40,850 nucleotides of DNA, taken from the IMG/VR virus record IMGVR_UViG_3300045155_000039; one strand, written 5' to 3'. How positions within the stretch are numbered: position 1 is the first letter of the stretch; each line of letters starts with the position of its first letter. Origin of the DNA: a virus. Shown here in pieces: positions 1 through 40,850 of the stretch. Both the position numbers and the translations under genes were made by a program. Under the pieces are notes generated by a model, which saw nothing but the letters and a program-made list of their open reading frames with translations, had not been told where the DNA came from and searched no databases.

Positions 1-127
1 GGCGGCTGGGAAGAAGCTAAGAATAATATGATAGGCGTATGGAACAACATTCAAACTGCAGCGGCGAACATCTGGGCTTCCATTCAAGCGATTTTTGATA
101 GCTTCTTAACTAATACTCAGATGGCGT
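1..127. repeat. Assembly overlap, copy 1 (identical to 40724-40850)
   Basis: Read directly: ggcggctgggaagaagctaag...cagatggcgt occurs at both window ends. Confidence 0.95.
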
Positions 128-1029
128 TCTTAAATATCTGGAATGGTATTAAAGCAGCACTAGCCTATATATGGACAACGATTCAAACGATTGCGATCGA
201 TACATTCAACAGTATTGTAGCTTTCTTTGTTGAAACATGGACCAATGTCAAACAAGGCACAATTGACGCTTGGAATAGTGTGAAAACATGGTTATCAGAG
301 ACATGGGAAAGCATGAAACAAGGGGCGATCGACACTTGGAATAGCGTGAAGCAATTCTTTATTGATCTGTGGGAGTCTATTAAGACAAACACAATCAACA
401 TGTGGAATGCGATCAAAGACGGTGTCACGACTGCTTGGGAAAATACTAAGAATGCTGTCATTAATACAGCGAAGAGCATTGTAGACGGTGCAGCGCAAGT
501 GTGGGAAGACATGAAAACCGGTGTTTCAAATGCCGTAGATAGAGTAAAAGAAACCTTTGACACCATCAGACAAATTGACCTACTGCAAATCGGAAAAGAT
601 ATCATTGATGGATTAGTGAATGGAATCAGAAGCAAGATTGATGATGTAGTAAATGCAGTTAAAGATGTTGCTGGATCTATTACTGGAAAAATCAAAGATG
701 TATTGAATATCCATTCTCCTTCACGTGTGATGGCTGAATTAGGTATGTTCACTTCGCAAGGTTTAGCAGAAGGTATGCTGGACGGTTCAAAATATGTGGA
801 TAAAGCATCCTCTACACTAGCTGACAAGGCATCGAACATGGACATTGGAAACCGAATTTCGGCAGTTAATAGCCAAATTCAAACACAGGTGCAACATGAA
901 GTCAGCTATGGAACCAATAACAAGCCAGCTGTTTTCAATGTTCGAATTGGAGATAGTGAGTTTTCTAAAATTGTTGATGACATTAGCCAAGCTCAAGGTA
1001 ATGGTATTAACTTAAATATGCAATTTTAG
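1..1029 (+). CDS. Tail tape measure protein, C-terminal part (continues 39038-40850 across the circular junction)
   Basis: Frame 1 is open from nt 1 and in phase with the ATG at 39038 (39038-40723 is 1686 nt, 562 codons). Trp-periodic repeats are present. Stop at 1027-1029. Confidence 0.9.
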   Translation, partial: GGWEEAKNNMIGVWNNIQTAAANIWASIQAIFDSFLTNTQMAFLNIWNGIKAALAYIWTTIQTIAIDTFNSIVAFFVETWTNVKQGTIDAWNSVKTWLSETWESMKQGAIDTWNSVKQFFIDLWESIKTNTINMWNAIKDGVTTAWENTKNAVINTAKSIVDGAAQVWEDMKTGVSNAVDRVKETFDTIRQIDLLQIGKDIIDGLVNGIRSKIDDVVNAVKDVAGSITGKIKDVLNIHSPSRVMAELGMFTSQGLAEGMLDGSKYVDKASSTLADKASNMDIGNRISAVNSQIQTQVQHEVSYGTNNKPAVFNVRIGDSEFSKIVDDISQAQGNGINLNMQF

Positions 1030-1039
1030 GAGGTAGGAA

Positions 1040-1822
1040 ATGGAAAACAGAATGTATCCGTTTATGGACACACAGAAAAATGAACGATACATAGCGGAGT
1101 ACATTCCTACTTCCGCTATGTATTATGATGGCATCCTATTTGAGAAGGTCATCGAAGGTTATCAAACATTGTCAGTCGAAGGAAGAGAAATGATATCTGT
1201 GGGCATTGAATCTGAATCAATTCAAGTCGGGAGCATTGTCACGAACCAGACGTTGCCTTCAAGGACGCTGACAGTGAAATATAAACTCGAAGATAACGAT
1301 CCAGAGAAACTGCAAAAAAAGTTTGATCTTTTAATGTGGTATCTCTATAAAACAAAAGATGTTCCAATTCAATTCAACGATGAATTAGACTACACATATC
1401 ATGGTCGGTTTTCATCTTCTAATACCGTTGCAGGCGACACAAACAGAATCGTTTCAAGTTTTGATATCTATTGTGCTGATCCTAGAAAGTATTCAAAGCA
1501 ATATAAATCAGATGGCGAAATTGCCACGTACATTCCATATACGATTGTCCCAGACATCGTAAGAGTTAAATTGAGCGCACCAACAAGCGTTAAAGTGACC
1601 AACGGCTCACTCTCTATGTCAATTACAGGTGCTAGCATTGTTGCAGGGGATGTAATTGAGTTTCGAAACAAAGAAGGTAGTGTGTATGTGAACGGTGTAG
1701 ATAAAACAAATATCTTAGATTGGGCTGGCGGACAACTTGAAGATTTCTACATCAAAAAAGGGGATGTTGTTAAGACAAACAATGGATCTCTCGAAGTCCT
1801 TTATCGGGTGGTGGCGCTATGA
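1040..1822 (+). CDS. Distal tail protein (Dit, siphovirus tail family)
   Basis: 260 aa, SD AGGAGG upstream. It sits directly after the TMP and before Tal, and its end overlaps the Tal start by 4 nt. Confidence 0.8.
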   Translation: MENRMYPFMDTQKNERYIAEYIPTSAMYYDGILFEKVIEGYQTLSVEGREMISVGIESESIQVGSIVTNQTLPSRTLTVKYKLEDNDPEKLQKKFDLLMWYLYKTKDVPIQFNDELDYTYHGRFSSSNTVAGDTNRIVSSFDIYCADPRKYSKQYKSDGEIATYIPYTIVPDIVRVKLSAPTSVKVTNGSLSMSITGASIVAGDVIEFRNKEGSVYVNGVDKTNILDWAGGQLEDFYIKKGDVVKTNNGSLEVLYRVVAL

Positions 1823-4677
1823 GCGAAAGCATTTACTTTCTTAATGATGAACAAGAACTGCTAAAAGTGTGCGGAGAAAGCAAAATTATTGAATCCGTCC
1901 AGTCGAAAGAAATCACAGCAGATAAAAGCGAGCTGATGAACGATACTTTGAGCGTTAGTGTATTGGATGACAAAAAAATTCGAGATGCTGCTTTTATGGC
2001 TGTTCGAGAAAATGATGATTCGTTTTCGATGTACAAAATAACCGCTGATAGCGACCCTAGAGGACGTTTAAGCTTTACAGGGGTTAACTTTGCAGTAGAT
2101 GAACTACATTCGTTTATCGTGCTTGATATGCGCCCTAGCAATCGAAGTATCAAACAAGTAGCAGAACAGATTCTTAGTTATACAAATGCTGAGTGGCGTG
2201 TGGGTTATGTCGATCCCACGCTTCCTGCAATTTCAGGAACGTTCTACTATCTAAGCGTTAAAGATGCTTTAAAGCAACTGCAGACGTTTGGCTGTGAGAT
2301 AGTCTTTAAATGTAAAATCGATGGCAACAAAATCACAGATAAATGGATTGAAATTTATAAGCAGATTGGGATATTCAGTAATAAACGATTCGTATATGGA
2401 TCAAATGCGCTTGAAGTCGTGCGTCAAAGAGACCGATCGCAACTATATACCTCGATTATCGGAAGGGGTAAAGGTGAAGAGGTCGGGGACGGCTACGGAC
2501 GAAGAATTGAATTCACTGACATCGAATGGAAAAAGTCGAATGGTAATCCGTTAGATAAGCCTAAAGGACAGAATTGGCTTGAATATCCTGAAATGACAGC
2601 ACTTTACGGCATACCGATGAAGAACGGAAGCAAGCGTAAACGGGAAACTGTTCTAATCTTGGAAGATATAGAAGACCCTAGAGAGTTGCTACAAGCGACC
2701 TATGAGAACCTTGTAGAATACTCAAGGCCGTTGATTCAATTCAAAACTTCTGTACTAGGTGGGGATTCAATCGGTAACACAGTAACCATCCACCGATCAG
2801 ACAAGAACTATCACTATAAAACTCGTGTTTTCAGCGTCAAAATCGATCGCATCAGAAACAAGGTTCAATGCGGATTAGGCGATAACTTGAACACTTCAAG
2901 TACCAGGCAAGCAGCAAGTGTTCAAAATAGTGTAACCAATTTAGCTGAAACAAAAATGACGTTCTATGATTCAACTGAAATCAGCAAATGGCAATCAGAT
3001 ATTATCCGTGGCGCTCATGGCGGTGCGGTTATTTTGATGTCCCCATCTGATTATCCAGCTAATCATCCTCAACGAGGGGAAAGTCGGCAGCCATTTCAAA
3101 TGGTATGGATGGACGGCGATTCTATTCAAACATCAAGTCATTTTTTAGTTGCAAATTCGGATGGGATTGGATTTATTGACGGCGATTTCTACACTAGTCC
3201 ATTTAAGACAGCTTGGACCATTGACGGTAAATTCAACGCTGACTTCATCCAAACTGGATCAATCATTGCTGATATTTTCGAAACATCATTTAACAAGCTA
3301 GGCGAGATTCTGAAACTGTCAGCCGGATCGTTACAAGCGATGAAAAACGGCAAAAAGATTATGGAGTTAACCAGTAAAGGGATGGAGTTCTGGGGAGCCA
3401 ACCGACAAATTGGGACAATTGGTACAACTGACTCAGCCGGCAATCCTTTTCCAGAAGCGTCCACGCCGACACCACTTGAAGATAACTCGCTTGTAATTAA
3501 AACAGAAGGCGATGGAAAGTACATTCTTATCTCGACAAAAGAAGGGTATGGATGGGTATTTCTTGGAGATGGATCGGGGATTTATCGTGGAGATGTTACT
3601 TATCAAGGGAATGTCCGTATAACAGGTGACTTAGATGTGCAGGGTCAAATCAGAATCCAAGGACAACAAGTTTATCCCGGTGGTTCTGGAGGAGGCGTTG
3701 GTCCCGGTGGTGCAACATATGATCCAATAAATATCGGCAGCAACATAACCGGAAATGCGAATATCGTTGCTTGGCTTGAAAAGTATACGAAACTATACGG
3801 TATTTCGGATTATATCGGACTAGCCTATGCGCTGATTATGGTAGAAAACCCCGGCACTGACGGAACAGATGACATCATGCAATCTTCTGAATCAGCGGGC
3901 TATCCTGGTCCCGGTTATCTTACGGGTGAAGCGTCGGTAAAACAAGGGTGTAAACACCTAGCTCAACAAATTAAAAACGGTCAGGATCAAAACGTAGATA
4001 TCTGGGGAGTGATGCAAGGTTACAACTTCGGTAGTGCATATATCCCTTGGCTCTCAAACAGAGGTGGAGTAAATACCACCGATTTGGCTGAGGTTTATTC
4101 AAGAACAGTTGTTGCTCCTTCACTAGGAAATACAACTGGTGCAACTTATCCATATGTAAATGCGGTGTCTCAAGCAGATGGCAGAACGTATCTGTATGTA
4201 AATGGTGGTAACTTTCACTATGCTGCGATGATACGACAATATGTGAAAGTGAATGAAAGTGTTGGATATGTAGTTCCGATTAGCAAGCCAGTCACTGTGA
4301 CTAGTGAGTTTGGCTACAGATACCATCCAATTACCGGATCGTATGAGCTTCACAACGGAATTGACCTAGTGAACGGAAATGCAACCACGCCTATATATGC
4401 ATCGGCAGCTGGTGAAGTAGTAATAGCTGGAAGTTACCCCGATTGGTACGGAAACTACGTTGTTATTAAGCACTCTGACGGGCTTTACACAGGGTATGCA
4501 CATCAAAGTCAACTGAGAGTTTCTGTAGGCGATACGGTCAATCAGGGACAACAAATCGGCAATATGGGGACAACTGGACCAAGTACTGGACCGCATTTGC
4601 ACTTCCAATTTTTTACAAATGGACCATGGCCATCCAATAGTGATTTTATTAATCCAAGAGAACACATAAATTTTTAG
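1819..4677 (+). CDS. Tail-associated lysin (Tal): baseplate/tail-endopeptidase N-domain + CwlT-like lysozyme domain + M23 peptidase
   Basis: 952 aa. Motif DIMQSSES...MQGYNFGSAY is lysozyme-like. Motifs HNGIDL, GYAHQS and GPHLHFQ are M23 HxxxD/HxH. A Gly-rich GGSGGGVGPGG linker is present. Confidence 0.9.
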   Translation: MSESIYFLNDEQELLKVCGESKIIESVQSKEITADKSELMNDTLSVSVLDDKKIRDAAFMAVRENDDSFSMYKITADSDPRGRLSFTGVNFAVDELHSFIVLDMRPSNRSIKQVAEQILSYTNAEWRVGYVDPTLPAISGTFYYLSVKDALKQLQTFGCEIVFKCKIDGNKITDKWIEIYKQIGIFSNKRFVYGSNALEVVRQRDRSQLYTSIIGRGKGEEVGDGYGRRIEFTDIEWKKSNGNPLDKPKGQNWLEYPEMTALYGIPMKNGSKRKRETVLILEDIEDPRELLQATYENLVEYSRPLIQFKTSVLGGDSIGNTVTIHRSDKNYHYKTRVFSVKIDRIRNKVQCGLGDNLNTSSTRQAASVQNSVTNLAETKMTFYDSTEISKWQSDIIRGAHGGAVILMSPSDYPANHPQRGESRQPFQMVWMDGDSIQTSSHFLVANSDGIGFIDGDFYTSPFKTAWTIDGKFNADFIQTGSIIADIFETSFNKLGEILKLSAGSLQAMKNGKKIMELTSKGMEFWGANRQIGTIGTTDSAGNPFPEASTPTPLEDNSLVIKTEGDGKYILISTKEGYGWVFLGDGSGIYRGDVTYQGNVRITGDLDVQGQIRIQGQQVYPGGSGGGVGPGGATYDPINIGSNITGNANIVAWLEKYTKLYGISDYIGLAYALIMVENPGTDGTDDIMQSSESAGYPGPGYLTGEASVKQGCKHLAQQIKNGQDQNVDIWGVMQGYNFGSAYIPWLSNRGGVNTTDLAEVYSRTVVAPSLGNTTGATYPYVNAVSQADGRTYLYVNGGNFHYAAMIRQYVKVNESVGYVVPISKPVTVTSEFGYRYHPITGSYELHNGIDLVNGNATTPIYASAAGEVVIAGSYPDWYGNYVVIKHSDGLYTGYAHQSQLRVSVGDTVNQGQQIGNMGTTGPSTGPHLHFQFFTNGPWPSNSDFINPREHINF

Positions 4678-4679
4678 GA

Positions 4680-6692
4680 GTGATGGATTTGGAACTAAAT
4701 CAATTTAGAGATGTCGATTTAGTGATTGATAGAGCGAGTGATAGCTTCGTGCAGAAGCAGTTCGTTTCTCAAGGCGATTACAAAGGACGCACACTCACTG
4801 TTCAAGTTACCAATAATGGTAATGTCGGTGAAGTCCCCGGATTAACCTTAAATCTTAATTGGCACAATGAAGCAAGTGGAGTAACAGACCTAACTGCTTT
4901 TTCAGTTGTTAGCAAGGCAACCAGCGTGTTTGCAATTGAATACCCAGTGCATATGATGACGCCGGGTAAAGTATATGCAAGTATACAGATAATTCAAGAT
5001 GGAAAAGTAACGAACTTAAAAGAATTCGAGTTAACAGTACAAAAATTGGCGGGGCAACCTGTAGGGATTGTTGAAAAGGCAGAATTTAGTGCATTGGTCG
5101 CTGTATTAGCTGATTCAAATAGATACCGAACAGACATAGATAGCTTAAGCATAACAAAAGCGGATAAAACAGCATTGACTCAGGTAAATACAAATTTATT
5201 GAGCGGGCTTTCCCAAAAGGTTGACAAAGGTGGAAACGAACAGATAACGCTCGGCATGCTGGCGCAAGAAGTTAAAACAGCAATGACGGGAGGAAGTGTT
5301 CCAGTTGTTGGATCAAACGCTGTCAACACATCTAATATTGTCGACGGAGCAGCAACCAATGCAAAACTAGCATCCTCATATGCTTTTTCAGGGCAAGTCA
5401 TATCGGGATCAAGTGTAAATGCCGTCAGAAAGCAAGGTGTATATTTAGTACAAAATGGAGCAACGGATGTGCCGTCAACAATCAGGGCAATCACTCATTT
5501 AATAAATGAGAATGTCAATGATCGATGGTTCTTGCAAACCTTGGTATATTACAACACTTCTAATACGATTACCAAAATATGGATGAGAAGATTTGACATT
5601 AACAATCCGCCTATCCCGGAATGGACAACTATATTTGATGGCGATATTAAATATAGATCGAATGTACAAGCGATATCTGCAAAGGATGCAAATGTAATTG
5701 ATACAGACGGTGACTATTTTGTATCAACTACCACTAATCAGCCAGAGGGAGCTTTAGCTGCTGGTTTTTTACGAGATTATTCCCCAAATGCCAACTTCAA
5801 ACTTCAAGAGTATTTTGATCGAGGTGGCAACTTCTATTTTAGGTTTCTAGATCTTTTATCTAAACCGGAGATTAAAGATACAGTGTTCAAAAGAGTCTTA
5901 ACTACTGATGATATCAAACAAGTATCTTTAGATAAACCTTTGGCAGGTGATACTATTGTTCAATTTGGAGATAGTATATTAGGAAACAAAGCAGAGCCGA
6001 ATGATATTTCAACAATAGTCAAGCAAATTACAGGAGCCACTGTTTATAACTGTGGCTTTGGCGGATGCCGAATGGCTTATGGAAAATACCCGCGCCCATG
6101 GGAAGCTTTTTCTATGATAGGACTTGCAGAAGCTATTGTTAGTGGAGATTGGTCAGCGCAAGATACGGCCATTGCAGATACGTCTCAAGGCTATCCAAGC
6201 TATTTTGGTAGCAGATTGGATTCAATAAAGACAATCGATTTCACGAAGGTTGATTACATTACTATAAGGTACGGTACAAACGATTGGAATGCAGATGTCT
6301 TCCTAGATAACACCGATGATAAATACGACACACAAACATATGGCGGAAGCCTACGTAGATCGCTAGAAATAATTTTGGAAAAATATCCTCAAATAAGAAT
6401 TTTGGTCCAAACACCCGGCTATCGTTTTTACTTAGATGGAAACGAGGATTTCCTAGAAGATAGTGATACTAAAACTAATACACATAATCTTTTGTTAACA
6501 CAGTATGTCGAATTGTGTAAGAGTATATCCAGAGATTATAAACTTGTTTGTCAAGATGATTACTATCAGTTGGGATTTAATAAATTTAATCGCAAGGCAT
6601 TCTTTGATGGTGTGGATGGAACACATCCAAATAACGTAGGAACAAGGATTCTCGGAGAAAAAACAGCGTATAGTTTAATAAATTTAGTTTAG
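4680..6692 (+). CDS. Baseplate upper / receptor-binding protein: BppU-like N-terminus fused to a C-terminal SGNH/GDSL hydrolase
   Basis: N-terminus DLVIDRASD..SQGDYKGRTLTVQVTNNG is BppU_N-like. The C-terminus has the SGNH blocks FGDSILGN, GGCRMAYG, YGTNDW and DGTHPN. The start is ambiguous (GTG 4680, ATG 4683 or TTG 4689). Confidence 0.8.
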   Translation: MMDLELNQFRDVDLVIDRASDSFVQKQFVSQGDYKGRTLTVQVTNNGNVGEVPGLTLNLNWHNEASGVTDLTAFSVVSKATSVFAIEYPVHMMTPGKVYASIQIIQDGKVTNLKEFELTVQKLAGQPVGIVEKAEFSALVAVLADSNRYRTDIDSLSITKADKTALTQVNTNLLSGLSQKVDKGGNEQITLGMLAQEVKTAMTGGSVPVVGSNAVNTSNIVDGAATNAKLASSYAFSGQVISGSSVNAVRKQGVYLVQNGATDVPSTIRAITHLINENVNDRWFLQTLVYYNTSNTITKIWMRRFDINNPPIPEWTTIFDGDIKYRSNVQAISAKDANVIDTDGDYFVSTTTNQPEGALAAGFLRDYSPNANFKLQEYFDRGGNFYFRFLDLLSKPEIKDTVFKRVLTTDDIKQVSLDKPLAGDTIVQFGDSILGNKAEPNDISTIVKQITGATVYNCGFGGCRMAYGKYPRPWEAFSMIGLAEAIVSGDWSAQDTAIADTSQGYPSYFGSRLDSIKTIDFTKVDYITIRYGTNDWNADVFLDNTDDKYDTQTYGGSLRRSLEIILEKYPQIRILVQTPGYRFYLDGNEDFLEDSDTKTNTHNLLLTQYVELCKSISRDYKLVCQDDYYQLGFNKFNRKAFFDGVDGTHPNNVGTRILGEKTAYSLINLV

Positions 6693-6706
6693 GCGTAAAA
6701 GGCAGC

Positions 6707-6727
6707 ACGCTCAATAGAGTGTTTTTT
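6707..6727 (+). terminator. Rho-independent terminator after the receptor-binding protein gene
   Basis: Stem acgctc/gagtgt (one G-U pair), loop aata, followed by tttttt. Confidence 0.6.
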
Positions 6728-6750
6728 AGTTTTAGGAAAGCAGGTGACAT

Positions 6751-7182
6751 ATGTGGAAATTAATTAGACATACACTCGGTTATATTAATAAACGAAGTAC
6801 CTCTTTCGCATTCTCTCTAGGTTCAATCGGCTATGGGCTCTATCACTTCTTCAATTCTAACATTCTTTCATATTCAAACGCTTATGCGGCTATCAATAAT
6901 ATCTTCGGATTTATTGGTGGTCGTTATTTTGGTTTGATGTTTATCATCATCGGTGCTTTGAAAGTGTTTGGATTGATAATTGATAATGTGTATCTCAAGC
7001 TCCCTCTGTACTTCGTATTGCTGTTTCTCTGGCTTCTGTTAGGTTCTTGTTTCTTGGTTACTTTCATAGATGGCAGTACTAATCCATCGTGGATTTATTG
7101 CTTCACAATAGCGCTAATGAGCACAAATATCCTGAAGTCACATCAACAGGAAATAATTATAAAGGATGAAGTAGATGGATAG
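6751..7182 (+). CDS. Integral membrane protein (about 4 TM segments), lysis-module associated
   Basis: 143 aa with hydrophobic stretches throughout. It is the first gene of the lysis cassette. Confidence 0.6.
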   Translation: MWKLIRHTLGYINKRSTSFAFSLGSIGYGLYHFFNSNILSYSNAYAAINNIFGFIGGRYFGLMFIIIGALKVFGLIIDNVYLKLPLYFVLLFLWLLLGSCFLVTFIDGSTNPSWIYCFTIALMSTNILKSHQQEIIIKDEVDG

Positions 7183-7582
7183 ATTTTGGACCAGCGGATT
7201 TCCGCAAATCATGACAATTATCGGCGTTTTTCTTTCGGCGGTATACGGTCCGAAATTAGTGGCTAAAGTGCAGGGGAAGAACAAAGTTGAAGAAGTGAAA
7301 ACAGAAGGGGATAACAACGCAGAAGCTTTGTATATCCAAAACATGGGGAACATTATTGAAGGCTATCGATTGCAAGTTAAGGAGTTCAAAGATGAACTAG
7401 CAGCGGTTAGATCGGAATTTAGGGAGTTTAAGGAAGAACACGAGAAGCAAGTGACGGCGTACAAGGAACAAATTGGGTTTCTTGAGTTGCAAGTGGAAGA
7501 GCGAGATGAACGGATCCAAGAACTTGAAGGCGAAAACGAAACATTAAAAAACGAGAACACTATTTTGAAAGGTGGAATTTAG
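7175..7582 (+). CDS. Membrane-anchored coiled-coil protein (XhlA-like position)
   Basis: 135 aa with an N-terminal TM (IMTIIGVFLSAVYG) and a heptad-rich acidic/basic C-terminus. It overlaps the upstream gene by 8 nt. Confidence 0.6.
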   Translation: MDRFWTSGFPQIMTIIGVFLSAVYGPKLVAKVQGKNKVEEVKTEGDNNAEALYIQNMGNIIEGYRLQVKEFKDELAAVRSEFREFKEEHEKQVTAYKEQIGFLELQVEERDERIQELEGENETLKNENTILKGGI

Positions 7583-7918
7583 ATGGAAGCATTACAAGAT
7601 GCACTATTAAATTTATTGATTGTTGTGGTTGGCTTGGTGGCAGCATTTATTGGCCAAAAGGGTTCAGAGTATTTGAAGAAGAAAGGTGTCTTAGCTCAGT
7701 TGGAAGGCAAGAAGAACTATGTGGCGATTGTTGTATCAGCAGTTCAGCAAGTTTACGCAGAAGCAAATGGAGATGCTAAGTTGCAAGAAGCAAAAGCTCA
7801 GTTAGTAGACTTATTTAATAAGAATGGCATCAAGTTCACTGAAGACGAGCTGAATCTATTAATCGAATCAGCGGTAAAAGGGATGAAAGATGGCGTTGAC
7901 CAAGGAGTGGCTGAATAA
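7583..7918 (+). CDS. Holin (LL-H-type, single N-terminal TM)
   Basis: 111 aa. TM LLNLLIVVVGLVAAFIG is followed by a charged helical tail with AVQQVYAE...ESAVKG, a pattern typical of Holin_LLH. Confidence 0.7.
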   Translation: MEALQDALLNLLIVVVGLVAAFIGQKGSEYLKKKGVLAQLEGKKNYVAIVVSAVQQVYAEANGDAKLQEAKAQLVDLFNKNGIKFTEDELNLLIESAVKGMKDGVDQGVAE

Positions 7919-7953
7919 GCCGCTCTTTTTCTATATCTAAAGGAGGAAGAACA

Positions 7954-8262
7954 ATGTTTAAAGAAGGTTCTTATGTAACTGTACTCGGAAAGTTACAAGT
8001 AAAAGAAGTTGGAGAAGAATATGTCCAGTTAGATCCATTCGAAAAAGGAGAAACAGAGACAGTCGATCGATACGAAGAAAATGGTTTTAAAGAGGTTACA
8101 TCGGATGGACTTTCTAAAGAATTTGACGGTTTTCAAGTTGGGGATTTCTTTTACTTAACAGGAAAATACAAAGTTTTAAGATCAAACGAAATCTTTACCA
8201 AGATTGAATTAGAAGGTCATATGTTGTCATTGCCAAATCACAAATTAGTGGAGGTGGAATAA
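7954..8262 (+). CDS. Hypothetical protein between holin and endolysin
   Basis: 102 aa, SD AAGGAGG upstream. Its stop abuts the endolysin ATG. Confidence 0.6.
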   Translation: MFKEGSYVTVLGKLQVKEVGEEYVQLDPFEKGETETVDRYEENGFKEVTSDGLSKEFDGFQVGDFFYLTGKYKVLRSNEIFTKIELEGHMLSLPNHKLVEVE

Positions 8263-9246
8263 ATGGTAGTAAGTTATTCAGGAATTGCAGGTGCTCGTGG
8301 ATCAAACCCGACAGCAATCGTTTTGCATAATGATGCCGGAAGCCAAGGTGCAACTGCAGCATTTTATAAAAACTGGCTAGAAAGTCATACGCCTTCTTTA
8401 GGGTTTGCTCATTACTACGTTGCTAGCGATGGAACATACCAAGCTGAGAAGGACAGCAACAAGGCGTGGCATACAGGCAACAGTAAAGGTAATGCTAATT
8501 ACTTGGGGATTGAAGTATGTCAATCCATGGGGAATGAATCCACGTATCTTGCGAATGAACAAAAAGCATTTAAGTTAGCTGCCGATTTATGTAAGAAGTA
8601 TGGTTTGAATCCTGCTTCAGCTGTTTTTCCGTTACATCGTGAACTGAGTTCTACATCGTGTCCTCACAGAGCGTGGGATTTGCATGGAAAAGGTGTAGCA
8701 GCTATCAAACAATATTTCGTGGATCAAATCAAAAAATATTACAACGGAGACAGCACATCGAATAATAATTCTGGATCGTCAACTTCCACCGTGACAACCA
8801 AATACGCTGTTGGTTCATCTGTTAAAGTGAAGACTAGTGCTACTCATTATCAGACAGGACAGTCAATCGCTAGCTTTGTAAAAGGCTCGACTTACAAAGT
8901 GAAGCAAGTTAAAGAAGTGAATCAATCACGATCTAAATACGCTTTTCTGTTAGAAGGTATAAACTCTTGGGTACTGGGGCAAGACCTAGAATCTGCATCC
9001 AGCGGTAGTTCAAGCAATTCGAATAGTGGTACATCATTGAAAGGTGCGAATTTGCCGAATAAAGGAAGTTACAAATTTACTGTCAACACTATTATTCGTG
9101 CTAGCGCATCTACTTCTTCAGCGAATGTTGGGATGTGGTCTGCCGGTCAAACAGTTAACTATGATTCTAAAGTAGTTGCCAGTGGATACGTATGGTTAAG
9201 TTGGATTGGTGCTTCTGGAAACCGTAGATACTCAGCAGTAGTATAA
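8263..9246 (+). CDS. Endolysin: N-acetylmuramoyl-L-alanine amidase (Amidase_2/PGRP-like) with C-terminal SH3-type wall-binding repeats
   Basis: Motifs AIVLHNDAGS, AWHTGN, GIEVCQ and SCPHR mark the amidase domain. Ser-rich linkers separate the domains. The C-terminus GYVWLSWIGASGNRRY is SH3_5-like. Confidence 0.9.
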   Translation: MVVSYSGIAGARGSNPTAIVLHNDAGSQGATAAFYKNWLESHTPSLGFAHYYVASDGTYQAEKDSNKAWHTGNSKGNANYLGIEVCQSMGNESTYLANEQKAFKLAADLCKKYGLNPASAVFPLHRELSSTSCPHRAWDLHGKGVAAIKQYFVDQIKKYYNGDSTSNNNSGSSTSTVTTKYAVGSSVKVKTSATHYQTGQSIASFVKGSTYKVKQVKEVNQSRSKYAFLLEGINSWVLGQDLESASSGSSSNSNSGTSLKGANLPNKGSYKFTVNTIIRASASTSSANVGMWSAGQTVNYDSKVVASGYVWLSWIGASGNRRYSAVV

Positions 9247-9253
9247 ACAAATA

Positions 9254-9285
9254 CCCCTTACTCTTTGGAGTAGGGGGCCTTTTTC
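9254..9285. terminator. Bidirectional terminator shared by the endolysin (+) and the minus-strand cassette
   Basis: Hairpin cccc-t-tactc / gagta-gggg is followed by ccttttt on plus and by tatttgttt on minus. Confidence 0.65.
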
Positions 9286-9530
9286 ATTGCTTCGAATTCA
9301 ATCATGATCTTCGTTTTGCCAAGAACACTATATTTTTTCACAACAAACTGTTTCCGCTGGTTATACTCACCAGCCACCACAACCTGCATGTTCTCATCAA
9401 CATCGGCCAAGAAGTTCAAACTATGTGTAGCAATCAAGCAGTTTACATTATTTAGCGAGAAACGAACCAAAGGGGTCTTGCTCATCTTCAACACGCGTAT
9501 CTTCGATACACAGCCTTTCATCGTTTTCAT
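9258..9530 (-). CDS. Hypothetical protein C of the LexA-box cassette
   Basis: The minus-frame ORF is open 9258-9707. The ATG at 9530 has GGAGG 8 nt upstream, with an alternative ATG at 9485. No motif recognised. Confidence 0.4.
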   Translation of the reverse strand: MKTMKGCVSKIRVLKMSKTPLVRFSLNNVNCLIATHSLNFLADVDENMQVVVAGEYNQRKQFVVKKYSVLGKTKIMIEFEAMKKAPYSKE

Positions 9531-9717
9531 AACAATCGCCTCCGTAAGCTTGTACATAATAGCGACAATCCGTTTTACATAAAGTGACAGCAACATAAAA
9601 CTCGACACATTTTTCGCCGTATAAAGCTTCCTGTGACTCTGAAATACTGTCCGGGAATTCATATACGAAATCAGAAAGGGATAAGTAGCCTTGTTCATAT
9701 TGAGCAATAAGATTCAT
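9448..9717 (-). CDS. Hypothetical acidic Cys-containing protein B of the LexA-box cassette
   Basis: The ATG at 9717 is coupled to the upstream stop (TGAAATG), with SD GGTGG 8 nt upstream. 89 aa. Confidence 0.55.
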   Translation of the reverse strand: MNLIAQYEQGYLSLSDFVYEFPDSISESQEALYGEKCVEFYVAVTLCKTDCRYYVQAYGGDCYENDERLCIEDTRVEDEQDPFGSFLAK

Positions 9718-9718
9718 T

Positions 9719-10009
9719 TCAATTGCCACCGGGTTTATACTTTGTGTTAGGGTCGTATTTTCGAAGAATCTTATCTTGAGTCCTAACGTGATCAAATAGA
9801 TAGTTTTCTCCATCTTTCTTAAATACATAGGCTAATTCTTCTGGGTAACCACTATAGCTTGATGGCACGGTAAAATAGGGTTTTCCAAAGTTCTCCATCG
9901 TCCGAACAAACTGATCGTAAAGTAAGTGCGCTGGGCCCATTCGTTCGATGAATTCATAATAGTAGCGTTCAAAAGCATATGTCCGTTGGTGCGCATGTGG
10001 TATTTGCAT
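9719..10009 (-). CDS. Hypothetical protein A, first gene of the LexA-box cassette
   Basis: ATG at 10009 with GGAG 8 nt upstream, about 13 nt downstream of the predicted transcription start. 96 aa, no motif recognised. Confidence 0.65.
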   Translation of the reverse strand: MQIPHAHQRTYAFERYYYEFIERMGPAHLLYDQFVRTMENFGKPYFTVPSSYSGYPEELAYVFKKDGENYLFDHVRTQDKILRKYDPNTKYKPGGN

Positions 10010-10029
10010 ATCAATCACTCCTTGCAAGA

Positions 10030-10058
10030 ATTATACGAACGTTTGTTCTTGTTGTAAA
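10030..10058 (-). promoter_or_regulatory. Sigma-A type promoter TTTACA-N17-TATAAT (minus strand)
   Basis: The reverse complement of 10053-10058 is TTTACA and of 10030-10035 is TATAAT. The spacer is 17 nt. Confidence 0.7.
10036..10049 (-). promoter_or_regulatory. Candidate LexA operator (Cheo box) inside the promoter spacer
   Basis: The plus strand reads CGAACGTTTGTTCT (minus AGAACAAACGTTCG). It fits GAAC-N4-GTTC and matches 9 of the 10 specified positions of CGAAC-N4-GTTCG. Confidence 0.6.
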
Positions 10059-10074
10059 GCGAACAAAAGGTAAA

Positions 10075-10097
10075 GAAAAAAGCCTGCTATGCAGACT
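10075..10097 (-). terminator. Rho-independent terminator after the LysM lipoprotein gene
   Basis: Minus strand reads agtctgc-ata-gcaggct followed by tttttt. Confidence 0.7.
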
Positions 10098-10101
10098 TAG
10101 T

Positions 10102-10587
10102 TTATTTAACCCTGACTTGATCTCCGGGATAAAGCATATAGTAATCAGGCGTGAATCCATTTAACTCAAAGAATTGATCTACTGAAATACCACTTCTTTG
10201 AGCAATCATTTCTGGAGTTTCGCCTTTTTGAACGATTGTATATTCGGCAACACCTGCTTGAGGATCAACTACAGCAACGCTATTCTGTGGTTGTTCTTCA
10301 GCTTCTGAGCTTGGTTCACTGTAAGCAGGGGCAGCATTTTGCTGAGTAGCACTTGATTCTTCGTAAACGATTTCCGACGAACTAGCTTGAGTAGATGAAA
10401 TCGATTCTATAGTGCTAGATTCTTCTTGCGAAGTTTCCTCTTTAGTTGTCTGCGTCGTTGATTCAACAGTTGAAGATGATTCAACAGTACTTGAACTAGA
10501 TGAGGAGCTATTCGTAACAGTTTTTTCATTAGAACAACCAACCAATAGGAACATACCAACAAAAAGTAACCAACTGATTTTTTTCAT
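10102..10587 (-). CDS. Secreted lipoprotein with Ser/Thr-rich linker and C-terminal LysM domain
   Basis: Signal peptide and lipobox MKKISWLLFVGMFLLVGC. SSTVES repeats form the linker. The C-terminus YTIVQKGETPEMIAQRSGISVDQFFELNG...PGDQVRV is LysM. Confidence 0.85.
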   Translation of the reverse strand: MKKISWLLFVGMFLLVGCSNEKTVTNSSSSSSSTVESSSTVESTTQTTKEETSQEESSTIESISSTQASSSEIVYEESSATQQNAAPAYSEPSSEAEEQPQNSVAVVDPQAGVAEYTIVQKGETPEMIAQRSGISVDQFFELNGFTPDYYMLYPGDQVRVK

Positions 10588-10599
10588 AATGTTCTCCTT

Positions 10600-11235
10600 T
10601 TATAATCCCAATAATTCTTTTTTCTTTTCATCAAATTCTGCTTGAGAAATAATTCCATCATCAAGAAGGCCTTTGAATTTTCTCAACTCATCTGCATTGC
10701 TGTCGGCAGATGCAGACCCTTGAGTATTTGAATAAATTATTTGATCCAGTTTAGCAGCTATGTTGTTGTAATCTTCCATCGCCGACTTCGTAAGGAAACT
10801 ATCTGATTTTGATTCTGAAATCATAAGCATATAGTTTTGAGAGCGATTGTCAGTAAGGTGAAGGATGAAGCCTAATCGCTTAATGGTATCAAATTCTTTC
10901 CCGCCAGTTCCAGCTCCTACAACAGCACCAACAGGACCAGCTAAAACGCCGCCAACAATTGCACGTGTAATACCATGATGTTTTTTGATTTTACCACCTT
11001 CAAAAATAGGCGTGTAGCTAATTAACTCATCGTAATTGTATACAGCTTGTGATCTGTTCATGGTAAAAGATTTCTTTATAAATAATTTTCCATGTTTATC
11101 ATCAAAAAACATATCGCCAACTTTGTAGTCACTATGGTTCTTAAAGTATTCTAGTATTTTTTCGTTTTCAGCTTTACGATTCGCTTTTTCAATCTTTGCC
11201 TTTTCTTTATCCGCTTTGCTGCTAAACAAACCCAT
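10600..11235 (-). CDS. SHOCT-domain protein with central glycine-zipper hydrophobic segment
   Basis: The C-terminus LRKFKGLLDDGIISQAEFDEKKKELLGL is the SHOCT motif. AIVGGVLAGPVGAVVGAGTGG is a Gly zipper. SD GAGG lies 7 nt upstream of the ATG. Confidence 0.75.
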   Translation of the reverse strand: MGLFSSKADKEKAKIEKANRKAENEKILEYFKNHSDYKVGDMFFDDKHGKLFIKKSFTMNRSQAVYNYDELISYTPIFEGGKIKKHHGITRAIVGGVLAGPVGAVVGAGTGGKEFDTIKRLGFILHLTDNRSQNYMLMISESKSDSFLTKSAMEDYNNIAAKLDQIIYSNTQGSASADSNADELRKFKGLLDDGIISQAEFDEKKKELLGL

Positions 11236-11268
11236 ACACGTTCCTCTTTTCGTTAATTTTATAGCTTC

Positions 11269-11299
11269 ATTGTATCAGAAAAGAGTCATACTTTGTAAA
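11269..11299 (-). promoter_or_regulatory. Extended -10 promoter for the SHOCT/LysM unit
   Basis: The minus strand reads TGaTACAAT (the -10 is the reverse complement of 11269-11274). TTTACA or TACAAA lies 19 or 17 nt upstream. Confidence 0.55.
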
Positions 11300-11363
11300 C
11301 AAAAACGATAGTGTTTCACTAAGCAAAACCATTAAAGAAATTAAATAACACCATTTTTAATAG

Positions 11364-11385
11364 TTTCATCCACAAAACATCCACA
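11364..11385 (+). repeat. Direct repeat TTTCATCCACAAAACATCCACA, copy 1 (candidate Int arm sites)
   Basis: The 22-nt string is identical to 11570-11591. Each copy holds two CATCCACA units. Confidence 0.8.
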
Positions 11386-11446
11386 CAGTTTCTCCAAATT
11401 AATACAAAAAACGGAAAACAAAAAGATGGCAATATATATGGAAAGG

Positions 11447-11474
11447 TTGATAAAACAATATTCTTGTGTATAAT
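11447..11474 (+). promoter_or_regulatory. Orphan plus-strand promoter TTGATA-N16-TATAAT inside the attP region
   Basis: TTGATA at 11447-11452 and TATAAT at 11469-11474. No plus-strand ORF follows. Confidence 0.45.
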
Positions 11475-11549
11475 AAGTACTTGTGCGAAGCGCACCGCGG
11501 TTCATCAACCAAAACGTTTATATTCCATTAAAACCCTTCAAACCAACAT

Positions 11550-11572
11550 AAAAAGCTCCTTTTTAGCTTTTT
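11550..11572. terminator. A/T-flanked hairpin (bidirectional terminator candidate, downstream of int)
   Basis: aaaaagct-ccttttt-agcttttt, an 8-bp stem with an A-run on one side and a T-run on the other. Confidence 0.5.
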
Positions 11573-11591
11573 CATCCACAAAACATCCACA
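11570..11591 (+). repeat. Direct repeat TTTCATCCACAAAACATCCACA, copy 2
   Basis: Identical to 11364-11385. It ends 18 nt from the int stop codon. Confidence 0.8.
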
Positions 11592-11608
11592 TGAAAATAG
11601 AATTTATT

Positions 11609-12736
11609 TTAGAAATAACGTTCATACATAGATATAGCTTCAGTTTCCATTTTCTTAGAAACATGAAGATACACGTTTGCGGTCATATTTATCGAAGAGT
11701 GTCCTAATCGTTCCGATACATATTTGATGTTAGATCCACTTTCAAGCAAGTGTACTGCATGAGAATGTCTTAATGCATGAGGTGAGAGACGAGGTAACTC
11801 GGCTAAATCGCACATTTTATAAAAGTAGGTTCTATAATTCGACTGCTTGATAAAGTCTCCGCGTTCATCTGTAAATACATACTCTTGATTAGGTATGTTT
11901 TTGGATGAAGCAAGGGCTAGCTCATTTTTTTTAATTTTGAAATTCTTTAATAATTCGATCAGATATCTGTCAATTACAATTTTTCTATAGCTTGATTGTG
12001 TTTTTGGAGGGTTTATATAGTCGGTTTTTCCCTCACGATACAAAGTTTTGTTTATTTCTATTTTATTTCTGTTCCAATCATCCCATTTCAACGCAGAAGC
12101 TTCTCCTAGTCTCAAACCAGTTCGTGATAAGAGTGTAGATAGCACAAAATAAAGGTAGTCCATAAAATCATTTTCTTCCGCATGACTTTTGCTGATGTCT
12201 AAAAAATAAACCAAATCATCTTTTTCAAAGAATTTTATTTCTTTTTTGTTTTTGTGTGATTTAGGATACTTTATATTTTTCATCGGATTGGATTCTAGTA
12301 ACTGGTATTCTACAACCGCATCCTCGAGCGCGCTATTGAAAGGGGCAACATAGGATTTGACAGAGTCTACATTTAAGTGATCGCAAAGTTCGTTGATCCA
12401 TGTTATACATTCAAGTCTTGTGATTTCGGTAAGTTTGTAAAACTCGAATCGTGGAAGGATGTACAAACGAATAGATTTTTTTATTCTATATAAAGTTGAC
12501 TGTTTGACAGTCCGTGCTTTCAGATCAATCCACATCTTTAAATAGTCCCCCACGAGCATGGATTCGTTGTATAAGGCCTTCCCCTTTTTTATCCTATTTT
12601 CAACCTCGATAGATGCTGCCAATGCTTCTTTTTCTGTTTTAAAACCTTGTTTGGCAACTTCCCTGTATACTCCGTTTTTCTTATAGCGAACTCGGTAACG
12701 CCAATTATCTTTAGCTACTTCTTTAATGTTTGCCAT
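11609..12736 (-). CDS. int: Tyrosine integrase
   Basis: Start MANIKEV at 12736, with AGGAG 9 nt upstream. Catalytic motifs are RTGLRLGE, HALRHSHAVHLL and LGHSSINMTANVYLHV. Confidence 0.95.
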   Translation of the reverse strand: MANIKEVAKDNWRYRVRYKKNGVYREVAKQGFKTEKEALAASIEVENRIKKGKALYNESMLVGDYLKMWIDLKARTVKQSTLYRIKKSIRLYILPRFEFYKLTEITRLECITWINELCDHLNVDSVKSYVAPFNSALEDAVVEYQLLESNPMKNIKYPKSHKNKKEIKFFEKDDLVYFLDISKSHAEENDFMDYLYFVLSTLLSRTGLRLGEASALKWDDWNRNKIEINKTLYREGKTDYINPPKTQSSYRKIVIDRYLIELLKNFKIKKNELALASSKNIPNQEYVFTDERGDFIKQSNYRTYFYKMCDLAELPRLSPHALRHSHAVHLLESGSNIKYVSERLGHSSINMTANVYLHVSKKMETEAISMYERYF

Positions 12737-12801
12737 ATTGTACCAACTCCTAATATTTGATAAAATAGGCATAGCAAATAAGCCTATATGTTTATTGCTC
12801 T

Positions 12802-12844
12802 GCACGCCTTCTGACCGCCAAGAAAGAGGGGCGTGCTTTTATTT
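12802..12844 (+). terminator. Bulged hairpin with a T-tract oriented for plus-strand termination, between immA and int
   Basis: gcacgcc...ggcgtgc with inner ttct/agaa pairs, followed by ttttattt on the plus strand. No U-run follows it on the minus strand. Confidence 0.4.
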
Positions 12845-13186
12845 GAAATAATTAATGTCGTATCCCATACCAATGTCGAAAGTTTCTATAACCTGACTAT
12901 AATTATAAAAACCATCATTCTCATTAATTATATAGTTGACCATAAAATTGTTTGCTTCGTTTTCCATCTTAGAATGAGCAACAAAATTCTTATAGAGAGC
13001 GACGTAGTCTTCGTGGTCAATTACATGTTTCATCTCGTGAACTATCACTCTTTTCATCTCGTCGTCAGATAATTTCTGATTTACAAAAATGATTTTCCAC
13101 GCAGGAACATAATATCCGTTTTTTTCCATTTCTTTAACTACTATTTTGACTCCGAGTTCATCCAATTGGCTTCGCAGCTCGTTCAC
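12839..13186 (-). CDS. immA: ImmA/IrrE-family zinc metallopeptidase (anti-repressor protease)
   Basis: 115 aa with HEXXH motif VHEMKHVIDHED. GTG start with SD GAGGTGA. It lies directly downstream of the repressor gene. Confidence 0.8.
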   Translation of the reverse strand: MNELRSQLDELGVKIVVKEMEKNGYYVPAWKIIFVNQKLSDDEMKRVIVHEMKHVIDHEDYVALYKNFVAHSKMENEANNFMVNYIINENDGFYNYSQVIETFDIGMGYDINYFK

Positions 13187-13198
13187 AAAATCACCTCA

Positions 13199-13516
13199 TT
13201 ATTTACCTTTACGGCCCATCATATAAGCAATTATTGCTTCTTTATCGCTTTCAGTCATTTCTTCGCCGTCAAACGAAAGCACATTTTTTAAAGCGGCTCT
13301 TAATTCAGTCTCTTCTTTTGAAATATCCTTCCTTTCTAATAAATCATCAATAGATGCTCCAAAAAAATCAGCAACTTTTTGTACGTTTTCAACTTTAGGA
13401 GATGCTTTATCCCACCTTCTGATTTGTCCATTAGAGAGACCAACTTTTCTTTCGATTTCAGCAAAAGTAACATTTTTCTCGTCCGCAAGTCGTTTGATAT
13501 TTTGTACTAAACTCAC
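13199..13516 (-). CDS. XRE-family HTH repressor (CI/ImmR-like), no peptidase domain
   Basis: The HTH is VTFAEIERKVGLSNGQIRRWDKA. It is only 105 aa and is divergent from the cro-like gene. Confidence 0.9.
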   Translation of the reverse strand: MSLVQNIKRLADEKNVTFAEIERKVGLSNGQIRRWDKASPKVENVQKVADFFGASIDDLLERKDISKEETELRAALKNVLSFDGEEMTESDKEAIIAYMMGRKGK

Positions 13517-13552
13517 TTATATCAACCTTTCTAGTGCTTACGAAAAAATATA

Positions 13553-13568
13553 TTAACTTTTAAGCTAT
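13553..13568 (+). promoter_or_regulatory. Operator-like site TTAACTTTTAAGCTAT (O1)
   Basis: A perfect inverted copy lies at 13734-13749. The site sits just upstream of the -35 of the rightward promoter. Confidence 0.6.
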
Positions 13569-13574
13569 TTTAGT

Positions 13575-13603
13575 TTGACAAATGACTTAAAAGCTATTAT
13601 ACT
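13575..13603 (+). promoter_or_regulatory. Rightward early promoter TTGACA-N17-TATACT
   Basis: TTGACA at 13575-13580 and TATACT at 13598-13603. The AAGCTA-type site at 13585-13597 lies in the spacer. Confidence 0.65.
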
Positions 13604-13624
13604 GTGTTCATAAGCTAATATTAA
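13596..13624 (-). promoter_or_regulatory. Leftward promoter candidate TTAATA-N17-TATAAT overlapping the rightward -10
   Basis: The reverse complement of 13596-13601 is TATAAT and of 13619-13624 is TTAATA. Confidence 0.45.
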
Positions 13625-13733
13625 AGCTAACAAGTACAACGAAAAAACTCATGTTAATTAATTATTCGTGGTCGCCAAACTTTGAATCATTAATATAGAG
13701 CTATTTGTGCGCTTATTTAACTATGTACTTATG

Positions 13734-13749
13734 ATAGCTTAAAAGTTAA
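13734..13749 (-). promoter_or_regulatory. Operator-like site, inverted perfect copy of O1
   Basis: ATAGCTTAAAAGTTAA is the reverse complement of TTAACTTTTAAGCTAT. Confidence 0.6.
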
Positions 13750-13773
13750 CTAGCGTCAACTACTTTCTTTGGT

Positions 13774-13789
13774 ATTAGCTTAAAAATTA
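13774..13789 (-). promoter_or_regulatory. Operator-like site (TAGCTTAAAAA core) next to the cro SD
   Basis: ATTAGCTTAAAAATTA shares the TTTTTAAGCTA core when read in reverse complement. Confidence 0.45.
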
Positions 13790-13807
13790 TTTAGGAAGGA
13801 GAATATT

Positions 13808-14044
13808 ATGATTATCACTGATTTTGCTGAAATTGTAGAAATCAAACGAAACCGCGAAGGCAAGACTTTAAAGTACTTGGCGGATCTGATCGGCGGTAAA
13901 TCAATTGTCTACACAAAGCAAGTAATCGCAGGAATTCAAAACGGTGAAAATGCTAGAAAGTATCGCCAAATTATCGCTGACGATCTAGGGATATCACTCG
14001 CTGAATTAGAAAAAATGAAGAATTCGAACGGGGAGGGCAAGTAA
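13808..14044 (+). CDS. Cro-like HTH protein
   Basis: 78 aa, SD GGAAGGAG upstream. It is the first rightward gene, opposite the repressor. Confidence 0.75.
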   Translation: MIITDFAEIVEIKRNREGKTLKYLADLIGGKSIVYTKQVIAGIQNGENARKYRQIIADDLGISLAELEKMKNSNGEGK

Positions 14045-14349
14045 TGATTGAACAACCTCGAATTGAAATCGTTGCGGATAATGATTGGCTTGAGAAGTTT
14101 GCCAAAGAATATTTGCAGCAATTGTATGATGAACGTTTGAAACCAGAATGGCTTACAATTCCAGATTTGGAAGAAATTACGAGACACGAAAGAAAATGGA
14201 TCATGGAACATATCATTAATGATCCATACGTTCAGAAAAATGGAATCGCAAAGAAGGCTGGGGGGAACACTAAGTCAAAATGGATTGTTGATGCTGAAAA
14301 AATAAGACCTTTTTTGAAAAGACTATTTGCTAGTTTCCCGAATGAATAG
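14044..14349 (+). CDS. Hypothetical early protein (possibly DUF771-like; excisionase or regulator candidate)
   Basis: 101 aa, ATGA-coupled to cro. The similarity is from memory only. Confidence 0.55.
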   Translation: MIEQPRIEIVADNDWLEKFAKEYLQQLYDERLKPEWLTIPDLEEITRHERKWIMEHIINDPYVQKNGIAKKAGGNTKSKWIVDAEKIRPFLKRLFASFPNE

Positions 14350-14363
14350 GAGGAGGAACCAAA

Positions 14364-14573
14364 ATGGAAATCACAATCAAAGCAACTCCAGAAGAAATAG
14401 GAAAAATGCTCCAAACTATTGTGAGTAGCAAGGAGCAGACTAAACGCAAACATCCAGAATCGAAAATAGAATATGATCCGCAGACGGGTGAAGGAATACT
14501 TAGCTATGGTTCATCTATGGATGAAATTAACTTAAGTTTAGGATCCAAAATAAATGTAGCAACAGAGTTTTGA
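14364..14573 (+). CDS. Hypothetical protein
   Basis: 69 aa, SD AGGAGGAGG upstream. Confidence 0.55.
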   Translation: MEITIKATPEEIGKMLQTIVSSKEQTKRKHPESKIEYDPQTGEGILSYGSSMDEINLSLGSKINVATEF

Positions 14574-14605
14574 TCAAAGTAAATTATACCAAAGGAGCAA
14601 ACACA

Positions 14606-15037
14606 TTGAAAAACAAATTAGCAAAAACAACAGCAATCATCGGACTAGCACTAGGTAGCGGAGTTATCGGCTACGCGGCAAGCAACGCATTTCAGGATTT
14701 GGACACGATCAAGGCAAACTTCAACACAGTCCTACAATACGGACAAACCAAATCGCAACGTGTGTCAGAACTCGAATCACAGCTATCCAACAACACTCGC
14801 ACACAGGAGCAGCTGAAAGCCGAAATTGAGCAAATCAAATCGGATAAGCAGAAGGAAATTGAAGCCAAGCAACGAGAAATCGAGCAAAAGCAACAGGAGA
14901 TCGCTACAAAGCAACAGGAAGCCGATAGCTTGCGCCAACAGTTGAACACGGTGCAAAACGACAAGGAGCAGCTAGAACAGCGTGTGAGCGAGTTACGGCA
15001 GTATACGGATCAAAAAGTAGGGGAGTTGGGGAAATGA
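14606..15037 (+). CDS. Membrane-anchored Gln-rich coiled-coil protein
   Basis: TTG at 14606 with AAAGGAG 8 nt upstream. A TM (TTAIIGLALGSGVIGYAAS) is followed by EQ-rich heptads. Confidence 0.6.
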   Translation: MKNKLAKTTAIIGLALGSGVIGYAASNAFQDLDTIKANFNTVLQYGQTKSQRVSELESQLSNNTRTQEQLKAEIEQIKSDKQKEIEAKQREIEQKQQEIATKQQEADSLRQQLNTVQNDKEQLEQRVSELRQYTDQKVGELGK

Positions 15038-15315
15038 TAACAGTAACATTCACAGACGGCACCACAACACACACAGTCCACACGGAAGGCGAAGTATTGG
15101 ATTTGGTTAAAAGGTATTTTTCAAAAGTCAAAGTCGGTGATTGCATTCGGATAATAACGGACGGTGGATATATAGGTGGAGAAGAACATATAGGGAAAAT
15201 TTATGATGTAAAAGAAGTATATGTAGGCGAGGCCGTCGGAGTACATTGCAGCATGAACGGTGAGTGGAGGTATTGGGCTTACAAACCTGACGATTACGAG
15301 CTAGTAAAGGAGTGA
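15034..15315 (+). CDS. Hypothetical protein
   Basis: 93 aa, ATGA overlap with the upstream gene. Confidence 0.6.
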   Translation: MITVTFTDGTTTHTVHTEGEVLDLVKRYFSKVKVGDCIRIITDGGYIGGEEHIGKIYDVKEVYVGEAVGVHCSMNGEWRYWAYKPDDYELVKE

Positions 15316-15319
15316 AGGA

Positions 15320-15457
15320 ATGAATAAAAAATGGTTAGCCAGTCTAAATAGAAATCACTTTTACAAAGCACGACAACTTCAAGCGATTTCATATTTGAGT
15401 ATTGGTTTAAACATTGTACTTTTGTTAACACTGATTTGGATTATGGGGGTTAAGTAG
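15320..15457 (+). CDS. Small membrane protein (45 aa, below the ORF-track cutoff)
   Basis: ATG after GGAGTGAAGGA. Contains TM LSIGLNIVLLLTLIWIMG. It fills the gap exactly. Confidence 0.4.
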   Translation: MNKKWLASLNRNHFYKARQLQAISYLSIGLNIVLLLTLIWIMGVK

Positions 15458-15458
15458 C

Positions 15459-15581
15459 ATGACTAGAGCTGAAGCGCTACGTATCGGAAAAATCATTGCT
15501 GATCGTGGTTATAAATATGAGAAACCATTTATTTTAGCAAAGCAGAATATTGAGCGAATGAAGAAATGGAGAGGGTTATAA
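15459..15581 (+). CDS. Small basic protein (40 aa)
   Basis: The ATG lies 1 nt after the upstream stop, and the stop abuts the next ATG (TAAATG). Confidence 0.4.
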   Translation: MTRAEALRIGKIIADRGYKYEKPFILAKQNIERMKKWRGL

Positions 15582-15779
15582 ATGGAAGTACTAGAAACTG
15601 TCTTGTACCTCTTGCTAGGATATGTGCCACCACAATTATGTATCTCTCTGGCAATAGCAAAACTAACAAACAGTGACTTGCATTTGGGAATTCAGATTCT
15701 TCTAATCTTTTTAGCGGGGCTTGTCGGAGTAGCAATTTCTTTTGCATTACTTTACTTATCTTACTTATTAGGATTTTGA
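15582..15779 (+). CDS. Small membrane protein
   Basis: 65 aa, two hydrophobic segments. Confidence 0.55.
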   Translation: MEVLETVLYLLLGYVPPQLCISLAIAKLTNSDLHLGIQILLIFLAGLVGVAISFALLYLSYLLGF

Positions 15780-15791
15780 GGTGAATTCAAA

Positions 15792-16010
15792 TTGACTGAA
15801 ATTATAAGAATCAAAGACAGCATTCAGAGAAACCATTCTGAATTATCATTACACAAATTGGATGCTGATTTAATGCTGATTGTTCAAAACGAGCAAGACA
15901 AAGAAACAGTGGCCATCTATTTAAATGATTTTCAAATTTTTACACTTCTACAGCATTTAACTAAATTTCTTGTGAAAGACAAAAAAGACCGACTAGCCGG
16001 CAAGCTATAG
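15792..16010 (+). CDS. Hypothetical protein
   Basis: 72 aa, TTG start after GAGGTGA. Confidence 0.5.
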   Translation: MTEIIRIKDSIQRNHSELSLHKLDADLMLIVQNEQDKETVAIYLNDFQIFTLLQHLTKFLVKDKKDRLAGKL

Positions 16011-16069
16011 TCAGTCAGAAAACAAAAAATATTTACCTAAGTTTACCACAAATAAAGAGGAGTGGGAAG

Positions 16070-16399
16070 ATGTCAGATTATATCGCAACAGATTACGACA
16101 ACCTGATGCAAGACGAATGCAGCCATGTATTCCCAAATATCCATTCTGAGGAATCACAAGAAGAAGTTGATCCATCGGCGCATTGGAACGAAGACGACAA
16201 CGAAACGCCCGTTCACTCAGCGGACTGGTTGTTTATAGGCTACAGAAAGACCGGACTGACACGTACTAAGTTTGTTTTACAGCAAGAAAACTTTCTAAGC
16301 ATGATTGAGGAATTCGGACCATCGTCATTACTTATGAATGAATTAAAGATTGTTAGTGGAGAAGATTGGTTAGATCAAAGACTGGAGGAATTTAAGTGA
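16070..16399 (+). CDS. Acidic hypothetical protein upstream of erf
   Basis: 109 aa, SD AGAGGAGTGGGA. It overlaps erf by 4 nt. Confidence 0.6.
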   Translation: MSDYIATDYDNLMQDECSHVFPNIHSEESQEEVDPSAHWNEDDNETPVHSADWLFIGYRKTGLTRTKFVLQQENFLSMIEEFGPSSLLMNELKIVSGEDWLDQRLEEFK

Positions 16400-17040
16400 G
16401 CGATAAAGAACGAACATTTCTAGAGAGAGTATCTCTTTTGATAACAGAATTGAAAGCTCCCAAGAGTCAAAGAAATAATTTTGGTAAATACAACTATAGA
16501 AGTGCCGAAGATATTCTGGAAGCAGTAAAGCCGCTGGCAAACAATTACGGCTTGGTACCTAAACTTTCTGATGAACCAGTTATGATAGGCGATTGGCATT
16601 ACATTAAAGCGACCGCATCTATCAAAGATGTAAAAACAGGGGAAGAAGAAATCGCAACAGCTTACGCTAGAGAACCACTGGCTAAAAAGGGAATGGATGA
16701 ATCTCAAATAACAGGAACAGCTTCATCTTATGCCCGTAAATATGCAATGAACGGACTTTATCAGATTGATGATACCAAGGATGCAGATTCGGATGAATAT
16801 ACCGAGCAAGTTAAGCAAGCAACACCTAAGCCAATTACAAAATCGCAACAAGAAGCTTTGCAAAAACGATCTGATGAAATTGCTAAGATGGCTAAACTTG
16901 AAAGCAAAAATTTCTTTGACCAGATTACGGAAAAGAAAATTGGTTACTCAGTAGATATCAGCAAGGTTAACACAGAACAACTCGGGACATTGACTAGATA
17001 TCTGAATGAACTGGAAAAATACTATCAAGGCAAGAAGTGA
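16396..17040 (+). CDS. erf: ERF-family single-strand annealing recombinase
   Basis: Motifs NFGKYNYRSAEDILEAVKP and TGTASSYARKYAMNGLYQIDD are typical of Erf. Confidence 0.85.
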   Translation: MSDKERTFLERVSLLITELKAPKSQRNNFGKYNYRSAEDILEAVKPLANNYGLVPKLSDEPVMIGDWHYIKATASIKDVKTGEEEIATAYAREPLAKKGMDESQITGTASSYARKYAMNGLYQIDDTKDADSDEYTEQVKQATPKPITKSQQEALQKRSDEIAKMAKLESKNFFDQITEKKIGYSVDISKVNTEQLGTLTRYLNELEKYYQGKK

Positions 17041-17045
17041 TTTGA

Positions 17046-17723
17046 ATGAACAATCTTTCGTATCTAGCAAAAATAACAAATGTCGATGGAGACAAAGTCA
17101 CTTTACAACTCAAAGAGTCGCTAAACATCGAACGACTCAAAACAATCTTTGATGGATATGACGGCGAGCGACAAGCGGAAATATTCATCAAAGACCCACG
17201 AGGGTTCACAGTCGAGCAGAGACGCTTCACATTCGCTTTAATGCAAGACATATATATTTACACTGGCGAGCCATTAGAGAGCCTTAAAGACGTGTTCTAT
17301 TGGCAATTTCGATACTTCACAGGGAAGAACATTAGCTTGTCAAATAAATCGGAGAACACAGTCGATGAAGTTTCAACATTAGATGAATTGATCCTAGATT
17401 TCATCTTCGCAAATGACATTCCGTTTCGTGAAGGTTATGAGATTCCGCCACAAAACGAACAGTACTTTTTCTATAAATGTGTGACAAACAGGACCTGCTG
17501 CATTTGCGGTAAAAAGAACGCTGACATCGATCACTTTGACAAAGCTTTAGGAAGACGAAAGCGGAAAGAAGTAGATCACACAGAATTTACTTTTGCAGCA
17601 CTTTGCAGACTCCATCATACCGAGAAGCATCAAATAGGAATTACAGAGTTTAAGAACAAGTATCACGTTATTGGTATCAAACTGAATCAAGACGAGATTA
17701 AAAAGTTGAGGATCGGAGGTTAA
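17046..17723 (+). CDS. Zinc-finger / HNH-like nuclease-domain protein
   Basis: The C-terminus CCICGKKNADIDHFD...EVDHTEF..CRLHHTEKH is a Cys/His HNH-type motif. Confidence 0.55.
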   Translation: MNNLSYLAKITNVDGDKVTLQLKESLNIERLKTIFDGYDGERQAEIFIKDPRGFTVEQRRFTFALMQDIYIYTGEPLESLKDVFYWQFRYFTGKNISLSNKSENTVDEVSTLDELILDFIFANDIPFREGYEIPPQNEQYFFYKCVTNRTCCICGKKNADIDHFDKALGRRKRKEVDHTEFTFAALCRLHHTEKHQIGITEFKNKYHVIGIKLNQDEIKKLRIGG

Positions 17724-17727
17724 GAAC

Positions 17728-18543
17728 TTGGCTGAAATAAGTTGGATTAAGCTTAGCACTGGTTTGCCAGACAACAAAAAAATTAAGCGTATCAGAAAGC
17801 TTCCAGAAGGCGACAAGGTTATCTTGTTTTGGGTATTCCTCTTAGCTAGAGCAGGAGAGAGCAACCAAAGCGGAGGAATCTTCCTAACGGATACTATGCC
17901 TTATCAAGAGGAAGACTTAGCTGCAGACTTTGATTTCAATATTGAATTTGTTCAATTTGCCTTAATTACTCTTGAAAAATACTCAATGATAACAAGATAT
18001 CAAGATATTTTGTTTATCAAAAATTGGGAAGAATACCAGTCTATTGAGGGTTTGGAAAAGGTAAGGGAACAGAATAGAATACGTCAGGCAAGGCACAAAG
18101 AGAAACAAAGACAACTAACGTTAGGTAACGTTAGCGCTAACGTTAGTGGTAACGCGGAAGTAACGGCGAGTAACGCAACAGATATAGATAAAGAATTAGA
18201 TAAAGAAAGAGATATAGATAAAGAGAAAATACCATATAGCGAAATCATCAAATACTTGAACGAAGCAACAAGTAAATCATTCAAAGTTACTCAGAAATGG
18301 AAAGACATGATCAAAGCAAGATGGAATGAAGGTCAACGACTAGATGATTTCAAAAAAGTAATTGATGTGAAAACAAAACAATGGTTGAACAACCAAGAAA
18401 TGAATAAGTACCTAAGACCAGCAACACTCTTTGGAAATAAGTTTGATGATTATTTGAATGAGTATCGTCCACAAGTTAATTCTTCAATCTCTGATGAAAT
18501 TGCTGAATCGCAAAGGAGGTTGTCTGAAGCCTATGAACAATGA
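17728..18543 (+). CDS. Replisome organizer (phage_rep_org_N plus conserved phage C-terminal domain)
   Basis: The N-terminus is ISWIKLSTGLPDNKKIKRIRKLPEGDKVILFWVFLL. The C-terminus is IIKYLNE..FK......IKARWNEG...DFKKVID.K...W......YLRPATLFG.KFD.YLN. Confidence 0.85.
   Translation: MAEISWIKLSTGLPDNKKIKRIRKLPEGDKVILFWVFLLARAGESNQSGGIFLTDTMPYQEEDLAADFDFNIEFVQFALITLEKYSMITRYQDILFIKNWEEYQSIEGLEKVREQNRIRQARHKEKQRQLTLGNVSANVSGNAEVTASNATDIDKELDKERDIDKEKIPYSEIIKYLNEATSKSFKVTQKWKDMIKARWNEGQRLDDFKKVIDVKTKQWLNNQEMNKYLRPATLFGNKFDDYLNEYRPQVNSSISDEIAESQRRLSEAYEQ
18116..18175 (+). repeat. Iteron array: six TAACG units at 10-12 nt phasing, including an 18-bp perfect palindrome (18127-18144)
   Basis: TAACG starts at 18116, 18126, 18138, 18150, 18161 and 18171. 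AACGTTAGCGCTAACGTT is self-complementary. Confidence 0.75.
18181..18224 (+). repeat. AT-rich direct repeats GATATAGATAAAGA x2 flanking the iterons
   Basis: Identical 14-mers at 18181-18194 and 18211-18224. Confidence 0.75.
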
Positions 18544-19771
18544 GTTAAAACTTGTGGCTGAAATGCTCAACAATCCATCAATCATTACCAACATTGATAT
18601 TGATTCGGAATGGTTTGAAAGTCCTCAGTGCAAATTGATTGTAGAGTCAATGACTAGACTGCGAGGAATGATATACACCACCGAACAGGTCCATCGAGAA
18701 ATGCGAACCATTGATTACTTTAAAGCGGGGACAGTAGATGAATTAGACATCTTGAAGAATTCTGCGAATCAGCTTGGAATCGAAAGAGAACTAGCACGAA
18801 TCATACACAATGATTATCTTGATCGCAAGTTGCATTCTGCGTCCATAAAATACGCTGAGACGCTTTCTAAGACAGATGGCGATAAGTTAACACGCTTGCT
18901 AGAAGAAAAGCGTGACGTGAACCATATTAAGTCTGATGGCAAGTTGGACAAAGCATTCTCTGAATTTTCGGAGAACTTGGATAAGCCAAGCGATGTTCTA
19001 ACGACATACAAACCGCTGGATGCATTTCTTGGTGGTGGGCTAACTGGTGGCAAGTTGATTGTCTTAGCAGGGAGACCAGCTACAGGGAAAACGGCGTTTG
19101 CTTTAAACATCATGCACAAATTATTTACAGATAACGAAAATGTTCAGTGCGACTTTTTCACTTTCGAAATGGGTCAAAACGAGTTAATGACTCGACTGGT
19201 TTCAAAAGAGACACATATCAACTCACTTCTATTCGTGGGTAAGGATAAGCTGTCGCAGGAAAATAAAATCAAGGCACGCAAAGCTTATGAGGAAATGAAA
19301 AATACATTCGATTTACGTGTCTATACATCCGAGTACTCAAACTTGAACGATATTAAATACGCAATTAAGCAGCGTTTGAGTGATAAGAAGTATGTCGTGT
19401 TTGTAGACTACGCAGGGTTGATCACAGTTAACGACACTCGCAAAAATGAGCGTCAAGTGATGAACGAAGTCACACGAGAGTTGAAGAAGCTCACAACAGA
19501 CTACGGAATCACCATTGTGTTACTAGCTCAGTTAAGCAGGGCAGTCGAGCAACGACAAGACAAGCGGCCAATGCTCAGTGATTTGAAAGAGTCTGGATCC
19601 TTAGAACAAGATGCGAATGTCACACTCTTGCTTTCAGCTGACGATAAAGACAGCCGAAAGATTCGATGTGATGTAGCGAAAAATAGGGAAGGCATGACAG
19701 GAGTTGCGCCATTTATCTTCGACAAGAAGTTTATGGATTTCTCAGTAGACTTTGACGAATGGAGAGGTTAG
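18533..19771 (+). CDS. Replicative DNA helicase (DnaB-like)
   Basis: Start MNNELKL at 18533. Walker A is GRPATGKTAF and Walker B is VVFVDYAGL. The C-terminal motifs are LAQLSR..E and SDLKESGSLEQDA. Confidence 0.9.
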   Translation: MNNELKLVAEMLNNPSIITNIDIDSEWFESPQCKLIVESMTRLRGMIYTTEQVHREMRTIDYFKAGTVDELDILKNSANQLGIERELARIIHNDYLDRKLHSASIKYAETLSKTDGDKLTRLLEEKRDVNHIKSDGKLDKAFSEFSENLDKPSDVLTTYKPLDAFLGGGLTGGKLIVLAGRPATGKTAFALNIMHKLFTDNENVQCDFFTFEMGQNELMTRLVSKETHINSLLFVGKDKLSQENKIKARKAYEEMKNTFDLRVYTSEYSNLNDIKYAIKQRLSDKKYVVFVDYAGLITVNDTRKNERQVMNEVTRELKKLTTDYGITIVLLAQLSRAVEQRQDKRPMLSDLKESGSLEQDANVTLLLSADDKDSRKIRCDVAKNREGMTGVAPFIFDKKFMDFSVDFDEWRG

Positions 19772-20020
19772 ATGGACGGAAAAACATATCTGGCTATCTT
19801 CCAAGAAAACGGCCTTGTGCGATCGGACTTAGTCAAAATATTGGAGCATCAAGTAAAAGTGTTCCAAGAAAAAAATATGCCAGCGAACGCAGAAGAAGCT
19901 AAGTGGTTGGCAATCGAAATAGCTGAGGAAGAAAAAGCACAAGGCTATCCATTCTTAAATGGCAATGAAACTAGAGAACAGATCGCACAACGATACTTGA
20001 AAGGGATGAAACTATTCTGA
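19772..20020 (+). CDS. Hypothetical protein
   Basis: 82 aa. Its ATG abuts the helicase stop. Confidence 0.6.
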   Translation: MDGKTYLAIFQENGLVRSDLVKILEHQVKVFQEKNMPANAEEAKWLAIEIAEEEKAQGYPFLNGNETREQIAQRYLKGMKLF

Positions 20021-20358
20021 ATGAATTAGATTTACAAAAGCAAATCAGAAATTCACTCAAGGTAATCGGGCATGATTGCTGGAAAGTTGATACAGGCCCA
20101 GTCAAACGAGCTAGTCATAAGCAAATGAATCTTGAAAAAGGATTCCCTGATTTGTTCGGATTTCGGAAAGATGACAAAAGGATTTTCTTTATAGAAATCA
20201 AAATGCCGAAAGGAAAATTAAAACAAGAGCAAAAAGAATTCCTTTTAGATAAAAATCGGAAAGGTTGTCTCAATGGAGTAGCTAGGAATCTTGTTGAAGC
20301 AATCGAAATAATTCAAGGTATTAGAACGATTGAAAATGAATTGGAGGAAACGAAATGA
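20014..20358 (+). CDS. VRR-NUC domain nuclease (start codon non-canonical or unresolved)
   Basis: The frame is open from 19975. The domain sequence ELDLQKQIRNSLKVIGHDCWKV...GFPDLFGF...FIEIKMPKGKLKQEQ begins upstream of the first ATG (20125). ATT 20014 and CTG 20017 follow an AAGGGA SD. Confidence 0.7.
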   Translation: MLNELDLQKQIRNSLKVIGHDCWKVDTGPVKRASHKQMNLEKGFPDLFGFRKDDKRIFFIEIKMPKGKLKQEQKEFLLDKNRKGCLNGVARNLVEAIEIIQGIRTIENELEETK

Positions 20359-20813
20359 TTAACAACGTAACTTTACAAGGAAAACTAGGCAAGGACATCG
20401 ACCTTAAATACACGCAAAGTGGTAAAGCAGTGGGCACAACAAGTATTGCTGTGGATCGTGATTTTAAGAACGCCAATGGAGAAAAAGAAACAGATTGGGT
20501 GAACATCGTGTTCTGGGGGAAAACCGCTGAAACAGTTGCTAACTACTTCAGAAAAGGTGACGAAATTCTAGTCGTCGGAAGAATCCAAACACGCAGCTAC
20601 GAAGATAATTCAGGCGGCAGAAAATATGTAACAGAAGTTGTGGCGGATAAGTTTAGCTTCACAACTGGTCGTAAGAGCCAAAATACGCAAGATGGCGGCG
20701 TTTCAAATAGTCAAACGACTAATAATGCCAACGCTCACCAAAACCGCAACAATGTTCAATCAGACCCATTCAGCAATTCATCGATCGATATTGATGATAG
20801 CCTTCCATTTTGA
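20355..20813 (+). CDS. ssb: Single-stranded DNA-binding protein
   Basis: OB-fold motifs NNVTLQGKLGKD and WVNIVFWGKTAE are present, with an acidic tail DIDDSLPF. Confidence 0.95.
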   Translation: MINNVTLQGKLGKDIDLKYTQSGKAVGTTSIAVDRDFKNANGEKETDWVNIVFWGKTAETVANYFRKGDEILVVGRIQTRSYEDNSGGRKYVTEVVADKFSFTTGRKSQNTQDGGVSNSQTTNNANAHQNRNNVQSDPFSNSSIDIDDSLPF

Positions 20814-20824
20814 GAGGTGAGCAG

Positions 20825-20986
20825 ATGACACCGACACAAGAAAGCATACGCAAACTATCAGATGCAGAGTTAATAGCACAACTAAAAATCGTACGCAGCG
20901 CACAAAGGCGATTTGATTTCCGTGAAAAATGGATTTGTGAAGAAATGGAACGGAGGAGCAAAGATGAACAAACAAGAATTGATTGA
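20825..20986 (+). CDS. Small hypothetical protein (53 aa, below the ORF-track cutoff)
   Basis: ATG after GAGAGGTGAGCAG. Read by hand as MTPTQESIRKLSDAELIAQLKIVRSAQRRFDFREKWICEEMERRSKDEQTRID. Confidence 0.45.
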   Translation: MTPTQESIRKLSDAELIAQLKIVRSAQRRFDFREKWICEEMERRSKDEQTRID

Positions 20987-21524
20987 GAAGTTGGACGAGA
21001 TCATAACAAATTATAAAGAGCGAGCTAAAGACAAATATGTTCTCCCTTCGAGCAAAAATATACTTATGAGTAGAGTCTATGGTTTAGCGCAAGCAAAAAC
21101 ATTGGTTGAAGAGTTAGAAGAAATCCCATTAGTGACAGTGCCGTGGAGTATTGAGGAACACATGAAAGCTTGTAAATTTGCAGGCGACAACATGCATGAA
21201 TCTATTTTATCAGCTAGTTCTGAAATTTGTGGGTGGTACATGGCGAATTCTGAAATCTACGAACAAGCATGGACGAACGGTTATGAAGTGGAGAAAGAAC
21301 CGCTGTATTTAGTTAAGGTACCTATACTTAATTGGAACGGAGATAGTTCCGAATTCGAAACAAAATTTGTCTATCTTGTATGGAACATAACCAGCGGGGA
21401 ATATAATTTATCCGCAATAGATAAAGATACCGAAAGATGGAGAGCATCTTTAACCGAATCAGAAATCAAGTCAATCGATGAAAGATATTGGGCGTTCGCA
21501 GTACAAGTGGAGGAACCCAAATGA
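20964..21524 (+). CDS. DUF1642-like protein (paralog 1)
   Basis: ATG at 20964 after GGAGGAG. The C-terminus SEIKSIDERYWAFAVQVEE is shared with 25316-25642. Confidence 0.65.
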   Translation: MNKQELIEKLDEIITNYKERAKDKYVLPSSKNILMSRVYGLAQAKTLVEELEEIPLVTVPWSIEEHMKACKFAGDNMHESILSASSEICGWYMANSEIYEQAWTNGYEVEKEPLYLVKVPILNWNGDSSEFETKFVYLVWNITSGEYNLSAIDKDTERWRASLTESEIKSIDERYWAFAVQVEEPK

Positions 21525-21709
21525 AACTAGTAGACACAGTAACAGGCGTTCAAGACGGTAAGTATAGCCCACCGCCACGAGTAGTCAGAAAGCAACGGAG
21601 AGTAAAAGCAGGCATCGAGTATTGGTGCGTGACCGGACGTTTTACAAAACCTTTCAAAGCAGTGTGTGTCAAAGTGCTTGAGAACTCAGCTCGATCGGAC
21701 AGTTGTTAG
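21521..21709 (+). CDS. Hypothetical basic protein
   Basis: ATGA overlap start at 21521. 62 aa. Confidence 0.5.
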   Translation: MKLVDTVTGVQDGKYSPPPRVVRKQRRVKAGIEYWCVTGRFTKPFKAVCVKVLENSARSDSC

Positions 21710-21733
21710 ATTGAGAGATATGAAGAGGGTGGA

Positions 21734-22048
21734 ATGATGGCTAACAAAGAAGATTTGTATCGGTTGGAAAAGTTAGTTAATACGCCAGGTGCTGATGAAG
21801 ACGAAATTAGAGTTTTGAGAAAGGCTTTGTGGGGAAAGAGTTACGATCGACCAAAGCAGAATAGATACAACTCAACGCCAGTCAGATTTACTTTTCCAGA
21901 TGGTGAAGTCAAAGAATTCAGCACACAGCGTGAAGCCGCAGAGATGTCAGGGCTGAACAAATGGACTTTGGATCGAGCATGCAGATTGCAGATACCTTTG
22001 AAGAAAGGCAATTTTGCAGGTGCAACGGTCGAGATATTGAGTCAGTAA
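21734..22048 (+). CDS. Hypothetical protein with a NUMOD1/IENR-like DNA-binding motif
   Basis: FTFPDGEVKEFSTQREAAEMSGLNKWTLDRAC resembles the C-terminal DNA-binding modules of homing endonucleases. No nuclease domain is present. Confidence 0.5.
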   Translation: MMANKEDLYRLEKLVNTPGADEDEIRVLRKALWGKSYDRPKQNRYNSTPVRFTFPDGEVKEFSTQREAAEMSGLNKWTLDRACRLQIPLKKGNFAGATVEILSQ

Positions 22049-22085
22049 GTGGCAGAAATATAAATTATCTGAAATGAGGTATCAA

Positions 22086-22325
22086 ATGAGTGCAAGAGAG
22101 GAACTCATCGAGATAGTTAACTATCAAAACAGTTTTGTGAAAATGGGGCACAGAATAAATTTTGATTCCTTATGTTCACTTATAGCAACAGATGATGCTT
22201 TATGTAATAGCCGCAGTACAAATCAGAAGGTTTGCGTAACGATCGTAAACAAATATATGACCGAAGAAGAATGTCAGATTATTTTAGAAAAGTTAATTTC
22301 TGAATCGGAAGAGATACAAAACTAG
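22086..22325 (+). CDS. Hypothetical protein
   Basis: ATG at 22086, preceded by GAAATGAGGTAT SD context. Confidence 0.55.
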   Translation: MSAREELIEIVNYQNSFVKMGHRINFDSLCSLIATDDALCNSRSTNQKVCVTIVNKYMTEEECQIILEKLISESEEIQN

Positions 22326-22336
22326 GAGGAAACATT

Positions 22337-22555
22337 ATGAAAATTGATGTCGAGCTTATCGAAGAAATGTTGCAAAAAAGCAAATCGGATATTTATCCTG
22401 ACGACTATTTGGGTGAGTGCGAAGTAGAAGAGGGTTCCGAAGAAGAAGAATTCATCTATGAAAACTTTACTAGTATCAATAACTACATCATTAAGCGCTT
22501 AGAAACAAGATTGGCTTTTATGAAGCACGGTCTTAAAAATGAAGTCAGTAATTGA
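22337..22555 (+). CDS. Acidic hypothetical protein
   Basis: 72 aa, SD AGGAGGAAA. Confidence 0.55.
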   Translation: MKIDVELIEEMLQKSKSDIYPDDYLGECEVEEGSEEEEFIYENFTSINNYIIKRLETRLAFMKHGLKNEVSN

Positions 22556-22590
22556 CAGATATTACCAACTAAGAAATGAGGTATTCATAA

Positions 22591-22764
22591 ATGGATAAAG
22601 AAGTAGTAGCAGTATCAAAAAAAGCTGACAAGTATTTTTTAGTCCTTGAAGATGATAGTCGAATCAGAGTAGATTCTAAGGAGTTTCAAAGAGTAAAAAA
22701 ATTATTATCAAAAGGCGCAACTTTATTTTTGGAACCAAATAAAGAAAGTAATTGTGTGGAATAA
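22591..22764 (+). CDS. Small hypothetical protein (57 aa)
   Basis: The ATG is preceded by the same GAAATGAGGTAT context as 22086. Read by hand. Confidence 0.45.
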   Translation: MDKEVVAVSKKADKYFLVLEDDSRIRVDSKEFQRVKKLLSKGATLFLEPNKESNCVE

Positions 22765-22809
22765 AGTTCGCTATCCACCAAAATAACCAACTGAAAGGGG
22801 AAAAAATCT

Positions 22810-23199
22810 ATGAAAGAAAAAGAATTTGAATCAATGAGTGGATCAGTTTTGAAAGTAGTCACCAACAGATCTAATTTGCAATTTTTATTGCCCGATAATG
22901 AAGTGATAGGCGATCACCCAGAGAGAGTTTACCTCTTTGATAAGAAAACTCACCAAAACTTTGGTAACTATTTGCTAAACGAAGGAAACTCTATCTGGAA
23001 AGATTTTACTCCAAAAGAAGCTAACTCACTTGGGAGTGATTATTGCGAATACTACGATAAAAAATATGATAATAATGGTTATTTATCTATTGATGGTAAC
23101 AGAGCGATAAATATTACTGCTTGTTGGAATGCTGAAAGCAGACTTTATCAGTTTACGAAAGCAAAACTACAGTCGTTTGTTTACGATTTGCTGAATTGA
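22810..23199 (+). CDS. Hypothetical protein
   Basis: 129 aa, SD AAAGGGGAAAA. Confidence 0.6.
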   Translation: MKEKEFESMSGSVLKVVTNRSNLQFLLPDNEVIGDHPERVYLFDKKTHQNFGNYLLNEGNSIWKDFTPKEANSLGSDYCEYYDKKYDNNGYLSIDGNRAINITACWNAESRLYQFTKAKLQSFVYDLLN

Positions 23200-23239
23200 T
23201 TTGAAAAGTCCATTATTCGTGAAGTTGGAGGTTTAGATT

Positions 23240-23428
23240 ATGAAATGGAGATTGGTTAGACATCCTTATGGCGGCTGGATGATTGAATATAAAAATGGAG
23301 TTTTCGGGGGTTGGCAAAAAGTTAATGCAGCTAGACATTATCAATGGGAGCCTCCTTTGCCAGCCGTTTTTAAGAAAAAAGAGGAGGCTACTTTGGAAAT
23401 GGCAAAGCTGATAAGTAAATATTCTTAG
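23240..23428 (+). CDS. Hypothetical protein
   Basis: 62 aa, SD GGAGGT. Confidence 0.55.
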   Translation: MKWRLVRHPYGGWMIEYKNGVFGGWQKVNAARHYQWEPPLPAVFKKKEEATLEMAKLISKYS

Positions 23429-23461
23429 TCAGCTATCCGACGAAATAGCAGAAAGTGAGGA

Positions 23462-23818
23462 ATGAATGTGAATGAGTTATTAGATGCAGCAATTGAAGAA
23501 ATTGGTCGAGTGTTGATTGGTAATAAAGATCGAAATACCGAAGAAGTTTATCTGAAAAATGCTATTAGGCACATCCGAGAATACGGCAGTCAACCGCAAC
23601 TCAATTCAAATCAGCAGATTGTCCTGGATTATTTGAAGGGAATAGCCGTAAAAAACGATAATGCTCCGATTGTGACTTTTTCAGCGTTTGGGTATCAACA
23701 CTTTGGTGCAGAGCTACCTACTGATGTCGAGAAAGCTTATCAATCGATGAATGGCAAACAGGATTTAGGTGTTATGAGCGCTTATGTTAATTGGGCATTG
23801 GAACAGGAGGAAGAGTGA
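23462..23818 (+). CDS. Hypothetical protein
   Basis: 118 aa, SD AGTGAGGA. Confidence 0.6.
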   Translation: MNVNELLDAAIEEIGRVLIGNKDRNTEEVYLKNAIRHIREYGSQPQLNSNQQIVLDYLKGIAVKNDNAPIVTFSAFGYQHFGAELPTDVEKAYQSMNGKQDLGVMSAYVNWALEQEEE

Positions 23819-24048
23819 TGAGTGCTAAAGATTGGGAAACCATAATTGCTCCAAGCGGCATGGGCTTTATGAAAGATGAGTTTATTGAACGTCGTGGAAG
23901 AATTAACTATCGGCAGCCATCCCCAAGAAGCGGCACACAGTGCGGTTTTTGTAGCAGTATGAAACCCAAAGACTTACGTAGCTATGATTCGTGTCCAGAA
24001 TGTGGGAAGTCTTTATTTGCTAGAAAACAGCGAAAACACAAGTGGTAA
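23818..24048 (+). CDS. Zinc-ribbon protein
   Basis: Start coupled to the upstream stop. Contains CGFCSS...CPECG. Confidence 0.55.
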   Translation: MSAKDWETIIAPSGMGFMKDEFIERRGRINYRQPSPRSGTQCGFCSSMKPKDLRSYDSCPECGKSLFARKQRKHKW

Positions 24049-24086
24049 TTCCGCAATCGTCAGCGATAAATGAACGGAGGGGAAAA

Positions 24087-24416
24087 ATGACATTTATAGA
24101 TTTTGATCCAAGATACAGATTTTCCTTGATTCATCAGCAAGGCAACATTCGAACAGTACACGGATACTACGACAAAGAAATAGAAGCATCAGTTAAAATT
24201 AAAAACATTCTAGATACTGAAGATATTGAAAATTTGGAGGATGTAATCGAACTTTATAAAGTCGACGTAACTGATCTAGAAGAAAAGCACAATACAGAGT
24301 TAGAAAATATCGATATGCATGATGTATGTTCTGAAAGTCAATTGATTCATAAACTAGTTGTTGATGACAATTTTCTTTGGAAAAGATTTGAGGTTAGCAA
24401 ACATGATACCAAATAG
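24087..24416 (+). CDS. Hypothetical protein
   Basis: ATG at 24087 after GGAGGGGAAAA. Confidence 0.55.
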   Translation: MTFIDFDPRYRFSLIHQQGNIRTVHGYYDKEIEASVKIKNILDTEDIENLEDVIELYKVDVTDLEEKHNTELENIDMHDVCSESQLIHKLVVDDNFLWKRFEVSKHDTK

Positions 24417-24684
24417 CATCAAAGTAGCTGGTATGACATATAAAGTTGAAGAAGTGCCGTTTGTTGAAATTGATGGAGACAGAAACTTTCAAGGGGTCTG
24501 TCTCTATCATGAAAGTACAATCCGAATTCTTGAGACATTGTCAGAAGCCAGAAAAGAACAAACTTTTGTGCATGAGTTGACCCACGCCATCTTTTATGAA
24601 GCTGGGTTTGAGGATCAAGACGAAGACATGATAAACCGAGTGTCCTTGGTTCTACATCAAGTTTTAAAGGATCTTCAGCGATAG
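24403..24684 (+). CDS. Small HExxH zinc-metallopeptidase-like protein
   Basis: 93 aa with motif TFVHELTHAIFYEAG. Confidence 0.6.
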   Translation: MIPNSIKVAGMTYKVEEVPFVEIDGDRNFQGVCLYHESTIRILETLSEARKEQTFVHELTHAIFYEAGFEDQDEDMINRVSLVLHQVLKDLQR

Positions 24685-24702
24685 CAAACAGGAGGGATAA
24701 AC

Positions 24703-24942
24703 ATGGAGAGGGCCTTTGGTTATAGTCAAATGAGATTCAACTACATTACTGATTATGCTAACAGTATTGCAGAAAGCGCAGTACAGATGGAAATGGCATG
24801 GCAAAACAGGAAAAACTTTAGAGATGATGTTGATTTGGAAAAATGGTTAAAAGGACAAGCAGAAGACATTGAAAGAAAAGTTAGTGAGTTATCTACTTAC
24901 CTTAGACCTTTAGATGCTTTCTATGAAAAACAGGAGGGATAA
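24703..24942 (+). CDS. Hypothetical protein
   Basis: 79 aa, SD CAGGAGGGATAA. Confidence 0.55.
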   Translation: MERAFGYSQMRFNYITDYANSIAESAVQMEMAWQNRKNFRDDVDLEKWLKGQAEDIERKVSELSTYLRPLDAFYEKQEG

Positions 24943-24943
24943 G

Positions 24944-25314
24944 ATGGCACCAAAATTTCGAGCGTTTTAACCGAAACAAAAACAATGCATGATGTGCTAC
25001 AAATTGATTTAAGCAGAAGTATGGTTAGTCTCAAAATTGAAAACGACAGCGAGTGGTATTGGTTTAAAGAAGTAGTCCTCATGCAATCCACTGGCTTGAA
25101 AGACAAGAACGGCGTGGAAGTTTTTCAAGGGGATATTGTTAAATGCACCAGAGGCTGCCCTCATGAGGTGATTTGGCTACAGGAATATGCAGGCATGTAT
25201 GTTGGTGGAATGCCTGCATGGTATCTTTCAGGGCTAAGTGAAGGATATGCGTGGACTGGCGAAGAGGAAGTTATCGGAAATATCTATGATAACCCGGAAC
25301 TGTTGGAGGGATAA
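24944..25314 (+). pseudogene. yopX: YopX-family gene split by a frameshift in a T4 run (MAPKFRAF-stop, then the remainder in the -1 frame)
   Basis: ATG 24944 encodes MAPKFRAF, then TAA at 24968. The -1 frame continues LTETKTMHDVLQIDL...GLKDKNGVEVFQGDIV...IGNIYDNPELLEG, the YopX signature. Confidence 0.7.
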
Positions 25315-25315
25315 A

Positions 25316-25642
25316 ATGAAAATACAGGAAATAACTAAACAAATCAGTGATTTAGATGGTTTCAATAGTGCAGAACCTCAAGAATGGGAACATGGTTTTC
25401 TTGAGTGTAAACGCCAAGTTCTGGATTTAATAAGGAAAAGTACACAACTTTATGAAGTTGTATTTCTCGAAGATGACGACGGACGATACTTGTTAATGGA
25501 ACTAGGTGAAAAATCCTATGATGTTGTCCATGAATCCGAAAACGAAGGTTATCGCAATCAGTGGTTCAAAGAAGCTGAAATCAAAGAAATTGATGAACGA
25601 TATTGGGCTTTTGCAGTGCCGGTAGACGCCGATGAAAGTTAA
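25316..25642 (+). CDS. DUF1642-like protein (paralog 2)
   Basis: ATG after GGAGGGATAAA. The C-terminus is AEIKEIDERYWAFAVPVD. Confidence 0.65.
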   Translation: MKIQEITKQISDLDGFNSAEPQEWEHGFLECKRQVLDLIRKSTQLYEVVFLEDDDGRYLLMELGEKSYDVVHESENEGYRNQWFKEAEIKEIDERYWAFAVPVDADES

Positions 25643-25832
25643 TCAGTACACAGTACTAGCGATGGTATCAATACTGTTAACGATCGCTGGTCTAAGTTGG
25701 CTATCCTATACAATAGTGGACCAACAGGAACAAATTGAACAGTTACAAGAACAGCTGCAGCATGAGCAGATGAAGTACAAGATTATTATCAATGATCCGT
25801 TAGTTAGAGATGCGATGGAAGCGGGAGGATGA
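25632..25832 (+). CDS. Small membrane protein
   Basis: 66 aa. TM VLAMVSILLTIAGLSWLSY is followed by a Gln-rich helix. Confidence 0.5.
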   Translation: MKVNQYTVLAMVSILLTIAGLSWLSYTIVDQQEQIEQLQEQLQHEQMKYKIIINDPLVRDAMEAGG

Positions 25833-26042
25833 ATGATGTACAGACCACAATATTTAGAAAAACCAGAAGCAACATACGAGAAGTATTGGTCTCACAAAGG
25901 GTATTTGCCAGTGCAACATACAAGAATTATTTTATGGAGTGGGTACAAGCGAAAACAGAATAATGAAGTAGTGCCATTCAGAGGGCGAAGAAAACCAAAA
26001 ACCCCAAAAGTTGGGAATAGAGGAGTTTATTTATGGCCATGA
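25833..26042 (+). CDS. Basic hypothetical protein
   Basis: 69 aa. The ATG abuts the upstream stop. Confidence 0.5.
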   Translation: MMYRPQYLEKPEATYEKYWSHKGYLPVQHTRIILWSGYKRKQNNEVVPFRGRRKPKTPKVGNRGVYLWP

Positions 26043-26131
26043 CAGTTGCAGTAGCGATTTTTCTCGCGGTCGTAGCGACAGTGGTTGCAAGTGTGATTTT
26101 TGGTAAGGAAGACAAAGAGGAGGGCAAGTGA
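26039..26131 (+). CDS. Small TM peptide (30 aa) ending EEGK
   Basis: ATGA overlap start. Read by hand as MTVAVAIFLAVVATVVASVIFGKEDKEEGK. It ends in the repeated junction. Confidence 0.4.
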   Translation: MTVAVAIFLAVVATVVASVIFGKEDKEEGK

Positions 26132-26134
26132 TTG
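26119..26134 (+). repeat. Junction repeat GGAGGGCAAGTGATTG, copy 1
   Basis: SD + GGC AAG TGA stop + TTG start. The identical 16-mer recurs at 26494 and 26680. Confidence 0.9.
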
Positions 26135-26293
26135 GATTTGAAAGCGGCTGGTTCGTATGCTTATGATCTCTCTCACGGAATGCTGCTAGAATACGTATGG
26201 CAGCGACTGATCGAGAGTGAATTTGGAACAAGAAAAAAATACAGCGAAGAAGAAATTGAAGAGTTCGTCAGAGATTATATGGAGGTCGAGTAG
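26132..26293 (+). CDS. Small hypothetical protein (53 aa)
   Basis: The TTG start lies in the repeated GGAGGGCAAGTGATTG junction. The stop abuts the next ATG. Confidence 0.4.
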   Translation: MDLKAAGSYAYDLSHGMLLEYVWQRLIESEFGTRKKYSEEEIEEFVRDYMEVE

Positions 26294-26506
26294 ATGTGTG
26301 AGTACTGCAAACCCGATCCGAGAAATAGGGAGACATTGTATAGGTCTGATTATCTGTGGTCAGGACGAACCGACTGTGTGGAAGTTGGGCTGAATGGCAA
26401 TACAATGCATGTTACAGCTGAAGTTGATAATGCGGGTTACACGGCAGAGTTTGATATTATCTTCTGCCCTATGTGTGGGACCAATTTAATTGAGGAGGGC
26501 AAGTGA
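26294..26506 (+). CDS. Zinc-finger protein ending EEGK
   Basis: 70 aa with CEYC...CPMC. Confidence 0.55.
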   Translation: MCEYCKPDPRNRETLYRSDYLWSGRTDCVEVGLNGNTMHVTAEVDNAGYTAEFDIIFCPMCGTNLIEEGK

Positions 26507-26509
26507 TTG
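26494..26509 (+). repeat. Junction repeat, copy 2
   Basis: Identical 16-mer. Confidence 0.9.
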
Positions 26510-26692
26510 AGAGTGTGGAAAGTCATTAAAAAATGGGCTTGTTGGATATTATTATTCCAGTTTATAGTCACAACTATTCTACATCTTTTAGGCATGTACG
26601 AATTAAACAATGGCGAAATCTTATCACGTTCAGCATTCGCTATTCTGGGAGTTGTCATGGTTTTAGAAAATGAGTACAGGGAGGGCAAGTGA
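26507..26692 (+). CDS. Small membrane protein ending REGK
   Basis: 61 aa. The TTG start lies in the repeated junction. Two hydrophobic segments. Confidence 0.5.
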   Translation: MRVWKVIKKWACWILLFQFIVTTILHLLGMYELNNGEILSRSAFAILGVVMVLENEYREGK

Positions 26693-26695
26693 TTG
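26680..26695 (+). repeat. Junction repeat, copy 3 (true start context of the late activator)
   Basis: Identical 16-mer. Confidence 0.9.
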
Positions 26696-27106
26696 AGTAA
26701 GAATGATTCATTAATCAATGAGCTAGATAGAAAGTTTGCTAACTATCATGCATATAACAAAGAGATTGCTATTCGAAAAGAGGAGCTGAAGCTTCGAGAA
26801 GTCGATGAAAATATTGGCGGTGGTCGAAGTAATATCATGAGCAATCCGATTGAGTCACAGGTAATCAAGGAAATGTCTGATCCATACATTATGAATCGTG
26901 AGTTGTGGAAGAAAGCTGTGAAGGAAACTCTAAGCGATCAAAGTGCGGAAATAAGACAGTTGATTGAAACTAAGTACTGGGGAGAAGACAGTTGGATGGA
27001 TTGGGTAAGTTTTGGCAAGAAGCATGGATATGCGAGAACGCCAATCTATCGTATTAGACAAAAAGTTTTACTCGACTTTGGCAGAAAGATTGGTGAAATC
27101 AATTAA
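26693..27106 (+). CDS. RinA/ArpU-family late-gene transcriptional activator
   Basis: 137 aa, last early gene before the packaging genes. The pattern NYHAYNKEI...DENIGGGRSN...IYRIRQKVLLDF is typical of this family. Confidence 0.7.
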   Translation: MSKNDSLINELDRKFANYHAYNKEIAIRKEELKLREVDENIGGGRSNIMSNPIESQVIKEMSDPYIMNRELWKKAVKETLSDQSAEIRQLIETKYWGEDSWMDWVSFGKKHGYARTPIYRIRQKVLLDFGRKIGEIN

Positions 27107-27255
27107 TTTGGGAAAGAAACGTGTAGTTTTCCCTGTGTCAAGAGGGGTAAAATAGTATTATCAGATATCGCCCACAAGCAGAAACGCACAACGGCATTCA
27201 ACCTCCTTTTGATACGTAAAAATTATTCTGTGGGCGATAATCTTTCAAGAGCTCT

Positions 27256-27285
27256 GGGACAAATTCGACTTCTTGAGGGTATAAT
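27256..27285 (+). promoter_or_regulatory. Promoter candidate GGGACA-N18-TATAAT (weak -35, activator-dependent type)
   Basis: TATAAT at 27280-27285, GGGACA at 27256-27261. Confidence 0.45.
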
Positions 27286-27335
27286 TAAGTAGAACGGATA
27301 ATTCCGTTACTATAGTTTAAGATAGGAGCTTTTTT

Positions 27336-27524
27336 ATGAACCCAAACGAAATGTTGAAAGCTGAAAATGAGTTAAAAGATTACTTAACAAAGAACGGCAT
27401 TAAAAACGTGAGAGTTAATGAAGGTGTAATAACAATAGCAAATCAAGAAGATGAAAACGATGTTGTTGATGGTCTAAGAAATAACCTAGATGCTAATCTT
27501 GAAATAATTAAAGACTATATTTAG
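27336..27524 (+). CDS. Small acidic hypothetical protein (moron-like cassette)
   Basis: 62 aa, AGGAG 7 nt upstream. A strong terminator follows immediately. Confidence 0.6.
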   Translation: MNPNEMLKAENELKDYLTKNGIKNVRVNEGVITIANQEDENDVVDGLRNNLDANLEIIKDYI

Positions 27525-27531
27525 TTCCCAT

Positions 27532-27564
27532 AAAAGTCACTCATTGCGAGTGGCTTTTTATTTT
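27532..27564 (+). terminator. Rho-independent terminator
   Basis: Stem aaaagtcactc/gagtggctttt of about 11 bp (one G-U pair), loop attgc, then ttttatttt. Confidence 0.8.
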
Positions 27565-28792
27565 GCAGAAAAGCGAGGTGGCAGACATAACTAAATGGAC
27601 GGAACAGCAGGTCAAACGATTGTCGGAATTGGCAAATGAAGGACTAACAAATATAGAGATAGCGCCTATGCTTTCGGAGGAGTTCGGTGAAGAGTTCTCA
27701 TGGCCAAGCGTTAGAAGTAAACGTGCCAGGTTGAAGTTGCCACCGAGCGATAAGAACATGCGTGTTAAGCAACCGAGTGACCAATCAATCAACGAAAACA
27801 AACGGTACAACATAGATGGTACTATTTCCCAAGCTGAATTCGATGTGAAGATGGCTTTCTACCAGAAGGACAGTAAAACACCAGAAGATATTCTCAAGTA
27901 CAAGGGCTATGATCCGCAAGAGTGGGAAATATCGCAAGTAACCACCAATGAGTGGACAACCACTACAGCGGATATCCAGAAATGGAATCAGCAGTTGAAG
28001 TTTGTGGTGAAGCCAAAGCACAAGGCATTTAATGCATCTGCCTTCACTGAATCGATCAAGCCAGTAAAACTAACCGCAATCAAGACAGGTGACAGAAACT
28101 TATTCATCGGGTTGGCAGATTGGCATTTTGGTATCACTAAGTTAGAGGACTTGCAAGATAAGCTAGCGGGAATGATTGAAGTTATCTCAAAAGGCTATAA
28201 GCAGATTGTTATTGGTCAGCTAGGAGATTTATTCCATAGCAGCCAAATCAAAAAGTCGGTCACGATGGCTGGCACGCAATTAGAAGATGTGGACATGGTT
28301 ACAGCAATTAAGGATGCACGAGCATTCTTCGACGTGTTGATTACTGAGTGTGTGAGACATTCGAAGCAAGTGACTGTTGAACACGCCGAAGGAAATCATA
28401 GTGGATCGATCGAGTATATGTTTCTCTTATACCTAGAAGCCAAGTACCCAGACATCCAAGTACACGCACACAACAAATACCGTCAAGCGTTCATGTTGGA
28501 TAAAGTGGCGATTATGATTACTCATGGGCAGTATGGCAAGCGGAAGGATTTGCCAATGCTGTTCGCTACTGAGTTTAGCGATATATGGAGTAAAGCAACT
28601 ACACGGGAGATAATCACTGGTCATTTCCACACACAACAGACGAATGATTATCAAGGTGTGATCCATCGTCAGCTAGGGACCATTAAGCCTAATGACAGCT
28701 ACGAGATCGAAAACGGTTGGACGATGGGCAAGAAGGTGCTGCAGTTGTTTGAATATGATAGTGAAAGGTTGAGGGTGACTTATGACATCTAA
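27563..28792 (+). CDS. GcrA-like/Myb-like HTH fused to a calcineurin-like metallophosphoesterase
   Basis: The N-terminus WTEQQVKRLSELANEGLTNIEIA...SVRSKRARLKL fits the GcrA N-domain pattern. MPE motifs are LADWHFG, LGDLFHS, EGNHSG, ITHGQ and TGHFHTQ. The start is TTG 27563 or GTG 27578, both with a poor SD. Confidence 0.8.
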   Translation: MQKSEVADITKWTEQQVKRLSELANEGLTNIEIAPMLSEEFGEEFSWPSVRSKRARLKLPPSDKNMRVKQPSDQSINENKRYNIDGTISQAEFDVKMAFYQKDSKTPEDILKYKGYDPQEWEISQVTTNEWTTTTADIQKWNQQLKFVVKPKHKAFNASAFTESIKPVKLTAIKTGDRNLFIGLADWHFGITKLEDLQDKLAGMIEVISKGYKQIVIGQLGDLFHSSQIKKSVTMAGTQLEDVDMVTAIKDARAFFDVLITECVRHSKQVTVEHAEGNHSGSIEYMFLLYLEAKYPDIQVHAHNKYRQAFMLDKVAIMITHGQYGKRKDLPMLFATEFSDIWSKATTREIITGHFHTQQTNDYQGVIHRQLGTIKPNDSYEIENGWTMGKKVLQLFEYDSERLRVTYDI

Positions 28793-29030
28793 AAATAAAA
28801 CGTTCTATGTATATGCGAGTTGTCTAAGCGATATTTACTTTTTAGATGAATACGATGAAGAAATCACTTCAAGAGTTTGCCCTATGTGTGGAGATTCAGA
28901 TGACTATGTTGGATCTTTTGATAATGTAGAAGACCTCGTTAAGGAAGCTTGCTACGATGACTGGTATTGCTTTAGAGAAGATTATGTGCGCGAGTCTTGG
29001 AACAAGCACATGAAGCTAGTAGGTGACTGA
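28782..29030 (+). CDS. Acidic zinc-ribbon-like hypothetical protein
   Basis: 82 aa with CPMCGD. It overlaps the upstream stop. Confidence 0.55.
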   Translation: MTSKNKTFYVYASCLSDIYFLDEYDEEITSRVCPMCGDSDDYVGSFDNVEDLVKEACYDDWYCFREDYVRESWNKHMKLVGD

Positions 29031-29031
29031 T

Positions 29032-29238
29032 ATGCATTACTATTACATCCAGCTGTCAGTAGGAATATTAAATCATAAGAACATCCGACAAGCGGAGTTG
29101 AAATCTAAGCACACGTTGCTTGAATGCTATGGGCAGTTTAGTGACGAGTATATCGATCGGCATAGGTTGATATACATTGGGCATGGTTGGAAGAGTGATC
29201 CACATATTGTGGAGAGGTTAAGGAGGTATGGAATGTGA
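29032..29238 (+). CDS. Hypothetical protein
   Basis: ATG at 29032 after AGGTG. 68 aa. Confidence 0.5.
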   Translation: MHYYYIQLSVGILNHKNIRQAELKSKHTLLECYGQFSDEYIDRHRLIYIGHGWKSDPHIVERLRRYGM

Positions 29239-29561
29239 AATTCTTTGAAGCATTATTAACGGTTGATGTAGAACCTGAATTCGCTGAAGCATATAAGAAG
29301 GCGATTGAGGGCGAGAACGAAAGATACTTCACCGAGAACCCTGTATACGATAAAGAGGGAAGGTTGATCAGCAATGATATTAAACCTGTATGGAGTGGGA
29401 ACTATGTGAATGTGGAGATTATCCGTGTTGGAACATCGATAGAATATTCAATAATTAATGGATTAAAAATCTCGGTAGTATCCCGAACTCAACCAAACGT
29501 TGAGGAGTTCATTAAACAGTATGAGCGAGAGGGAGCAACACTAGTTAAGAAGAACTTTTAA
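29235..29561 (+). CDS. Hypothetical protein
   Basis: GTG start, AGGAGG 8 nt upstream. 108 aa. Confidence 0.55.
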   Translation: MKFFEALLTVDVEPEFAEAYKKAIEGENERYFTENPVYDKEGRLISNDIKPVWSGNYVNVEIIRVGTSIEYSIINGLKISVVSRTQPNVEEFIKQYEREGATLVKKNF

Positions 29562-29580
29562 ATGGAAGTGGTGATGGAAA

Positions 29581-29703
29581 ATGAGTTTAAACCCAAGACA
29601 ACTAGCTTTTGCTGATGAGTACATCATCACTAAGGAAGTATTTTTAGATATGGAAGAAGTATTCAGATACGCTCAAAAAAAGTCAAGTTCGGAGGTGTTT
29701 TAG
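29581..29703 (+). pseudogene. Remnant of a Terminase_2-type small-subunit N-terminus (40 codons)
   Basis: MSLNPRQLAFADEYII matches the usual TerS opening (L.PKQ..FA.EYI). The ORF then diverges and stops. Confidence 0.4.
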
Positions 29704-29706
29704 ACA

Positions 29707-30057
29707 ATGGCTAATAATTATGAAAAAGCAATAGTCTTAATGGTTAGAACGTCATTGACTCAACGAGAAATTGCCAAAGGACTTGATGTTACAGAAGAAA
29801 CTATTTCAAGGTGGAAAAAAAGAAAAGATTTTGAAGATTTAAAGACAGCCGAAGAAAAGAAATTTCTCAAAGACTTATCTAGCAAATCTATTCGAACGAT
29901 GGAAGAACTGCTGACAGCTAAAAGCGAGCTAGTTAGATTTAACGCAGCAAAAGATATTTTGGACAGAACGGGGCATAAACCTGTTGAAGTATCTGAAATG
30001 TCGGTTACAGAAGTTCCTACATTTATCGATGATATCGGTAGTGAAGACGATGGCTAA
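29707..30057 (+). CDS. terS: Terminase small subunit (HTH type)
   Basis: 116 aa with LTQREIAKGLDVTEETISRWKKRKDF...AAKDILDRTGH. It overlaps the terL start. Confidence 0.8.
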   Translation: MANNYEKAIVLMVRTSLTQREIAKGLDVTEETISRWKKRKDFEDLKTAEEKKFLKDLSSKSIRTMEELLTAKSELVRFNAAKDILDRTGHKPVEVSEMSVTEVPTFIDDIGSEDDG

Positions 30058-31348
30058 AAAGCTTTCTGATTTACTACCTGAGAAGTTCCATAGCGTATGG
30101 AGGGCTACCCTTAACTCTGACATATTGAATATCGTATGCAAGGGCGGTCGTGGATCTGGTAAATCATCGGATATTGCACATATAATCACTCAATTGTTAA
30201 TGCGATACGCTGTAAATGCAGTCGGGATTCGGTATGTTGATAATACGCTTGAGCAATCTTTGTATGAACAAATGAAATGGGCGATTGAACAGCAAGGTGT
30301 TTCCCACCTGTTCAAGTTTAATAAATCTCCCTTGAGGATTACTTATAAACCTCGTGGTAACTACATGATATTTCGTGGTGCGCAAAATCCAGAACGAATC
30401 AAATCTTTGAAGGACAGCAAATTTCCTTTTGCGATTGGTTGGATTGAGGAGCTAGCAGAATTTAAGAATGAAGATGAAGTAACGACTATCACCAACTCTC
30501 TATTGCGGGGAGAATTGGATGATGGTCTTTTTTATAAGTTCTTTTACAGTTATAACCCGCCGAAGCGGAAGCAATCATGGGTAAATAAAAAATATGAAAC
30601 ATCCTTTCAGCCTAAGAACACATTCATTCATCACTCAACTTATAAAGATAACCCCTTTATCTCTAAAGAGTTTCTGAGCGAAGTTGAAGCGGCTAGAGCA
30701 AGGAACCCTAGACGAGCTGAGTGGGAATATGATGGTAAAGCTATTGGTTCTGGCGTTGTACCTTTCGACAATCTGAAAGTAGTGCCAGGGAGCATCACAG
30801 ATGAGATGGTAGCTAACTTCGACAACATTCGAAACGGGAATGACTTTGGTTATGCAACTGATCCCCTAGCGTTTGTTAGATGGCATTACGACAAAAAGAA
30901 AAATGGTATCTATGCAATAGATGAAATTTACGGCGTGAAGATTAGCAATAGAGAATTAGCGAAAAAACTCCATGAAAAAGGATATCAAAACGACGAGATA
31001 TTCTCTGATTCTGCTGAGCCAAAAAGTAACGCTGAGTTAGTGAACGAACATGGCATCAGAAATATTAAAGGTGTCAAAAAAGGACCTGATTCCGTCGAAT
31101 ATGGCGAGCAATGGTTAGATGATTTGGACTTCATTTGTATTGATCCTTTGCGAACGCCGAACATCGCCAAAGAGTTTGAAAATATAGATTATCAAACCGA
31201 TCGTGATGGAAATCCAAAGCCAAGGTTAGAGGATAAAGACAACCATACGATCGATGCGACAAGGTATGCATTTAACGAAGACATGTGGGCTAAAAAGAAA
31301 TCAACCATTACCAAAGAGAAGCGGAACAAAATCAAGAGAATGTTTTAA
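30050..31348 (+). CDS. terL: Terminase large subunit (PBSX/Terminase_3 type)
   Basis: Start MAKKLSD at 30050. Walker A is CKGGRGSGKSS. The C-terminal nuclease region contains DNHTIDATRYA. Confidence 0.95.
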   Translation: MAKKLSDLLPEKFHSVWRATLNSDILNIVCKGGRGSGKSSDIAHIITQLLMRYAVNAVGIRYVDNTLEQSLYEQMKWAIEQQGVSHLFKFNKSPLRITYKPRGNYMIFRGAQNPERIKSLKDSKFPFAIGWIEELAEFKNEDEVTTITNSLLRGELDDGLFYKFFYSYNPPKRKQSWVNKKYETSFQPKNTFIHHSTYKDNPFISKEFLSEVEAARARNPRRAEWEYDGKAIGSGVVPFDNLKVVPGSITDEMVANFDNIRNGNDFGYATDPLAFVRWHYDKKKNGIYAIDEIYGVKISNRELAKKLHEKGYQNDEIFSDSAEPKSNAELVNEHGIRNIKGVKKGPDSVEYGEQWLDDLDFICIDPLRTPNIAKEFENIDYQTDRDGNPKPRLEDKDNHTIDATRYAFNEDMWAKKKSTITKEKRNKIKRMF

Positions 31349-31360
31349 GGAGTGTGAGGA

Positions 31361-32839
31361 ATGGATAAAGTAAATGAATTTGAGTATGACGTTGATAGCA
31401 GAGCGTCAGCTGATGTGAATGTTAACTATGTCAGCTTTGAAGTAGAATCGAATATCCATTATCGGTTTAGTTCTGCTGAAGACTTGCTTGCTGATTTGGA
31501 CACTTTAGCAGGAATGATCCAACATCACCATCAATACCAAGTTCCAAGACTTGAAGTATTAGACGATTATTACAAAGCAAGAAACACCAACATCATGAAA
31601 AACCGAAGGCGTAAGGAGAAGGAAAAAGCGGATCATCGCTCCGCCCATAACTTCGGCAAGGTATTATGTACGTTTGATGTAGGTTACAACACAGGCAATC
31701 CGATTAAGGTTCAGATCGATAGCGACGATCAGCAAAAGCAAGTTGATGAATTCAACACGAATAATGATGTTGATGGTTTGAATGGCGAACTTTGGTTAGA
31801 CATGGATAAATATGGCAGAGCTTATGAAATCAGTTACCGAGATAAAGACGACATCGACTATGTGGATTTAGCAAATGTGTTTGAGACATTTGTTGTCTAT
31901 GACACGACTGTTAAACGTGAGCCTATACTGGCGGTTAGATATCCTAAAACAAGATTCTCAAAAAACGCTGACAAGCAATTTATTCAGCCGATTATCTACA
32001 CATCAGATAAAACTATTTATTACAGAGAAACGTCTCTACACTCTATCTCGCTCGAAAACCCAGAAGAGGAACCTCACGAATTGAAAGAAGTTCCTATTAC
32101 TGAGTACTCGCCAAATCGTTTCAGAATGGGCTTATACGAAGATACTCTTTCACTAATGGATTTGTACGATGCGGGGCAATCCGATACAGCAAACTACATG
32201 ACGGACTTAAACGATGCGCTTCTAGTGATCAACGGTGACATTCAAGCGTCTGGTTTAACTGCTGACGACGCAGCCAAGCAAAAGGATGCAAACATGTTGC
32301 TTCTTGAATCTGGCACAGATATCAACGGCAATAAAACATCTGTGACAGCTGGCTATATTTATAAGCAATATGATGTAAATGGCGTAGAAGCTTATAAAGA
32401 TCGTGTGAGGAAAGATATCCACGAGATTTCGATGGTTCCTGATCTAACAGATGACAACTTCTCGGGTGTGCAATCAGGGGAAGCGATGAAATATAAACTA
32501 TTCGGATTCGAACAGATGACGGCAGTGAAGCAAAGGCTATTTAAAAAAGGCCTGATGCGACGCTATCGTCTTTTATTTAACCTTAAATCAAGCATCGCAG
32601 AATTGGAAAACTCTGACCTGAAAGGTATGCGTATTACATTTACACCAAATCTGCCTAAAGCGATCCTAGAAGAGCTTAAAGCACTTGTTGATGCAGGAGC
32701 GGAGTTGAGCCAAGAGACTATCCTCGGACTTGCTTCATTTGTTCCAGATGTAAATGCAGAGCTAAAACGTGTAAATGCTGAAGCGCCAACAGACAAAGGT
32801 GTGTTTGACAGTGACGAAGAAACCGATACGGAGGTTTAA
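31361..32839 (+). CDS. Portal protein (SPP1 gp6-like)
   Basis: 492 aa, directly after terL, with the typical acidic C-terminus. Confidence 0.9.
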   Translation: MDKVNEFEYDVDSRASADVNVNYVSFEVESNIHYRFSSAEDLLADLDTLAGMIQHHHQYQVPRLEVLDDYYKARNTNIMKNRRRKEKEKADHRSAHNFGKVLCTFDVGYNTGNPIKVQIDSDDQQKQVDEFNTNNDVDGLNGELWLDMDKYGRAYEISYRDKDDIDYVDLANVFETFVVYDTTVKREPILAVRYPKTRFSKNADKQFIQPIIYTSDKTIYYRETSLHSISLENPEEEPHELKEVPITEYSPNRFRMGLYEDTLSLMDLYDAGQSDTANYMTDLNDALLVINGDIQASGLTADDAAKQKDANMLLLESGTDINGNKTSVTAGYIYKQYDVNGVEAYKDRVRKDIHEISMVPDLTDDNFSGVQSGEAMKYKLFGFEQMTAVKQRLFKKGLMRRYRLLFNLKSSIAELENSDLKGMRITFTPNLPKAILEELKALVDAGAELSQETILGLASFVPDVNAELKRVNAEAPTDKGVFDSDEETDTEV

Positions 32840-32842
32840 GAA

Positions 32843-33073
32843 ATGAATCTCAAAGAACAGATGGTGAACGATTATCAGAAAAAAGATAGCAAAAAGATCA
32901 AAGAAGCTATCGCCGAAGCTATGCAAAAAGGATACAACGAAGTTTTCTATGGTAAAGATGTAATCACAGATGATATCCGCAAAGAGTTTCAGGATGGCGG
33001 CTTTACCGTTGAAGATTACGAGGACAAGCATTCGATTGATGCAAAAATTGAGTTAGTCAGATTTTCTTGGTAA
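32843..33073 (+). CDS. Hypothetical protein
   Basis: 76 aa, lies between portal and MuF. Confidence 0.55.
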   Translation: MNLKEQMVNDYQKKDSKKIKEAIAEAMQKGYNEVFYGKDVITDDIRKEFQDGGFTVEDYEDKHSIDAKIELVRFSW

Positions 33074-33085
33074 GGAGGATAAGAA

Positions 33086-33310
33086 ATGAAAGCACGCAAA
33101 ATGGTTGATAATATTCTAGGGGTTTCTCCTTCTGAAAACGGAATAAGAATTGCTAGCGGTATTACAAAAGGATTTGAAGAAGGTCTAAAAATTCCTAATC
33201 CTAAAATCGAAGTTAACATTTCAAAACCAATTAATGAACCACTGAAAAATCCTTATGAATTTGTGGGCAGGATTGACGGACCGCCGCTAACCCAATTTAG
33301 AAAGCGGTGA
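33086..33310 (+). CDS. Hypothetical protein
   Basis: 74 aa, SD AAGGAGGA. Confidence 0.55.
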   Translation: MKARKMVDNILGVSPSENGIRIASGITKGFEEGLKIPNPKIEVNISKPINEPLKNPYEFVGRIDGPPLTQFRKR

Positions 33311-33314
33311 TTAA

Positions 33315-34268
33315 GTGAAATCACAAGATTACTTCATCAAAAGGGAAAAAGCTTGGCAAGAGCAACAGATTAAAGATGATAAGAAACGCATGAACGAGAT
33401 AAAGAAGCGCTTGCAATACGCACAGGATGCGATACAAAAAGAGATAGATGCACAGTGGGATAGTTTTTCCAATGGGCAGAAAATCACTCGTAGTGAAGCG
33501 ATGAAGCGTGCTAGTGAAATGGATGTAAAAGCATTTGCTCGCAAGGCTAAGAAGTATGTTAAAGAGAAAGACTTCTCACCTACAGCAAACAAGGAATTGA
33601 AGCTATACAACCTTACAATGCGTGTCAATCGCTTGGAATTACTGAAAGCAAATATTGGACTTGAGCTGATAGCCACGTTTAACGACATGGATAAGTATTT
33701 TTCAGGAGAACTTACTAGCGCTGGCTTGAAAGAGTTGCAACGCCAAGCAGGCATCCTAGAAATGACGATCGCTAAAAGCGGTTATGCCAAATTAGTGGAG
33801 CAAGTGATTAACAGCTCGTTTCGAGCAGATGGATTTGCAACGTTTAGCGAAAGGCTATGGATGTACCAAGCGGAATTGAAAGCAGATTTGGATAAGTTGC
33901 TTGTTCGAAGTGTGACGATGGGTAGAAACCCTAAACAGTTGGCATCTGAATTAACGAGATTCCTTACCGAGAAAGGTAGAGAGAACACTCGATTCAATAC
34001 CGAGCGCTTGATGGTCACAGAAACCACAAGAGTGCAGACGGGAATTCAAGAGCAAAGCTATCGTGATGCCGATATAGATCAATATATTTATATAGCCGAG
34101 CCAACAGCGTGTAGATACTGCTTACCGCTAAATGGGAAAGTATTTGATTTGAAAGATATGTCACCGGGTTTAAATTGTGCGCCTATGCATCCATTCTGCA
34201 GATGCAGTACGGCACCGTATGTTGACAGAGAAGTGTTTGAGAAATCGCTTAAAGAAAGAGGGTTATAA
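33315..34268 (+). CDS. Head morphogenesis protein (SPP1 gp7 / Mu F-like)
   Basis: Contains RLMVTETTRVQT...CRYCLPLNGKVF...PMHPFCRCS. Confidence 0.9.
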   Translation: MKSQDYFIKREKAWQEQQIKDDKKRMNEIKKRLQYAQDAIQKEIDAQWDSFSNGQKITRSEAMKRASEMDVKAFARKAKKYVKEKDFSPTANKELKLYNLTMRVNRLELLKANIGLELIATFNDMDKYFSGELTSAGLKELQRQAGILEMTIAKSGYAKLVEQVINSSFRADGFATFSERLWMYQAELKADLDKLLVRSVTMGRNPKQLASELTRFLTEKGRENTRFNTERLMVTETTRVQTGIQEQSYRDADIDQYIYIAEPTACRYCLPLNGKVFDLKDMSPGLNCAPMHPFCRCSTAPYVDREVFEKSLKERGL

Positions 34269-34270
34269 CC

Positions 34271-34495
34271 ATGCCAAAACTAAACAAAGTATCAATTAGC
34301 AACGGTTTATTCATTGATGGTACACGGGTTAACGGTTTAACGGATATTAATATCGAATCAAGCGTCGGTGATGTATCAGCAGTCACTATGAAATTCTATG
34401 GAATCATTGACGGACTAGACAATATTCAGGAAACATATCAATTTGAAGCGCCTAAAAAACCATATAAACCTAATAGAAAATATAGAAGTCGCTAG
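34271..34495 (+). CDS. Hypothetical protein
   Basis: 74 aa. Confidence 0.55.
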   Translation: MPKLNKVSISNGLFIDGTRVNGLTDINIESSVGDVSAVTMKFYGIIDGLDNIQETYQFEAPKKPYKPNRKYRSR

Positions 34496-34516
34496 CCCAT
34501 TCGCTAACGGCTTTTT
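34488..34516 (+). terminator. Terminator candidate between the morphogenesis and scaffold genes
   Basis: 9-bp stem gtcgctagc/gctaacggc (one mismatch, one G-U pair), followed by ttttt. Confidence 0.5.
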
Positions 34517-34621
34517 ATTATGCCTTCTTACTGCTTACAGGCACTAAAGAGAAAGCTGTTCCGACTGACTGGCGTAACTAGTTAAATTATCGGGTAACGG
34601 CGTAACCGTGGAGGAATAATC

Positions 34622-35206
34622 ATGAAAAAACGTTTATTAATGCCTATGCAACTTCAATTCTTTTCTGAAAATCCAGTTGGTGGCAATGATACACCGCCGG
34701 CGGAACAAACTACACCACCAGAGGATAAGCCGAAGGGAGAAGAAACTGGCAAAACATTTTCTCGTGACGAATTAGCGAAAATTGTTGCTGCTGAAACTAA
34801 AAAGGCTCGTGCTAGTTGGGAACAAGAAGCAGAAGCGAAAAAAGAAGAAGCTAAGAAGCTCGCAAAAATGAATGCGGAAGAAAAACTGCAACATGAATTG
34901 GAGCAAAAAGAAGCTGAAATCGCTGAACTGAAACGTGGACAGACTTTAAACGAAATGAAGTCAGAAGCTTCTAAAATGCTCTCAGGCGCAGGATTGCCAC
35001 AAGATGATGAATTACTCGGATTGATTGTTTCAGAAGATGCAGAAGCTACTAAAAAGGCTGTTGCAGTTATTACTAACTTTGCATCTCAGATCAAAAAAGA
35101 AAATGCTCGTCAATCTACACCAGGTGAAGGCGGACAGTTTTCTGCTGATAAGAACACTAAACAAACTGTGGCTGAATTGGCTGCTAAAAACAGAATCATT
35201 AAATAG
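34622..35206 (+). CDS. Scaffolding protein
   Basis: 194 aa, Ala/Glu/Lys-rich and helical. N-terminus MPMQLQFFSE. It lies directly upstream of the capsid gene. Confidence 0.8.
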   Translation: MKKRLLMPMQLQFFSENPVGGNDTPPAEQTTPPEDKPKGEETGKTFSRDELAKIVAAETKKARASWEQEAEAKKEEAKKLAKMNAEEKLQHELEQKEAEIAELKRGQTLNEMKSEASKMLSGAGLPQDDELLGLIVSEDAEATKKAVAVITNFASQIKKENARQSTPGEGGQFSADKNTKQTVAELAAKNRIIK

Positions 35207-35219
35207 GAGGAAATACTAA

Positions 35220-36146
35220 ATGAAAAACAAACGATTAATGAATATGAATTTGCAATACTTTGCTCAGACTTGGAATCCAGATAATGTGACAGTTTATGAA
35301 ACAAAAGAAGGCAAGATCCCTGATAAGTACAACACGCTTATTGTCAATGAAGTCATGGAAAACTCTAAGATCATGCAGCTGGCCAAGTACGAAGAAATGA
35401 CGGACAAAGAAAAGAAATTCGAATACTTTGCTGAAGGTCCTGGCGCTTACTGGGTTGGTGAAGGTGAAAAGATCAAAACATCTAAACCTAAATGGCTACA
35501 AGCAACTATGGTTGCTAAAAAACTTGGTGTTATTATTCCAGTTTCTCGGGAATACTTGCACTACAAAATGTCAGACTTTTTCACTGTTATGCAACCTAAG
35601 ATTGCAGAAGCTTTCTACAAAAAGTTTGATGCTGCTGCATTGTTGAATACAGACAATCCGTTTCCACAATCTTTAGAAGAATCTGTTGTTGCGGCTGGCA
35701 ATGTGATCAACGGACCTCTTACTTACGAAAATATTTTAGCGTTAGAAGATGTGCTTGGCGAAAACGAATTCGAGCCGAACGCATTTATCTCTAACCGGAA
35801 AAATCGTACAGAACTTCGCTCTGCAGCTCAAACGGTTGGCACGAATGTTGAATTCATTTACGATCGTGCGGCTAATACTATTGATGGCTTGCCAGTAGTC
35901 GATTTGAAAGCTTTGGCAAAAGGCGAACTCTATGCAGGTGACTTTAACTACATGTTCTACGGAATCCCATACAACATCTCGTTCAAAATCTCTGAAGACG
36001 CTCAACTCTCAACTCTTACAAACGAAGACGGTACGCCAGTTAACTTGTTCGAGCAAGAATTAGTTGCTTTGCGTGCGACAATGGATGTTGGTTTCATGAT
36101 CGTTAAAGATGAAGCATTCGGGAAAATTCAACCGGCGGGGGAGTAA
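35220..36146 (+). CDS. Major capsid protein
   Basis: 308 aa, strong SD AGGAGGAAA. N-terminus MNMNLQYFAQ. The position follows the scaffold gene. Confidence 0.85.
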   Translation: MKNKRLMNMNLQYFAQTWNPDNVTVYETKEGKIPDKYNTLIVNEVMENSKIMQLAKYEEMTDKEKKFEYFAEGPGAYWVGEGEKIKTSKPKWLQATMVAKKLGVIIPVSREYLHYKMSDFFTVMQPKIAEAFYKKFDAAALLNTDNPFPQSLEESVVAAGNVINGPLTYENILALEDVLGENEFEPNAFISNRKNRTELRSAAQTVGTNVEFIYDRAANTIDGLPVVDLKALAKGELYAGDFNYMFYGIPYNISFKISEDAQLSTLTNEDGTPVNLFEQELVALRATMDVGFMIVKDEAFGKIQPAGE

Positions 36147-36424
36147 CAATCCCCGCTACAGGCGTTACAGTATCGCCTAAAACTTCAAGTGCAGTTGCGG
36201 GGACTGCCGGTAATAGACAATTAACAGCCACTGTTGCGCCACAAAACGCAACAAATAAAACAGTGACATATTCAATTGCGCCAGCAACAACTGGTTTGGC
36301 GGTTTCTTCTAGCGGTAATATTACCTGGACTGAAACTGTGCCTGCTGGTGAATACACGACAACAATCAAAACGGAAGATGGTTCACATACGGATACTCAC
36401 GTTTTGACTCTGACTGAACCGTAG
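36137..36424 (+). CDS. Ig-like (Big_2) C-terminal extension of the capsid protein, reached by a -1 frameshift
   Basis: The -1 frame is open 36113-36424 with no start codon. It encodes IPATGVTVSPKTSSAVAGTAGNRQLTATVAPQNATNKTVTYS...TEDGSHTDTHVLTLTEP. A GGGGG run at 36137-36141 lies one codon before the capsid stop. Confidence 0.65.
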   Translation, partial: GGVTIPATGVTVSPKTSSAVAGTAGNRQLTATVAPQNATNKTVTYSIAPATTGLAVSSSGNITWTETVPAGEYTTTIKTEDGSHTDTHVLTLTEP

Positions 36425-36439
36425 GAAGGATAGATACGA

Positions 36440-36769
36440 ATGGCAATTAAAGATGACGTTAAGAAGCTTCTAAGCGGTTCTACAGATGATAAGCTAGAAG
36501 TTATCGAGAAACGAACTAGAGAGCGCTTAGCGTCATTGCTAGGCGTTTCTGTTATACCAGATTCATTAGAGTACATTGTTTTCGATGTAACCAACAAACG
36601 TTTCAACCGAGTTGGACAGGAAGGGATGTCCTCATATTCTCAAGAAGGACTATCTATGGCATTCCCTGATTCGGATTTTTCCGAATATGGATCGGAGATT
36701 GATTCCTTTAAACGAAAAGACGATGAAGACTTATACAAGCCCAAGCAAGGGGGTTTTTACTTCGTATGA
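36440..36769 (+). CDS. Head-tail connector protein (gp6/gp15-like)
   Basis: 109 aa. The call rests on position and size. Confidence 0.65.
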   Translation: MAIKDDVKKLLSGSTDDKLEVIEKRTRERLASLLGVSVIPDSLEYIVFDVTNKRFNRVGQEGMSSYSQEGLSMAFPDSDFSEYGSEIDSFKRKDDEDLYKPKQGGFYFV

Positions 36770-37083
36770 GATTTTTGGATGAAGTTACTTTCGAGAAAGA
36801 TGGATTAGGTAGCCATTACGATCCAGACTTGGGTGAGTGGGTAGAATCGGCACCTATTCGGACGACAGCGAACGTTAACGTAACGGATGTTGGAACAGAT
36901 AGGAGTATGGCTATTTTTGGAGATATACGACAAGGGGCAAAGGTTATCAGAACCATGCCTCTTTTTGTTGTTCCAGAGTATGATCGCATTTTGTACGAAG
37001 GAAAAACGTATAAAGATGTCACCACGAGAACTCCGGCATTAAGAAATAGCATTATCATCCAGGAGGTGGCTTCTGGTGGCTAG
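36766..37083 (+). CDS. Head closure / head-tail adaptor protein
   Basis: 105 aa, 4-nt overlap with neighbours. Confidence 0.65.
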   Translation: MRFLDEVTFEKDGLGSHYDPDLGEWVESAPIRTTANVNVTDVGTDRSMAIFGDIRQGAKVIRTMPLFVVPEYDRILYEGKTYKDVTTRTPALRNSIIIQEVASGG

Positions 37084-37417
37084 AAGGAACGTTTCTCTCA
37101 AAGGTGTTAGCGAATTGACGATGAAACTCAAGTCTAATGCAAATATGAAAGATGTGAAGCAGATCGTCAAACAGAATACAGCCGAATTGACACAAGGCGC
37201 ACAACGTAAAGCGCCAGTCGATACTGGTAACTTGAGACGTTCAATAACTATGGATTTGAGCGATGGCGGTTTAACAGGAAAGGTGAAACCTACTGCCGAT
37301 TACGCTCCTTATTTGGAGTACGGAACAAGGTTCCAATCAGCTCAACCATTTATGCGACCAGCTTTCAATAAGCAGAAGGCGCAGTTTAAATCTGATATGG
37401 ATAAGTTGGTGGAATAG
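37076..37417 (+). CDS. HK97 gp10-family tail-head joining protein
   Basis: Contains RKAPVDTGNLRRSI...YAPYLEYGT....QPFMRPAF. Confidence 0.85.
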   Translation: MARRNVSLKGVSELTMKLKSNANMKDVKQIVKQNTAELTQGAQRKAPVDTGNLRRSITMDLSDGGLTGKVKPTADYAPYLEYGTRFQSAQPFMRPAFNKQKAQFKSDMDKLVE

Positions 37418-37813
37418 ATGAAGACTAGAGAACAATCAATTTTTGATGAAATGTTTAAGCGATCGATTGCATTGGGGTATCAAACCTATGACTACAAACC
37501 AGCAAGTGCTACTAGCTATCCTTTTGTTGAATTTGAAGACACTCAAACACTTCACTCCACCAACAAGTCTCATATCTTGGGAAATGTCGTGATTGTCATT
37601 TCTGTATGGGGTTTGCACACAAAGCGAAAACAAGTGTCTGAGATGGCTTCTGCTTTGTTTGAGCAAGCGATGCAAGTAAATACATCTGACGGATATTCAT
37701 GGACGCTAGACACCAATGTGAGCGACATACAGACAGTAACAGATACAAGCACAAACACACCGCTTAAACGAGCGATTATTGAATTGAATTTTAGATTAAT
37801 AGGAGGAATTTAA
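37418..37813 (+). CDS. Tail terminator / tail completion protein
   Basis: 131 aa, lies immediately before the major tail gene. Confidence 0.6.
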   Translation: MKTREQSIFDEMFKRSIALGYQTYDYKPASATSYPFVEFEDTQTLHSTNKSHILGNVVIVISVWGLHTKRKQVSEMASALFEQAMQVNTSDGYSWTLDTNVSDIQTVTDTSTNTPLKRAIIELNFRLIGGI

Positions 37814-38320
37814 ATGGCACTAAAAAAAGGTATTGACGTCATTTTGGTCTATCGGGATTTGGAAAAACAAGCTGAAGAAGATGCCAAAACTGTTACTTAT
37901 CAAACCGAGCATACATTCGGTATGTCACGCAGTACAGATGCTACCGAAACTAAAGATGGCACTGCACAAACTGTAGGGGCAATTGAGTATGATTTCAGCT
38001 CTACTGCTTTATATGAACGTGGCAGCAAAACACTAAAAATGCTTTACGATGCATTTATGAACAACAAATTGGTGGAAACATGGATCATTGACAAACTCGA
38101 ACCACAAGAAGGCGATACAGGTAAATTTGCAGCTAAATATATGCAAGTGTATATCTCAAACTACGAAGAAACGGCTTCTGCCGAAGATAATGTTGAAGTT
38201 TCATTGGAATACGCCGTACAAATGATTCATCAAGATGGTTATGCAACCTTAACGGCCGAACAACAAAATGAAGTTCAGTATGCATTTGTAGACACAACAA
38301 AACAAACACCAGAAGGCTAA
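37814..38320 (+). CDS. Major tail protein
   Basis: 168 aa. A terminator follows, then the chaperone and TMP genes. Confidence 0.8.
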   Translation: MALKKGIDVILVYRDLEKQAEEDAKTVTYQTEHTFGMSRSTDATETKDGTAQTVGAIEYDFSSTALYERGSKTLKMLYDAFMNNKLVETWIIDKLEPQEGDTGKFAAKYMQVYISNYEETASAEDNVEVSLEYAVQMIHQDGYATLTAEQQNEVQYAFVDTTKQTPEG

Positions 38321-38348
38321 GCACTCTTAATTGAGTGCTTTTATTTTT
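38319..38348 (+). terminator. Rho-independent terminator after the major tail gene
   Basis: aagcactc-ttaatt-gagtgctt perfect 8-bp stem, then ttattttt. Confidence 0.8.
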
Positions 38349-38362
38349 AGGAGGATGAATAA

Positions 38363-38710
38363 ATGGAACTAACGATTAACGACAAAGAGTATAGCTTTAT
38401 TTTTGGATTTGGGTTTATCCGTGAAATGAACCGCAGATATTCCGTTGTAGAACAAGGGATGACAATGAAGCTTGGACTAGATTCAACGCTAGTGAATTTC
38501 TTTAACGAAGATATCGAGACTTTGATTGAAATGTTAAAAGTAGCAAATGCAACAGAGTCACCACGAGTAGCAGAAAAAGATTTGATTGCACTAGTTGGTG
38601 AAATCGGCTCGGATAAACTCTTTGATTTGGTACTAGAAGAATTAAAAAAGTCGGAATTTACAAAGAAAAAAACACTAACAGTCGAAAACAGAATCAAGGA
38701 AAGCAAGTAG
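38363..38710 (+). CDS. Tail assembly chaperone (gpG-like)
   Basis: 115 aa, lies between the major tail and TMP genes. Contains the A_AAA_AAG slip site near its 3' end. Confidence 0.8.
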   Translation: MELTINDKEYSFIFGFGFIREMNRRYSVVEQGMTMKLGLDSTLVNFFNEDIETLIEMLKVANATESPRVAEKDLIALVGEIGSDKLFDLVLEELKKSEFTKKKTLTVENRIKESK

Positions 38711-39021
38711 AAGAAGATTTTTATGCCACTGTCCAGATAAACTGTCTGCGTTATCTCGGGATTACTGACTTTTTAGACATTGATCGAATGACAATGACGG
38801 AATACGAAACAAGGCTTGTTGCTTATCGTCTCAAAAGGTTAGACGAACAAGAGCTTATTCATTACCAAGCATGGGCGAATAATCAAGTTAAAGCTACTAA
38901 AAAACGTGGTAAATACGAGGTTCCTTTATTTGACACCTTCGAAAAATTCTTTAACAAGGAAAAACTTGAAAACAAAATCTTGGGCAAGGATGAAAAAGTA
39001 CCGAGATTTGTAAACTCCTGA
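38644..39021 (+). CDS. Tail assembly chaperone frameshift extension (gpGT-like, -1 frame)
   Basis: The -1 frame is open 38626-39021. The heptamer A AAA AAG at 38644-38650 is in the correct zero-frame phase. Confidence 0.75.
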   Translation, partial: KKVGIYKEKNTNSRKQNQGKQVEEDFYATVQINCLRYLGITDFLDIDRMTMTEYETRLVAYRLKRLDEQELIHYQAWANNQVKATKKRGKYEVPLFDTFEKFFNKEKLENKILGKDEKVPRFVNS

Positions 39022-39037
39022 AGAATGGAGGAAAACT

Positions 39038-40850
39038 ATGGAATCATATAGCGTTGAAGCGATCCTTTCGGCTGTCGACAAGAATTTTTCTTCTACCATG
39101 AAGAATGCTGATAGTTCGATGAACAACTTAGATAGCAGCACTCAAAAAACGAATACTTCTATCCTCGATATCGCCAAAGGTATCGGGGTTTTTAAATTGA
39201 TTGATAATGCTATCGGATTAGTTACTAGTTCATTAGGCGGTGCTATCGATCGTTTCGACACATTGAACAAATACCCAGTCGTTATGCAAGCGTTGGGCTA
39301 TTCTACTGATGATGTTGACAAATCCATGAACAAACTGACAGACGGAATAGACGGATTGCCAACAAGTTTAGATGAAATTGTATCTAGCGCTCAACAGCTA
39401 GCTATTTCAACAGGTGATTTGCAAAAAGGGACAGACACAGCAGTAGCCTTAAACAATGCTTTCTTGGCCAGTGGTGCTTCTGCAGCTGATGCAAGTCGTG
39501 GGGCGCAACAATACCAGCAAATGTTGTCAAAAGGAGAAGTCGATCTTCAGTCTTGGCGTTCTTTGCTTGAAACAATGCCAATTGCAATGGATAAGGTGTC
39601 GAAGTCCTTTAGTGATCAAGGCGTTAACTCAGCGAATGACTTATATGCTGCCTTGAAGAAAGGCGATATTACATTTGATGATTTTAACAGTCGTTTAATC
39701 GAACTGAATGAAGGTGTCGGCGGCTTTGCTGAATTAGCTCAAAAGAACTCGGCTGGTATCAGGACTTCTTTTGCAAACATCAAGACAGCAGTTGTAAAAG
39801 GTTTGGCGAATGTTATCACAGCGATTGATGAAGGAATGCAAGACGCTGGGCTTGGATCGATTGCAGAAAACTTTGACAAGATCAAAGGAGCGGTCAACGT
39901 AGCTTTCAAAGCTATCACTGACAGCATTCCACCGGCAATTAGCTTTTTGACAACTCTGTGGGACACGATTAAACCTTTCTTACCGCTAATCATGGCAGTA
40001 GTAGGATATATAGGTATCTACCAAGGTGTCATGGGTACTGCTAGAAAAGCAGTTGAGCTATACAATGGCGCTCAAAAAATGATGAACGTGCTGATGAAAT
40101 TAAATCCAATCGGACTCGTTATTGCAGCGGTTATCGCTCTTGTTGCAGGATTCATCTATCTTTGGAATACAAGCGAAGGCTTTAGAAATTTTTGGATTGG
40201 TCTTTGGGAAGGAATTCAGAACGTTGTTGGCGCTGCTGTTGATTGGATCGTCTCTGCTTGGAATGGAATGACAGAATTCTTTTCGAATGCATGGGACGGT
40301 TTAGTAGAAGGCAGTAAACAAGCGGTTGATAGCGTCAAAAAGGGATGGCAGAATACCAAGCAATGGTTTGCAGACCTCTGGCAAGGTATCAAAGATTCGG
40401 CAAGCGATATGTGGCAAGGAACAAAGCAAGCATTTAGTGATGGTGTAGATAATATCGTTTCAGTTTGGGATGGAATCACACAATGGTTCTCAGACTTATG
40501 GAACGGGATTAAATCAACAGTTACTTCTATCGTTAAAGGTATTGCAGATGGAATCATGAGCCGTTTCGGAACGCTTGTGTACGGTGTTCGAAATGCGTTT
40601 ATCCATATGAGCTTTTTCCTTAAAACACTCTGGACAAATTTAGTGAATATTGCTGGTCAGATATTTGAAATTATGAAAAACGTTATTCTAGCTCCAGTGC
40701 TATTCGTGACTTCTTTAATCTCAGGCGGCTGGGAAGAAGCTAAGAATAATATGATAGGCGTATGGAACAACATTCAAACTGCAGCGGCGAACATCTGGGC
40801 TTCCATTCAAGCGATTTTTGATAGCTTCTTAACTAATACTCAGATGGCGT
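39038..40850 (+). CDS. Tail tape measure protein, N-terminal part (continues at nt 128 after the overlap; about 904 aa in total)
   Basis: GGAGG lies 6 nt upstream of the ATG at 39038. My hand translation found no stop before the window end. A TP901-type core (LQKGTDTAVALNNAFLASGASAADASRGAQQYQQML), hydrophobic segments and Trp repeats are present. Confidence 0.9.
   Translation, partial: MESYSVEAILSAVDKNFSSTMKNADSSMNNLDSSTQKTNTSILDIAKGIGVFKLIDNAIGLVTSSLGGAIDRFDTLNKYPVVMQALGYSTDDVDKSMNKLTDGIDGLPTSLDEIVSSAQQLAISTGDLQKGTDTAVALNNAFLASGASAADASRGAQQYQQMLSKGEVDLQSWRSLLETMPIAMDKVSKSFSDQGVNSANDLYAALKKGDITFDDFNSRLIELNEGVGGFAELAQKNSAGIRTSFANIKTAVVKGLANVITAIDEGMQDAGLGSIAENFDKIKGAVNVAFKAITDSIPPAISFLTTLWDTIKPFLPLIMAVVGYIGIYQGVMGTARKAVELYNGAQKMMNVLMKLNPIGLVIAAVIALVAGFIYLWNTSEGFRNFWIGLWEGIQNVVGAAVDWIVSAWNGMTEFFSNAWDGLVEGSKQAVDSVKKGWQNTKQWFADLWQGIKDSASDMWQGTKQAFSDGVDNIVSVWDGITQWFSDLWNGIKSTVTSIVKGIADGIMSRFGTLVYGVRNAFIHMSFFLKTLWTNLVNIAGQIFEIMKNVILAPVLFVTSLISGGWEEAKNNMIGVWNNIQTAAANIWASIQAIFDSFLTNTQMA
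40724..40850. repeat. Assembly overlap, copy 2 (identical to 1-127)
   Basis: Same 127-nt string as the window start. Confidence 0.95.

What the first reader, a model, noticed from the sequence alone, without database searches (positions are those of the whole stretch)
10075..11299. Autonomous two-gene unit: SHOCT/glycine-zipper protein plus LysM lipoprotein (lysogenic-conversion or superinfection-exclusion candidate)
The unit has its own extended -10 promoter (minus strand TGaTACAAT, 11269-11277) and its own terminator (10075-10097). It lies between attP and the LexA-box cassette and is oriented like the lysogeny genes.

Gene 1 (211 aa) has a Gly-zipper segment AIVGGVLAGPVGAVVGAGTGG in the middle and a C-terminal SHOCT motif. 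Gene 2 is a lipoprotein (lipobox LVGC) with an SSTVES-repeat Ser/Thr linker and a C-terminal LysM peptidoglycan-binding domain.

Prophage lipoproteins expressed from the lysogen are known to block DNA injection; Ltp of the Streptococcus thermophilus phage TP-J34 is one example. A LysM-anchored version paired with a SHOCT protein is not a described exclusion system as far as I know.
Basis: partly seen in the sequence, partly recalled or inferred. Interest (0 to 1): 0.6.

Follow-up and report, generated by a model that had tools for sequence, protein, structure and literature searches.

The report
Prophage-end accessory operon: membrane protein plus lipoprotein
At one end of an Enterococcus prophage sits a small self-contained operon encoding a protein predicted to sit on the inner face of the membrane and an optional surface lipoprotein that binds the cell wall; both probably help the lysogen resist other phages, but they are separable, already-catalogued, untested modules rather than a new obligate two-gene system.

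Summary
Window 10075-11299 (minus strand) carries an extended -10 promoter, two genes 12 nt apart and a terminator, about 230 nt inside the prophage's attR end. Both genes are under purifying selection.

Gene 1 (211 aa) belongs to the Pfam PH_gly_zipper + SHOCT family (phrog_888). This is a large, uncharacterised family typical of lysogeny modules in Firmicutes phages.

Gene 2 (161 aa) is a lipoprotein with an acidic Ser/Thr linker and a C-terminal LysM. Its linker and LysM part resembles the host SAG1386/EF1546 family.

The genes are not an obligate pair. About half of the closest relatives have gene 1 alone. The position after gene 1 works as a lipoprotein slot, holding this LysM lipoprotein, a 279-aa LysM lipoprotein, an unrelated 109-aa lipoprotein, or nothing.

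In a sister prophage at the same att site, the same promoter and SHOCT tail flank a zinc-ribbon + bPH_3 allele. That allele is 36-38% identical to TP901-1 Orf2 (SieF7/2A), which gives phage resistance when cloned together with orf3.

An anti-phage role is therefore plausible but inferred.

The scan has met this cassette before in other genomes.

The parts
11269..11277 (-). Extended -10 promoter element TGATACAAT (TG-n-TACAAT). The left edge of the portable gene-1 module lies at 11281/11282.
   Evidence: Sequence read. The element is invariant in 12 of 12 related loci while upstream sequence is unrelated between contexts. BLAST homology to seven other contexts starts at 11281/2. No LexA box and no copy of the 16-nt switch repeat lies nearby.
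11294..11299 (-). -35-like TTTACA, 19 nt upstream of the -10 hexamer. It is not part of the conserved module.
   Evidence: Sequence read. It is present only in loci that share this att region (window, L121, L125) and absent from other contexts. The consensus scan did not call this promoter.
10600..11235 (-). Gene 1, 211 aa, a PH_gly_zipper (PF27000) + SHOCT protein with no signal peptide. GAGGA ribosome-binding site at 11242-11246.
   Evidence: ORF. SHOCT match. phrog_888 at 1.7e-58. PF27000 is precomputed on 95-99% identical proteins. AF2 model pLDDT 83.5. dN/dS 0.04-0.19.
10900..10971 (-). Glycine-zipper segment (residues 89-112, ITRAIVGGVLAGPVGAVVGAGTGG). It is inserted between the two long beta strands of the PH-like domain.
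   Evidence: The most conserved columns of the family are here: A92, G95, G96, G100, G103, A104, G107. Kyte-Doolittle(19) is 1.67, the only segment above 1.6. AF2 models it as a helix at 89-110 with pLDDT about 57, flanked by strands 71-84 and 114-127.
10609..10692 (-). SHOCT domain (residues 182-209).
   Evidence: PF09851, E = 1e-8. Modelled as two helices at 180-192 and 198-209. This 3' end is kept (81% nt identity) when the rest of the gene is replaced by a bPH_3 allele in L125.
10102..10587 (-). Gene 2, 161 aa, an optional LysM lipoprotein cassette. AAGGAG ribosome-binding site at 10594-10599, 12 nt after the gene 1 stop codon.
   Evidence: ORF. Absent from L006-L008 with clean boundaries. 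Only one 95% cluster exists in 5.8 billion proteins. No full-length relative in 50,697 phage records. dN/dS 0.05-0.24.
10534..10587 (-). Lipoprotein signal peptide MKKISWLLFVGMFLLVG with lipobox Cys18.
   Evidence: Read. Pattern match [LVI][ASTVI][GAS]C after a KK n-region and a hydrophobic h-region. No dedicated lipoprotein predictor was available.
10243..10533 (-). Acidic Ser/Thr/Glu-rich linker (residues 19-115, STVES repeats), probably disordered.
   Evidence: Composition: S 28%, E 16%, T 12%; net charge -15.
10108..10236 (-). C-terminal LysM peptidoglycan-binding domain (residues 118-160).
   Evidence: PF01476, E = 3.9e-9. Sub-threshold match to NF042931 SAG1386/EF1546 over residues 65-161 (70.6 bits, cut-off 80). 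The 279-aa allele shares this part at 89% nt identity, from window 10228 onward.
10071..10098 (-). Intrinsic terminator (AAGTCTGC-ATA-GCAGGCTT followed by a T-run) closing the operon.
   Evidence: Found by the scan. Fold -9.4 kcal/mol, z = -2.2. A variant hairpin follows gene 1 directly in relatives that lack gene 2.
11505..11515 (.). Prophage right-end (attR) junction, one edge of the attP core. It places the operon about 230 nt inside the prophage end.
   Evidence: L121 and L125 (integrated beside host queT) share sequence with the window only from about 11511/11512 inward.

Best explanation
This is a moron-type accessory operon at the attR end of a temperate siphophage of the Enterococcus casseliflavus/innesii/gallinarum group.

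**Transcription.** It is probably transcribed in the lysogen from a -35-independent extended -10 promoter. That promoter carries no LexA box and no copy of the phage's 16-nt switch repeat.

**Gene 1.** Gene 1 is the portable, conserved part. It is a cytoplasmic PH-like beta-sandwich with a conserved, borderline-hydrophobic glycine-zipper helix at the tip of its longest hairpin, plus a C-terminal SHOCT. I infer that it sits on the inner face of the membrane, with the zipper dipping into the bilayer. I also infer that it interferes with an early, membrane-linked step of infection by other phages. That could be blocked DNA entry or an abortive membrane response.

**Gene 2.** Gene 2 is an exchangeable passenger in a lipoprotein slot. 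It is anchored by its lipid to the outer leaflet, and its roughly 95-residue acidic linker lets the LysM domain bind peptidoglycan. I infer that it alters what incoming phages or wall-binding proteins meet at the surface.

**Relationship.** The two act on opposite faces of the same membrane but do not need each other.

**Shown versus inferred.** Shown: the operon anatomy, domain content, purifying selection, module boundaries, presence/absence and allele exchange. Inferred: expression in the lysogen, membrane location and the anti-phage role.
For: **Anatomy and selection.**

**Family membership of gene 1.**
- phrog_888 at 1.7e-58.
- PF27000 + PF09851 on 95-99% identical proteins.
- The SHOCT-free core alone finds 559 clusters at 50% identity.

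**Fold of gene 1.** The AF2 model (pLDDT 83.5) has seven strands plus a C-terminal helix, with the zipper helix inserted between strands 71-84 and 114-127. The zipper holds the best-conserved columns and scores Kyte-Doolittle 1.67.

**Published views on the domains.**
- SHOCT-like domains have been proposed to anchor proteins to the inner membrane leaflet (PMC11237479).
- PH and DUF4428 domains replace the transmembrane anchor in homologs of the membrane-bound defence nuclease SNIPE (bioRxiv 10.1101/2025.11.03.685801).

**Lysogeny-module context.**
- Homologs sit beside repressor, ImmA and integrase genes in EH-TP1, phiadh and C4.1.
- In 46 species genomes, 10 integrases plus 1 resolvase lie within two ORFs downstream. 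Upstream within two ORFs lie 13 HTH_3, 5 M78 and 4 S24 proteins.

**Experimental anchor.**
- TP901-1 Orf2 is bPH_3 + SHOCT.
- orf2 and orf3 cloned together reduce EOP and plaque size, or give full resistance, in L. lactis 3107 (PMC7693887).
- Enterococcal P0124 (DUF4428 + bPH_3 + SHOCT) is 36% identical to TP901-1 Orf2.
- P0124 occupies gene 1's exact slot behind the same promoter, and the SHOCT-coding end is conserved.

**Independence of the two genes.**
- Gene 1 is alone in L006-L008, L011 and ten P0045 places.
- No downstream lipoprotein is conserved in about 55 distant loci.

**Lipoprotein slot.** There are three different lipoproteins, always 10-12 nt after the SHOCT gene.
Against:
- No member of the PF27000 family has a tested phenotype. 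Neither PADLOC nor the literature links it to defence.
- The TP901-1 analogy rests on architecture and position. Only the SHOCT part aligns, and the tested construct also contained the ImmA-like orf3.
- Foldseek found no significant solved-structure match.
- The only folded domain of gene 2 is LysM, which fits wall remodelling or adhesion as well as exclusion.
- Many family members lie outside recognisable lysogeny modules.
Confidence: 0.5

Rival explanations
1. The two genes form a coupled trans-membrane two-part system. The inner-face PH/SHOCT protein and the outer-face lipoprotein would work together. The lipoprotein could be a swappable specificity or sensing subunit, with gene 1 alone as a reduced or differently partnered form.
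For: - The genes are co-transcribed with a 12-nt gap and a shared terminator.
- In every place examined, each of the three lipoprotein types lies directly after a PH-type/SHOCT gene: P0001 7 of 7, P0003 2 of 2, P0004 2 of 2, P0127 10 of 10.
- The P0127 lipoprotein follows both the PH_gly_zipper and the bPH_3 alleles.
- A lipoprotein also sits directly upstream of a distant homolog in Furfurilactobacillus (L031).
- The slot has been filled three times with lipoproteins rather than with random cargo.
Against: - Gene 1 is intact and under the same purifying selection when alone.
- The three lipoproteins share no mature domain beyond LysM in two of them.
- No downstream lipoprotein is conserved across about 55 distant family members.
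- The conserved flanks (SHOCT-coding end, terminator and next promoter) are enough to explain cassette exchange by recombination. The lipoproteins may depend on gene 1 only for its promoter.
Confidence: 0.17
2. The operon is lysogenic conversion for host fitness rather than phage defence. The LysM lipoprotein would change wall turnover, autolysin binding, chaining, adhesion or antigenicity. Gene 1 would be a membrane-homeostasis factor.
For: - The linker and LysM of gene 2 resemble the core chromosomal SAG1386/EF1546 surface-protein family. That family sits between a RecQ-like helicase gene and cmk/rpsA in the host (L123).
- LysM is a peptidoglycan binder typical of autolysins.
- SHOCT-like domains associate with envelope-stress systems (PMC11237479).
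- The attR-proximal position is the classic conversion-gene site.
Against: - The slot alleles, and the nearby cargo in relatives, are rich in phage-conflict genes: Kiwa, Shedu-type SduA_C, Abi_2 and SocA_Panacea.
- The allelic partner of gene 1 is a homolog of a protein with a phage-resistance phenotype.
- No virulence or adhesion domain was found.
Confidence: 0.18
3. Gene 1 serves the phage's own switch. It would be a membrane-linked sensor that modulates the ImmA-type protease, repressor or integrase, and so induction or excision. It would not act on foreign phages.
For: - Family members very often lie directly after repressor and ImmA genes and before int.
- The TP901-1 phenotype needed orf2 together with the ImmA-like orf3.
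- On the circular phage map, gene 1 follows cI-ImmA-int.
Against: - Here gene 1 has its own promoter. In the prophage it lies about 40 kb from ImmA, across the att site.
- It travels as a module between phages with unrelated integrases (32-35% identity).
- It also occurs in contexts without a recognisable switch.
Confidence: 0.1

Closest known systems
Pfam PF27000 (PH_gly_zipper) + PF09851 (SHOCT) proteins, PHROG phrog_888. Examples: Enterococcus phage EH-TP1 gp70, Lactobacillus phage phiadh ORFA, Lacticaseibacillus phage C4.1, oenophage OE33PA.
   Same: Gene 1 is a member. It is 56% identical to EH-TP1 gp70 over its full length and 32-46% identical to the others. It has the same Gly-zipper signature and SHOCT tail and the same lysogeny-side location and orientation.
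   Different: Gene 1 lacks the N-terminal DUF4428 zinc ribbon that phiadh ORFA, C4.1 and many other members carry. It lies beyond attP with its own promoter instead of between repressor and int. No member has a tested function.
TP901-1 Orf2/Orf3 = SieF7/2AB of lactococcal P335 phages (McGrath et al. 2002, as cited in Ruiz-Cruz et al. 2020, PMC7693887).
   Same: Orf2 is a PH-type domain plus SHOCT, encoded next to int in the lysogeny module. The SHOCT parts are homologous (55% over 40 aa, E = 2e-8). An enterococcal Orf2 homolog (P0124) replaces gene 1 in the same slot behind the same promoter. This is the only experimentally supported function in this architectural class.
   Different: The PH domain is bPH_3 without a glycine zipper, and only SHOCT aligns in profile comparison. 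The tested phenotype used orf2 together with the ImmA-like orf3. In the window the ImmA-like gene (12839-13186) is separated from gene 1 by int and attP. I did not read the McGrath 2002 paper itself.
Ltp of Streptococcus thermophilus phage TP-J34 (PF07553, host cell surface-exposed lipoprotein).
   Same: It is a prophage-encoded lipoprotein expressed from the lysogeny side. This is the model for how a surface lipoprotein can block DNA injection (PMC3952083, abstract seen).
   Different: Gene 2 has no Ltp repeat domain. Its only folded domain is LysM. It lies on the lysin side of attP, not between int and repressor. An Ltp-family protein does occur beside one distant gene 1 homolog, so the two types can be neighbours.
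Sie2009 of Lactococcus phage Tuc2009.
   Same: [quoted passage not shown]
   Different: It is unrelated in sequence and domain to both genes. It has an N-terminal membrane anchor plus a tRNA_anti-like OB domain.
SAG1386/EF1546 family surface-associated LysM proteins (NCBIfam NF042931), a chromosomal core gene of enterococci and streptococci.
   Same: The Ser/Thr-rich linker and C-terminal LysM of gene 2 match the C-terminal two thirds of the model (residues 65-161 against 64-158 of 158). The nearest non-phage relatives are of this family.
   Different: The score of 70.6 bits is below the cut-off of 80. The N-terminal cytoplasmic and transmembrane part is replaced by a lipoprotein signal peptide. 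The gene is on a prophage rather than at the recQ-cmk locus. The host family has no established function either.

Membership tests
PF27000 PH_gly_zipper + PF09851 SHOCT (phrog_888) | Match to the family models | tested here: met
   phrog_888 at 1.7e-58 over residues 11-211. SHOCT 35.1 bits against a cut-off of 27. PF27000 is missing from the local Pfam copy but is precomputed on proteins 95-99% identical to gene 1.
PF27000 PH_gly_zipper + PF09851 SHOCT (phrog_888) | PH-like beta-sandwich with a C-terminal helix and a conserved glycine-zipper insertion | tested here: met
   The AF2 model (pLDDT 83.5) has seven strands, a helix at 147-175 and the zipper helix at 89-110 between strands 71-84 and 114-127. 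Zipper glycines are invariant in 37 sequences. Foldseek gave only weak PH-domain hits (3dcx, 2d9w).
SieF7/2AB (TP901-1 Orf2/Orf3) | bPH_3 domain of Orf2 (phrog_2700) | tested here: not met
   The Pfam scan of gene 1 found no bPH_3 match. phrog_2700 is hit only over the SHOCT tail. hhalign aligns only 37-57 C-terminal columns.
SieF7/2AB (TP901-1 Orf2/Orf3) | C-terminal SHOCT and position beside int in the lysogeny module | tested here: met
   SHOCT is 55% identical. On the circular map gene 1 follows int and attP. A true Orf2 homolog (P0124) occupies the identical slot in L125.
SieF7/2AB (TP901-1 Orf2/Orf3) | Adjacent ImmA-like metalloprotease partner and a phage-resistance phenotype | not testable with these tools
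   An ImmA-like gene exists at 12839-13186 but is not adjacent. The phenotype needs a bench test. Published data cover TP901-1 only.
Ltp-type superinfection-exclusion lipoproteins (PF07553) | Lipoprotein signal peptide with lipobox | tested here: met
   MKKISWLLFVGMFLLVG|C, by pattern only.
Ltp-type superinfection-exclusion lipoproteins (PF07553) | Ltp repeat domain | tested here: not met
   The Pfam scan at E <= 0.1 lists LysM and three sub-threshold chance matches, with no PF07553.
Sie2009-type proteins | N-terminal membrane anchor plus tRNA_anti-like OB domain | tested here: not met
   Sie2009 carries PF12869. BLASTP of gene 1 against Sie2009 gives E = 0.23.
SAG1386/EF1546 family (NF042931) | Whole-protein score above the curated cut-off | tested here: not met
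   70.6 bits against a cut-off of 80, and only model positions 64-158 are matched. Bona fide member P0005 scores 127 bits.
LysM domain (PF01476) | Match above the gathering threshold | tested here: met
   36.7 bits against 20.9, residues 118-160.
Moron (phage accessory transcription unit) | Own promoter and terminator, and presence/absence between otherwise related phages | tested here: met
   The homology block starts at the extended -10 element in seven or more contexts. The terminator is conserved. Gene 2 is present or absent with clean boundaries. Promoter activity itself was not tested.
Known anti-phage defence systems (PADLOC-DB 2.0) | Match to any defence-protein model | tested here: not met
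   Gene 1 has no hits. Gene 2 has only one chance-level hit, E = 0.023.

The most novel reading that the evidence does not exclude
The PH-type/SHOCT protein and the lipoprotein behind it form a modular, membrane-spanning exclusion device. It would have a conserved inner-face effector (glycine-zipper or bPH_3 version) and an exchangeable outer-face lipoprotein (LysM-tethered or not). The lipoprotein would set which incoming phages are sensed or blocked. This would be an undescribed two-sided superinfection-exclusion architecture in Gram-positive prophages.
Probability: 0.12. Interest if true: 0.7.

Novelty: new member of a known kind. Interest (0 to 1): 0.33.

Why it matters
[quoted passage not shown] The gene 1 core alone finds 559 clusters at 50% identity.

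This locus offers a clean natural experiment. One promoter and one SHOCT tail occur with two alternative PH-type bodies, one of them related to the only member of the class with a phage-resistance phenotype. Behind them lie four alternative states of a lipoprotein slot.

That makes the function directly testable by allele swaps in enterococci. Prophage-encoded resistance in these bacteria bears on phage therapy and gut ecology.

As it stands, this is an ordinary accessory cassette made of catalogued but untested families, and the scan has already reported it in other genomes.

Tried and rejected
- **Capture of gene 2 from the neighbouring host LysM gene.** I tested whether gene 2 was picked up from the host LysM gene beside the att site in E. 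casseliflavus (L118). It was not: BLASTP gives E = 0.29 and the host protein has a different architecture.
- **Gene 1 as a Sie2009 relative.** Rejected.
- **The 109-aa slot lipoprotein P0127 as a Sie2009-like OB protein.** No similarity was found.
- **Gene 2 as an Ltp relative.** Rejected. The phrog 'superinfection exclusion' hit (phrog_15667, E = 0.0037, residues 1-100) covers only the signal peptide and the low-complexity linker.
- **Structure search for gene 1.** Nothing significant in the PDB. The viral library returned only uncharacterised SHOCT proteins.
- **AF2 of the bPH_3 allele P0124.** The model reached only pLDDT 60 from a three-sequence alignment. I used it only for strand order and ran no fold search on it.
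- **Regulation of the promoter by LexA or by the switch repeat.** No site was found nearby. The AAGCTA hexamer just after the -10 is not conserved in relatives, so I treat it as chance.
- **Locating the Ltp-family neighbour reported.** Regex searches failed, so that locus remains unidentified.
- **Whole-genome search.** No genome is held for this window.
- **N-terminal domain of the 279-aa allele.** No Pfam family matched it.
Full report
**Observation**

Window 10075-11299 holds two minus-strand ORFs, 10600-11235 (211 aa) and 10102-10587 (161 aa). They are separated by 12 nt and each has a good ribosome-binding site.

Gene 2 starts with MKKISWLLFVGMFLLVGC. It continues with a 97-residue linker that is 28% Ser, 16% Glu and 12% Thr, with net charge -15. 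It ends in a LysM domain (PF01476, 36.7 bits).

The terminator at 10098-10080 was found by the scan. It folds at -9.4 kcal/mol, z = -2.2.

TGATACAAT lies at 11277-11269. The consensus scan missed it because the -35-like TTTACA is 19 nt away.

Both genes are under purifying selection among close relatives. dN/dS is 0.04-0.19 for gene 1 and 0.05-0.24 for gene 2.

**Setting**

The window is a circularly permuted temperate-phage genome.
- An endolysin (Amidase_2 + SH3_5) lies at 8263-9246(+).
- A tyrosine integrase lies at 11609-12805(-).
- An ImmA-like gene and an XRE repressor lie beyond the integrase.
- Proteins 95-99% identical to gene 1 come from Enterococcus innesii, E. casseliflavus and E. 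gallinarum.

Integrated copies (L121, L125, beside host queT) share sequence with the window only from about 11512 inward. In the prophage, therefore, the operon is the first thing inside attR and points inward towards the lysin.

The next unit (DUF5960, 9719-10027) has its own promoter containing the window's only perfect Cheo box, at 10037-10048.

**The promoter is supported by comparison, not only by consensus**

In 12 related loci the block TTTCTGATACAAT...GAGGA...ATG is invariant. Everything upstream of it belongs to at least five unrelated contexts. BLAST homology to the window begins at 11281/11282 in seven contexts that have different integrases and att sites.

The portable module therefore begins exactly at an extended -10 element and carries no -35. 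No LexA box and no copy of the phage's 16-nt switch repeat lies near it. Constitutive transcription in the lysogen is the simplest expectation.

**Gene 1**

Family. It is a full-length member of phrog_888 (1.7e-58). The newest Pfam labels near-identical proteins PF27000 'PH_gly_zipper' + SHOCT. Its SHOCT-free core (residues 35-176) finds 559 clusters at 50% identity with E <= 1e-3, and 90 with E <= 1e-10, among 1.84 billion representatives.

Conservation. In a 37-sequence alignment the best-conserved columns are the zipper (A92, G95, G96, G100, G103, A104, G107) and the SHOCT core.

Structure. An AF2 model (pLDDT 83.5) has these parts:
- an N-terminal charged helix;
- seven strands;
- a long C-terminal helix (147-175), which together with the strands gives the PH-fold pattern;
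- two SHOCT helices;
- the zipper as a low-confidence helix (89-110) at the tip of the longest hairpin (strands 71-84 and 114-127).

The zipper is the only segment reaching Kyte-Doolittle 1.67. Because it interrupts a single beta-sandwich, a re-entrant or peripheral insertion is more plausible than a membrane-spanning helix (inference). Foldseek found nothing significant among solved structures. In the viral library it found only uncharacterised SHOCT proteins.

Published views of the parts point the same way.
- SHOCT-like domains are proposed to tether proteins to the inner leaflet (PMC11237479).
- SHOCT did not behave as an oligomerisation domain when tested (PMC3581485).
- PH and DUF4428 domains stand in for the membrane anchor of the defence nuclease SNIPE (bioRxiv 10.1101/2025.11.03.685801).

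**Where the family lives**

Homologs sit in lysogeny modules.
- EH-TP1 gp70 lies after int.
- phiadh ORFA lies between ImmA and int.
- Lacticaseibacillus C4.1 and OE33PA carry homologs as well.

In 46 species-representative genomes with full-length members, the two ORFs downstream include 10 tyrosine integrases and 1 resolvase. The two ORFs upstream include 13 HTH_3, 5 Peptidase_M78 and 4 S24 proteins. One Ltp-family protein and one Abi_2 protein are also neighbours.

The family is absent from PADLOC. No paper links SHOCT to anti-phage function.

**An experimental anchor, found by following an earlier scan note**

- TP901-1 Orf2 is bPH_3 + SHOCT, and Orf3 is an ImmA-like M78 protease.
- The pair is identical to SieF7/2AB. 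Cloned together in L. lactis 3107, it lowered EOP and plaque size for two skunaviruses and gave complete resistance to P087 and WRP3 (PMC7693887).
- Only the SHOCT part aligns with gene 1, so gene 1 is not a member of that family.
- Enterococcal P0124 has a DUF4428 zinc ribbon, bPH_3 and SHOCT. It is 36% identical to Orf2.
- P0124 sits in exactly gene 1's place, in a prophage at the same att site as L121 (L125).
- The 264 nt upstream, promoter included, are 93.6% identical to window 11511-11248. The SHOCT-coding 3' end is 81% identical to window 10695-10579. The middle is replaced.

The two PH-type bodies are thus alleles of one slot. This is the best available reason to expect a related role. 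It remains an inference.

**Gene 2 is an optional cassette**

In L006-L008 (gene 1 about 96% identical), the gene 1 stop codon is followed directly by the terminator and the DUF5960 promoter. In the window, L005, L009 and L010, the 498-nt gene 2 cassette is inserted between stop codon and terminator.

Ten places carrying the 90%-identical P0045 also lack it.

Gene 2 is rare. There is one 95% cluster with 19 members among 5.8 billion proteins. There is no full-length relative in 50,697 phage records.

Its linker and LysM resemble the chromosomal SAG1386/EF1546 family. The score of 70.6 bits is below the cut-off of 80. A host member of that family lies between a RecQ-like helicase gene and cmk/rpsA.

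The host LysM gene beside the att site in E. casseliflavus is not the source.

**A lipoprotein slot**

The same position holds two other lipoproteins.
- P0003/P0004 is a 279-280-aa lipoprotein of phrog_37326. It shares only the LysM part (from window 10228 onward) and the first 8 nt with gene 2.
- P0127 is an unrelated 109-aa lipoprotein of phrog_9078. It follows the glycine-zipper allele in 8 places shown and the bPH_3 allele in 2.

All three lipoprotein types were seen only directly after a PH-type/SHOCT gene, 10-12 nt from its stop codon. Across about 55 distant family members there is no conserved downstream lipoprotein.

The asymmetry is this: the lipoproteins always follow gene 1, whereas gene 1 is often alone. 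Conserved recombination flanks and the need for a promoter are enough to explain it. A functional link is not excluded, and I keep it as a rival at 0.17.

**Verdict**

The 'autonomous unit' is a real moron-type operon.

The 'two-gene system' reading is not supported. These are two separable accessory modules from catalogued but untested families. Gene 1 is a new member of PF27000/phrog_888. Gene 2 is a rare phage-borne lipoprotein derivative of a host LysM surface-protein family.

The most likely role is protection of the lysogen at the envelope, with an inner-face PH/SHOCT protein and an outer-face wall-bound lipoprotein. I hold that with moderate confidence (0.5).

The scan has already met the same cassette in other genomes. 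Those notes reached similar conclusions. I used them as leads and re-tested the TP901-1 link here.

Noticed in passing
L108-L117, L127-L136 (relatives of window 9258-10058): Downstream of gene 1 and the DUF5960 gene, the cargo region of related enterococcal prophages carries known conflict genes: KwaA/KwaB (Kiwa), SduA_C (Shedu-type), SocA_Panacea, HipA_2, Abi_2 and DUF3800. A Y-family polymerase (IMS) is a frequent cargo. The attR-proximal end therefore looks like a defence and SOS-cargo hotspot.
   Followed up: partly
L111 and L112 (GCA_046195325.1, about 45.6 kb apart): The same genome holds two copies of the gene 1-DUF5960 block one phage length apart. One follows host genes. The other follows a repressor-ImmA-serine recombinase set. 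This fits tandem prophages or a tandem duplication.
   Followed up: no
window 11250-11256: Many homologs are annotated as 217 aa, from an upstream in-frame ATG (MKRGT.M...). In the window and in L121 that codon is ACG. The conserved start is therefore the ATG at 11235 (MGLF...), with GAGGA 6 nt upstream.
   Followed up: yes
L127:4836-5291: A second SHOCT gene (DUF4429 + SHOCT, 151 aa) lies in the same cargo region as the gene 1 homolog. One prophage can therefore carry two different PH-type/SHOCT proteins.
   Followed up: no
L123:3752-6810: The host SAG1386/EF1546-type LysM gene lies between a RecQ-like helicase gene and cmk-rpsA-der-hup. From memory, this is the same neighbourhood as ebpS in Staphylococcus aureus. 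EbpS also ends in LysM, which suggests a conserved but poorly understood Firmicutes surface protein. The EbpS part was not checked here.
   Followed up: no
L031:3977-5588: In a Furfurilactobacillus curtus prophage, a 215-aa low-complexity lipoprotein lies directly upstream of the PH_gly_zipper/SHOCT homolog, between the repressor and int. This is an independent lipoprotein + SHOCT-gene neighbourhood in a distant genus.
   Followed up: partly
window 11262-11267: An AAGCTA hexamer, the core of the repeats at the genetic switch (13553-13790), lies just after the -10 of the gene 1 promoter. It is not conserved in relatives, and no longer match to the 16-nt switch repeat exists there, so it is probably chance.
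   Followed up: yes

Follow-up and report, generated by a model that had tools for sequence, protein, structure and literature searches.

What stands between the gene for a late regulator and the late genes of a temperate phage, and how does transcription reach those genes across it? The question is raised by positions 27256–27564 of a viral DNA stretch of 40,850 nucleotides (IMGVR_UViG_3300045155_000039; the whole stretch is called the window). A putative promoter, a small open reading frame (ORF) and a strong terminator-like hairpin follow one another there on the plus strand, which carries all features listed below with coordinates. The initial annotation offered two readings as alternatives: either the late genes are reached by read-through or antitermination of this terminator, or the locus is a self-contained moron made up of promoter, gene and terminator. 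These readings are not exclusive, and both can hold together.

The cassette and its junction

The window is a complete genome of a temperate siphophage of the Enterococcus gallinarum/casseliflavus group. It encodes an integrase, an endolysin, Erf, replication proteins, terS, terL and a portal, and its sole near match among deposited phages is phiEG37K from E. gallinarum. The gene at 26693–27106 encodes a RinA-family late transcriptional regulator of 137 aa. Its product scores 50.6 bits against NCBIfam TIGR01636 (phage_rinA; cutoff 31.9) and also matches phrog_36 and phrog_248 (transcriptional regulator/activator). A profile search with a 3-sequence RinA alignment returned close relatives of the window's RinA only. 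A gene for an Ltr-superfamily regulator thus lies directly 5' of the locus and outside the insert described below, as at other RinA/Ltr late-operon junctions. On the other side, four ORFs (27578–29561) are found between the terminator and terS (29707). The locus had been placed between the late activator and the packaging genes, which is a loose description. No Rfam family reached its gathering score in the whole window, 27000–27700 gave only noise at E up to 10, and ARAGORN called no tRNA within the window.

The extent of the insertion is seen by comparison with one relative, L003, whose RinA gene and downstream gene are the same as those of the window. Identity amounts to 98% as far as position 27239 and to 95% from 27535 onwards, and between these points L003 has 63 nt where the window has 295 nt. 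The inserted stretch (27240–27534) carries a promoter, a 5' hairpin, a Shine-Dalgarno (SD) sequence and the 62-aa ORF, which is its single ORF. phiEG37K also has no 62-aa ORF and shares one 67–68-nt filler with four further loci. The gene is thus missing from the same junction in collinear relatives. Its base composition deviates as well: the GC content is 31.5% in the cassette and 29.6% in the ORF, compared with 39.1% in the window, 37.9% in rinA and 43.7% in the next gene. An identical cassette is found behind four different RinA-type upstream regions (those of the window, L035, L036 and L037), and the cassette therefore moves as a unit. Since most relatives do not carry it, the 62-aa gene is dispensable for the phage backbone.

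The lambdoid and HK97-like morons of Juhala et al. 2000 and of Hendrix's work are reportedly genes with a promoter and a terminator, located between genes that are adjacent in relatives. The window gene resembles them in its absence from the same junction of collinear phages, its conserved predicted promoter, its deviant composition and the terminator that directly follows it. The difference lies in this terminator (27532–27564). It is strong, as initially described, with an 11-bp stem (27532–27558) followed by TATTTT (-13.4 kcal/mol, z -4.7), and is the strongest terminator-like site in 24000–32000. However, the insert did not bring it along. The terminator pattern occurs in 31 other IMG/VR contigs that have no such ORF, and because it is conserved in phages without the gene, the terminator is a resident backbone element on which the cassette relies. 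The 3' end of the cassette (27534) falls within the extended terminator stem. Of the proposed self-contained moron, then, the inserted ORF with its predicted promoter stands, and the terminator of its own does not. Taken as a whole, and including the expression and the conflict role proposed below, 27240–27534 is likely a moron-like cargo cassette that occupies a slot prone to recombination in the genome of a temperate Enterococcus siphophage.

Expression signals and the 62-aa protein

The predicted cassette promoter (27256–27285) is of the sigma-A type, with a weak -35 hexamer (GGGACA), an 18-nt spacer and the -10 hexamer TATAAT. GGGACA-N18-TATAAT occurs once in the window against a chance expectation of 0.03. 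A generic sigma-70 scan of an 8-kb region found 18 sites versus 22.5 expected; there is no excess, and therefore the hexamers alone prove little. The assignment combines the pattern match with conservation. Six cassettes, the proteins of which are 44–100% identical, keep TGGGACA and GGG.ATA without exception, and they share the layout TGGGACA-N18-(G/T)ATA.., a hairpin 7–8 nt past the -10, ACTAtAGTT..GATAGGAG and ATG. A scan of IMG/VR with a degenerate pattern (TGGGACA...TAG) returned 59 unrelated matches and was uninformative. A sigma-B-like reading of GGGTAT was considered and dropped because enterococci are not known to have sigma-B.

The 6-bp hairpin at 27293–27308, which the cassette mRNA is predicted to carry at its 5' end, folds with -8.3 kcal/mol (z -3.6). 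Three different stems are found in relatives, with two of the six pairs changed on both sides, and 94% of the cells in the alignment are paired, versus 22–54% when the partners are slid. A hairpin at +1 is the classic arrangement of a 5' stabiliser in Firmicutes mRNAs, and the covarying hairpin would stabilise the cassette mRNA in the same way. The SD sequence AGGAG (27324–27328) is located 7 nt 5' of the ATG at 27336, and its surrounding GATAGGAG is invariant in all cassettes. These signals are all present as initially annotated, and the promoter hexamers gain from their invariance in the relatives. A promoter of its own would allow the cassette to be expressed without the late switch, either in the lysogen or at an early stage of infection.

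The ORF (27336–27524) encodes an acidic protein of 62 aa. The reported 13 Asp/Glu against 7 Lys/Arg is the correct count, giving a pI of 4.36 and a net charge of -6 (-3 to -8 in the family). A word-indexed search of 5.8 billion proteins returned only three clusters with 85–100% identity. With HMMER, an exhaustive search over 1.84 billion representatives yielded four further clusters with 44–48% identity, all of 62–63 aa. The family consists of these seven clusters (44–100% identity, 62–63 aa), in which the frames are intact and 15 residues are invariant. With the 62-aa protein and two distant homologues as queries, tblastn gave no match in 50,697 phage records. The protein itself has no match in Pfam, PHROGs, NCBIfam or PADLOC. 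All seven members lie in the same slot. In six cases the gene is flanked by a RinA-like gene (137 aa) on its 5' side and by the terminator on its 3' side; the L045 member precedes the terminase, and no RinA-like gene was called upstream of it.

AlphaFold2 with the seven sequences predicts an alpha-beta-beta-beta-alpha order (pLDDT 86, pTM 0.63). This model supersedes an earlier one from three sequences, which had a pLDDT of 68 and no structural matches. Foldseek found nothing significant for the seven-sequence model (best E 0.94 in PDB and 0.18 in BFVD). In a sequence-profile search of PDB, the sole hit below 0.001 was the de novo designed protein Foldit1 (E 7e-4), which was taken as compositional. 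The order of secondary structures matches that of the HicA/dsRBD fold, and HicA chains are among the top Foldseek rows. However, the structural match is not significant (E about 1, TM about 0.4) and no histidine, the catalytic residue of HicA, is among the 15 invariant columns. Identity with HicA was thus rejected.

One may ask whether the ORF is only a chance frame in an AT-rich non-coding leader whose conserved features serve an RNA function. AT-rich DNA commonly holds short ORFs, the slot of relatives contains non-coding RNAs, and the two closest variants differ by 15 non-synonymous and 6 synonymous changes, which gives a dN/dS of about 0.6. Nevertheless, homologues with only 44–48% identity keep the length, the frame, the SD sequence and the 15 invariant residues. 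Amino-acid substitutions are mostly conservative, and a confident fold prediction is obtained from only seven sequences. A chance frame is very improbable on this evidence. Because seven clusters keep the frame, the SD sequence and promoter hexamers are invariant, the 5' hairpin covaries and the fold prediction is confident, the 62-aa protein can be taken as the product of a real gene of an orphan family.

Two conserved borders of an exchangeable slot

As judged by sequence comparison, the cassette occupies a freely exchanged cargo slot between rinA and the first late gene, bounded by a 74-nt element on the left and by the terminator on the right. The element lies 64–1245 nt upstream of the terminator in 27 of 33 related loci that were examined.

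A spacer specific to the RinA type (27107–27165) separates rinA from the left border. A stretch of about 40 nt differs between RinA types. This stretch contains an inverted repeat, GGGAAA/TTTCCC (GAGACAA/TTGTCTC in L036), and no clear 7-nt direct repeats were seen. The spacer ends in a promoter-like block (TAAAAT at 27148–27153, TATTAT at 27156–27161, CAG). Eight RinA-type-specific spacers share this ending, a promoter-like TAnnnT followed by AGTATTATCAG with no -35 hexamer, and all eight upstream types keep the TAnnnT hexamer 11–12 nt before ATATCG. In three loci (L114, L115 and L118) the swap starts right after GTATTATCAG, so that the block is kept and the hairpin element is lost. The block is therefore a unit separate from the element, and it is a candidate RinA-proximal promoter that would work without a -35.

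The 74-nt element itself (27166–27239) is predicted to form an 11-bp long-range stem, TATCGCCCACA/TGTGGGCGATA, around a 52-nt loop containing CCUCCUUUU (-22.8 kcal/mol, z -3.8). It is found in 40 loci as 24 variants, behind at least eight RinA-type spacers, and has no match in Rfam. Changes in the stem are limited to one compensatory pair (U-A to C-G in L044) and two G.U pairs (L018 and L023); the remainder is invariant. Among the differences in the loop are an 8-nt indel, a deletion of 12 nt in L046, a related prophage in assembly GCA_029734325.1, and an insertion of 60 nt in L013 and L025. A minus-strand micro-ORF in the element (AAAGGAGG-N4-ATG) was discarded, since its frame is shifted by the 8-nt indel between variants. 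In L119 and L120, whose RinA is 75% identical, the corresponding position is taken by an unrelated long-range stem of 20 bp (-29.6 kcal/mol, z -7.4). The element may serve as a signal for processing, mark a border of recombination or form the 5' leader of a transcript that depends on RinA.

Between the borders, relatives carry the 67-nt filler, arrays of tRNA-like RNAs, a Kiwa-like pair, an HNH endonuclease (L010) or other unrelated ORFs of about 90, 130 and 270 aa. The arrays are found in most relatives (L002, L007, L011, L012, L014, L020, L021, L023, L024, L027, L030, L031 and others). They are 260–640 nt long, begin 3 nt past the element without a promoter of their own and mostly have no readable anticodon. 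Their tRNA-shaped RNAs have an acceptor stem GTCACTG/CAGTGAC, a Leu-type D arm and a T arm, and a variable structured insert of about 60 nt replaces the anticodon arm. Other recurring hairpin modules lie alongside. ARAGORN and Rfam call few ordinary tRNAs among the arrays; across 21 related loci, the only Rfam matches at gathering score were three tRNAs (RF00005), in L026, L032 and L034. Among the loci retrieved by DNA pattern or RinA homology, the window alone has a gene of the 62-aa family instead of an array.

The Kiwa-like KwaB/KwaA pair occupies the slot of L004 (224–1840 past the element in oriented coordinates) and has an AT-rich promoter region of its own. KwaA (197 aa) is detected by PADLOC at 2e-10, and the KwaB-like protein (335 aa) scores 24.3 bits against PF16162, just below the cutoff of 26.3. 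What appears to be another cargo cluster is seen in a more distant phage (L045, 700–1170). There, the 63-aa family member lies behind a truncated tRNA-like element and is followed by a similar terminator (CACTC..GAGTG + TTTTTATTATTTT) and then by DUF4145 and DUF5677 genes, before the terminase.

The right border is likewise maintained when its sequence changes. In L035 the terminator has a different stem and loop with the pairing kept (-13.2 kcal/mol), and the pairing is also kept in the variant of L004, as read by eye from the reading frame. The terminator would block both cassette transcripts and early transcription past rinA from entering the lysis and packaging genes.

The company that the gene keeps bears on its role. 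The initial annotation proposed an anti-defence function, such as that of a DNA mimic or an anti-CRISPR-like protein. Small acidic anti-defence proteins include anti-CRISPRs such as AcrIIA4 and DNA mimics such as Ocr and ArdA, and the latter carry a very high negative charge arranged to imitate DNA. The window protein resembles these proteins in being small, acidic, encoded by a stand-alone gene with a predicted promoter of its own, and located in a phage accessory region. In contrast to them, it has no sequence or fold match to solved structures, and no aca-like HTH regulator adjoins the ORF within the cassette. Searches of Pfam, PHROGs, NCBIfam, PADLOC, PDB and BFVD revealed no homology to a known anti-defence family or a solved Acr structure. 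The DNA-mimic proposal is not supported, as a net charge of -6 (-3 to -8 in the family) is far below that of DNA mimics and no fold match was found. Because the protein has neither a known domain nor a fold match, an anti-defence role is a guess. More broadly, since the same slot holds a Kiwa-like system and tRNA-like RNAs in relatives, and otherwise from its location and size, we infer that the protein acts in phage-host or phage-phage conflict, be it counter-defence, exclusion or defence. It would most likely do so by binding another protein, in counter-defence or exclusion.

The 62-aa gene is in itself of an ordinary kind: a small orphan gene, carried as cargo at an accessory site of the phage and equipped with a compact and conserved expression cassette. 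The anatomy of the slot is of greater interest. Two conserved backbone sequences frame freely exchanged cargo directly before the lysis and packaging genes, and the terminator touches the ribosome-binding site of the first late gene. This by-product of the analysis bears on the way in which RinA-type regulators activate late genes that lie beyond a terminator. Such regulators control packaging, lysis and phage-mediated gene transfer in staphylococci, enterococci, listeriae and streptococci.

Possible transcription across the terminator

The first late gene (27578–28792) encodes a phosphoesterase with an N-terminal HTH-like region, as indicated by phrog_704 (E 1.9e-83). The initial annotation had it open with a TTG overlapped by the T-tract. 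The overlap at 27563 is real, whereas the role of this TTG as a start is not supported, because the equivalent TTG is out of frame in phiEG37K, where the gene is annotated from the GTG that corresponds to 27578. This GTG overlaps an SD-like GAGGTGG, and an ATA at 27587 (ATT in relatives), at which the PHROG 704 profile begins, is located 6 nt past GAGGTGG. The motif AAGCGAGGTGGCARACATW is conserved in the start region and is kept with the gene even where no terminator precedes it. Judging from this conservation, the gene starts at GTG 27578 or possibly at ATA 27587, and probably not at TTG 27563, which is not conserved as a start.

The distance from the T-tract to the start codon, within which a transcript start could lie, is 13–22 nt in the window. 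In eight relatives, which have several different first genes, the SD sequence of the first gene begins 0–1 nt past the T-tract. The original remark that there is no room for an ordinary separate promoter after the terminator is borne out by this arrangement. A transcript that bears the SD sequence must therefore include the terminator hairpin in these eight relatives.

Related junctions have been studied in staphylococcal and enterococcal phages. The rinA-terS regions of 80alpha and phi11 and the arpU region of phiFL2A show the same succession of a RinA-family gene, a regulator-specific stretch, a conserved terminator stretch and the first late gene, and the terminator of the window lies at the same position between regulator gene and first late gene as that of 80alpha (PMC3152322, PMC3753634). 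In Ltr regulators, the repeat block by the regulator gene suffices to activate through heterologous intergenic regions that differ in sequence and size (PMC3753634, PMC3152322). Read-through that originates at a foreign promoter is stopped by the terminator located between the regulator gene and terS, and terminator function in vivo has been inferred for staphylococcal and Enterococcus phage phiFL2A constructs only (PMC3152322, PMC3753634). A RinA-dependent late 5' end was mapped downstream of the terminator, 23–24 nt before terS, and RinA requires sequences that lie more than 155 bp upstream of this end (PMC3152322, PMC3753634). In 80alpha, the mapping followed removal of 5'-monophosphate RNA (PMC3152322, PMC3753634).

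The position of the mapped staphylococcal 5' end argues for a promoter at the terminator and against read-through. On this model the terminator of the window would be a pure insulator, with a RinA-dependent late promoter that overlaps or follows it and a start at about 27565–27577; no read-through or antitermination would be needed, and the cassette would still be cargo. 80alpha has the same order of rinA, repeats, terminator and terS, and GTCACT-N17-TATTTT within the window terminator can be read by eye as a possible, very weak promoter. However, no promoter there passes the scan, and with the SD sequence 0–1 nt past the T-tract in eight relatives, no site is left for a start that keeps it. 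Moreover, the RinA-proximal region and the terminator are separated by anything from about 140 to 1320 nt, and unrelated cargo as well as additional terminators lie between them. We consider this layout rather doubtful for the present phages. 80alpha also differs in detail. Its terminator ends 42 nt before terS, with the published 5' end 18 nt past the T-tract, whereas the terminator family of the window abuts the SD sequence of the next gene. Its region (L043, 1222–1408) has TAAAAT-N5-TATTAT after TGGCAGT repeats, which resembles the TAAAAT-AG-TATTAT block of the window. Unlike 80alpha, phi11 and phiFL2A, the window group has a swappable cargo slot of 64–1245 nt between the regulator-proximal block and the terminator, no clear 7-nt direct repeats were seen in the window, and its first late gene is not terS.

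Three points favour transcription through the terminator: the SD sequence abuts the T-tract, the arrays have no promoter of their own, and the published Ltr/RinA data fit. We lean towards late transcription passing through the terminator in this phage family. RinA-dependent transcription would then start beside rinA, cross the slot and the terminator, and reach the late genes. A literature search found no paper linking RinA or ArpU with antitermination, and no RinA, ArpU or Ltr protein is known to act by antitermination.

The layout recalls that of lambda. The unit of Q, pR', the 6S leader and tR' is a place where lambdoid prophages carry cargo such as stx and tRNA genes. The window has a regulator gene directly upstream, a short leader and a strong terminator before the late genes, and its slot, like the lambda site with its tRNA genes, receives cargo. 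The likeness is limited to layout, as the regulator of the window belongs to the RinA family, which is unrelated to Q. With this in mind, we suggest only tentatively that RinA/ArpU/Ltr regulators of Gram-positive phages work like lambda Q and not as classical activators of a promoter close to terS, with a promoter beside the binding site and terminator passage specific to that promoter. In such a scheme, only complexes started beside the binding site of the regulator, just 3' of its own gene, would pass the terminator or terminators. The stretch from promoter to terminator would be a leader like lambda 6S and would serve as a safe slot for cargo, holding the 62-aa gene, the tRNA-like arrays and defence systems. 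If true, the scheme would explain both why RinA depends on DNA so far upstream (more than 155 bp) of the mapped late 5' end and how repeat blocks activate through unrelated intergenic regions.

Could the 62-aa protein itself be part of the late switch, for example by modulating RinA or the efficiency of the adjacent terminator? All seven family members lie in the slot, six of them directly between a RinA-like gene and the terminator and the L045 member before the terminase, and the stop codon is only 7 nt 5' of the terminator stem. However, RNA arrays or nothing at all take its place in most phages that share these RinA types, the element and the terminator, and therefore the protein is not needed for the switch. 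The slot also carries plainly unrelated cargo, such as the Kiwa and HNH genes. Such a function is improbable, and the cargo reading is preferred. The short distance from stop codon to stem also suggested relief of termination by the ribosome. This was set aside because the distance is 12–15 nt in homologous cassettes and because transcription and translation are uncoupled in Firmicutes.

The end of the cassette shows one further peculiarity. Compared with L003, L044, L046 and L047, the window-type cassette alone ends in AAAAG (27532–27536), which adds four A-U pairs to the terminator stem (11 bp instead of about 7–8 bp), so that the hairpin appears bidirectional. The stem is not extended in this way in relatives that carry other cargo.

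Follow-up and report, generated by a model that had tools for sequence, protein, structure and literature searches.

An HTH-metallophosphoesterase gene between the late activator and the terminase genes of a phage: a member of PHROG 704 and tentatively a DNA-tethered nuclease

Judging by its sequence, the 409-aa product of a gene lying between a late transcriptional activator and the terminase genes is an ordinary member of PHROG 704, a large catalogued phage family, and its fusion of a helix-turn-helix (HTH) to a metallophosphoesterase (MPE) is not unusual. The gene is part of a 40,850-nt stretch of viral DNA referred to hereafter as the window. What the analysis establishes is how the protein is built and folded, that its catalytic residues are conserved, to which sequences it is closest and that the gene keeps its position; the reading that we tentatively put forward, at slightly under even chances, is that of a DNA-tethered, Mn-dependent nuclease belonging to this family. 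Its layout would consist of an HTH, a disordered linker, a helix/beta-hairpin module and a phosphodiesterase domain of Mre11/SbcD flavour. The open reading frame 27563..28792 and the translation quoted for it in the original prediction were confirmed, and its parts are as follows:

27563..28792, plus strand: HTH-metallophosphoesterase (HTH-MPE) gene, 409 aa counted from the TTG at 27563
27590..27733, plus strand: tri-helical HTH, Myb/SANT/GcrA-like (residues 10-57), from Pfam, AlphaFold2 and conservation
27827..28072, plus strand: family-specific middle module (residues 89-170), two helices and a long beta-hairpin
28088..28789, plus strand: MPE catalytic domain (residues 176-409), all five motifs intact, from motifs, profiles, AlphaFold2 and Foldseek

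The match of the protein to PHROG 704 had an E-value of 1.9e-83 (281.8 bits), residues 10-408 being aligned with profile positions 2-385 of 390. HTH, middle module, MPE domain and a place ahead of terS are all common to HTH-MPE and this family, with no substantive difference between them, so that HTH-MPE is counted as a member. The protein is 89.5% identical to ORF3 of Enterococcus phage phiEG37K and 36-38% identical to proteins of Lactobacillus phage BH1 (gp54), Oenococcus phage phiS13 (AHB80378) and PL-1. Relatives were found in 287 GenBank phage records, of which 68 cover at least 80% of the query, and the profile search recovered 4,744 protein clusters at 50% identity, the family being represented in phages of lactic acid bacteria, enterococci, streptococci, Salmonella, Yersinia, Rhodobacter, Flavobacterium and others. 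In public records these proteins are labelled 'DNA repair exonuclease', 'helix-turn-helix domain-containing protein', 'metallophosphoesterase' or 'DNA polymerase II small subunit', and a scan of HTH-MPE against NCBIfam gave no matches. The original prediction had held that no phage function was characterised for such a fusion, and indeed no experimental work on it was found in the literature; likewise, a search for papers on PHROG 704 or on phage MPEs beside ArpU or terminase found no functional study. The concern that a known and common phage protein with an assigned role might already exist was half borne out: the protein is common and labelled, but the PHROG 704 label, 'DNA repair exonuclease', is a homology-based guess.

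The five calcineurin-like motifs that had been claimed are all present in the MPE domain, namely D186-W-H188, G221-D222-L-F-H225, G277-N278-H279-S, T-H321-G322 and G353-H354-F-H356. In alignments of 107-132 relatives with 21-46% identity to HTH-MPE, D186, H188, D222, H279 and H356 do not vary across 132 diverse sequences, N278 and H321 are invariant in the 107-sequence subset and H354 is nearly invariant (107-132 sequences). Conservation of the metal ligands had been named as the point on which the assignment could fail and, the ligands being invariant among relatives, the assignment survives. On these alignments, the motif set and its conservation are far beyond chance, and the invariance of the catalytic residues across 107-132 sequences argues for an active enzyme rather than a decayed fold. 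With Pfam Metallophos_2, HTH-MPE scored 15.8 bits (E=0.015), below the gathering threshold of 27, while at E<=0.01 Metallophos was detected in 35 and Metallophos_2 in 34 of the 107 relatives. The AlphaFold2 model has a whole-protein pLDDT of 77, with values mostly between 80 and 98 in the MPE core, and a Foldseek search of the PDB returned 84 matches at E<=1e-3, the best 50 listed all being of the MPE fold. Among these neighbours are the PolD DP1 proofreading exonuclease, Rv0805, LpxH, Mre11 and Vps29 (E=5e-8 to 1e-5). Structural placement, which had been proposed as a check, confirmed the MPE fold but did not separate nucleases from small-molecule phosphodiesterases. The best explanation is that the MPE domain is, as predicted from its residues and model, a catalytically intact dinuclear-metal phosphodiesterase.

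Within this fold, the domain appears closest to Mre11/SbcD-type nucleases. Its motifs DWHFG, GDLFH and GNHS (family consensus DxHFG, GGDxFHxD and GNHD) were compared with the sequences of SbcD and T4 gp47 and with an alignment of T. maritima Mre11; besides the common MPE fold, DWHLG in SbcD and T4 gp47, GDLxH in Mre11, and GNHD and GHxH in this group of nucleases (T4 gp47, E. coli SbcD, archaeal and human Mre11) resemble those of HTH-MPE. When an MPE-only profile was aligned by hhalign with a panel of enzymes, T4 gp47 was matched with 91.2% probability (E=1e-6) over 101 columns covering motifs I-III only, and the other seven enzymes gave 25% (SbcD), 22.6% (CpdA), 21.9% (Bxb1 gp47), 2.2% (NinI) and about 2% each (LpxH, YfcE and ApaH). 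Against 177,635 PDB sequences, phmmer and profile searches gave nothing significant, and the only MPEs matched by the family profile were five Mre11/SbcD orthologues, weakly, with E-values of 0.63-1.8. On the other hand, HTH-MPE differs from Mre11/SbcD by its N-terminal HTH and beta-hairpin module and by the absence of a capping domain and of a partner gene. In the AlphaFold2 model the final beta-strands of the MPE core (394-398 and 403-408 of 409) run up to the C-terminus, which leaves no capping domain, and the protein had no match to PHROG 100 (Mre11/SbcD, T4 gp47). A Rad50/SbcC/gp46-type ATPase is encoded nowhere in the 40,850-nt window, whose early region holds no ORF longer than 437 aa, and the conserved clusters of neighbouring genes in 78 related loci show no evident Rad50/SbcC-type partner. 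Consequently, without capping domain and partner, HTH-MPE is not a canonical Mre11/SbcD member. A nuclease of Mre11/SbcD type is thus the best supported of the three roles first proposed, through the motifs and the hhalign match to T4 gp47; the assistance to packaging that had been attached to it is a separate proposal, considered below.

The N-terminal HTH had been described as GcrA-like. The pattern W-T-x-E...L...G(L/Y)(S/T)...IA...V..K..RL, typical of GcrA, Myb and SANT domains, is real and coincides with three predicted helices (14-25, 30-41 and 47-56, pLDDT 80-88), but the likeness stays below Pfam thresholds, and more of the relatives score as Myb/SANT-like than as GcrA-like. Pfam GcrA (PF07750) matched residues 11-80 with E=0.045 and 14.6 bits for a cut-off of 26.9, and only the N-terminal DNA-binding part of the model, positions 2-66 of 155, was covered, the C-terminal sigma-70-binding half being absent from HTH-MPE in this match. 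Myb_DNA-binding profiles did not match HTH-MPE itself; among the 107 relatives, Myb_DNA-binding was found in 10 (best 1.1e-9), Myb_DNA-bind_6 in 8 and GcrA in 3 (best E=3.8e-5), and the family profile matched c-Myb repeats in the PDB weakly (E=0.88). W12 and L23 are conserved in the HTH of relatives. The survey of domain architecture that had been suggested was carried out on these 107 diverse relatives, all of which carry an N-terminal extension of 55-161 aa; where Pfam recognises this extension it is always a DNA-binding HTH, of Myb, GcrA, HTH_23, sigma70 r4, MarR or winged-helix kind. The pairing of MPE and HTH is therefore constant in the survey but the kind of HTH varies, and the HTH of the family is, as read from these sequences, a swappable small module for which other types are substituted in relatives. 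DNA targeting seems, on this basis, to be integral to the family. In the middle module, W131 and K146 are invariant among close relatives. In order to classify HTH and middle module, residues 1-175 were modelled on their own with AlphaFold2 (pLDDT 75) and this model was compared with the PDB by Foldseek, and no significant neighbour was obtained (best E=0.26).

The surroundings of the gene correspond to those first described, with a late activator upstream and three small ORFs, a TerS relic and terS downstream:

26693..27106, plus strand: ArpU/Ltr-family late transcriptional activator (PHROG 36, E=2.8e-10; PHROG 248, E=5.3e-6)
27336..27524, plus strand: 62-aa ORF between the activator and the MPE gene, no family match
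28782..29561, plus strand: three small overlapping ORFs of 82, 71 and 108 aa (PHROGs 4501, 1202 and 5859, function unassigned)
29581..29703, plus strand: remnant (40 aa) of another terS type, by blastp to terS N-termini
29707..30057, plus strand: terS (PHROG 2538)
29984..31348, plus strand: terL (Terminase_3)

Related viral loci were retrieved by means of an alignment of the closer relatives. The 62-aa ORF had no homologue in 80 related loci, whereas the 71-aa ORF (PHROG 1202) follows the MPE gene on its 3' side in 41. By blastp, the 40-aa ORF matched the N-termini of terS proteins from cluster 8 (7 loci), whose representative is a PHROG 51 terminase small subunit, and also from cluster 157 (4 loci); since these are terS-family N-termini of related phages, the ORF is a genuine terS relic. 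Among 78 related viral contigs, 64 have terL 579-3143 bp 3' of the MPE gene, with three unrelated terminase types involved, and ArpU/Ltr-type clusters occur at most four genes 5' of it in 45 of 64 related loci. More distant relatives lie elsewhere, after Erf and a junction resolvase or adjoining a polynucleotide kinase, so that proximity to terS is not universal in the family. The replication module is closed by Ltr genes, which lie just 5' of the late promoter (PMC3753634). A search 3' of the activator gene for the set of three 7-nt direct repeats to which Ltr would be expected to bind gave no convincing triplet; the only repeat seen there was an 11-nt perfect inverted repeat.

The beginning of the gene deserves a correction. 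The following elements precede or overlap it:

27532..27558, plus strand: terminator-like hairpin AAAAGTCACTC-ATTGC-GAGTGGCTTTT, then TATTTT, ending about 20 nt 5' of the likely start
27570..27581, plus strand: Shine-Dalgarno-like AAGCGAGGTGG, holding a conserved GTG (27578), found in 40 related loci

The comparison of loci shows that the start is not conserved at the TTG of 27563: of 39 related loci, 11 have an in-frame stop just 5' of the GTG equivalent to 27578, with no start codon between the two. A Shine-Dalgarno-like GAGGTG (27575-27580) is conserved as well, 5' of an ATA/ATT codon at 27587 that is itself conserved. Either the GTG at 27578 or the ATA at 27587 is the more likely conserved start, and the upstream stops together with the Shine-Dalgarno-like site indicate that the N-terminus is probably 5-8 residues shorter; residues 1-9 are predicted to be disordered. 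The hairpin is kept in 25 of 39 Enterococcus-type loci despite differing DNA farther upstream, with a variable loop and two compensatory stem changes, and a scan of Rfam at gathering thresholds gave no match anywhere in the 40,850-nt window. The HTH-MPE gene would be expressed with the late operon or just before it, with the caveat on mode and timing that a conserved terminator-like hairpin stands directly 5' of the gene.

In the reading that we prefer, the N-terminal HTH would tether the protein to DNA, which is its presumed substrate, and the MPE domain would act as a Mn2+/Mg2+-dependent DNA exo- or endonuclease working without a Rad50/SbcC partner. It would do so as the phage passes from replicating its DNA to expressing late genes and packaging, and its possible tasks may be to trim or debranch replication or recombination intermediates and free concatemer ends, or to degrade host DNA. 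A precedent for phage MPEs acting on DNA is offered, by analogy, by two mycobacteriophage proteins, Bxb1 gp47, a recombination directionality factor also required for replication (PMC11795197), and A10ZJ24 Gp48, a phosphodiesterase disrupting host DNA and required against host defences (PMC12287305), whose published activities are those of a nuclease or phosphodiesterase on DNA (PMC11795197, PMC12287305). As HTH-MPE, these proteins have no Rad50 partner and have Mre11, DP1 and LpxH among their fold neighbours. They differ in that the Bxb1 gp47 type belongs to PHROG 221 (Bxb1 gp47 itself at E=4.5e-116, HTH-MPE without match), measures about 255 aa without HTH or middle module and is encoded by early or replication-module genes of serine-integrase phages. 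The integrase in the window is a tyrosine recombinase, so a role as serine-integrase directionality factor does not apply to HTH-MPE and was rejected. A role as exonuclease partner of the Erf annealing protein is weakened by an HNHc_6 nuclease gene that directly adjoins erf in the window, through which a recombination nuclease may already be supplied.

The A10ZJ24 Gp48 precedent (PMC12287305), a stand-alone phage MPE that disrupts host DNA, also leads to another use of such an activity, whereby HTH-MPE would attack the host chromosome or the DNA or RNA of defence systems and so shut down host responses. An active site that looks intact, a predicted DNA-binding domain and the accessory, mosaic look of the block between activator and terS agree with it. 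However, Bxb1 gp47-type MPEs form a different family with an hhalign probability of 22%, Gp48 is an early gene whereas the HTH-MPE gene sits after the late activator, and a PADLOC scan gave no match, no link to a defence system being found. Counter-defence of this kind is accordingly regarded as unlikely.

Cos-type terminases of Gram-positive phages require HNH proteins, which provides a parallel for an accessory packaging nuclease whose HTH would bind phage DNA and which would trim or debranch concatemer ends or junctions for the terminase. HTH-MPE would then be expressed from the first sizeable gene 3' of the Ltr/ArpU activator, and the terminase would start or continue headful packaging on the DNA so prepared. 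Such a task would explain the constant place of the gene 5' of three unrelated terS/terL systems, and we consider it a little less probable again than an attack on host DNA.

Destruction of immune signals, the third role first proposed, supposes that cAMP, cGAMP, cyclic oligoadenylates or Ap4A are cleaved and that CBASS, Pycsar or type III CRISPR is thereby blunted. The catalytic motifs are all common to class III enzymes, the class III cNMP phosphodiesterase Rv0805 ranks third in Foldseek (E=4.7e-7) and is not separated there from Mre11, LpxH and DP1, and the hhalign alignment with CpdA spans 160 columns, at only 23% probability. A family-wide DNA-binding HTH is nevertheless hard to reconcile with an enzyme for soluble nucleotides; motif II is GDLFH as in Mre11 and not GDxxxxG as in class III, and the profile prefers T4 gp47. 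To our knowledge, the anti-signalling enzymes described so far (Acb1, Apyc1 and ring nucleases) have other folds and are early genes, which also counts against this role, and it is judged improbable. An equally improbable view takes DNA binding as the main job, in late transcription or near pac, with the MPE domain as sensor or moonlighting module of a regulator or architectural factor. The conserved place right after the Ltr activator, beside the presumed late promoter and pac region, the GcrA/Myb-like N-terminus and the moonlighting of Bxb1 gp47 as directionality factor (PMC11795197) are in its favor. But catalytic residues that show no variation point to selection for enzyme activity, a single specific operator is hard to square with the exchange of HTH types, and the part of GcrA that contacts sigma-70 is missing.

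Much further down comes a polymerase-associated proofreading exonuclease similar to the archaeal PolD DP1 small subunit. DP1 and the eukaryotic polymerase B-subunits gave the top Foldseek E-values (DP1 4.6e-8, over 374-405 aligned columns), in them, too, the phosphodiesterase domain comes after an N-terminal module, and several relatives from metagenomes bear the label 'DNA polymerase II small subunit'. The rmsd of these alignments is, however, 17-18 A, the middle module forms a beta-hairpin with no demonstrable OB fold and no PDB neighbour, and the window encodes no DNA polymerase in its 40,850 nt, its replication genes being a DnaD-like loader, a DnaB-like helicase and an SSB. With no polymerase to accompany, identity as a polymerase small subunit was rejected, and the DP1-like role is very improbable. 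Least credible of all is the Ser/Thr/Tyr protein phosphatase of lambda PP (NinI) type that had also been proposed and is rejected here: NinI shares the fold superfamily and likewise ends an early region, just 5' of the late regulator Q, but the PPP signatures GDxxDRG and GNHE are replaced by GDLFH and GNHS, hhalign gave 2% and NinI belongs to PHROG 246, which HTH-MPE does not match.

Taken together, HTH-MPE is another example of a very common phage gene and, for this window alone, an ordinary one. As the family carries four incompatible database names, the annotation of many genomes would be settled by one study combining biochemistry and genetics. For such a study, the DNA-tethered nuclease would be a starting hypothesis built on two features of the family, a fixed place between late activator and terminase across terminase types and a catalytic domain which is always paired with some kind of DNA-binding HTH.

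The open reading frame at 27563-28792 on the plus strand of the window, put forward in the original prediction as a fusion of a GcrA-like helix-turn-helix (HTH) with a metallophosphoesterase (MPE), was confirmed; its translation, hereafter HTH-MPE, agrees with the protein quoted there and contains all five of the proposed MPE motifs:

Residues D186-W-H188, motif I
Residues G221-D222-L-F-H225, motif II
Residues G277-N278-H279-S, motif III
Residues H321-G322, motif IV
Residues G353-H354-F-H356, motif V

The residues of these motifs showed no variation in an alignment of 33 relatives (44-93% identity). Among 132 diverse representatives (21-46% identity to HTH-MPE), D186, H188, D222, H279 and H356 were invariant in all 132 and N278, H321 and H354 were at least 90% conserved, N278 and H321 being invariant in a 107-sequence subset. 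The concern that the metal ligands might not be conserved in homologues is thus answered by their conservation in the representatives. Judged by its sequence, HTH-MPE is almost certainly an active enzyme.

The fusion is not unusual. PHROG 704 ("DNA repair exonuclease") aligned with residues 10-408 over profile positions 2-385 of 390 (E=1.9e-83), a full-span match implying that the whole architecture, N-terminus included, is the family. By tblastn, 287 phage records in GenBank contain a homologue, with 80% or more of the query covered in 68 of them; the nearest is Enterococcus gallinarum phage phiEG37K (89.5% identity), and others, at 36-38%, include Oenococcus phiS13 and the Lactobacillus phages BH1 and PL-1. 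When 1.84 billion representative proteins were searched with a profile, 4,744 clusters passed E<=1e-3, of which 317 also passed E<=1e-30, and many aligned already from profile position 2-5. Names borne by these proteins include "helix-turn-helix domain-containing protein", "metallophosphoesterase", "DNA polymerase II small subunit" and "DNA repair exonuclease", and in the literature on the family no experiment was found behind any of the four names. The novelty of the fusion was therefore overestimated, since HTH-MPE belongs, as an ordinary member, to a large phage family that is already catalogued.

The AlphaFold2 model of HTH-MPE (pLDDT 77) displays four regions, preceded by predicted disorder at residues 1-9:

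Residues 14-25, 30-41 and 47-56, three helices
Residues about 57-88, disordered linker
Residues 90-113 and 121-151, two helices followed by a long beta-hairpin
Residues 179-408, well-predicted MPE core

The middle module had no PDB structural neighbour in a Foldseek search with a separate model of residues 1-175 (best E=0.26). At the N-terminus, Pfam GcrA matched below threshold (E=0.045) and over model positions 2-66 of 155 only. When 107 diverse relatives were scanned singly against Pfam, all 107 carried an N-terminal extension of 55-161 aa, which matched Myb_DNA-binding in 10 (best 1e-9), Myb_DNA-bind_6 in 8, HTH_23 in 4, GcrA in 3 (best 3.8e-5), Sigma70_r4_2 in 3 and HTH_38 in 3, with MarR, ArsR, Crp and other winged-helix types each matched by single relatives. 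"GcrA-like" is consequently a fair label for the window protein; at the level of the family, the picture is of a small DNA-binding HTH that is never missing yet exchangeable.

Foldseek neighbours of the MPE core (PolD DP1, E=4.6e-8; Rv0805, LpxH, Mre11, Vps29 and polymerase B-subunits) do not tell these classes apart; sequence distinguishes them better. Motif I (DWHFG) resembles the DWHLG of SbcD and T4 gp47, and motif II (GDLFH) the GDLxH of Mre11. Searching 177,635 PDB sequences with the 132-sequence profile brought up no MPEs other than five Mre11/SbcD orthologues, each insignificant (E=0.6-1.8). When an MPE-only profile was compared by hhalign with a panel of eight reference enzymes, T4 gp47 came first (91.2%, E=1e-6, 101 columns), followed by E. 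coli SbcD (25%), CpdA (23%) and Bxb1 gp47 (22%), while lambda NinI, LpxH, YfcE and ApaH each reached about 2%. HTH-MPE matches neither PHROG 100 (T4 gp47 and SbcD) nor PHROG 221 (Bxb1 gp47) nor PHROG 246 (NinI), its model has no capping domain and the window has no Rad50/SbcC-like gene; for these reasons it is not a canonical Mre11/SbcD member, though in mode of action it would resemble Mre11-type phosphodiesterases.

The window appears to be the complete genome, in circularly permuted form, of a temperate Enterococcus gallinarum/casseliflavus phage, with presumed tail and lysis genes in the first 9 kb, then a minus-strand integrase region (9258-13516) also encoding LysM and SHOCT-domain proteins, an early region, and packaging and head genes. 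In the early region are genes for Erf, an HNHc_6 nuclease, a DnaD-like loader, a DnaB-like helicase and SSB. Features referred to here are:

11609-12805, within the minus-strand region, tyrosine integrase
16396-17040, Erf-like annealing protein gene
17046-17723, directly after it, putative HNHc_6 nuclease (PF16784, E=9e-33; PHROG 398, "unknown function"), a candidate recombination nuclease partner of Erf
26693-27106, ArpU/Ltr-type activator, first in the local gene order
29023-29238, 71-aa ORF (PHROG 1202)
29581-29703, 40-aa ORF

A role in serine-integrase directionality was excluded, as the integrase is a tyrosine recombinase.

The activator is followed by a 62-aa ORF, a terminator-like hairpin, the HTH-MPE gene, three small ORFs, a 40-aa terS relic, terS, terL (Terminase_3) and portal. 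Related IMG/VR loci were retrieved (80, of which 78 had a called homologue, 37-96% identity, in 14 groups at 80% identity), and terL lay downstream of the homologue in 64 of the 78 (median 1,372 bp, range 579-3,143); most of the 14 others are on contigs ending before the terL position. The downstream terL genes fall into three clusters unrelated to one another; every cluster comes with a terS of its own, one type has an HNH gene as well, and the same MPE group occurs with all three, so that the HTH-MPE gene holds its slot while packaging modules swap. Of the 64 loci whose sequence extends far enough, 45 have an Ltr-type activator no more than four genes upstream. According to published work, Ltr genes are found at the end of the replication module, and the Ltr proteins act on the late operon promoter immediately 3' of them (PMC3753634); by position, the HTH-MPE gene would thus be at the head of the late operon or just before it. 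The terS link is not universal: the Streptococcus phage Javan271 homologue follows Erf and a Holliday-junction resolvase, that of Javan399 is 3.5 kb from terS behind replication genes, and that of Yersinia phage vB_YenM_25 adjoins a polynucleotide kinase/phosphatase.

The 40-aa ORF resembles the N-termini of a different terS family (terS protein clusters 8, in 7 loci, PHROG 51, and 157, in 4 loci) that related phages use, and is a relic of a terminase-module swap, directly 5' of the functional terS. The 71-aa ORF, present after the MPE gene in 41 related loci and, in 4 others, as the C-terminal portion of a longer protein, is a possible MPE partner. Three loci (L032, L033 and L034) have an unrelated 463-aa metallophosphoesterase (PHROG 7158) between the ArpU-type activator and the HTH-MPE gene, and thus two different MPE genes in tandem.

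The hairpin (27532-27558) and its T-run stop about 20 nt 5' of a conserved GTG (27578), too short an interval for a standard promoter, so that transcripts must either read through the hairpin or begin unconventionally. It is kept in 25 of 39 Enterococcus-type loci, where the sequence just 5' of it is of several unrelated types; its loop is variable and two stem changes are compensatory (L030/L047 and L056). The hairpin could hold a potentially toxic nuclease at low level. Its 3' arm (GCGAGTGGC) resembles the downstream Shine-Dalgarno-like GCGAGGTGGC (within 27532-27581). Further upstream, in the intergenic region 3' of the ArpU-type gene, an 11-nt perfect inverted repeat (TATCGCCCACA / TGTGGGCGATA, 52-nt spacer, 27166-27239) precedes a promoter-like site at 27256-27285 (GGGACA-18-TATAAT); the three 7-nt direct repeats of described Ltr binding sites were not evident 3' of this gene.

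Comparison of the related loci makes the TTG at 27563 an unlikely start codon. The Shine-Dalgarno-like AAGCGAGGTGG (27570-27581) is kept in 40 loci, and 11 of 39 have an in-frame stop just 5' of the equivalent GTG, with no intervening start codon. The codon 8 nt 3' of GAGG (27587) is ATA or ATT in every locus compared, raising the possibility of a non-canonical start. A later start would shorten HTH-MPE by 5-8 residues, with no further consequence.

Taken together, the observation behind the original prediction stands, and its interpretation is supported in part only. The best-supported reading, to which we would give slightly less than an even chance, is that HTH-MPE would be tethered to DNA and would serve as an Mn2+/Mg2+-dependent exo/endonuclease around the transition from replication to packaging. 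The strongest argument for DNA rather than a soluble nucleotide as substrate is the ubiquitous yet interchangeable HTH. Precedents are stand-alone mycobacteriophage MPEs: Bxb1 gp47, with Mre11, DP1 and LpxH as fold neighbours, has limited exonuclease activity and is needed for phage DNA replication (PMC11795197), and A10ZJ24 Gp48 has phosphodiesterase activity, disrupts the DNA of its host and acts against defence (PMC12287305). A counter-defence nuclease degrading host DNA is an unlikely role for HTH-MPE. A signal-nucleotide phosphodiesterase is rather improbable, as the HTH in all relatives speaks for a DNA substrate, and a chiefly regulatory or architectural DNA-binding protein is similarly doubtful. 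There is very little to recommend a polymerase-associated exonuclease, and a lambda-PP-like protein phosphatase is effectively rejected. For the family, the analysis adds a nuclease-leaning subfamily placement, evidence that some HTH is integral to it, a conserved hairpin directly 5' of the gene and, for phages of enterococci and lactic acid bacteria, a gene position that is preserved after the late activator and ahead of three different terminase systems.

Follow-up and report, generated by a model that had tools for sequence, protein, structure and literature searches.

The window (the whole stretch of DNA analysed, 40,850 nt) is a circular contig of an Enterococcus-type siphophage, with a presumptive host that is taken only from its Enterococcus phage relatives. 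The product of 35220-36146 is an HK97-type major capsid protein: the ORF matches PF05065 over its full length (E=8.5e-35, Pfam), and the gene order is scaffold, capsid, connector, with DUF4355 on one side and Phage_connect_1 (gp6-type) on the other. The capsid DNA shares 76-78% identity with the corresponding genes of Enterococcus phages IME197, EFC-1 and B1578. The gene ends in GCG GGG GAG TAA, with the stop at 36144-36146, and makes rare use of both GGG (2 of 18 Gly codons) and GAG (3 of 29 Glu codons). The end of the capsid gene is overlapped by an ORF in the -1 frame that encodes an Ig-like domain. The features at this junction are:

35220-36146, + strand: major capsid protein gene, zero frame, 308 aa, 34.8 kDa before processing, HK97 type
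36137-36143, + strand: candidate slippery heptamer G_GGG_GAG, with zero-frame codons GGG GAG and -1 codons GGG GGA
36144-36146, + strand: zero-frame stop TAA, abutting the heptamer on its 3' side and beginning a 6-nt spacer, UAACAA (36144-36149)
36143-36424, + strand: -1 frame extension of 93 codons (VTIPATG...LTLTEP) plus TAG, which would add 9.37 kDa and give a 401-aa long form

Within the capsid gene, the -1 frame (codon starts at 2 mod 3) is interrupted by 24 stops, ending with the TGA at 36110-36112. From there it is open over 36113-36424, a run of 103 codons closed by the TAG at 36422-36424. Given an off-frame stop frequency of 0.081, as measured in ten structural genes of the window, the probability of such an open run arising by chance is about 1.7e-4. 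The earliest ATG, GTG or TTG in this frame is the GTG at 36263, which lies in the middle of the domain, at codon 51 of the open run. The first-pass annotation had described a start-less Ig-like ORF in the -1 frame, open only from 36113, and both its coordinates and its content prove to be as described. Comparison of the -1 ORF of the window with those of its relatives gives dN/dS values of 0.11-0.28 (Nei-Gojobori); the ORF is under purifying selection, and the frame is therefore translated. The locus combines, as expected of a -1 frameshift site, an overlapping -1 ORF that has no initiation signal of its own with selection on that ORF as protein. Because selection acts on the -1 frame of the + strand, the antisense ORF at 36103-36369, which is present in the window and had already been dismissed as spurious, is without support as a gene.

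By its predicted fold, the domain is an Ig-like beta-sandwich of the Big_2 type. An AlphaFold2 model built on a 16-sequence alignment is confidently folded (pLDDT 95), with nine strands arranged as a sandwich. The best Foldseek matches of the model are the Big_2 structure 7QUZ (TM 0.81, 37% identity), the BIG2 domain of the phi29 capsid protein (TM 0.78) and lambda gpV. A profile of the domain compared with the PDB likewise matches the C-terminal Big_2 domain of lambda gpV (2L04, E=7.7e-7) and the phi29 capsid protein. In Pfam, He_PIG (PF05345) passes with 26.1 bits against a cut-off of 24, and Big_2 (PF02368) scores 19.0 bits, under its gathering cut-off of 22.8. The label "textbook Big_2", which the domain had been given earlier, is thus right by fold (Foldseek) but slightly overstated by Pfam score. 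For one relative (L030, discussed below), the in-frame capsid-Ig fusion was modelled without an alignment, with a pLDDT of 31.

A scan of viral contigs for the Ig domain found 52 loci, about 27 of them behind a capsid gene; a search of genome contigs gave at least three matches, those listed being all distant. Every one of the 27 capsid-linked copies lies in the -1 frame, and its overlap with the capsid stop falls at G_GGG_GAG_TAA/TAG or at G_GGG_AAG_TAA. The G_GGG_AAG_TAA junction occurs in five contigs and retains the P-site part of the heptamer. The -1 arrangement is kept by about 27 independent contigs and by the isolated phage EG-TP1, and the sequences that keep the phase comprise 12 distinct ones, from isolate genomes, metagenomes and EG-TP1. 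Variation at the junction takes three forms. In L011-L014 and the L054 type, the run has only four G residues and the arrangement is retained; in L024 and L085, CAA stands where the others have TAA or TAG, and the zero frame ends 15 nt later; in L030, six G residues replace five, which yields an in-frame capsid-Ig fusion of 461 aa.

These comparisons bear on the possibility that the shifted frame is an artefact or a product of decay, that is, a 1-nt assembly or sequencing error, a real frameshift mutation or an unexpressed relic. The contig is apparently a metagenome or virome assembly, homopolymer runs are prone to error, and the relative L030 is indeed in frame. A one-off assembly error is nevertheless ruled out, since the 12 distinct sequences keep the arrangement. 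The same -1 phase recurs in the roughly 27 contigs, drawn from isolates and metagenomes, and in EG-TP1; the four-G variant retains it as well, and the dN/dS values are those of a translated frame. Artefact or decay is, on this evidence, exceedingly improbable.

The junction and the domain are carried by three capsid families: PF05065 (the window), the E-type family PF03864 (L031/L032) and the XkdG-like family phrog_1623 (EG-TP1). Between the capsid proteins of the window and EG-TP1, similarity is undetectable (E=7.9), and nucleotide homology between the two begins exactly at GCGGGGG, at position 36135 of the window. Within the capsid family of the window, the association of slip site and extension was examined in 80 homologues, one of which (L080) leaves its contig before the stop. 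About 24 of the 80 have G_GGG_RAG together with the window-type Ig domain. Another 38 have C_CCA_AAA_GCG_TAA together with a different Ig-like domain, again in the -1 frame. A further 17 show no slippery motif at the stop, and their -1 extensions reach 18 codons at most, none of them Ig-sized. Slippery motif and Ig-sized -1 extension thus co-occur without exception among the 80 capsid homologues; site and phase are conserved, and the site is absent where there is no extension. The A2-type heptamer C_CCA_AAA, placed two codons before the stop, does not stand at the capsid junction of the window and is confined, within the capsid family, to the sister class that carries the different Ig-like domain.

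The Ig domain might alternatively be made as a separate small protein of about 9.5 kDa, which would be a free decoration protein, with GGGGGAG serving as a Shine-Dalgarno sequence for an independent start or for re-initiation after the TAA. GGGGGAG does resemble a Shine-Dalgarno sequence, and the window offers a possible non-canonical start, such as the ATC at 36149-51, 5 nt downstream of it. In EG-TP1 a GTG lies 10 nt past GGGGGAG, where the record annotates a 'structural protein with Ig domain', and records of the B1578 type start the sister domain at an internal GTG. Relatives, however, conserve neither a start codon nor a near-cognate one. The ATC is replaced by GTC in the L006, L007, L011, L025 and L026 types, which are without ATG, GTG or TTG until 119 nt past the stop, and the GTG of the sister class is missing from L071-73 and L086, whereas the heptamer C_CCA_AAA is always present in that class. 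A separate gene, moreover, would have no need of a fixed -1 phase, of a phased heptamer or of an ORF that overlaps the stop across three unrelated capsid families, and in L030 the fusion is in frame. Expression as a separate protein is accordingly improbable.

If the domain is instead reached by a shift of frame, the likely place for the shift is narrowly defined. The first-pass annotation had put forward two candidates, of which the G-run at 36137-36141 has gained comparative evidence and C-GGG-AAA-A at 36119-36126 is excluded. The latter is not phased as X_XXY_YYZ, and L012-L023 have a -1 stop (TAA or TGA) downstream of it. The -1 frame opens 19 nt before the capsid stop in L012-L014 and 13 nt before it in L015-L023, which confines the shift in the latter to ACC GGC GGG GGA G. 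The comparative evidence supports G_GGG_GAG at 36137-36143 as the probable slip site. It contains the run of five G residues at 36137-36141, its phase is correct, and GGGGGAG occurs only once in the window. The P-site tRNA-Gly re-pairs perfectly one base back. Re-pairing in the A site, from GAG to GGA, requires a G:U pair at the middle position, so that G_GGG_GAG falls outside the canonical X_XXY_YYZ pattern. A known counterpart is the G_GGG_GAA of the mycobacteriophage tail-assembly chaperones (PRFect), nearly identical to the motif of the window; GGGGGAA is a recurrent -1 motif in these genes, where tRNA-Glu is proposed to re-pair on GGA through a G:U pair (PMC10885494). The mycobacteriophage site differs in its setting, which is a G/GT chaperone gene in high G+C hosts, and in its product, an assembly factor rather than a domain of the virion surface.

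Avoidance of the heptamer elsewhere gave no signal, with GGGGRAG found 5 times against 4.1 expected. By a reading of the frames, two copies of G_GGG_AAG stand in phase in other ORFs. Inspection of the region 10-14 nt upstream of the heptamer for a Shine-Dalgarno-like stimulator revealed nothing conserved.

A homopolymer run is also where transcriptional slippage would be looked for. RNA polymerase would add a G in the run and so produce an in-frame fusion mRNA, with the junction AGGVT, and one added G does give an in-frame fusion, as seen in the DNA of L030. Known cases of transcriptional slippage in bacteria involve much longer runs of A or T. The run here is only five G residues long, and only four in the L011-L014/L054 type, where the arrangement is kept. 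The phase-specific conservation of G_GGG_RAG and its spacing to the stem described below suit a ribosomal mechanism instead, and sister cassettes have the classic ribosomal heptamers C_CCA_AAA, G_GGA_AAG and G_GGA_AAC. Slippage of the polymerase is for these reasons very improbable.

The region downstream of the heptamer is predicted to fold into a stem, composed of the following elements:

36150-36156, + strand: 5' arm UCCCCGC of the predicted stem (MFE fold), with an alternative pairing to the slip-site G-run at 36135-36141
36160-36178, + strand: predicted inner hairpin AGGCG / CGCCU, inside the long-range stem
36197-36203, + strand: 3' arm GCGGGGA of the predicted stem, within the Ig codons GCG GGG ACT

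The predicted stem (36150-56/36197-203) comprises 7-8 bp and starts 6 nt after the heptamer. This spacing would place it at the mRNA entrance of the ribosome during decoding of the heptamer, and for that reason we infer that it is likely to act as a frameshift stimulator. The 5' arm is invariant in the 12 distinct sequences, including copies with 69% protein identity, and no frameshift-linked copy departs from the codons of the 3' arm. The same 3'-arm codons do vary (GCA GGA ACC, GCG GGT ACT, GCA GGG ACA) in tail-linked paralogues whose proteins have diverged to an equal degree. In the inner hairpin, one pair changes from C:G to U:A by two synonymous changes in L030 and L032; the same pair is broken in L031. 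Synonymous change is reduced over codons 2-24, where dS is lower by a factor of 2-6 than over the remainder of the ORF (Fisher p = 0.0008-0.03), a depression that could also reflect recent recombination of the 5' end of the cassette.

Other measures of the structure speak against the stem. Since its arms never vary, the stem of the Ig cassette has no covariation among the 12 distinct sequences. In 17 cassettes that carry a 21-aa tag in place of the Ig domain (see below), an analogous stem showed covariation no better than that of column shuffles. The folding energy of the stem region is unremarkable (z = -0.88 for 100 nt and -2.04 for 181 nt), and RNAalifold favours a competing hairpin in which the slip-site G-run pairs with the same C-run.

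The anatomy of the reading frames and its conservation, the selection that acts on the -1 frame, and the Ig fold are all seen in the data, and their very probable explanation is a programmed -1 ribosomal frameshift that joins the Ig domain to the capsid protein. The earlier proposal of a programmed frameshift that yields an Ig-decorated capsid subunit is in this way supported by the conserved phase and site, by selection, by the association within the capsid family and by the homologous precedents discussed below. We infer the ribosomal nature of the shift, and the course of events would be as follows. Most ribosomes would terminate at the TAA at 36144-46 and release the 308-aa capsid protein. 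A minority would slip back by one nucleotide on G_GGG_GAG (36137-43), where tRNA-Gly on GGG would re-pair perfectly with the overlapping GGG, and tRNA-Glu on GAG would re-pair with GGA if a middle G:U pair is allowed. The shifted ribosomes would read 93 more codons, to give a capsid protein of 401 aa with an additional 9.4 kDa, a C-terminal Ig domain of the Big_2 type. In the long form, the Ig domain would be positioned on the capsid surface, where its likely function, by analogy with proposals for other phage Ig domains, is weak adherence to carbohydrates or surfaces, or decoration of the capsid. The slip may be in tandem or confined to the P site, and the peptide at the junction would differ accordingly: IQPAGEVTIPATGVTVSPK (AGEVT) is expected from a tandem slip, or from a slip on GAG at the stop, and IQPAGGVTIPATGVTVSPK (AGGVT) from a P-site-only slip on GGG, or from insertion of a G in the RNA. 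A search of the literature for a G_GGG_GAG site or for frameshifting in Enterococcus capsid genes found only the paper on the related phage phiEf11, in which two capsid bands were seen, but mass spectrometry gave no peptide of the extension (PMC5221750).

The idea of such a fusion is not conceptually new. Ig domains added by frameshifting are already known, in phages T3 and A2 among others, and are said to have been surveyed by Fraser and colleagues in 2006. For Lactobacillus phage A2, Garcia and colleagues reportedly described, in 2004, a -1 frameshift in the major head protein, and likewise in the tail protein gp10. ORF5 of A2 ends in ACC CCA AAA GCG TAA CGCCTG. This junction, C_CCA_AAA_GCG_TAA_CGCCTG, is identical to that of the sister cassette found on the capsid family of the window (in B1578 and 38 viral contigs), and it contains C_CCA_AAA, reportedly the proven slip site of A2. 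The gp5A/gp5B pair of A2 resembles the arrangement proposed for the window, in that ribosomes shift by -1 close to the 3' end of the capsid gene and so place an Ig-like domain on a fraction of the subunits. The window differs from A2 in having G_GGG_GAG abutting the stop and an Ig domain of other sequence, and the likeness is one of arrangement, drawn independently of capsid homology. The extension in A2 is appended to an essential head component (PMC5009743).

A relative of the window in terms of the capsid protein itself is Listeria phage A118, whose Cps is homologous to the window capsid (37% identity over 296 aa, E=4e-65). According to the summary that Atkins et al. (2016, PMC5009743) give of Dorscht et al. 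(2009), the coat genes of A118 and A500 use -1 frameshifting. The A118 capsid gene ends in G_GGA_AAC_TAA, compared with G_GGG_GAG_TAA in the window, so that in both a phased heptamer abuts the stop at an equivalent C-terminal position. In A118, for which we read the slip site from the sequence, a -1 ORF (ORF7) follows directly, as in the window. The two differ in the heptamer and in the payload, which in A118 is a domain of about 52 aa of the HeH/LEM type (ORF7) rather than an Ig domain. Of the precedents invoked in the first-pass annotation, the addition of an Ig-like extension by a -1 shift in A2 stands, but phage PSA uses +1 shifts and is an analogue only; A2 and Listeria A118/A500 are closer (PMC5009743). 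Capsid proteins with a C-terminal Ig-like domain, like that proposed for the window, are also found in phi29 (gp8), mycobacteriophage Douge (gp8) and phage T3 (gene 10). T3 too uses -1 frameshifting (PMC5009743). In phi29 and Douge, in contrast, the domain is part of the deposited capsid chain, which we take to mean that it is encoded in frame and present on every subunit.

The junction also occurs beyond capsid genes linked to Ig domains. A search of viral contigs with the pattern CGGGGGAGTAACNNNCCC gave at least 81 matches, in 80 listed loci. Of the 81 matches listed, 53 terminate long ORFs, and the long ORFs checked among the matches listed all encode major head or major tail proteins, belonging to several PHROG families. 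The core GGGGGAGTAA(C), 10-11 nt long, is found at the end of at least six families of major head protein (PF05065, PF03864/phrog_29, phrog_1623, phrog_544, phrog_840 and phrog_10) and at least three families of major tail protein (phrog_820, phrog_88 and phrog_158, in Firmicutes phages). The -1 payload that follows the core is, among the matches listed, either the window-type Ig domain in full or a 21-aa tag of conserved sequence, VTSPxxGxVTPTTxGAxIxL. In L149 and L154, the same motif ends a 127-aa ORF and is followed by a 116-aa -1 extension; this ORF has no PHROG match, and its identification as a tail chaperone is unsupported.

It is somewhat more probable than the contrary that the core GGGGGAGTAA(C) and the stem formed by the C-run and G-run constitute a portable recoding cassette, which recombines together with its payload. 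For phage Ig domains, the frameshift signal has been proposed to evolve afresh after a domain has landed out of frame. If the reading as a portable cassette is true, the signal is inherited with the module and does not evolve afresh after an out-of-frame landing, and any abundant virion protein can gain a ready-made substoichiometric decoration. The distribution suggests exchange among unrelated head and tail genes of a single unit made up of slip site, stimulator and payload. Within one capsid family, moreover, two alternative frameshift cassettes, the G-rich one and the A2-type one, occupy the same position.

Public records either list the extension as a small gene of its own (EG-TP1, B1578) or omit it; they do not annotate it as the product of a frameshift. 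Recognition of the frameshift would correct the annotation of Enterococcus temperate phages that form a common group, and leads to the prediction of a second, 44-kDa capsid species. It would also extend the set of natural -1 sites in low-G+C Gram-positive bacteria by the non-canonical, stop-abutting G_GGG_GAG. Ig domains on the virion surface may affect the adherence of gut phages, and the site at which they are attached could serve for capsid display.

Homologues of the window capsid carry a sister cassette, in which C_CCA_AAA_GCG_TAA_CGCCTG is followed in the -1 frame by a different Ig-like domain; it was found in 38 contigs of this capsid family. The junction is identical to that at the end of ORF5 of Lactobacillus phage A2 (L140:3067-3087; L-numbers denote loci extracted from viral contigs or phage records, with coordinates within the locus). 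In public records, the sister domain is a hypothetical protein annotated from an internal GTG, a start that is not conserved.

Sister cassette, Ig-like domain in the -1 frame
L003:2412-2705, phage vB_ElaS_B1578
L071-L124, further loci

Two variants alter the capsid-Ig junction of the window type. In a metagenomic relative (L030:2500-2512), six G stand in place of five, so that an E-type capsid and the Ig domain share one frame and form a 461-aa fusion; this fusion is either natural and constitutive, or it results from a homopolymer error. In the second variant (L024:2501-2525, from the same contig as L085), CAA replaces the zero-frame TAA after the heptamer, and the short capsid form gains five residues, ending at a TAG 15 nt further on. 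Because this contig has CAA there, a stop adjoining the heptamer is not strictly required.

The payload also differs among homologous capsids. In Listeria phage A118 (L141:3068-3245), cps ends in G_GGA_AAC_TAA and continues in the -1 frame as the annotated ORF7, which encodes a HeH/LEM domain protein; the frameshift payload on this capsid is therefore a HeH domain and not an Ig domain.

The 10-11 nt core of the proposed slip site, GGGGGAGTAAC, was scanned as a pattern against viral contigs. Among the matches listed, it also terminates major head proteins of phrog_544, 840 and 10 and major tail proteins of phrog_820, 88 and 158; the IME197/EFC-1 capsids, likewise major head proteins, end in it too. 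The -1 frame that follows encodes VTSPxxGxVTPTTxGAxIxL, a peptide of 21 aa that is conserved. In the contig L166, the head gene and the tail gene both carry this combination. The same peptide lies behind other slip sites, G_GGA_AAG, C_CCA_AAA and A_AAA_AAA, in L033, L034 and L037.

Core with 21-aa peptide in the -1 frame
L001:2424-2495
L145, L150, L152, L156, L164-L167, L172, L176 and others

Also among the matches listed, GGGGGAGTAAC terminates an ORF of about 120 aa with a 116-aa -1 extension in two loci (L149 and L154). This arrangement looks like that of a G/GT tail-chaperone pair, but neither ORF part matched a PHROG family.

By inspection of the reading frames, two ORFs of the window each contain one more G_GGG_AAG heptamer in slippery phase.

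Further heptamers in the window
7273-7279, plus strand, G_GGG_AAG inside ORF 7175-7582
12578-12584, minus strand, G_GGG_AAG inside ORF 11609-12805

Separately, an L27-like motif opens capsid proteins of three different families, and these N-termini would fit Prp-type processing by the host.

L27-like capsid N-termini
Window 35220-35270, MNLQYFA
L031:1410-1470, MNLQTFA
L166, LNIQFFA
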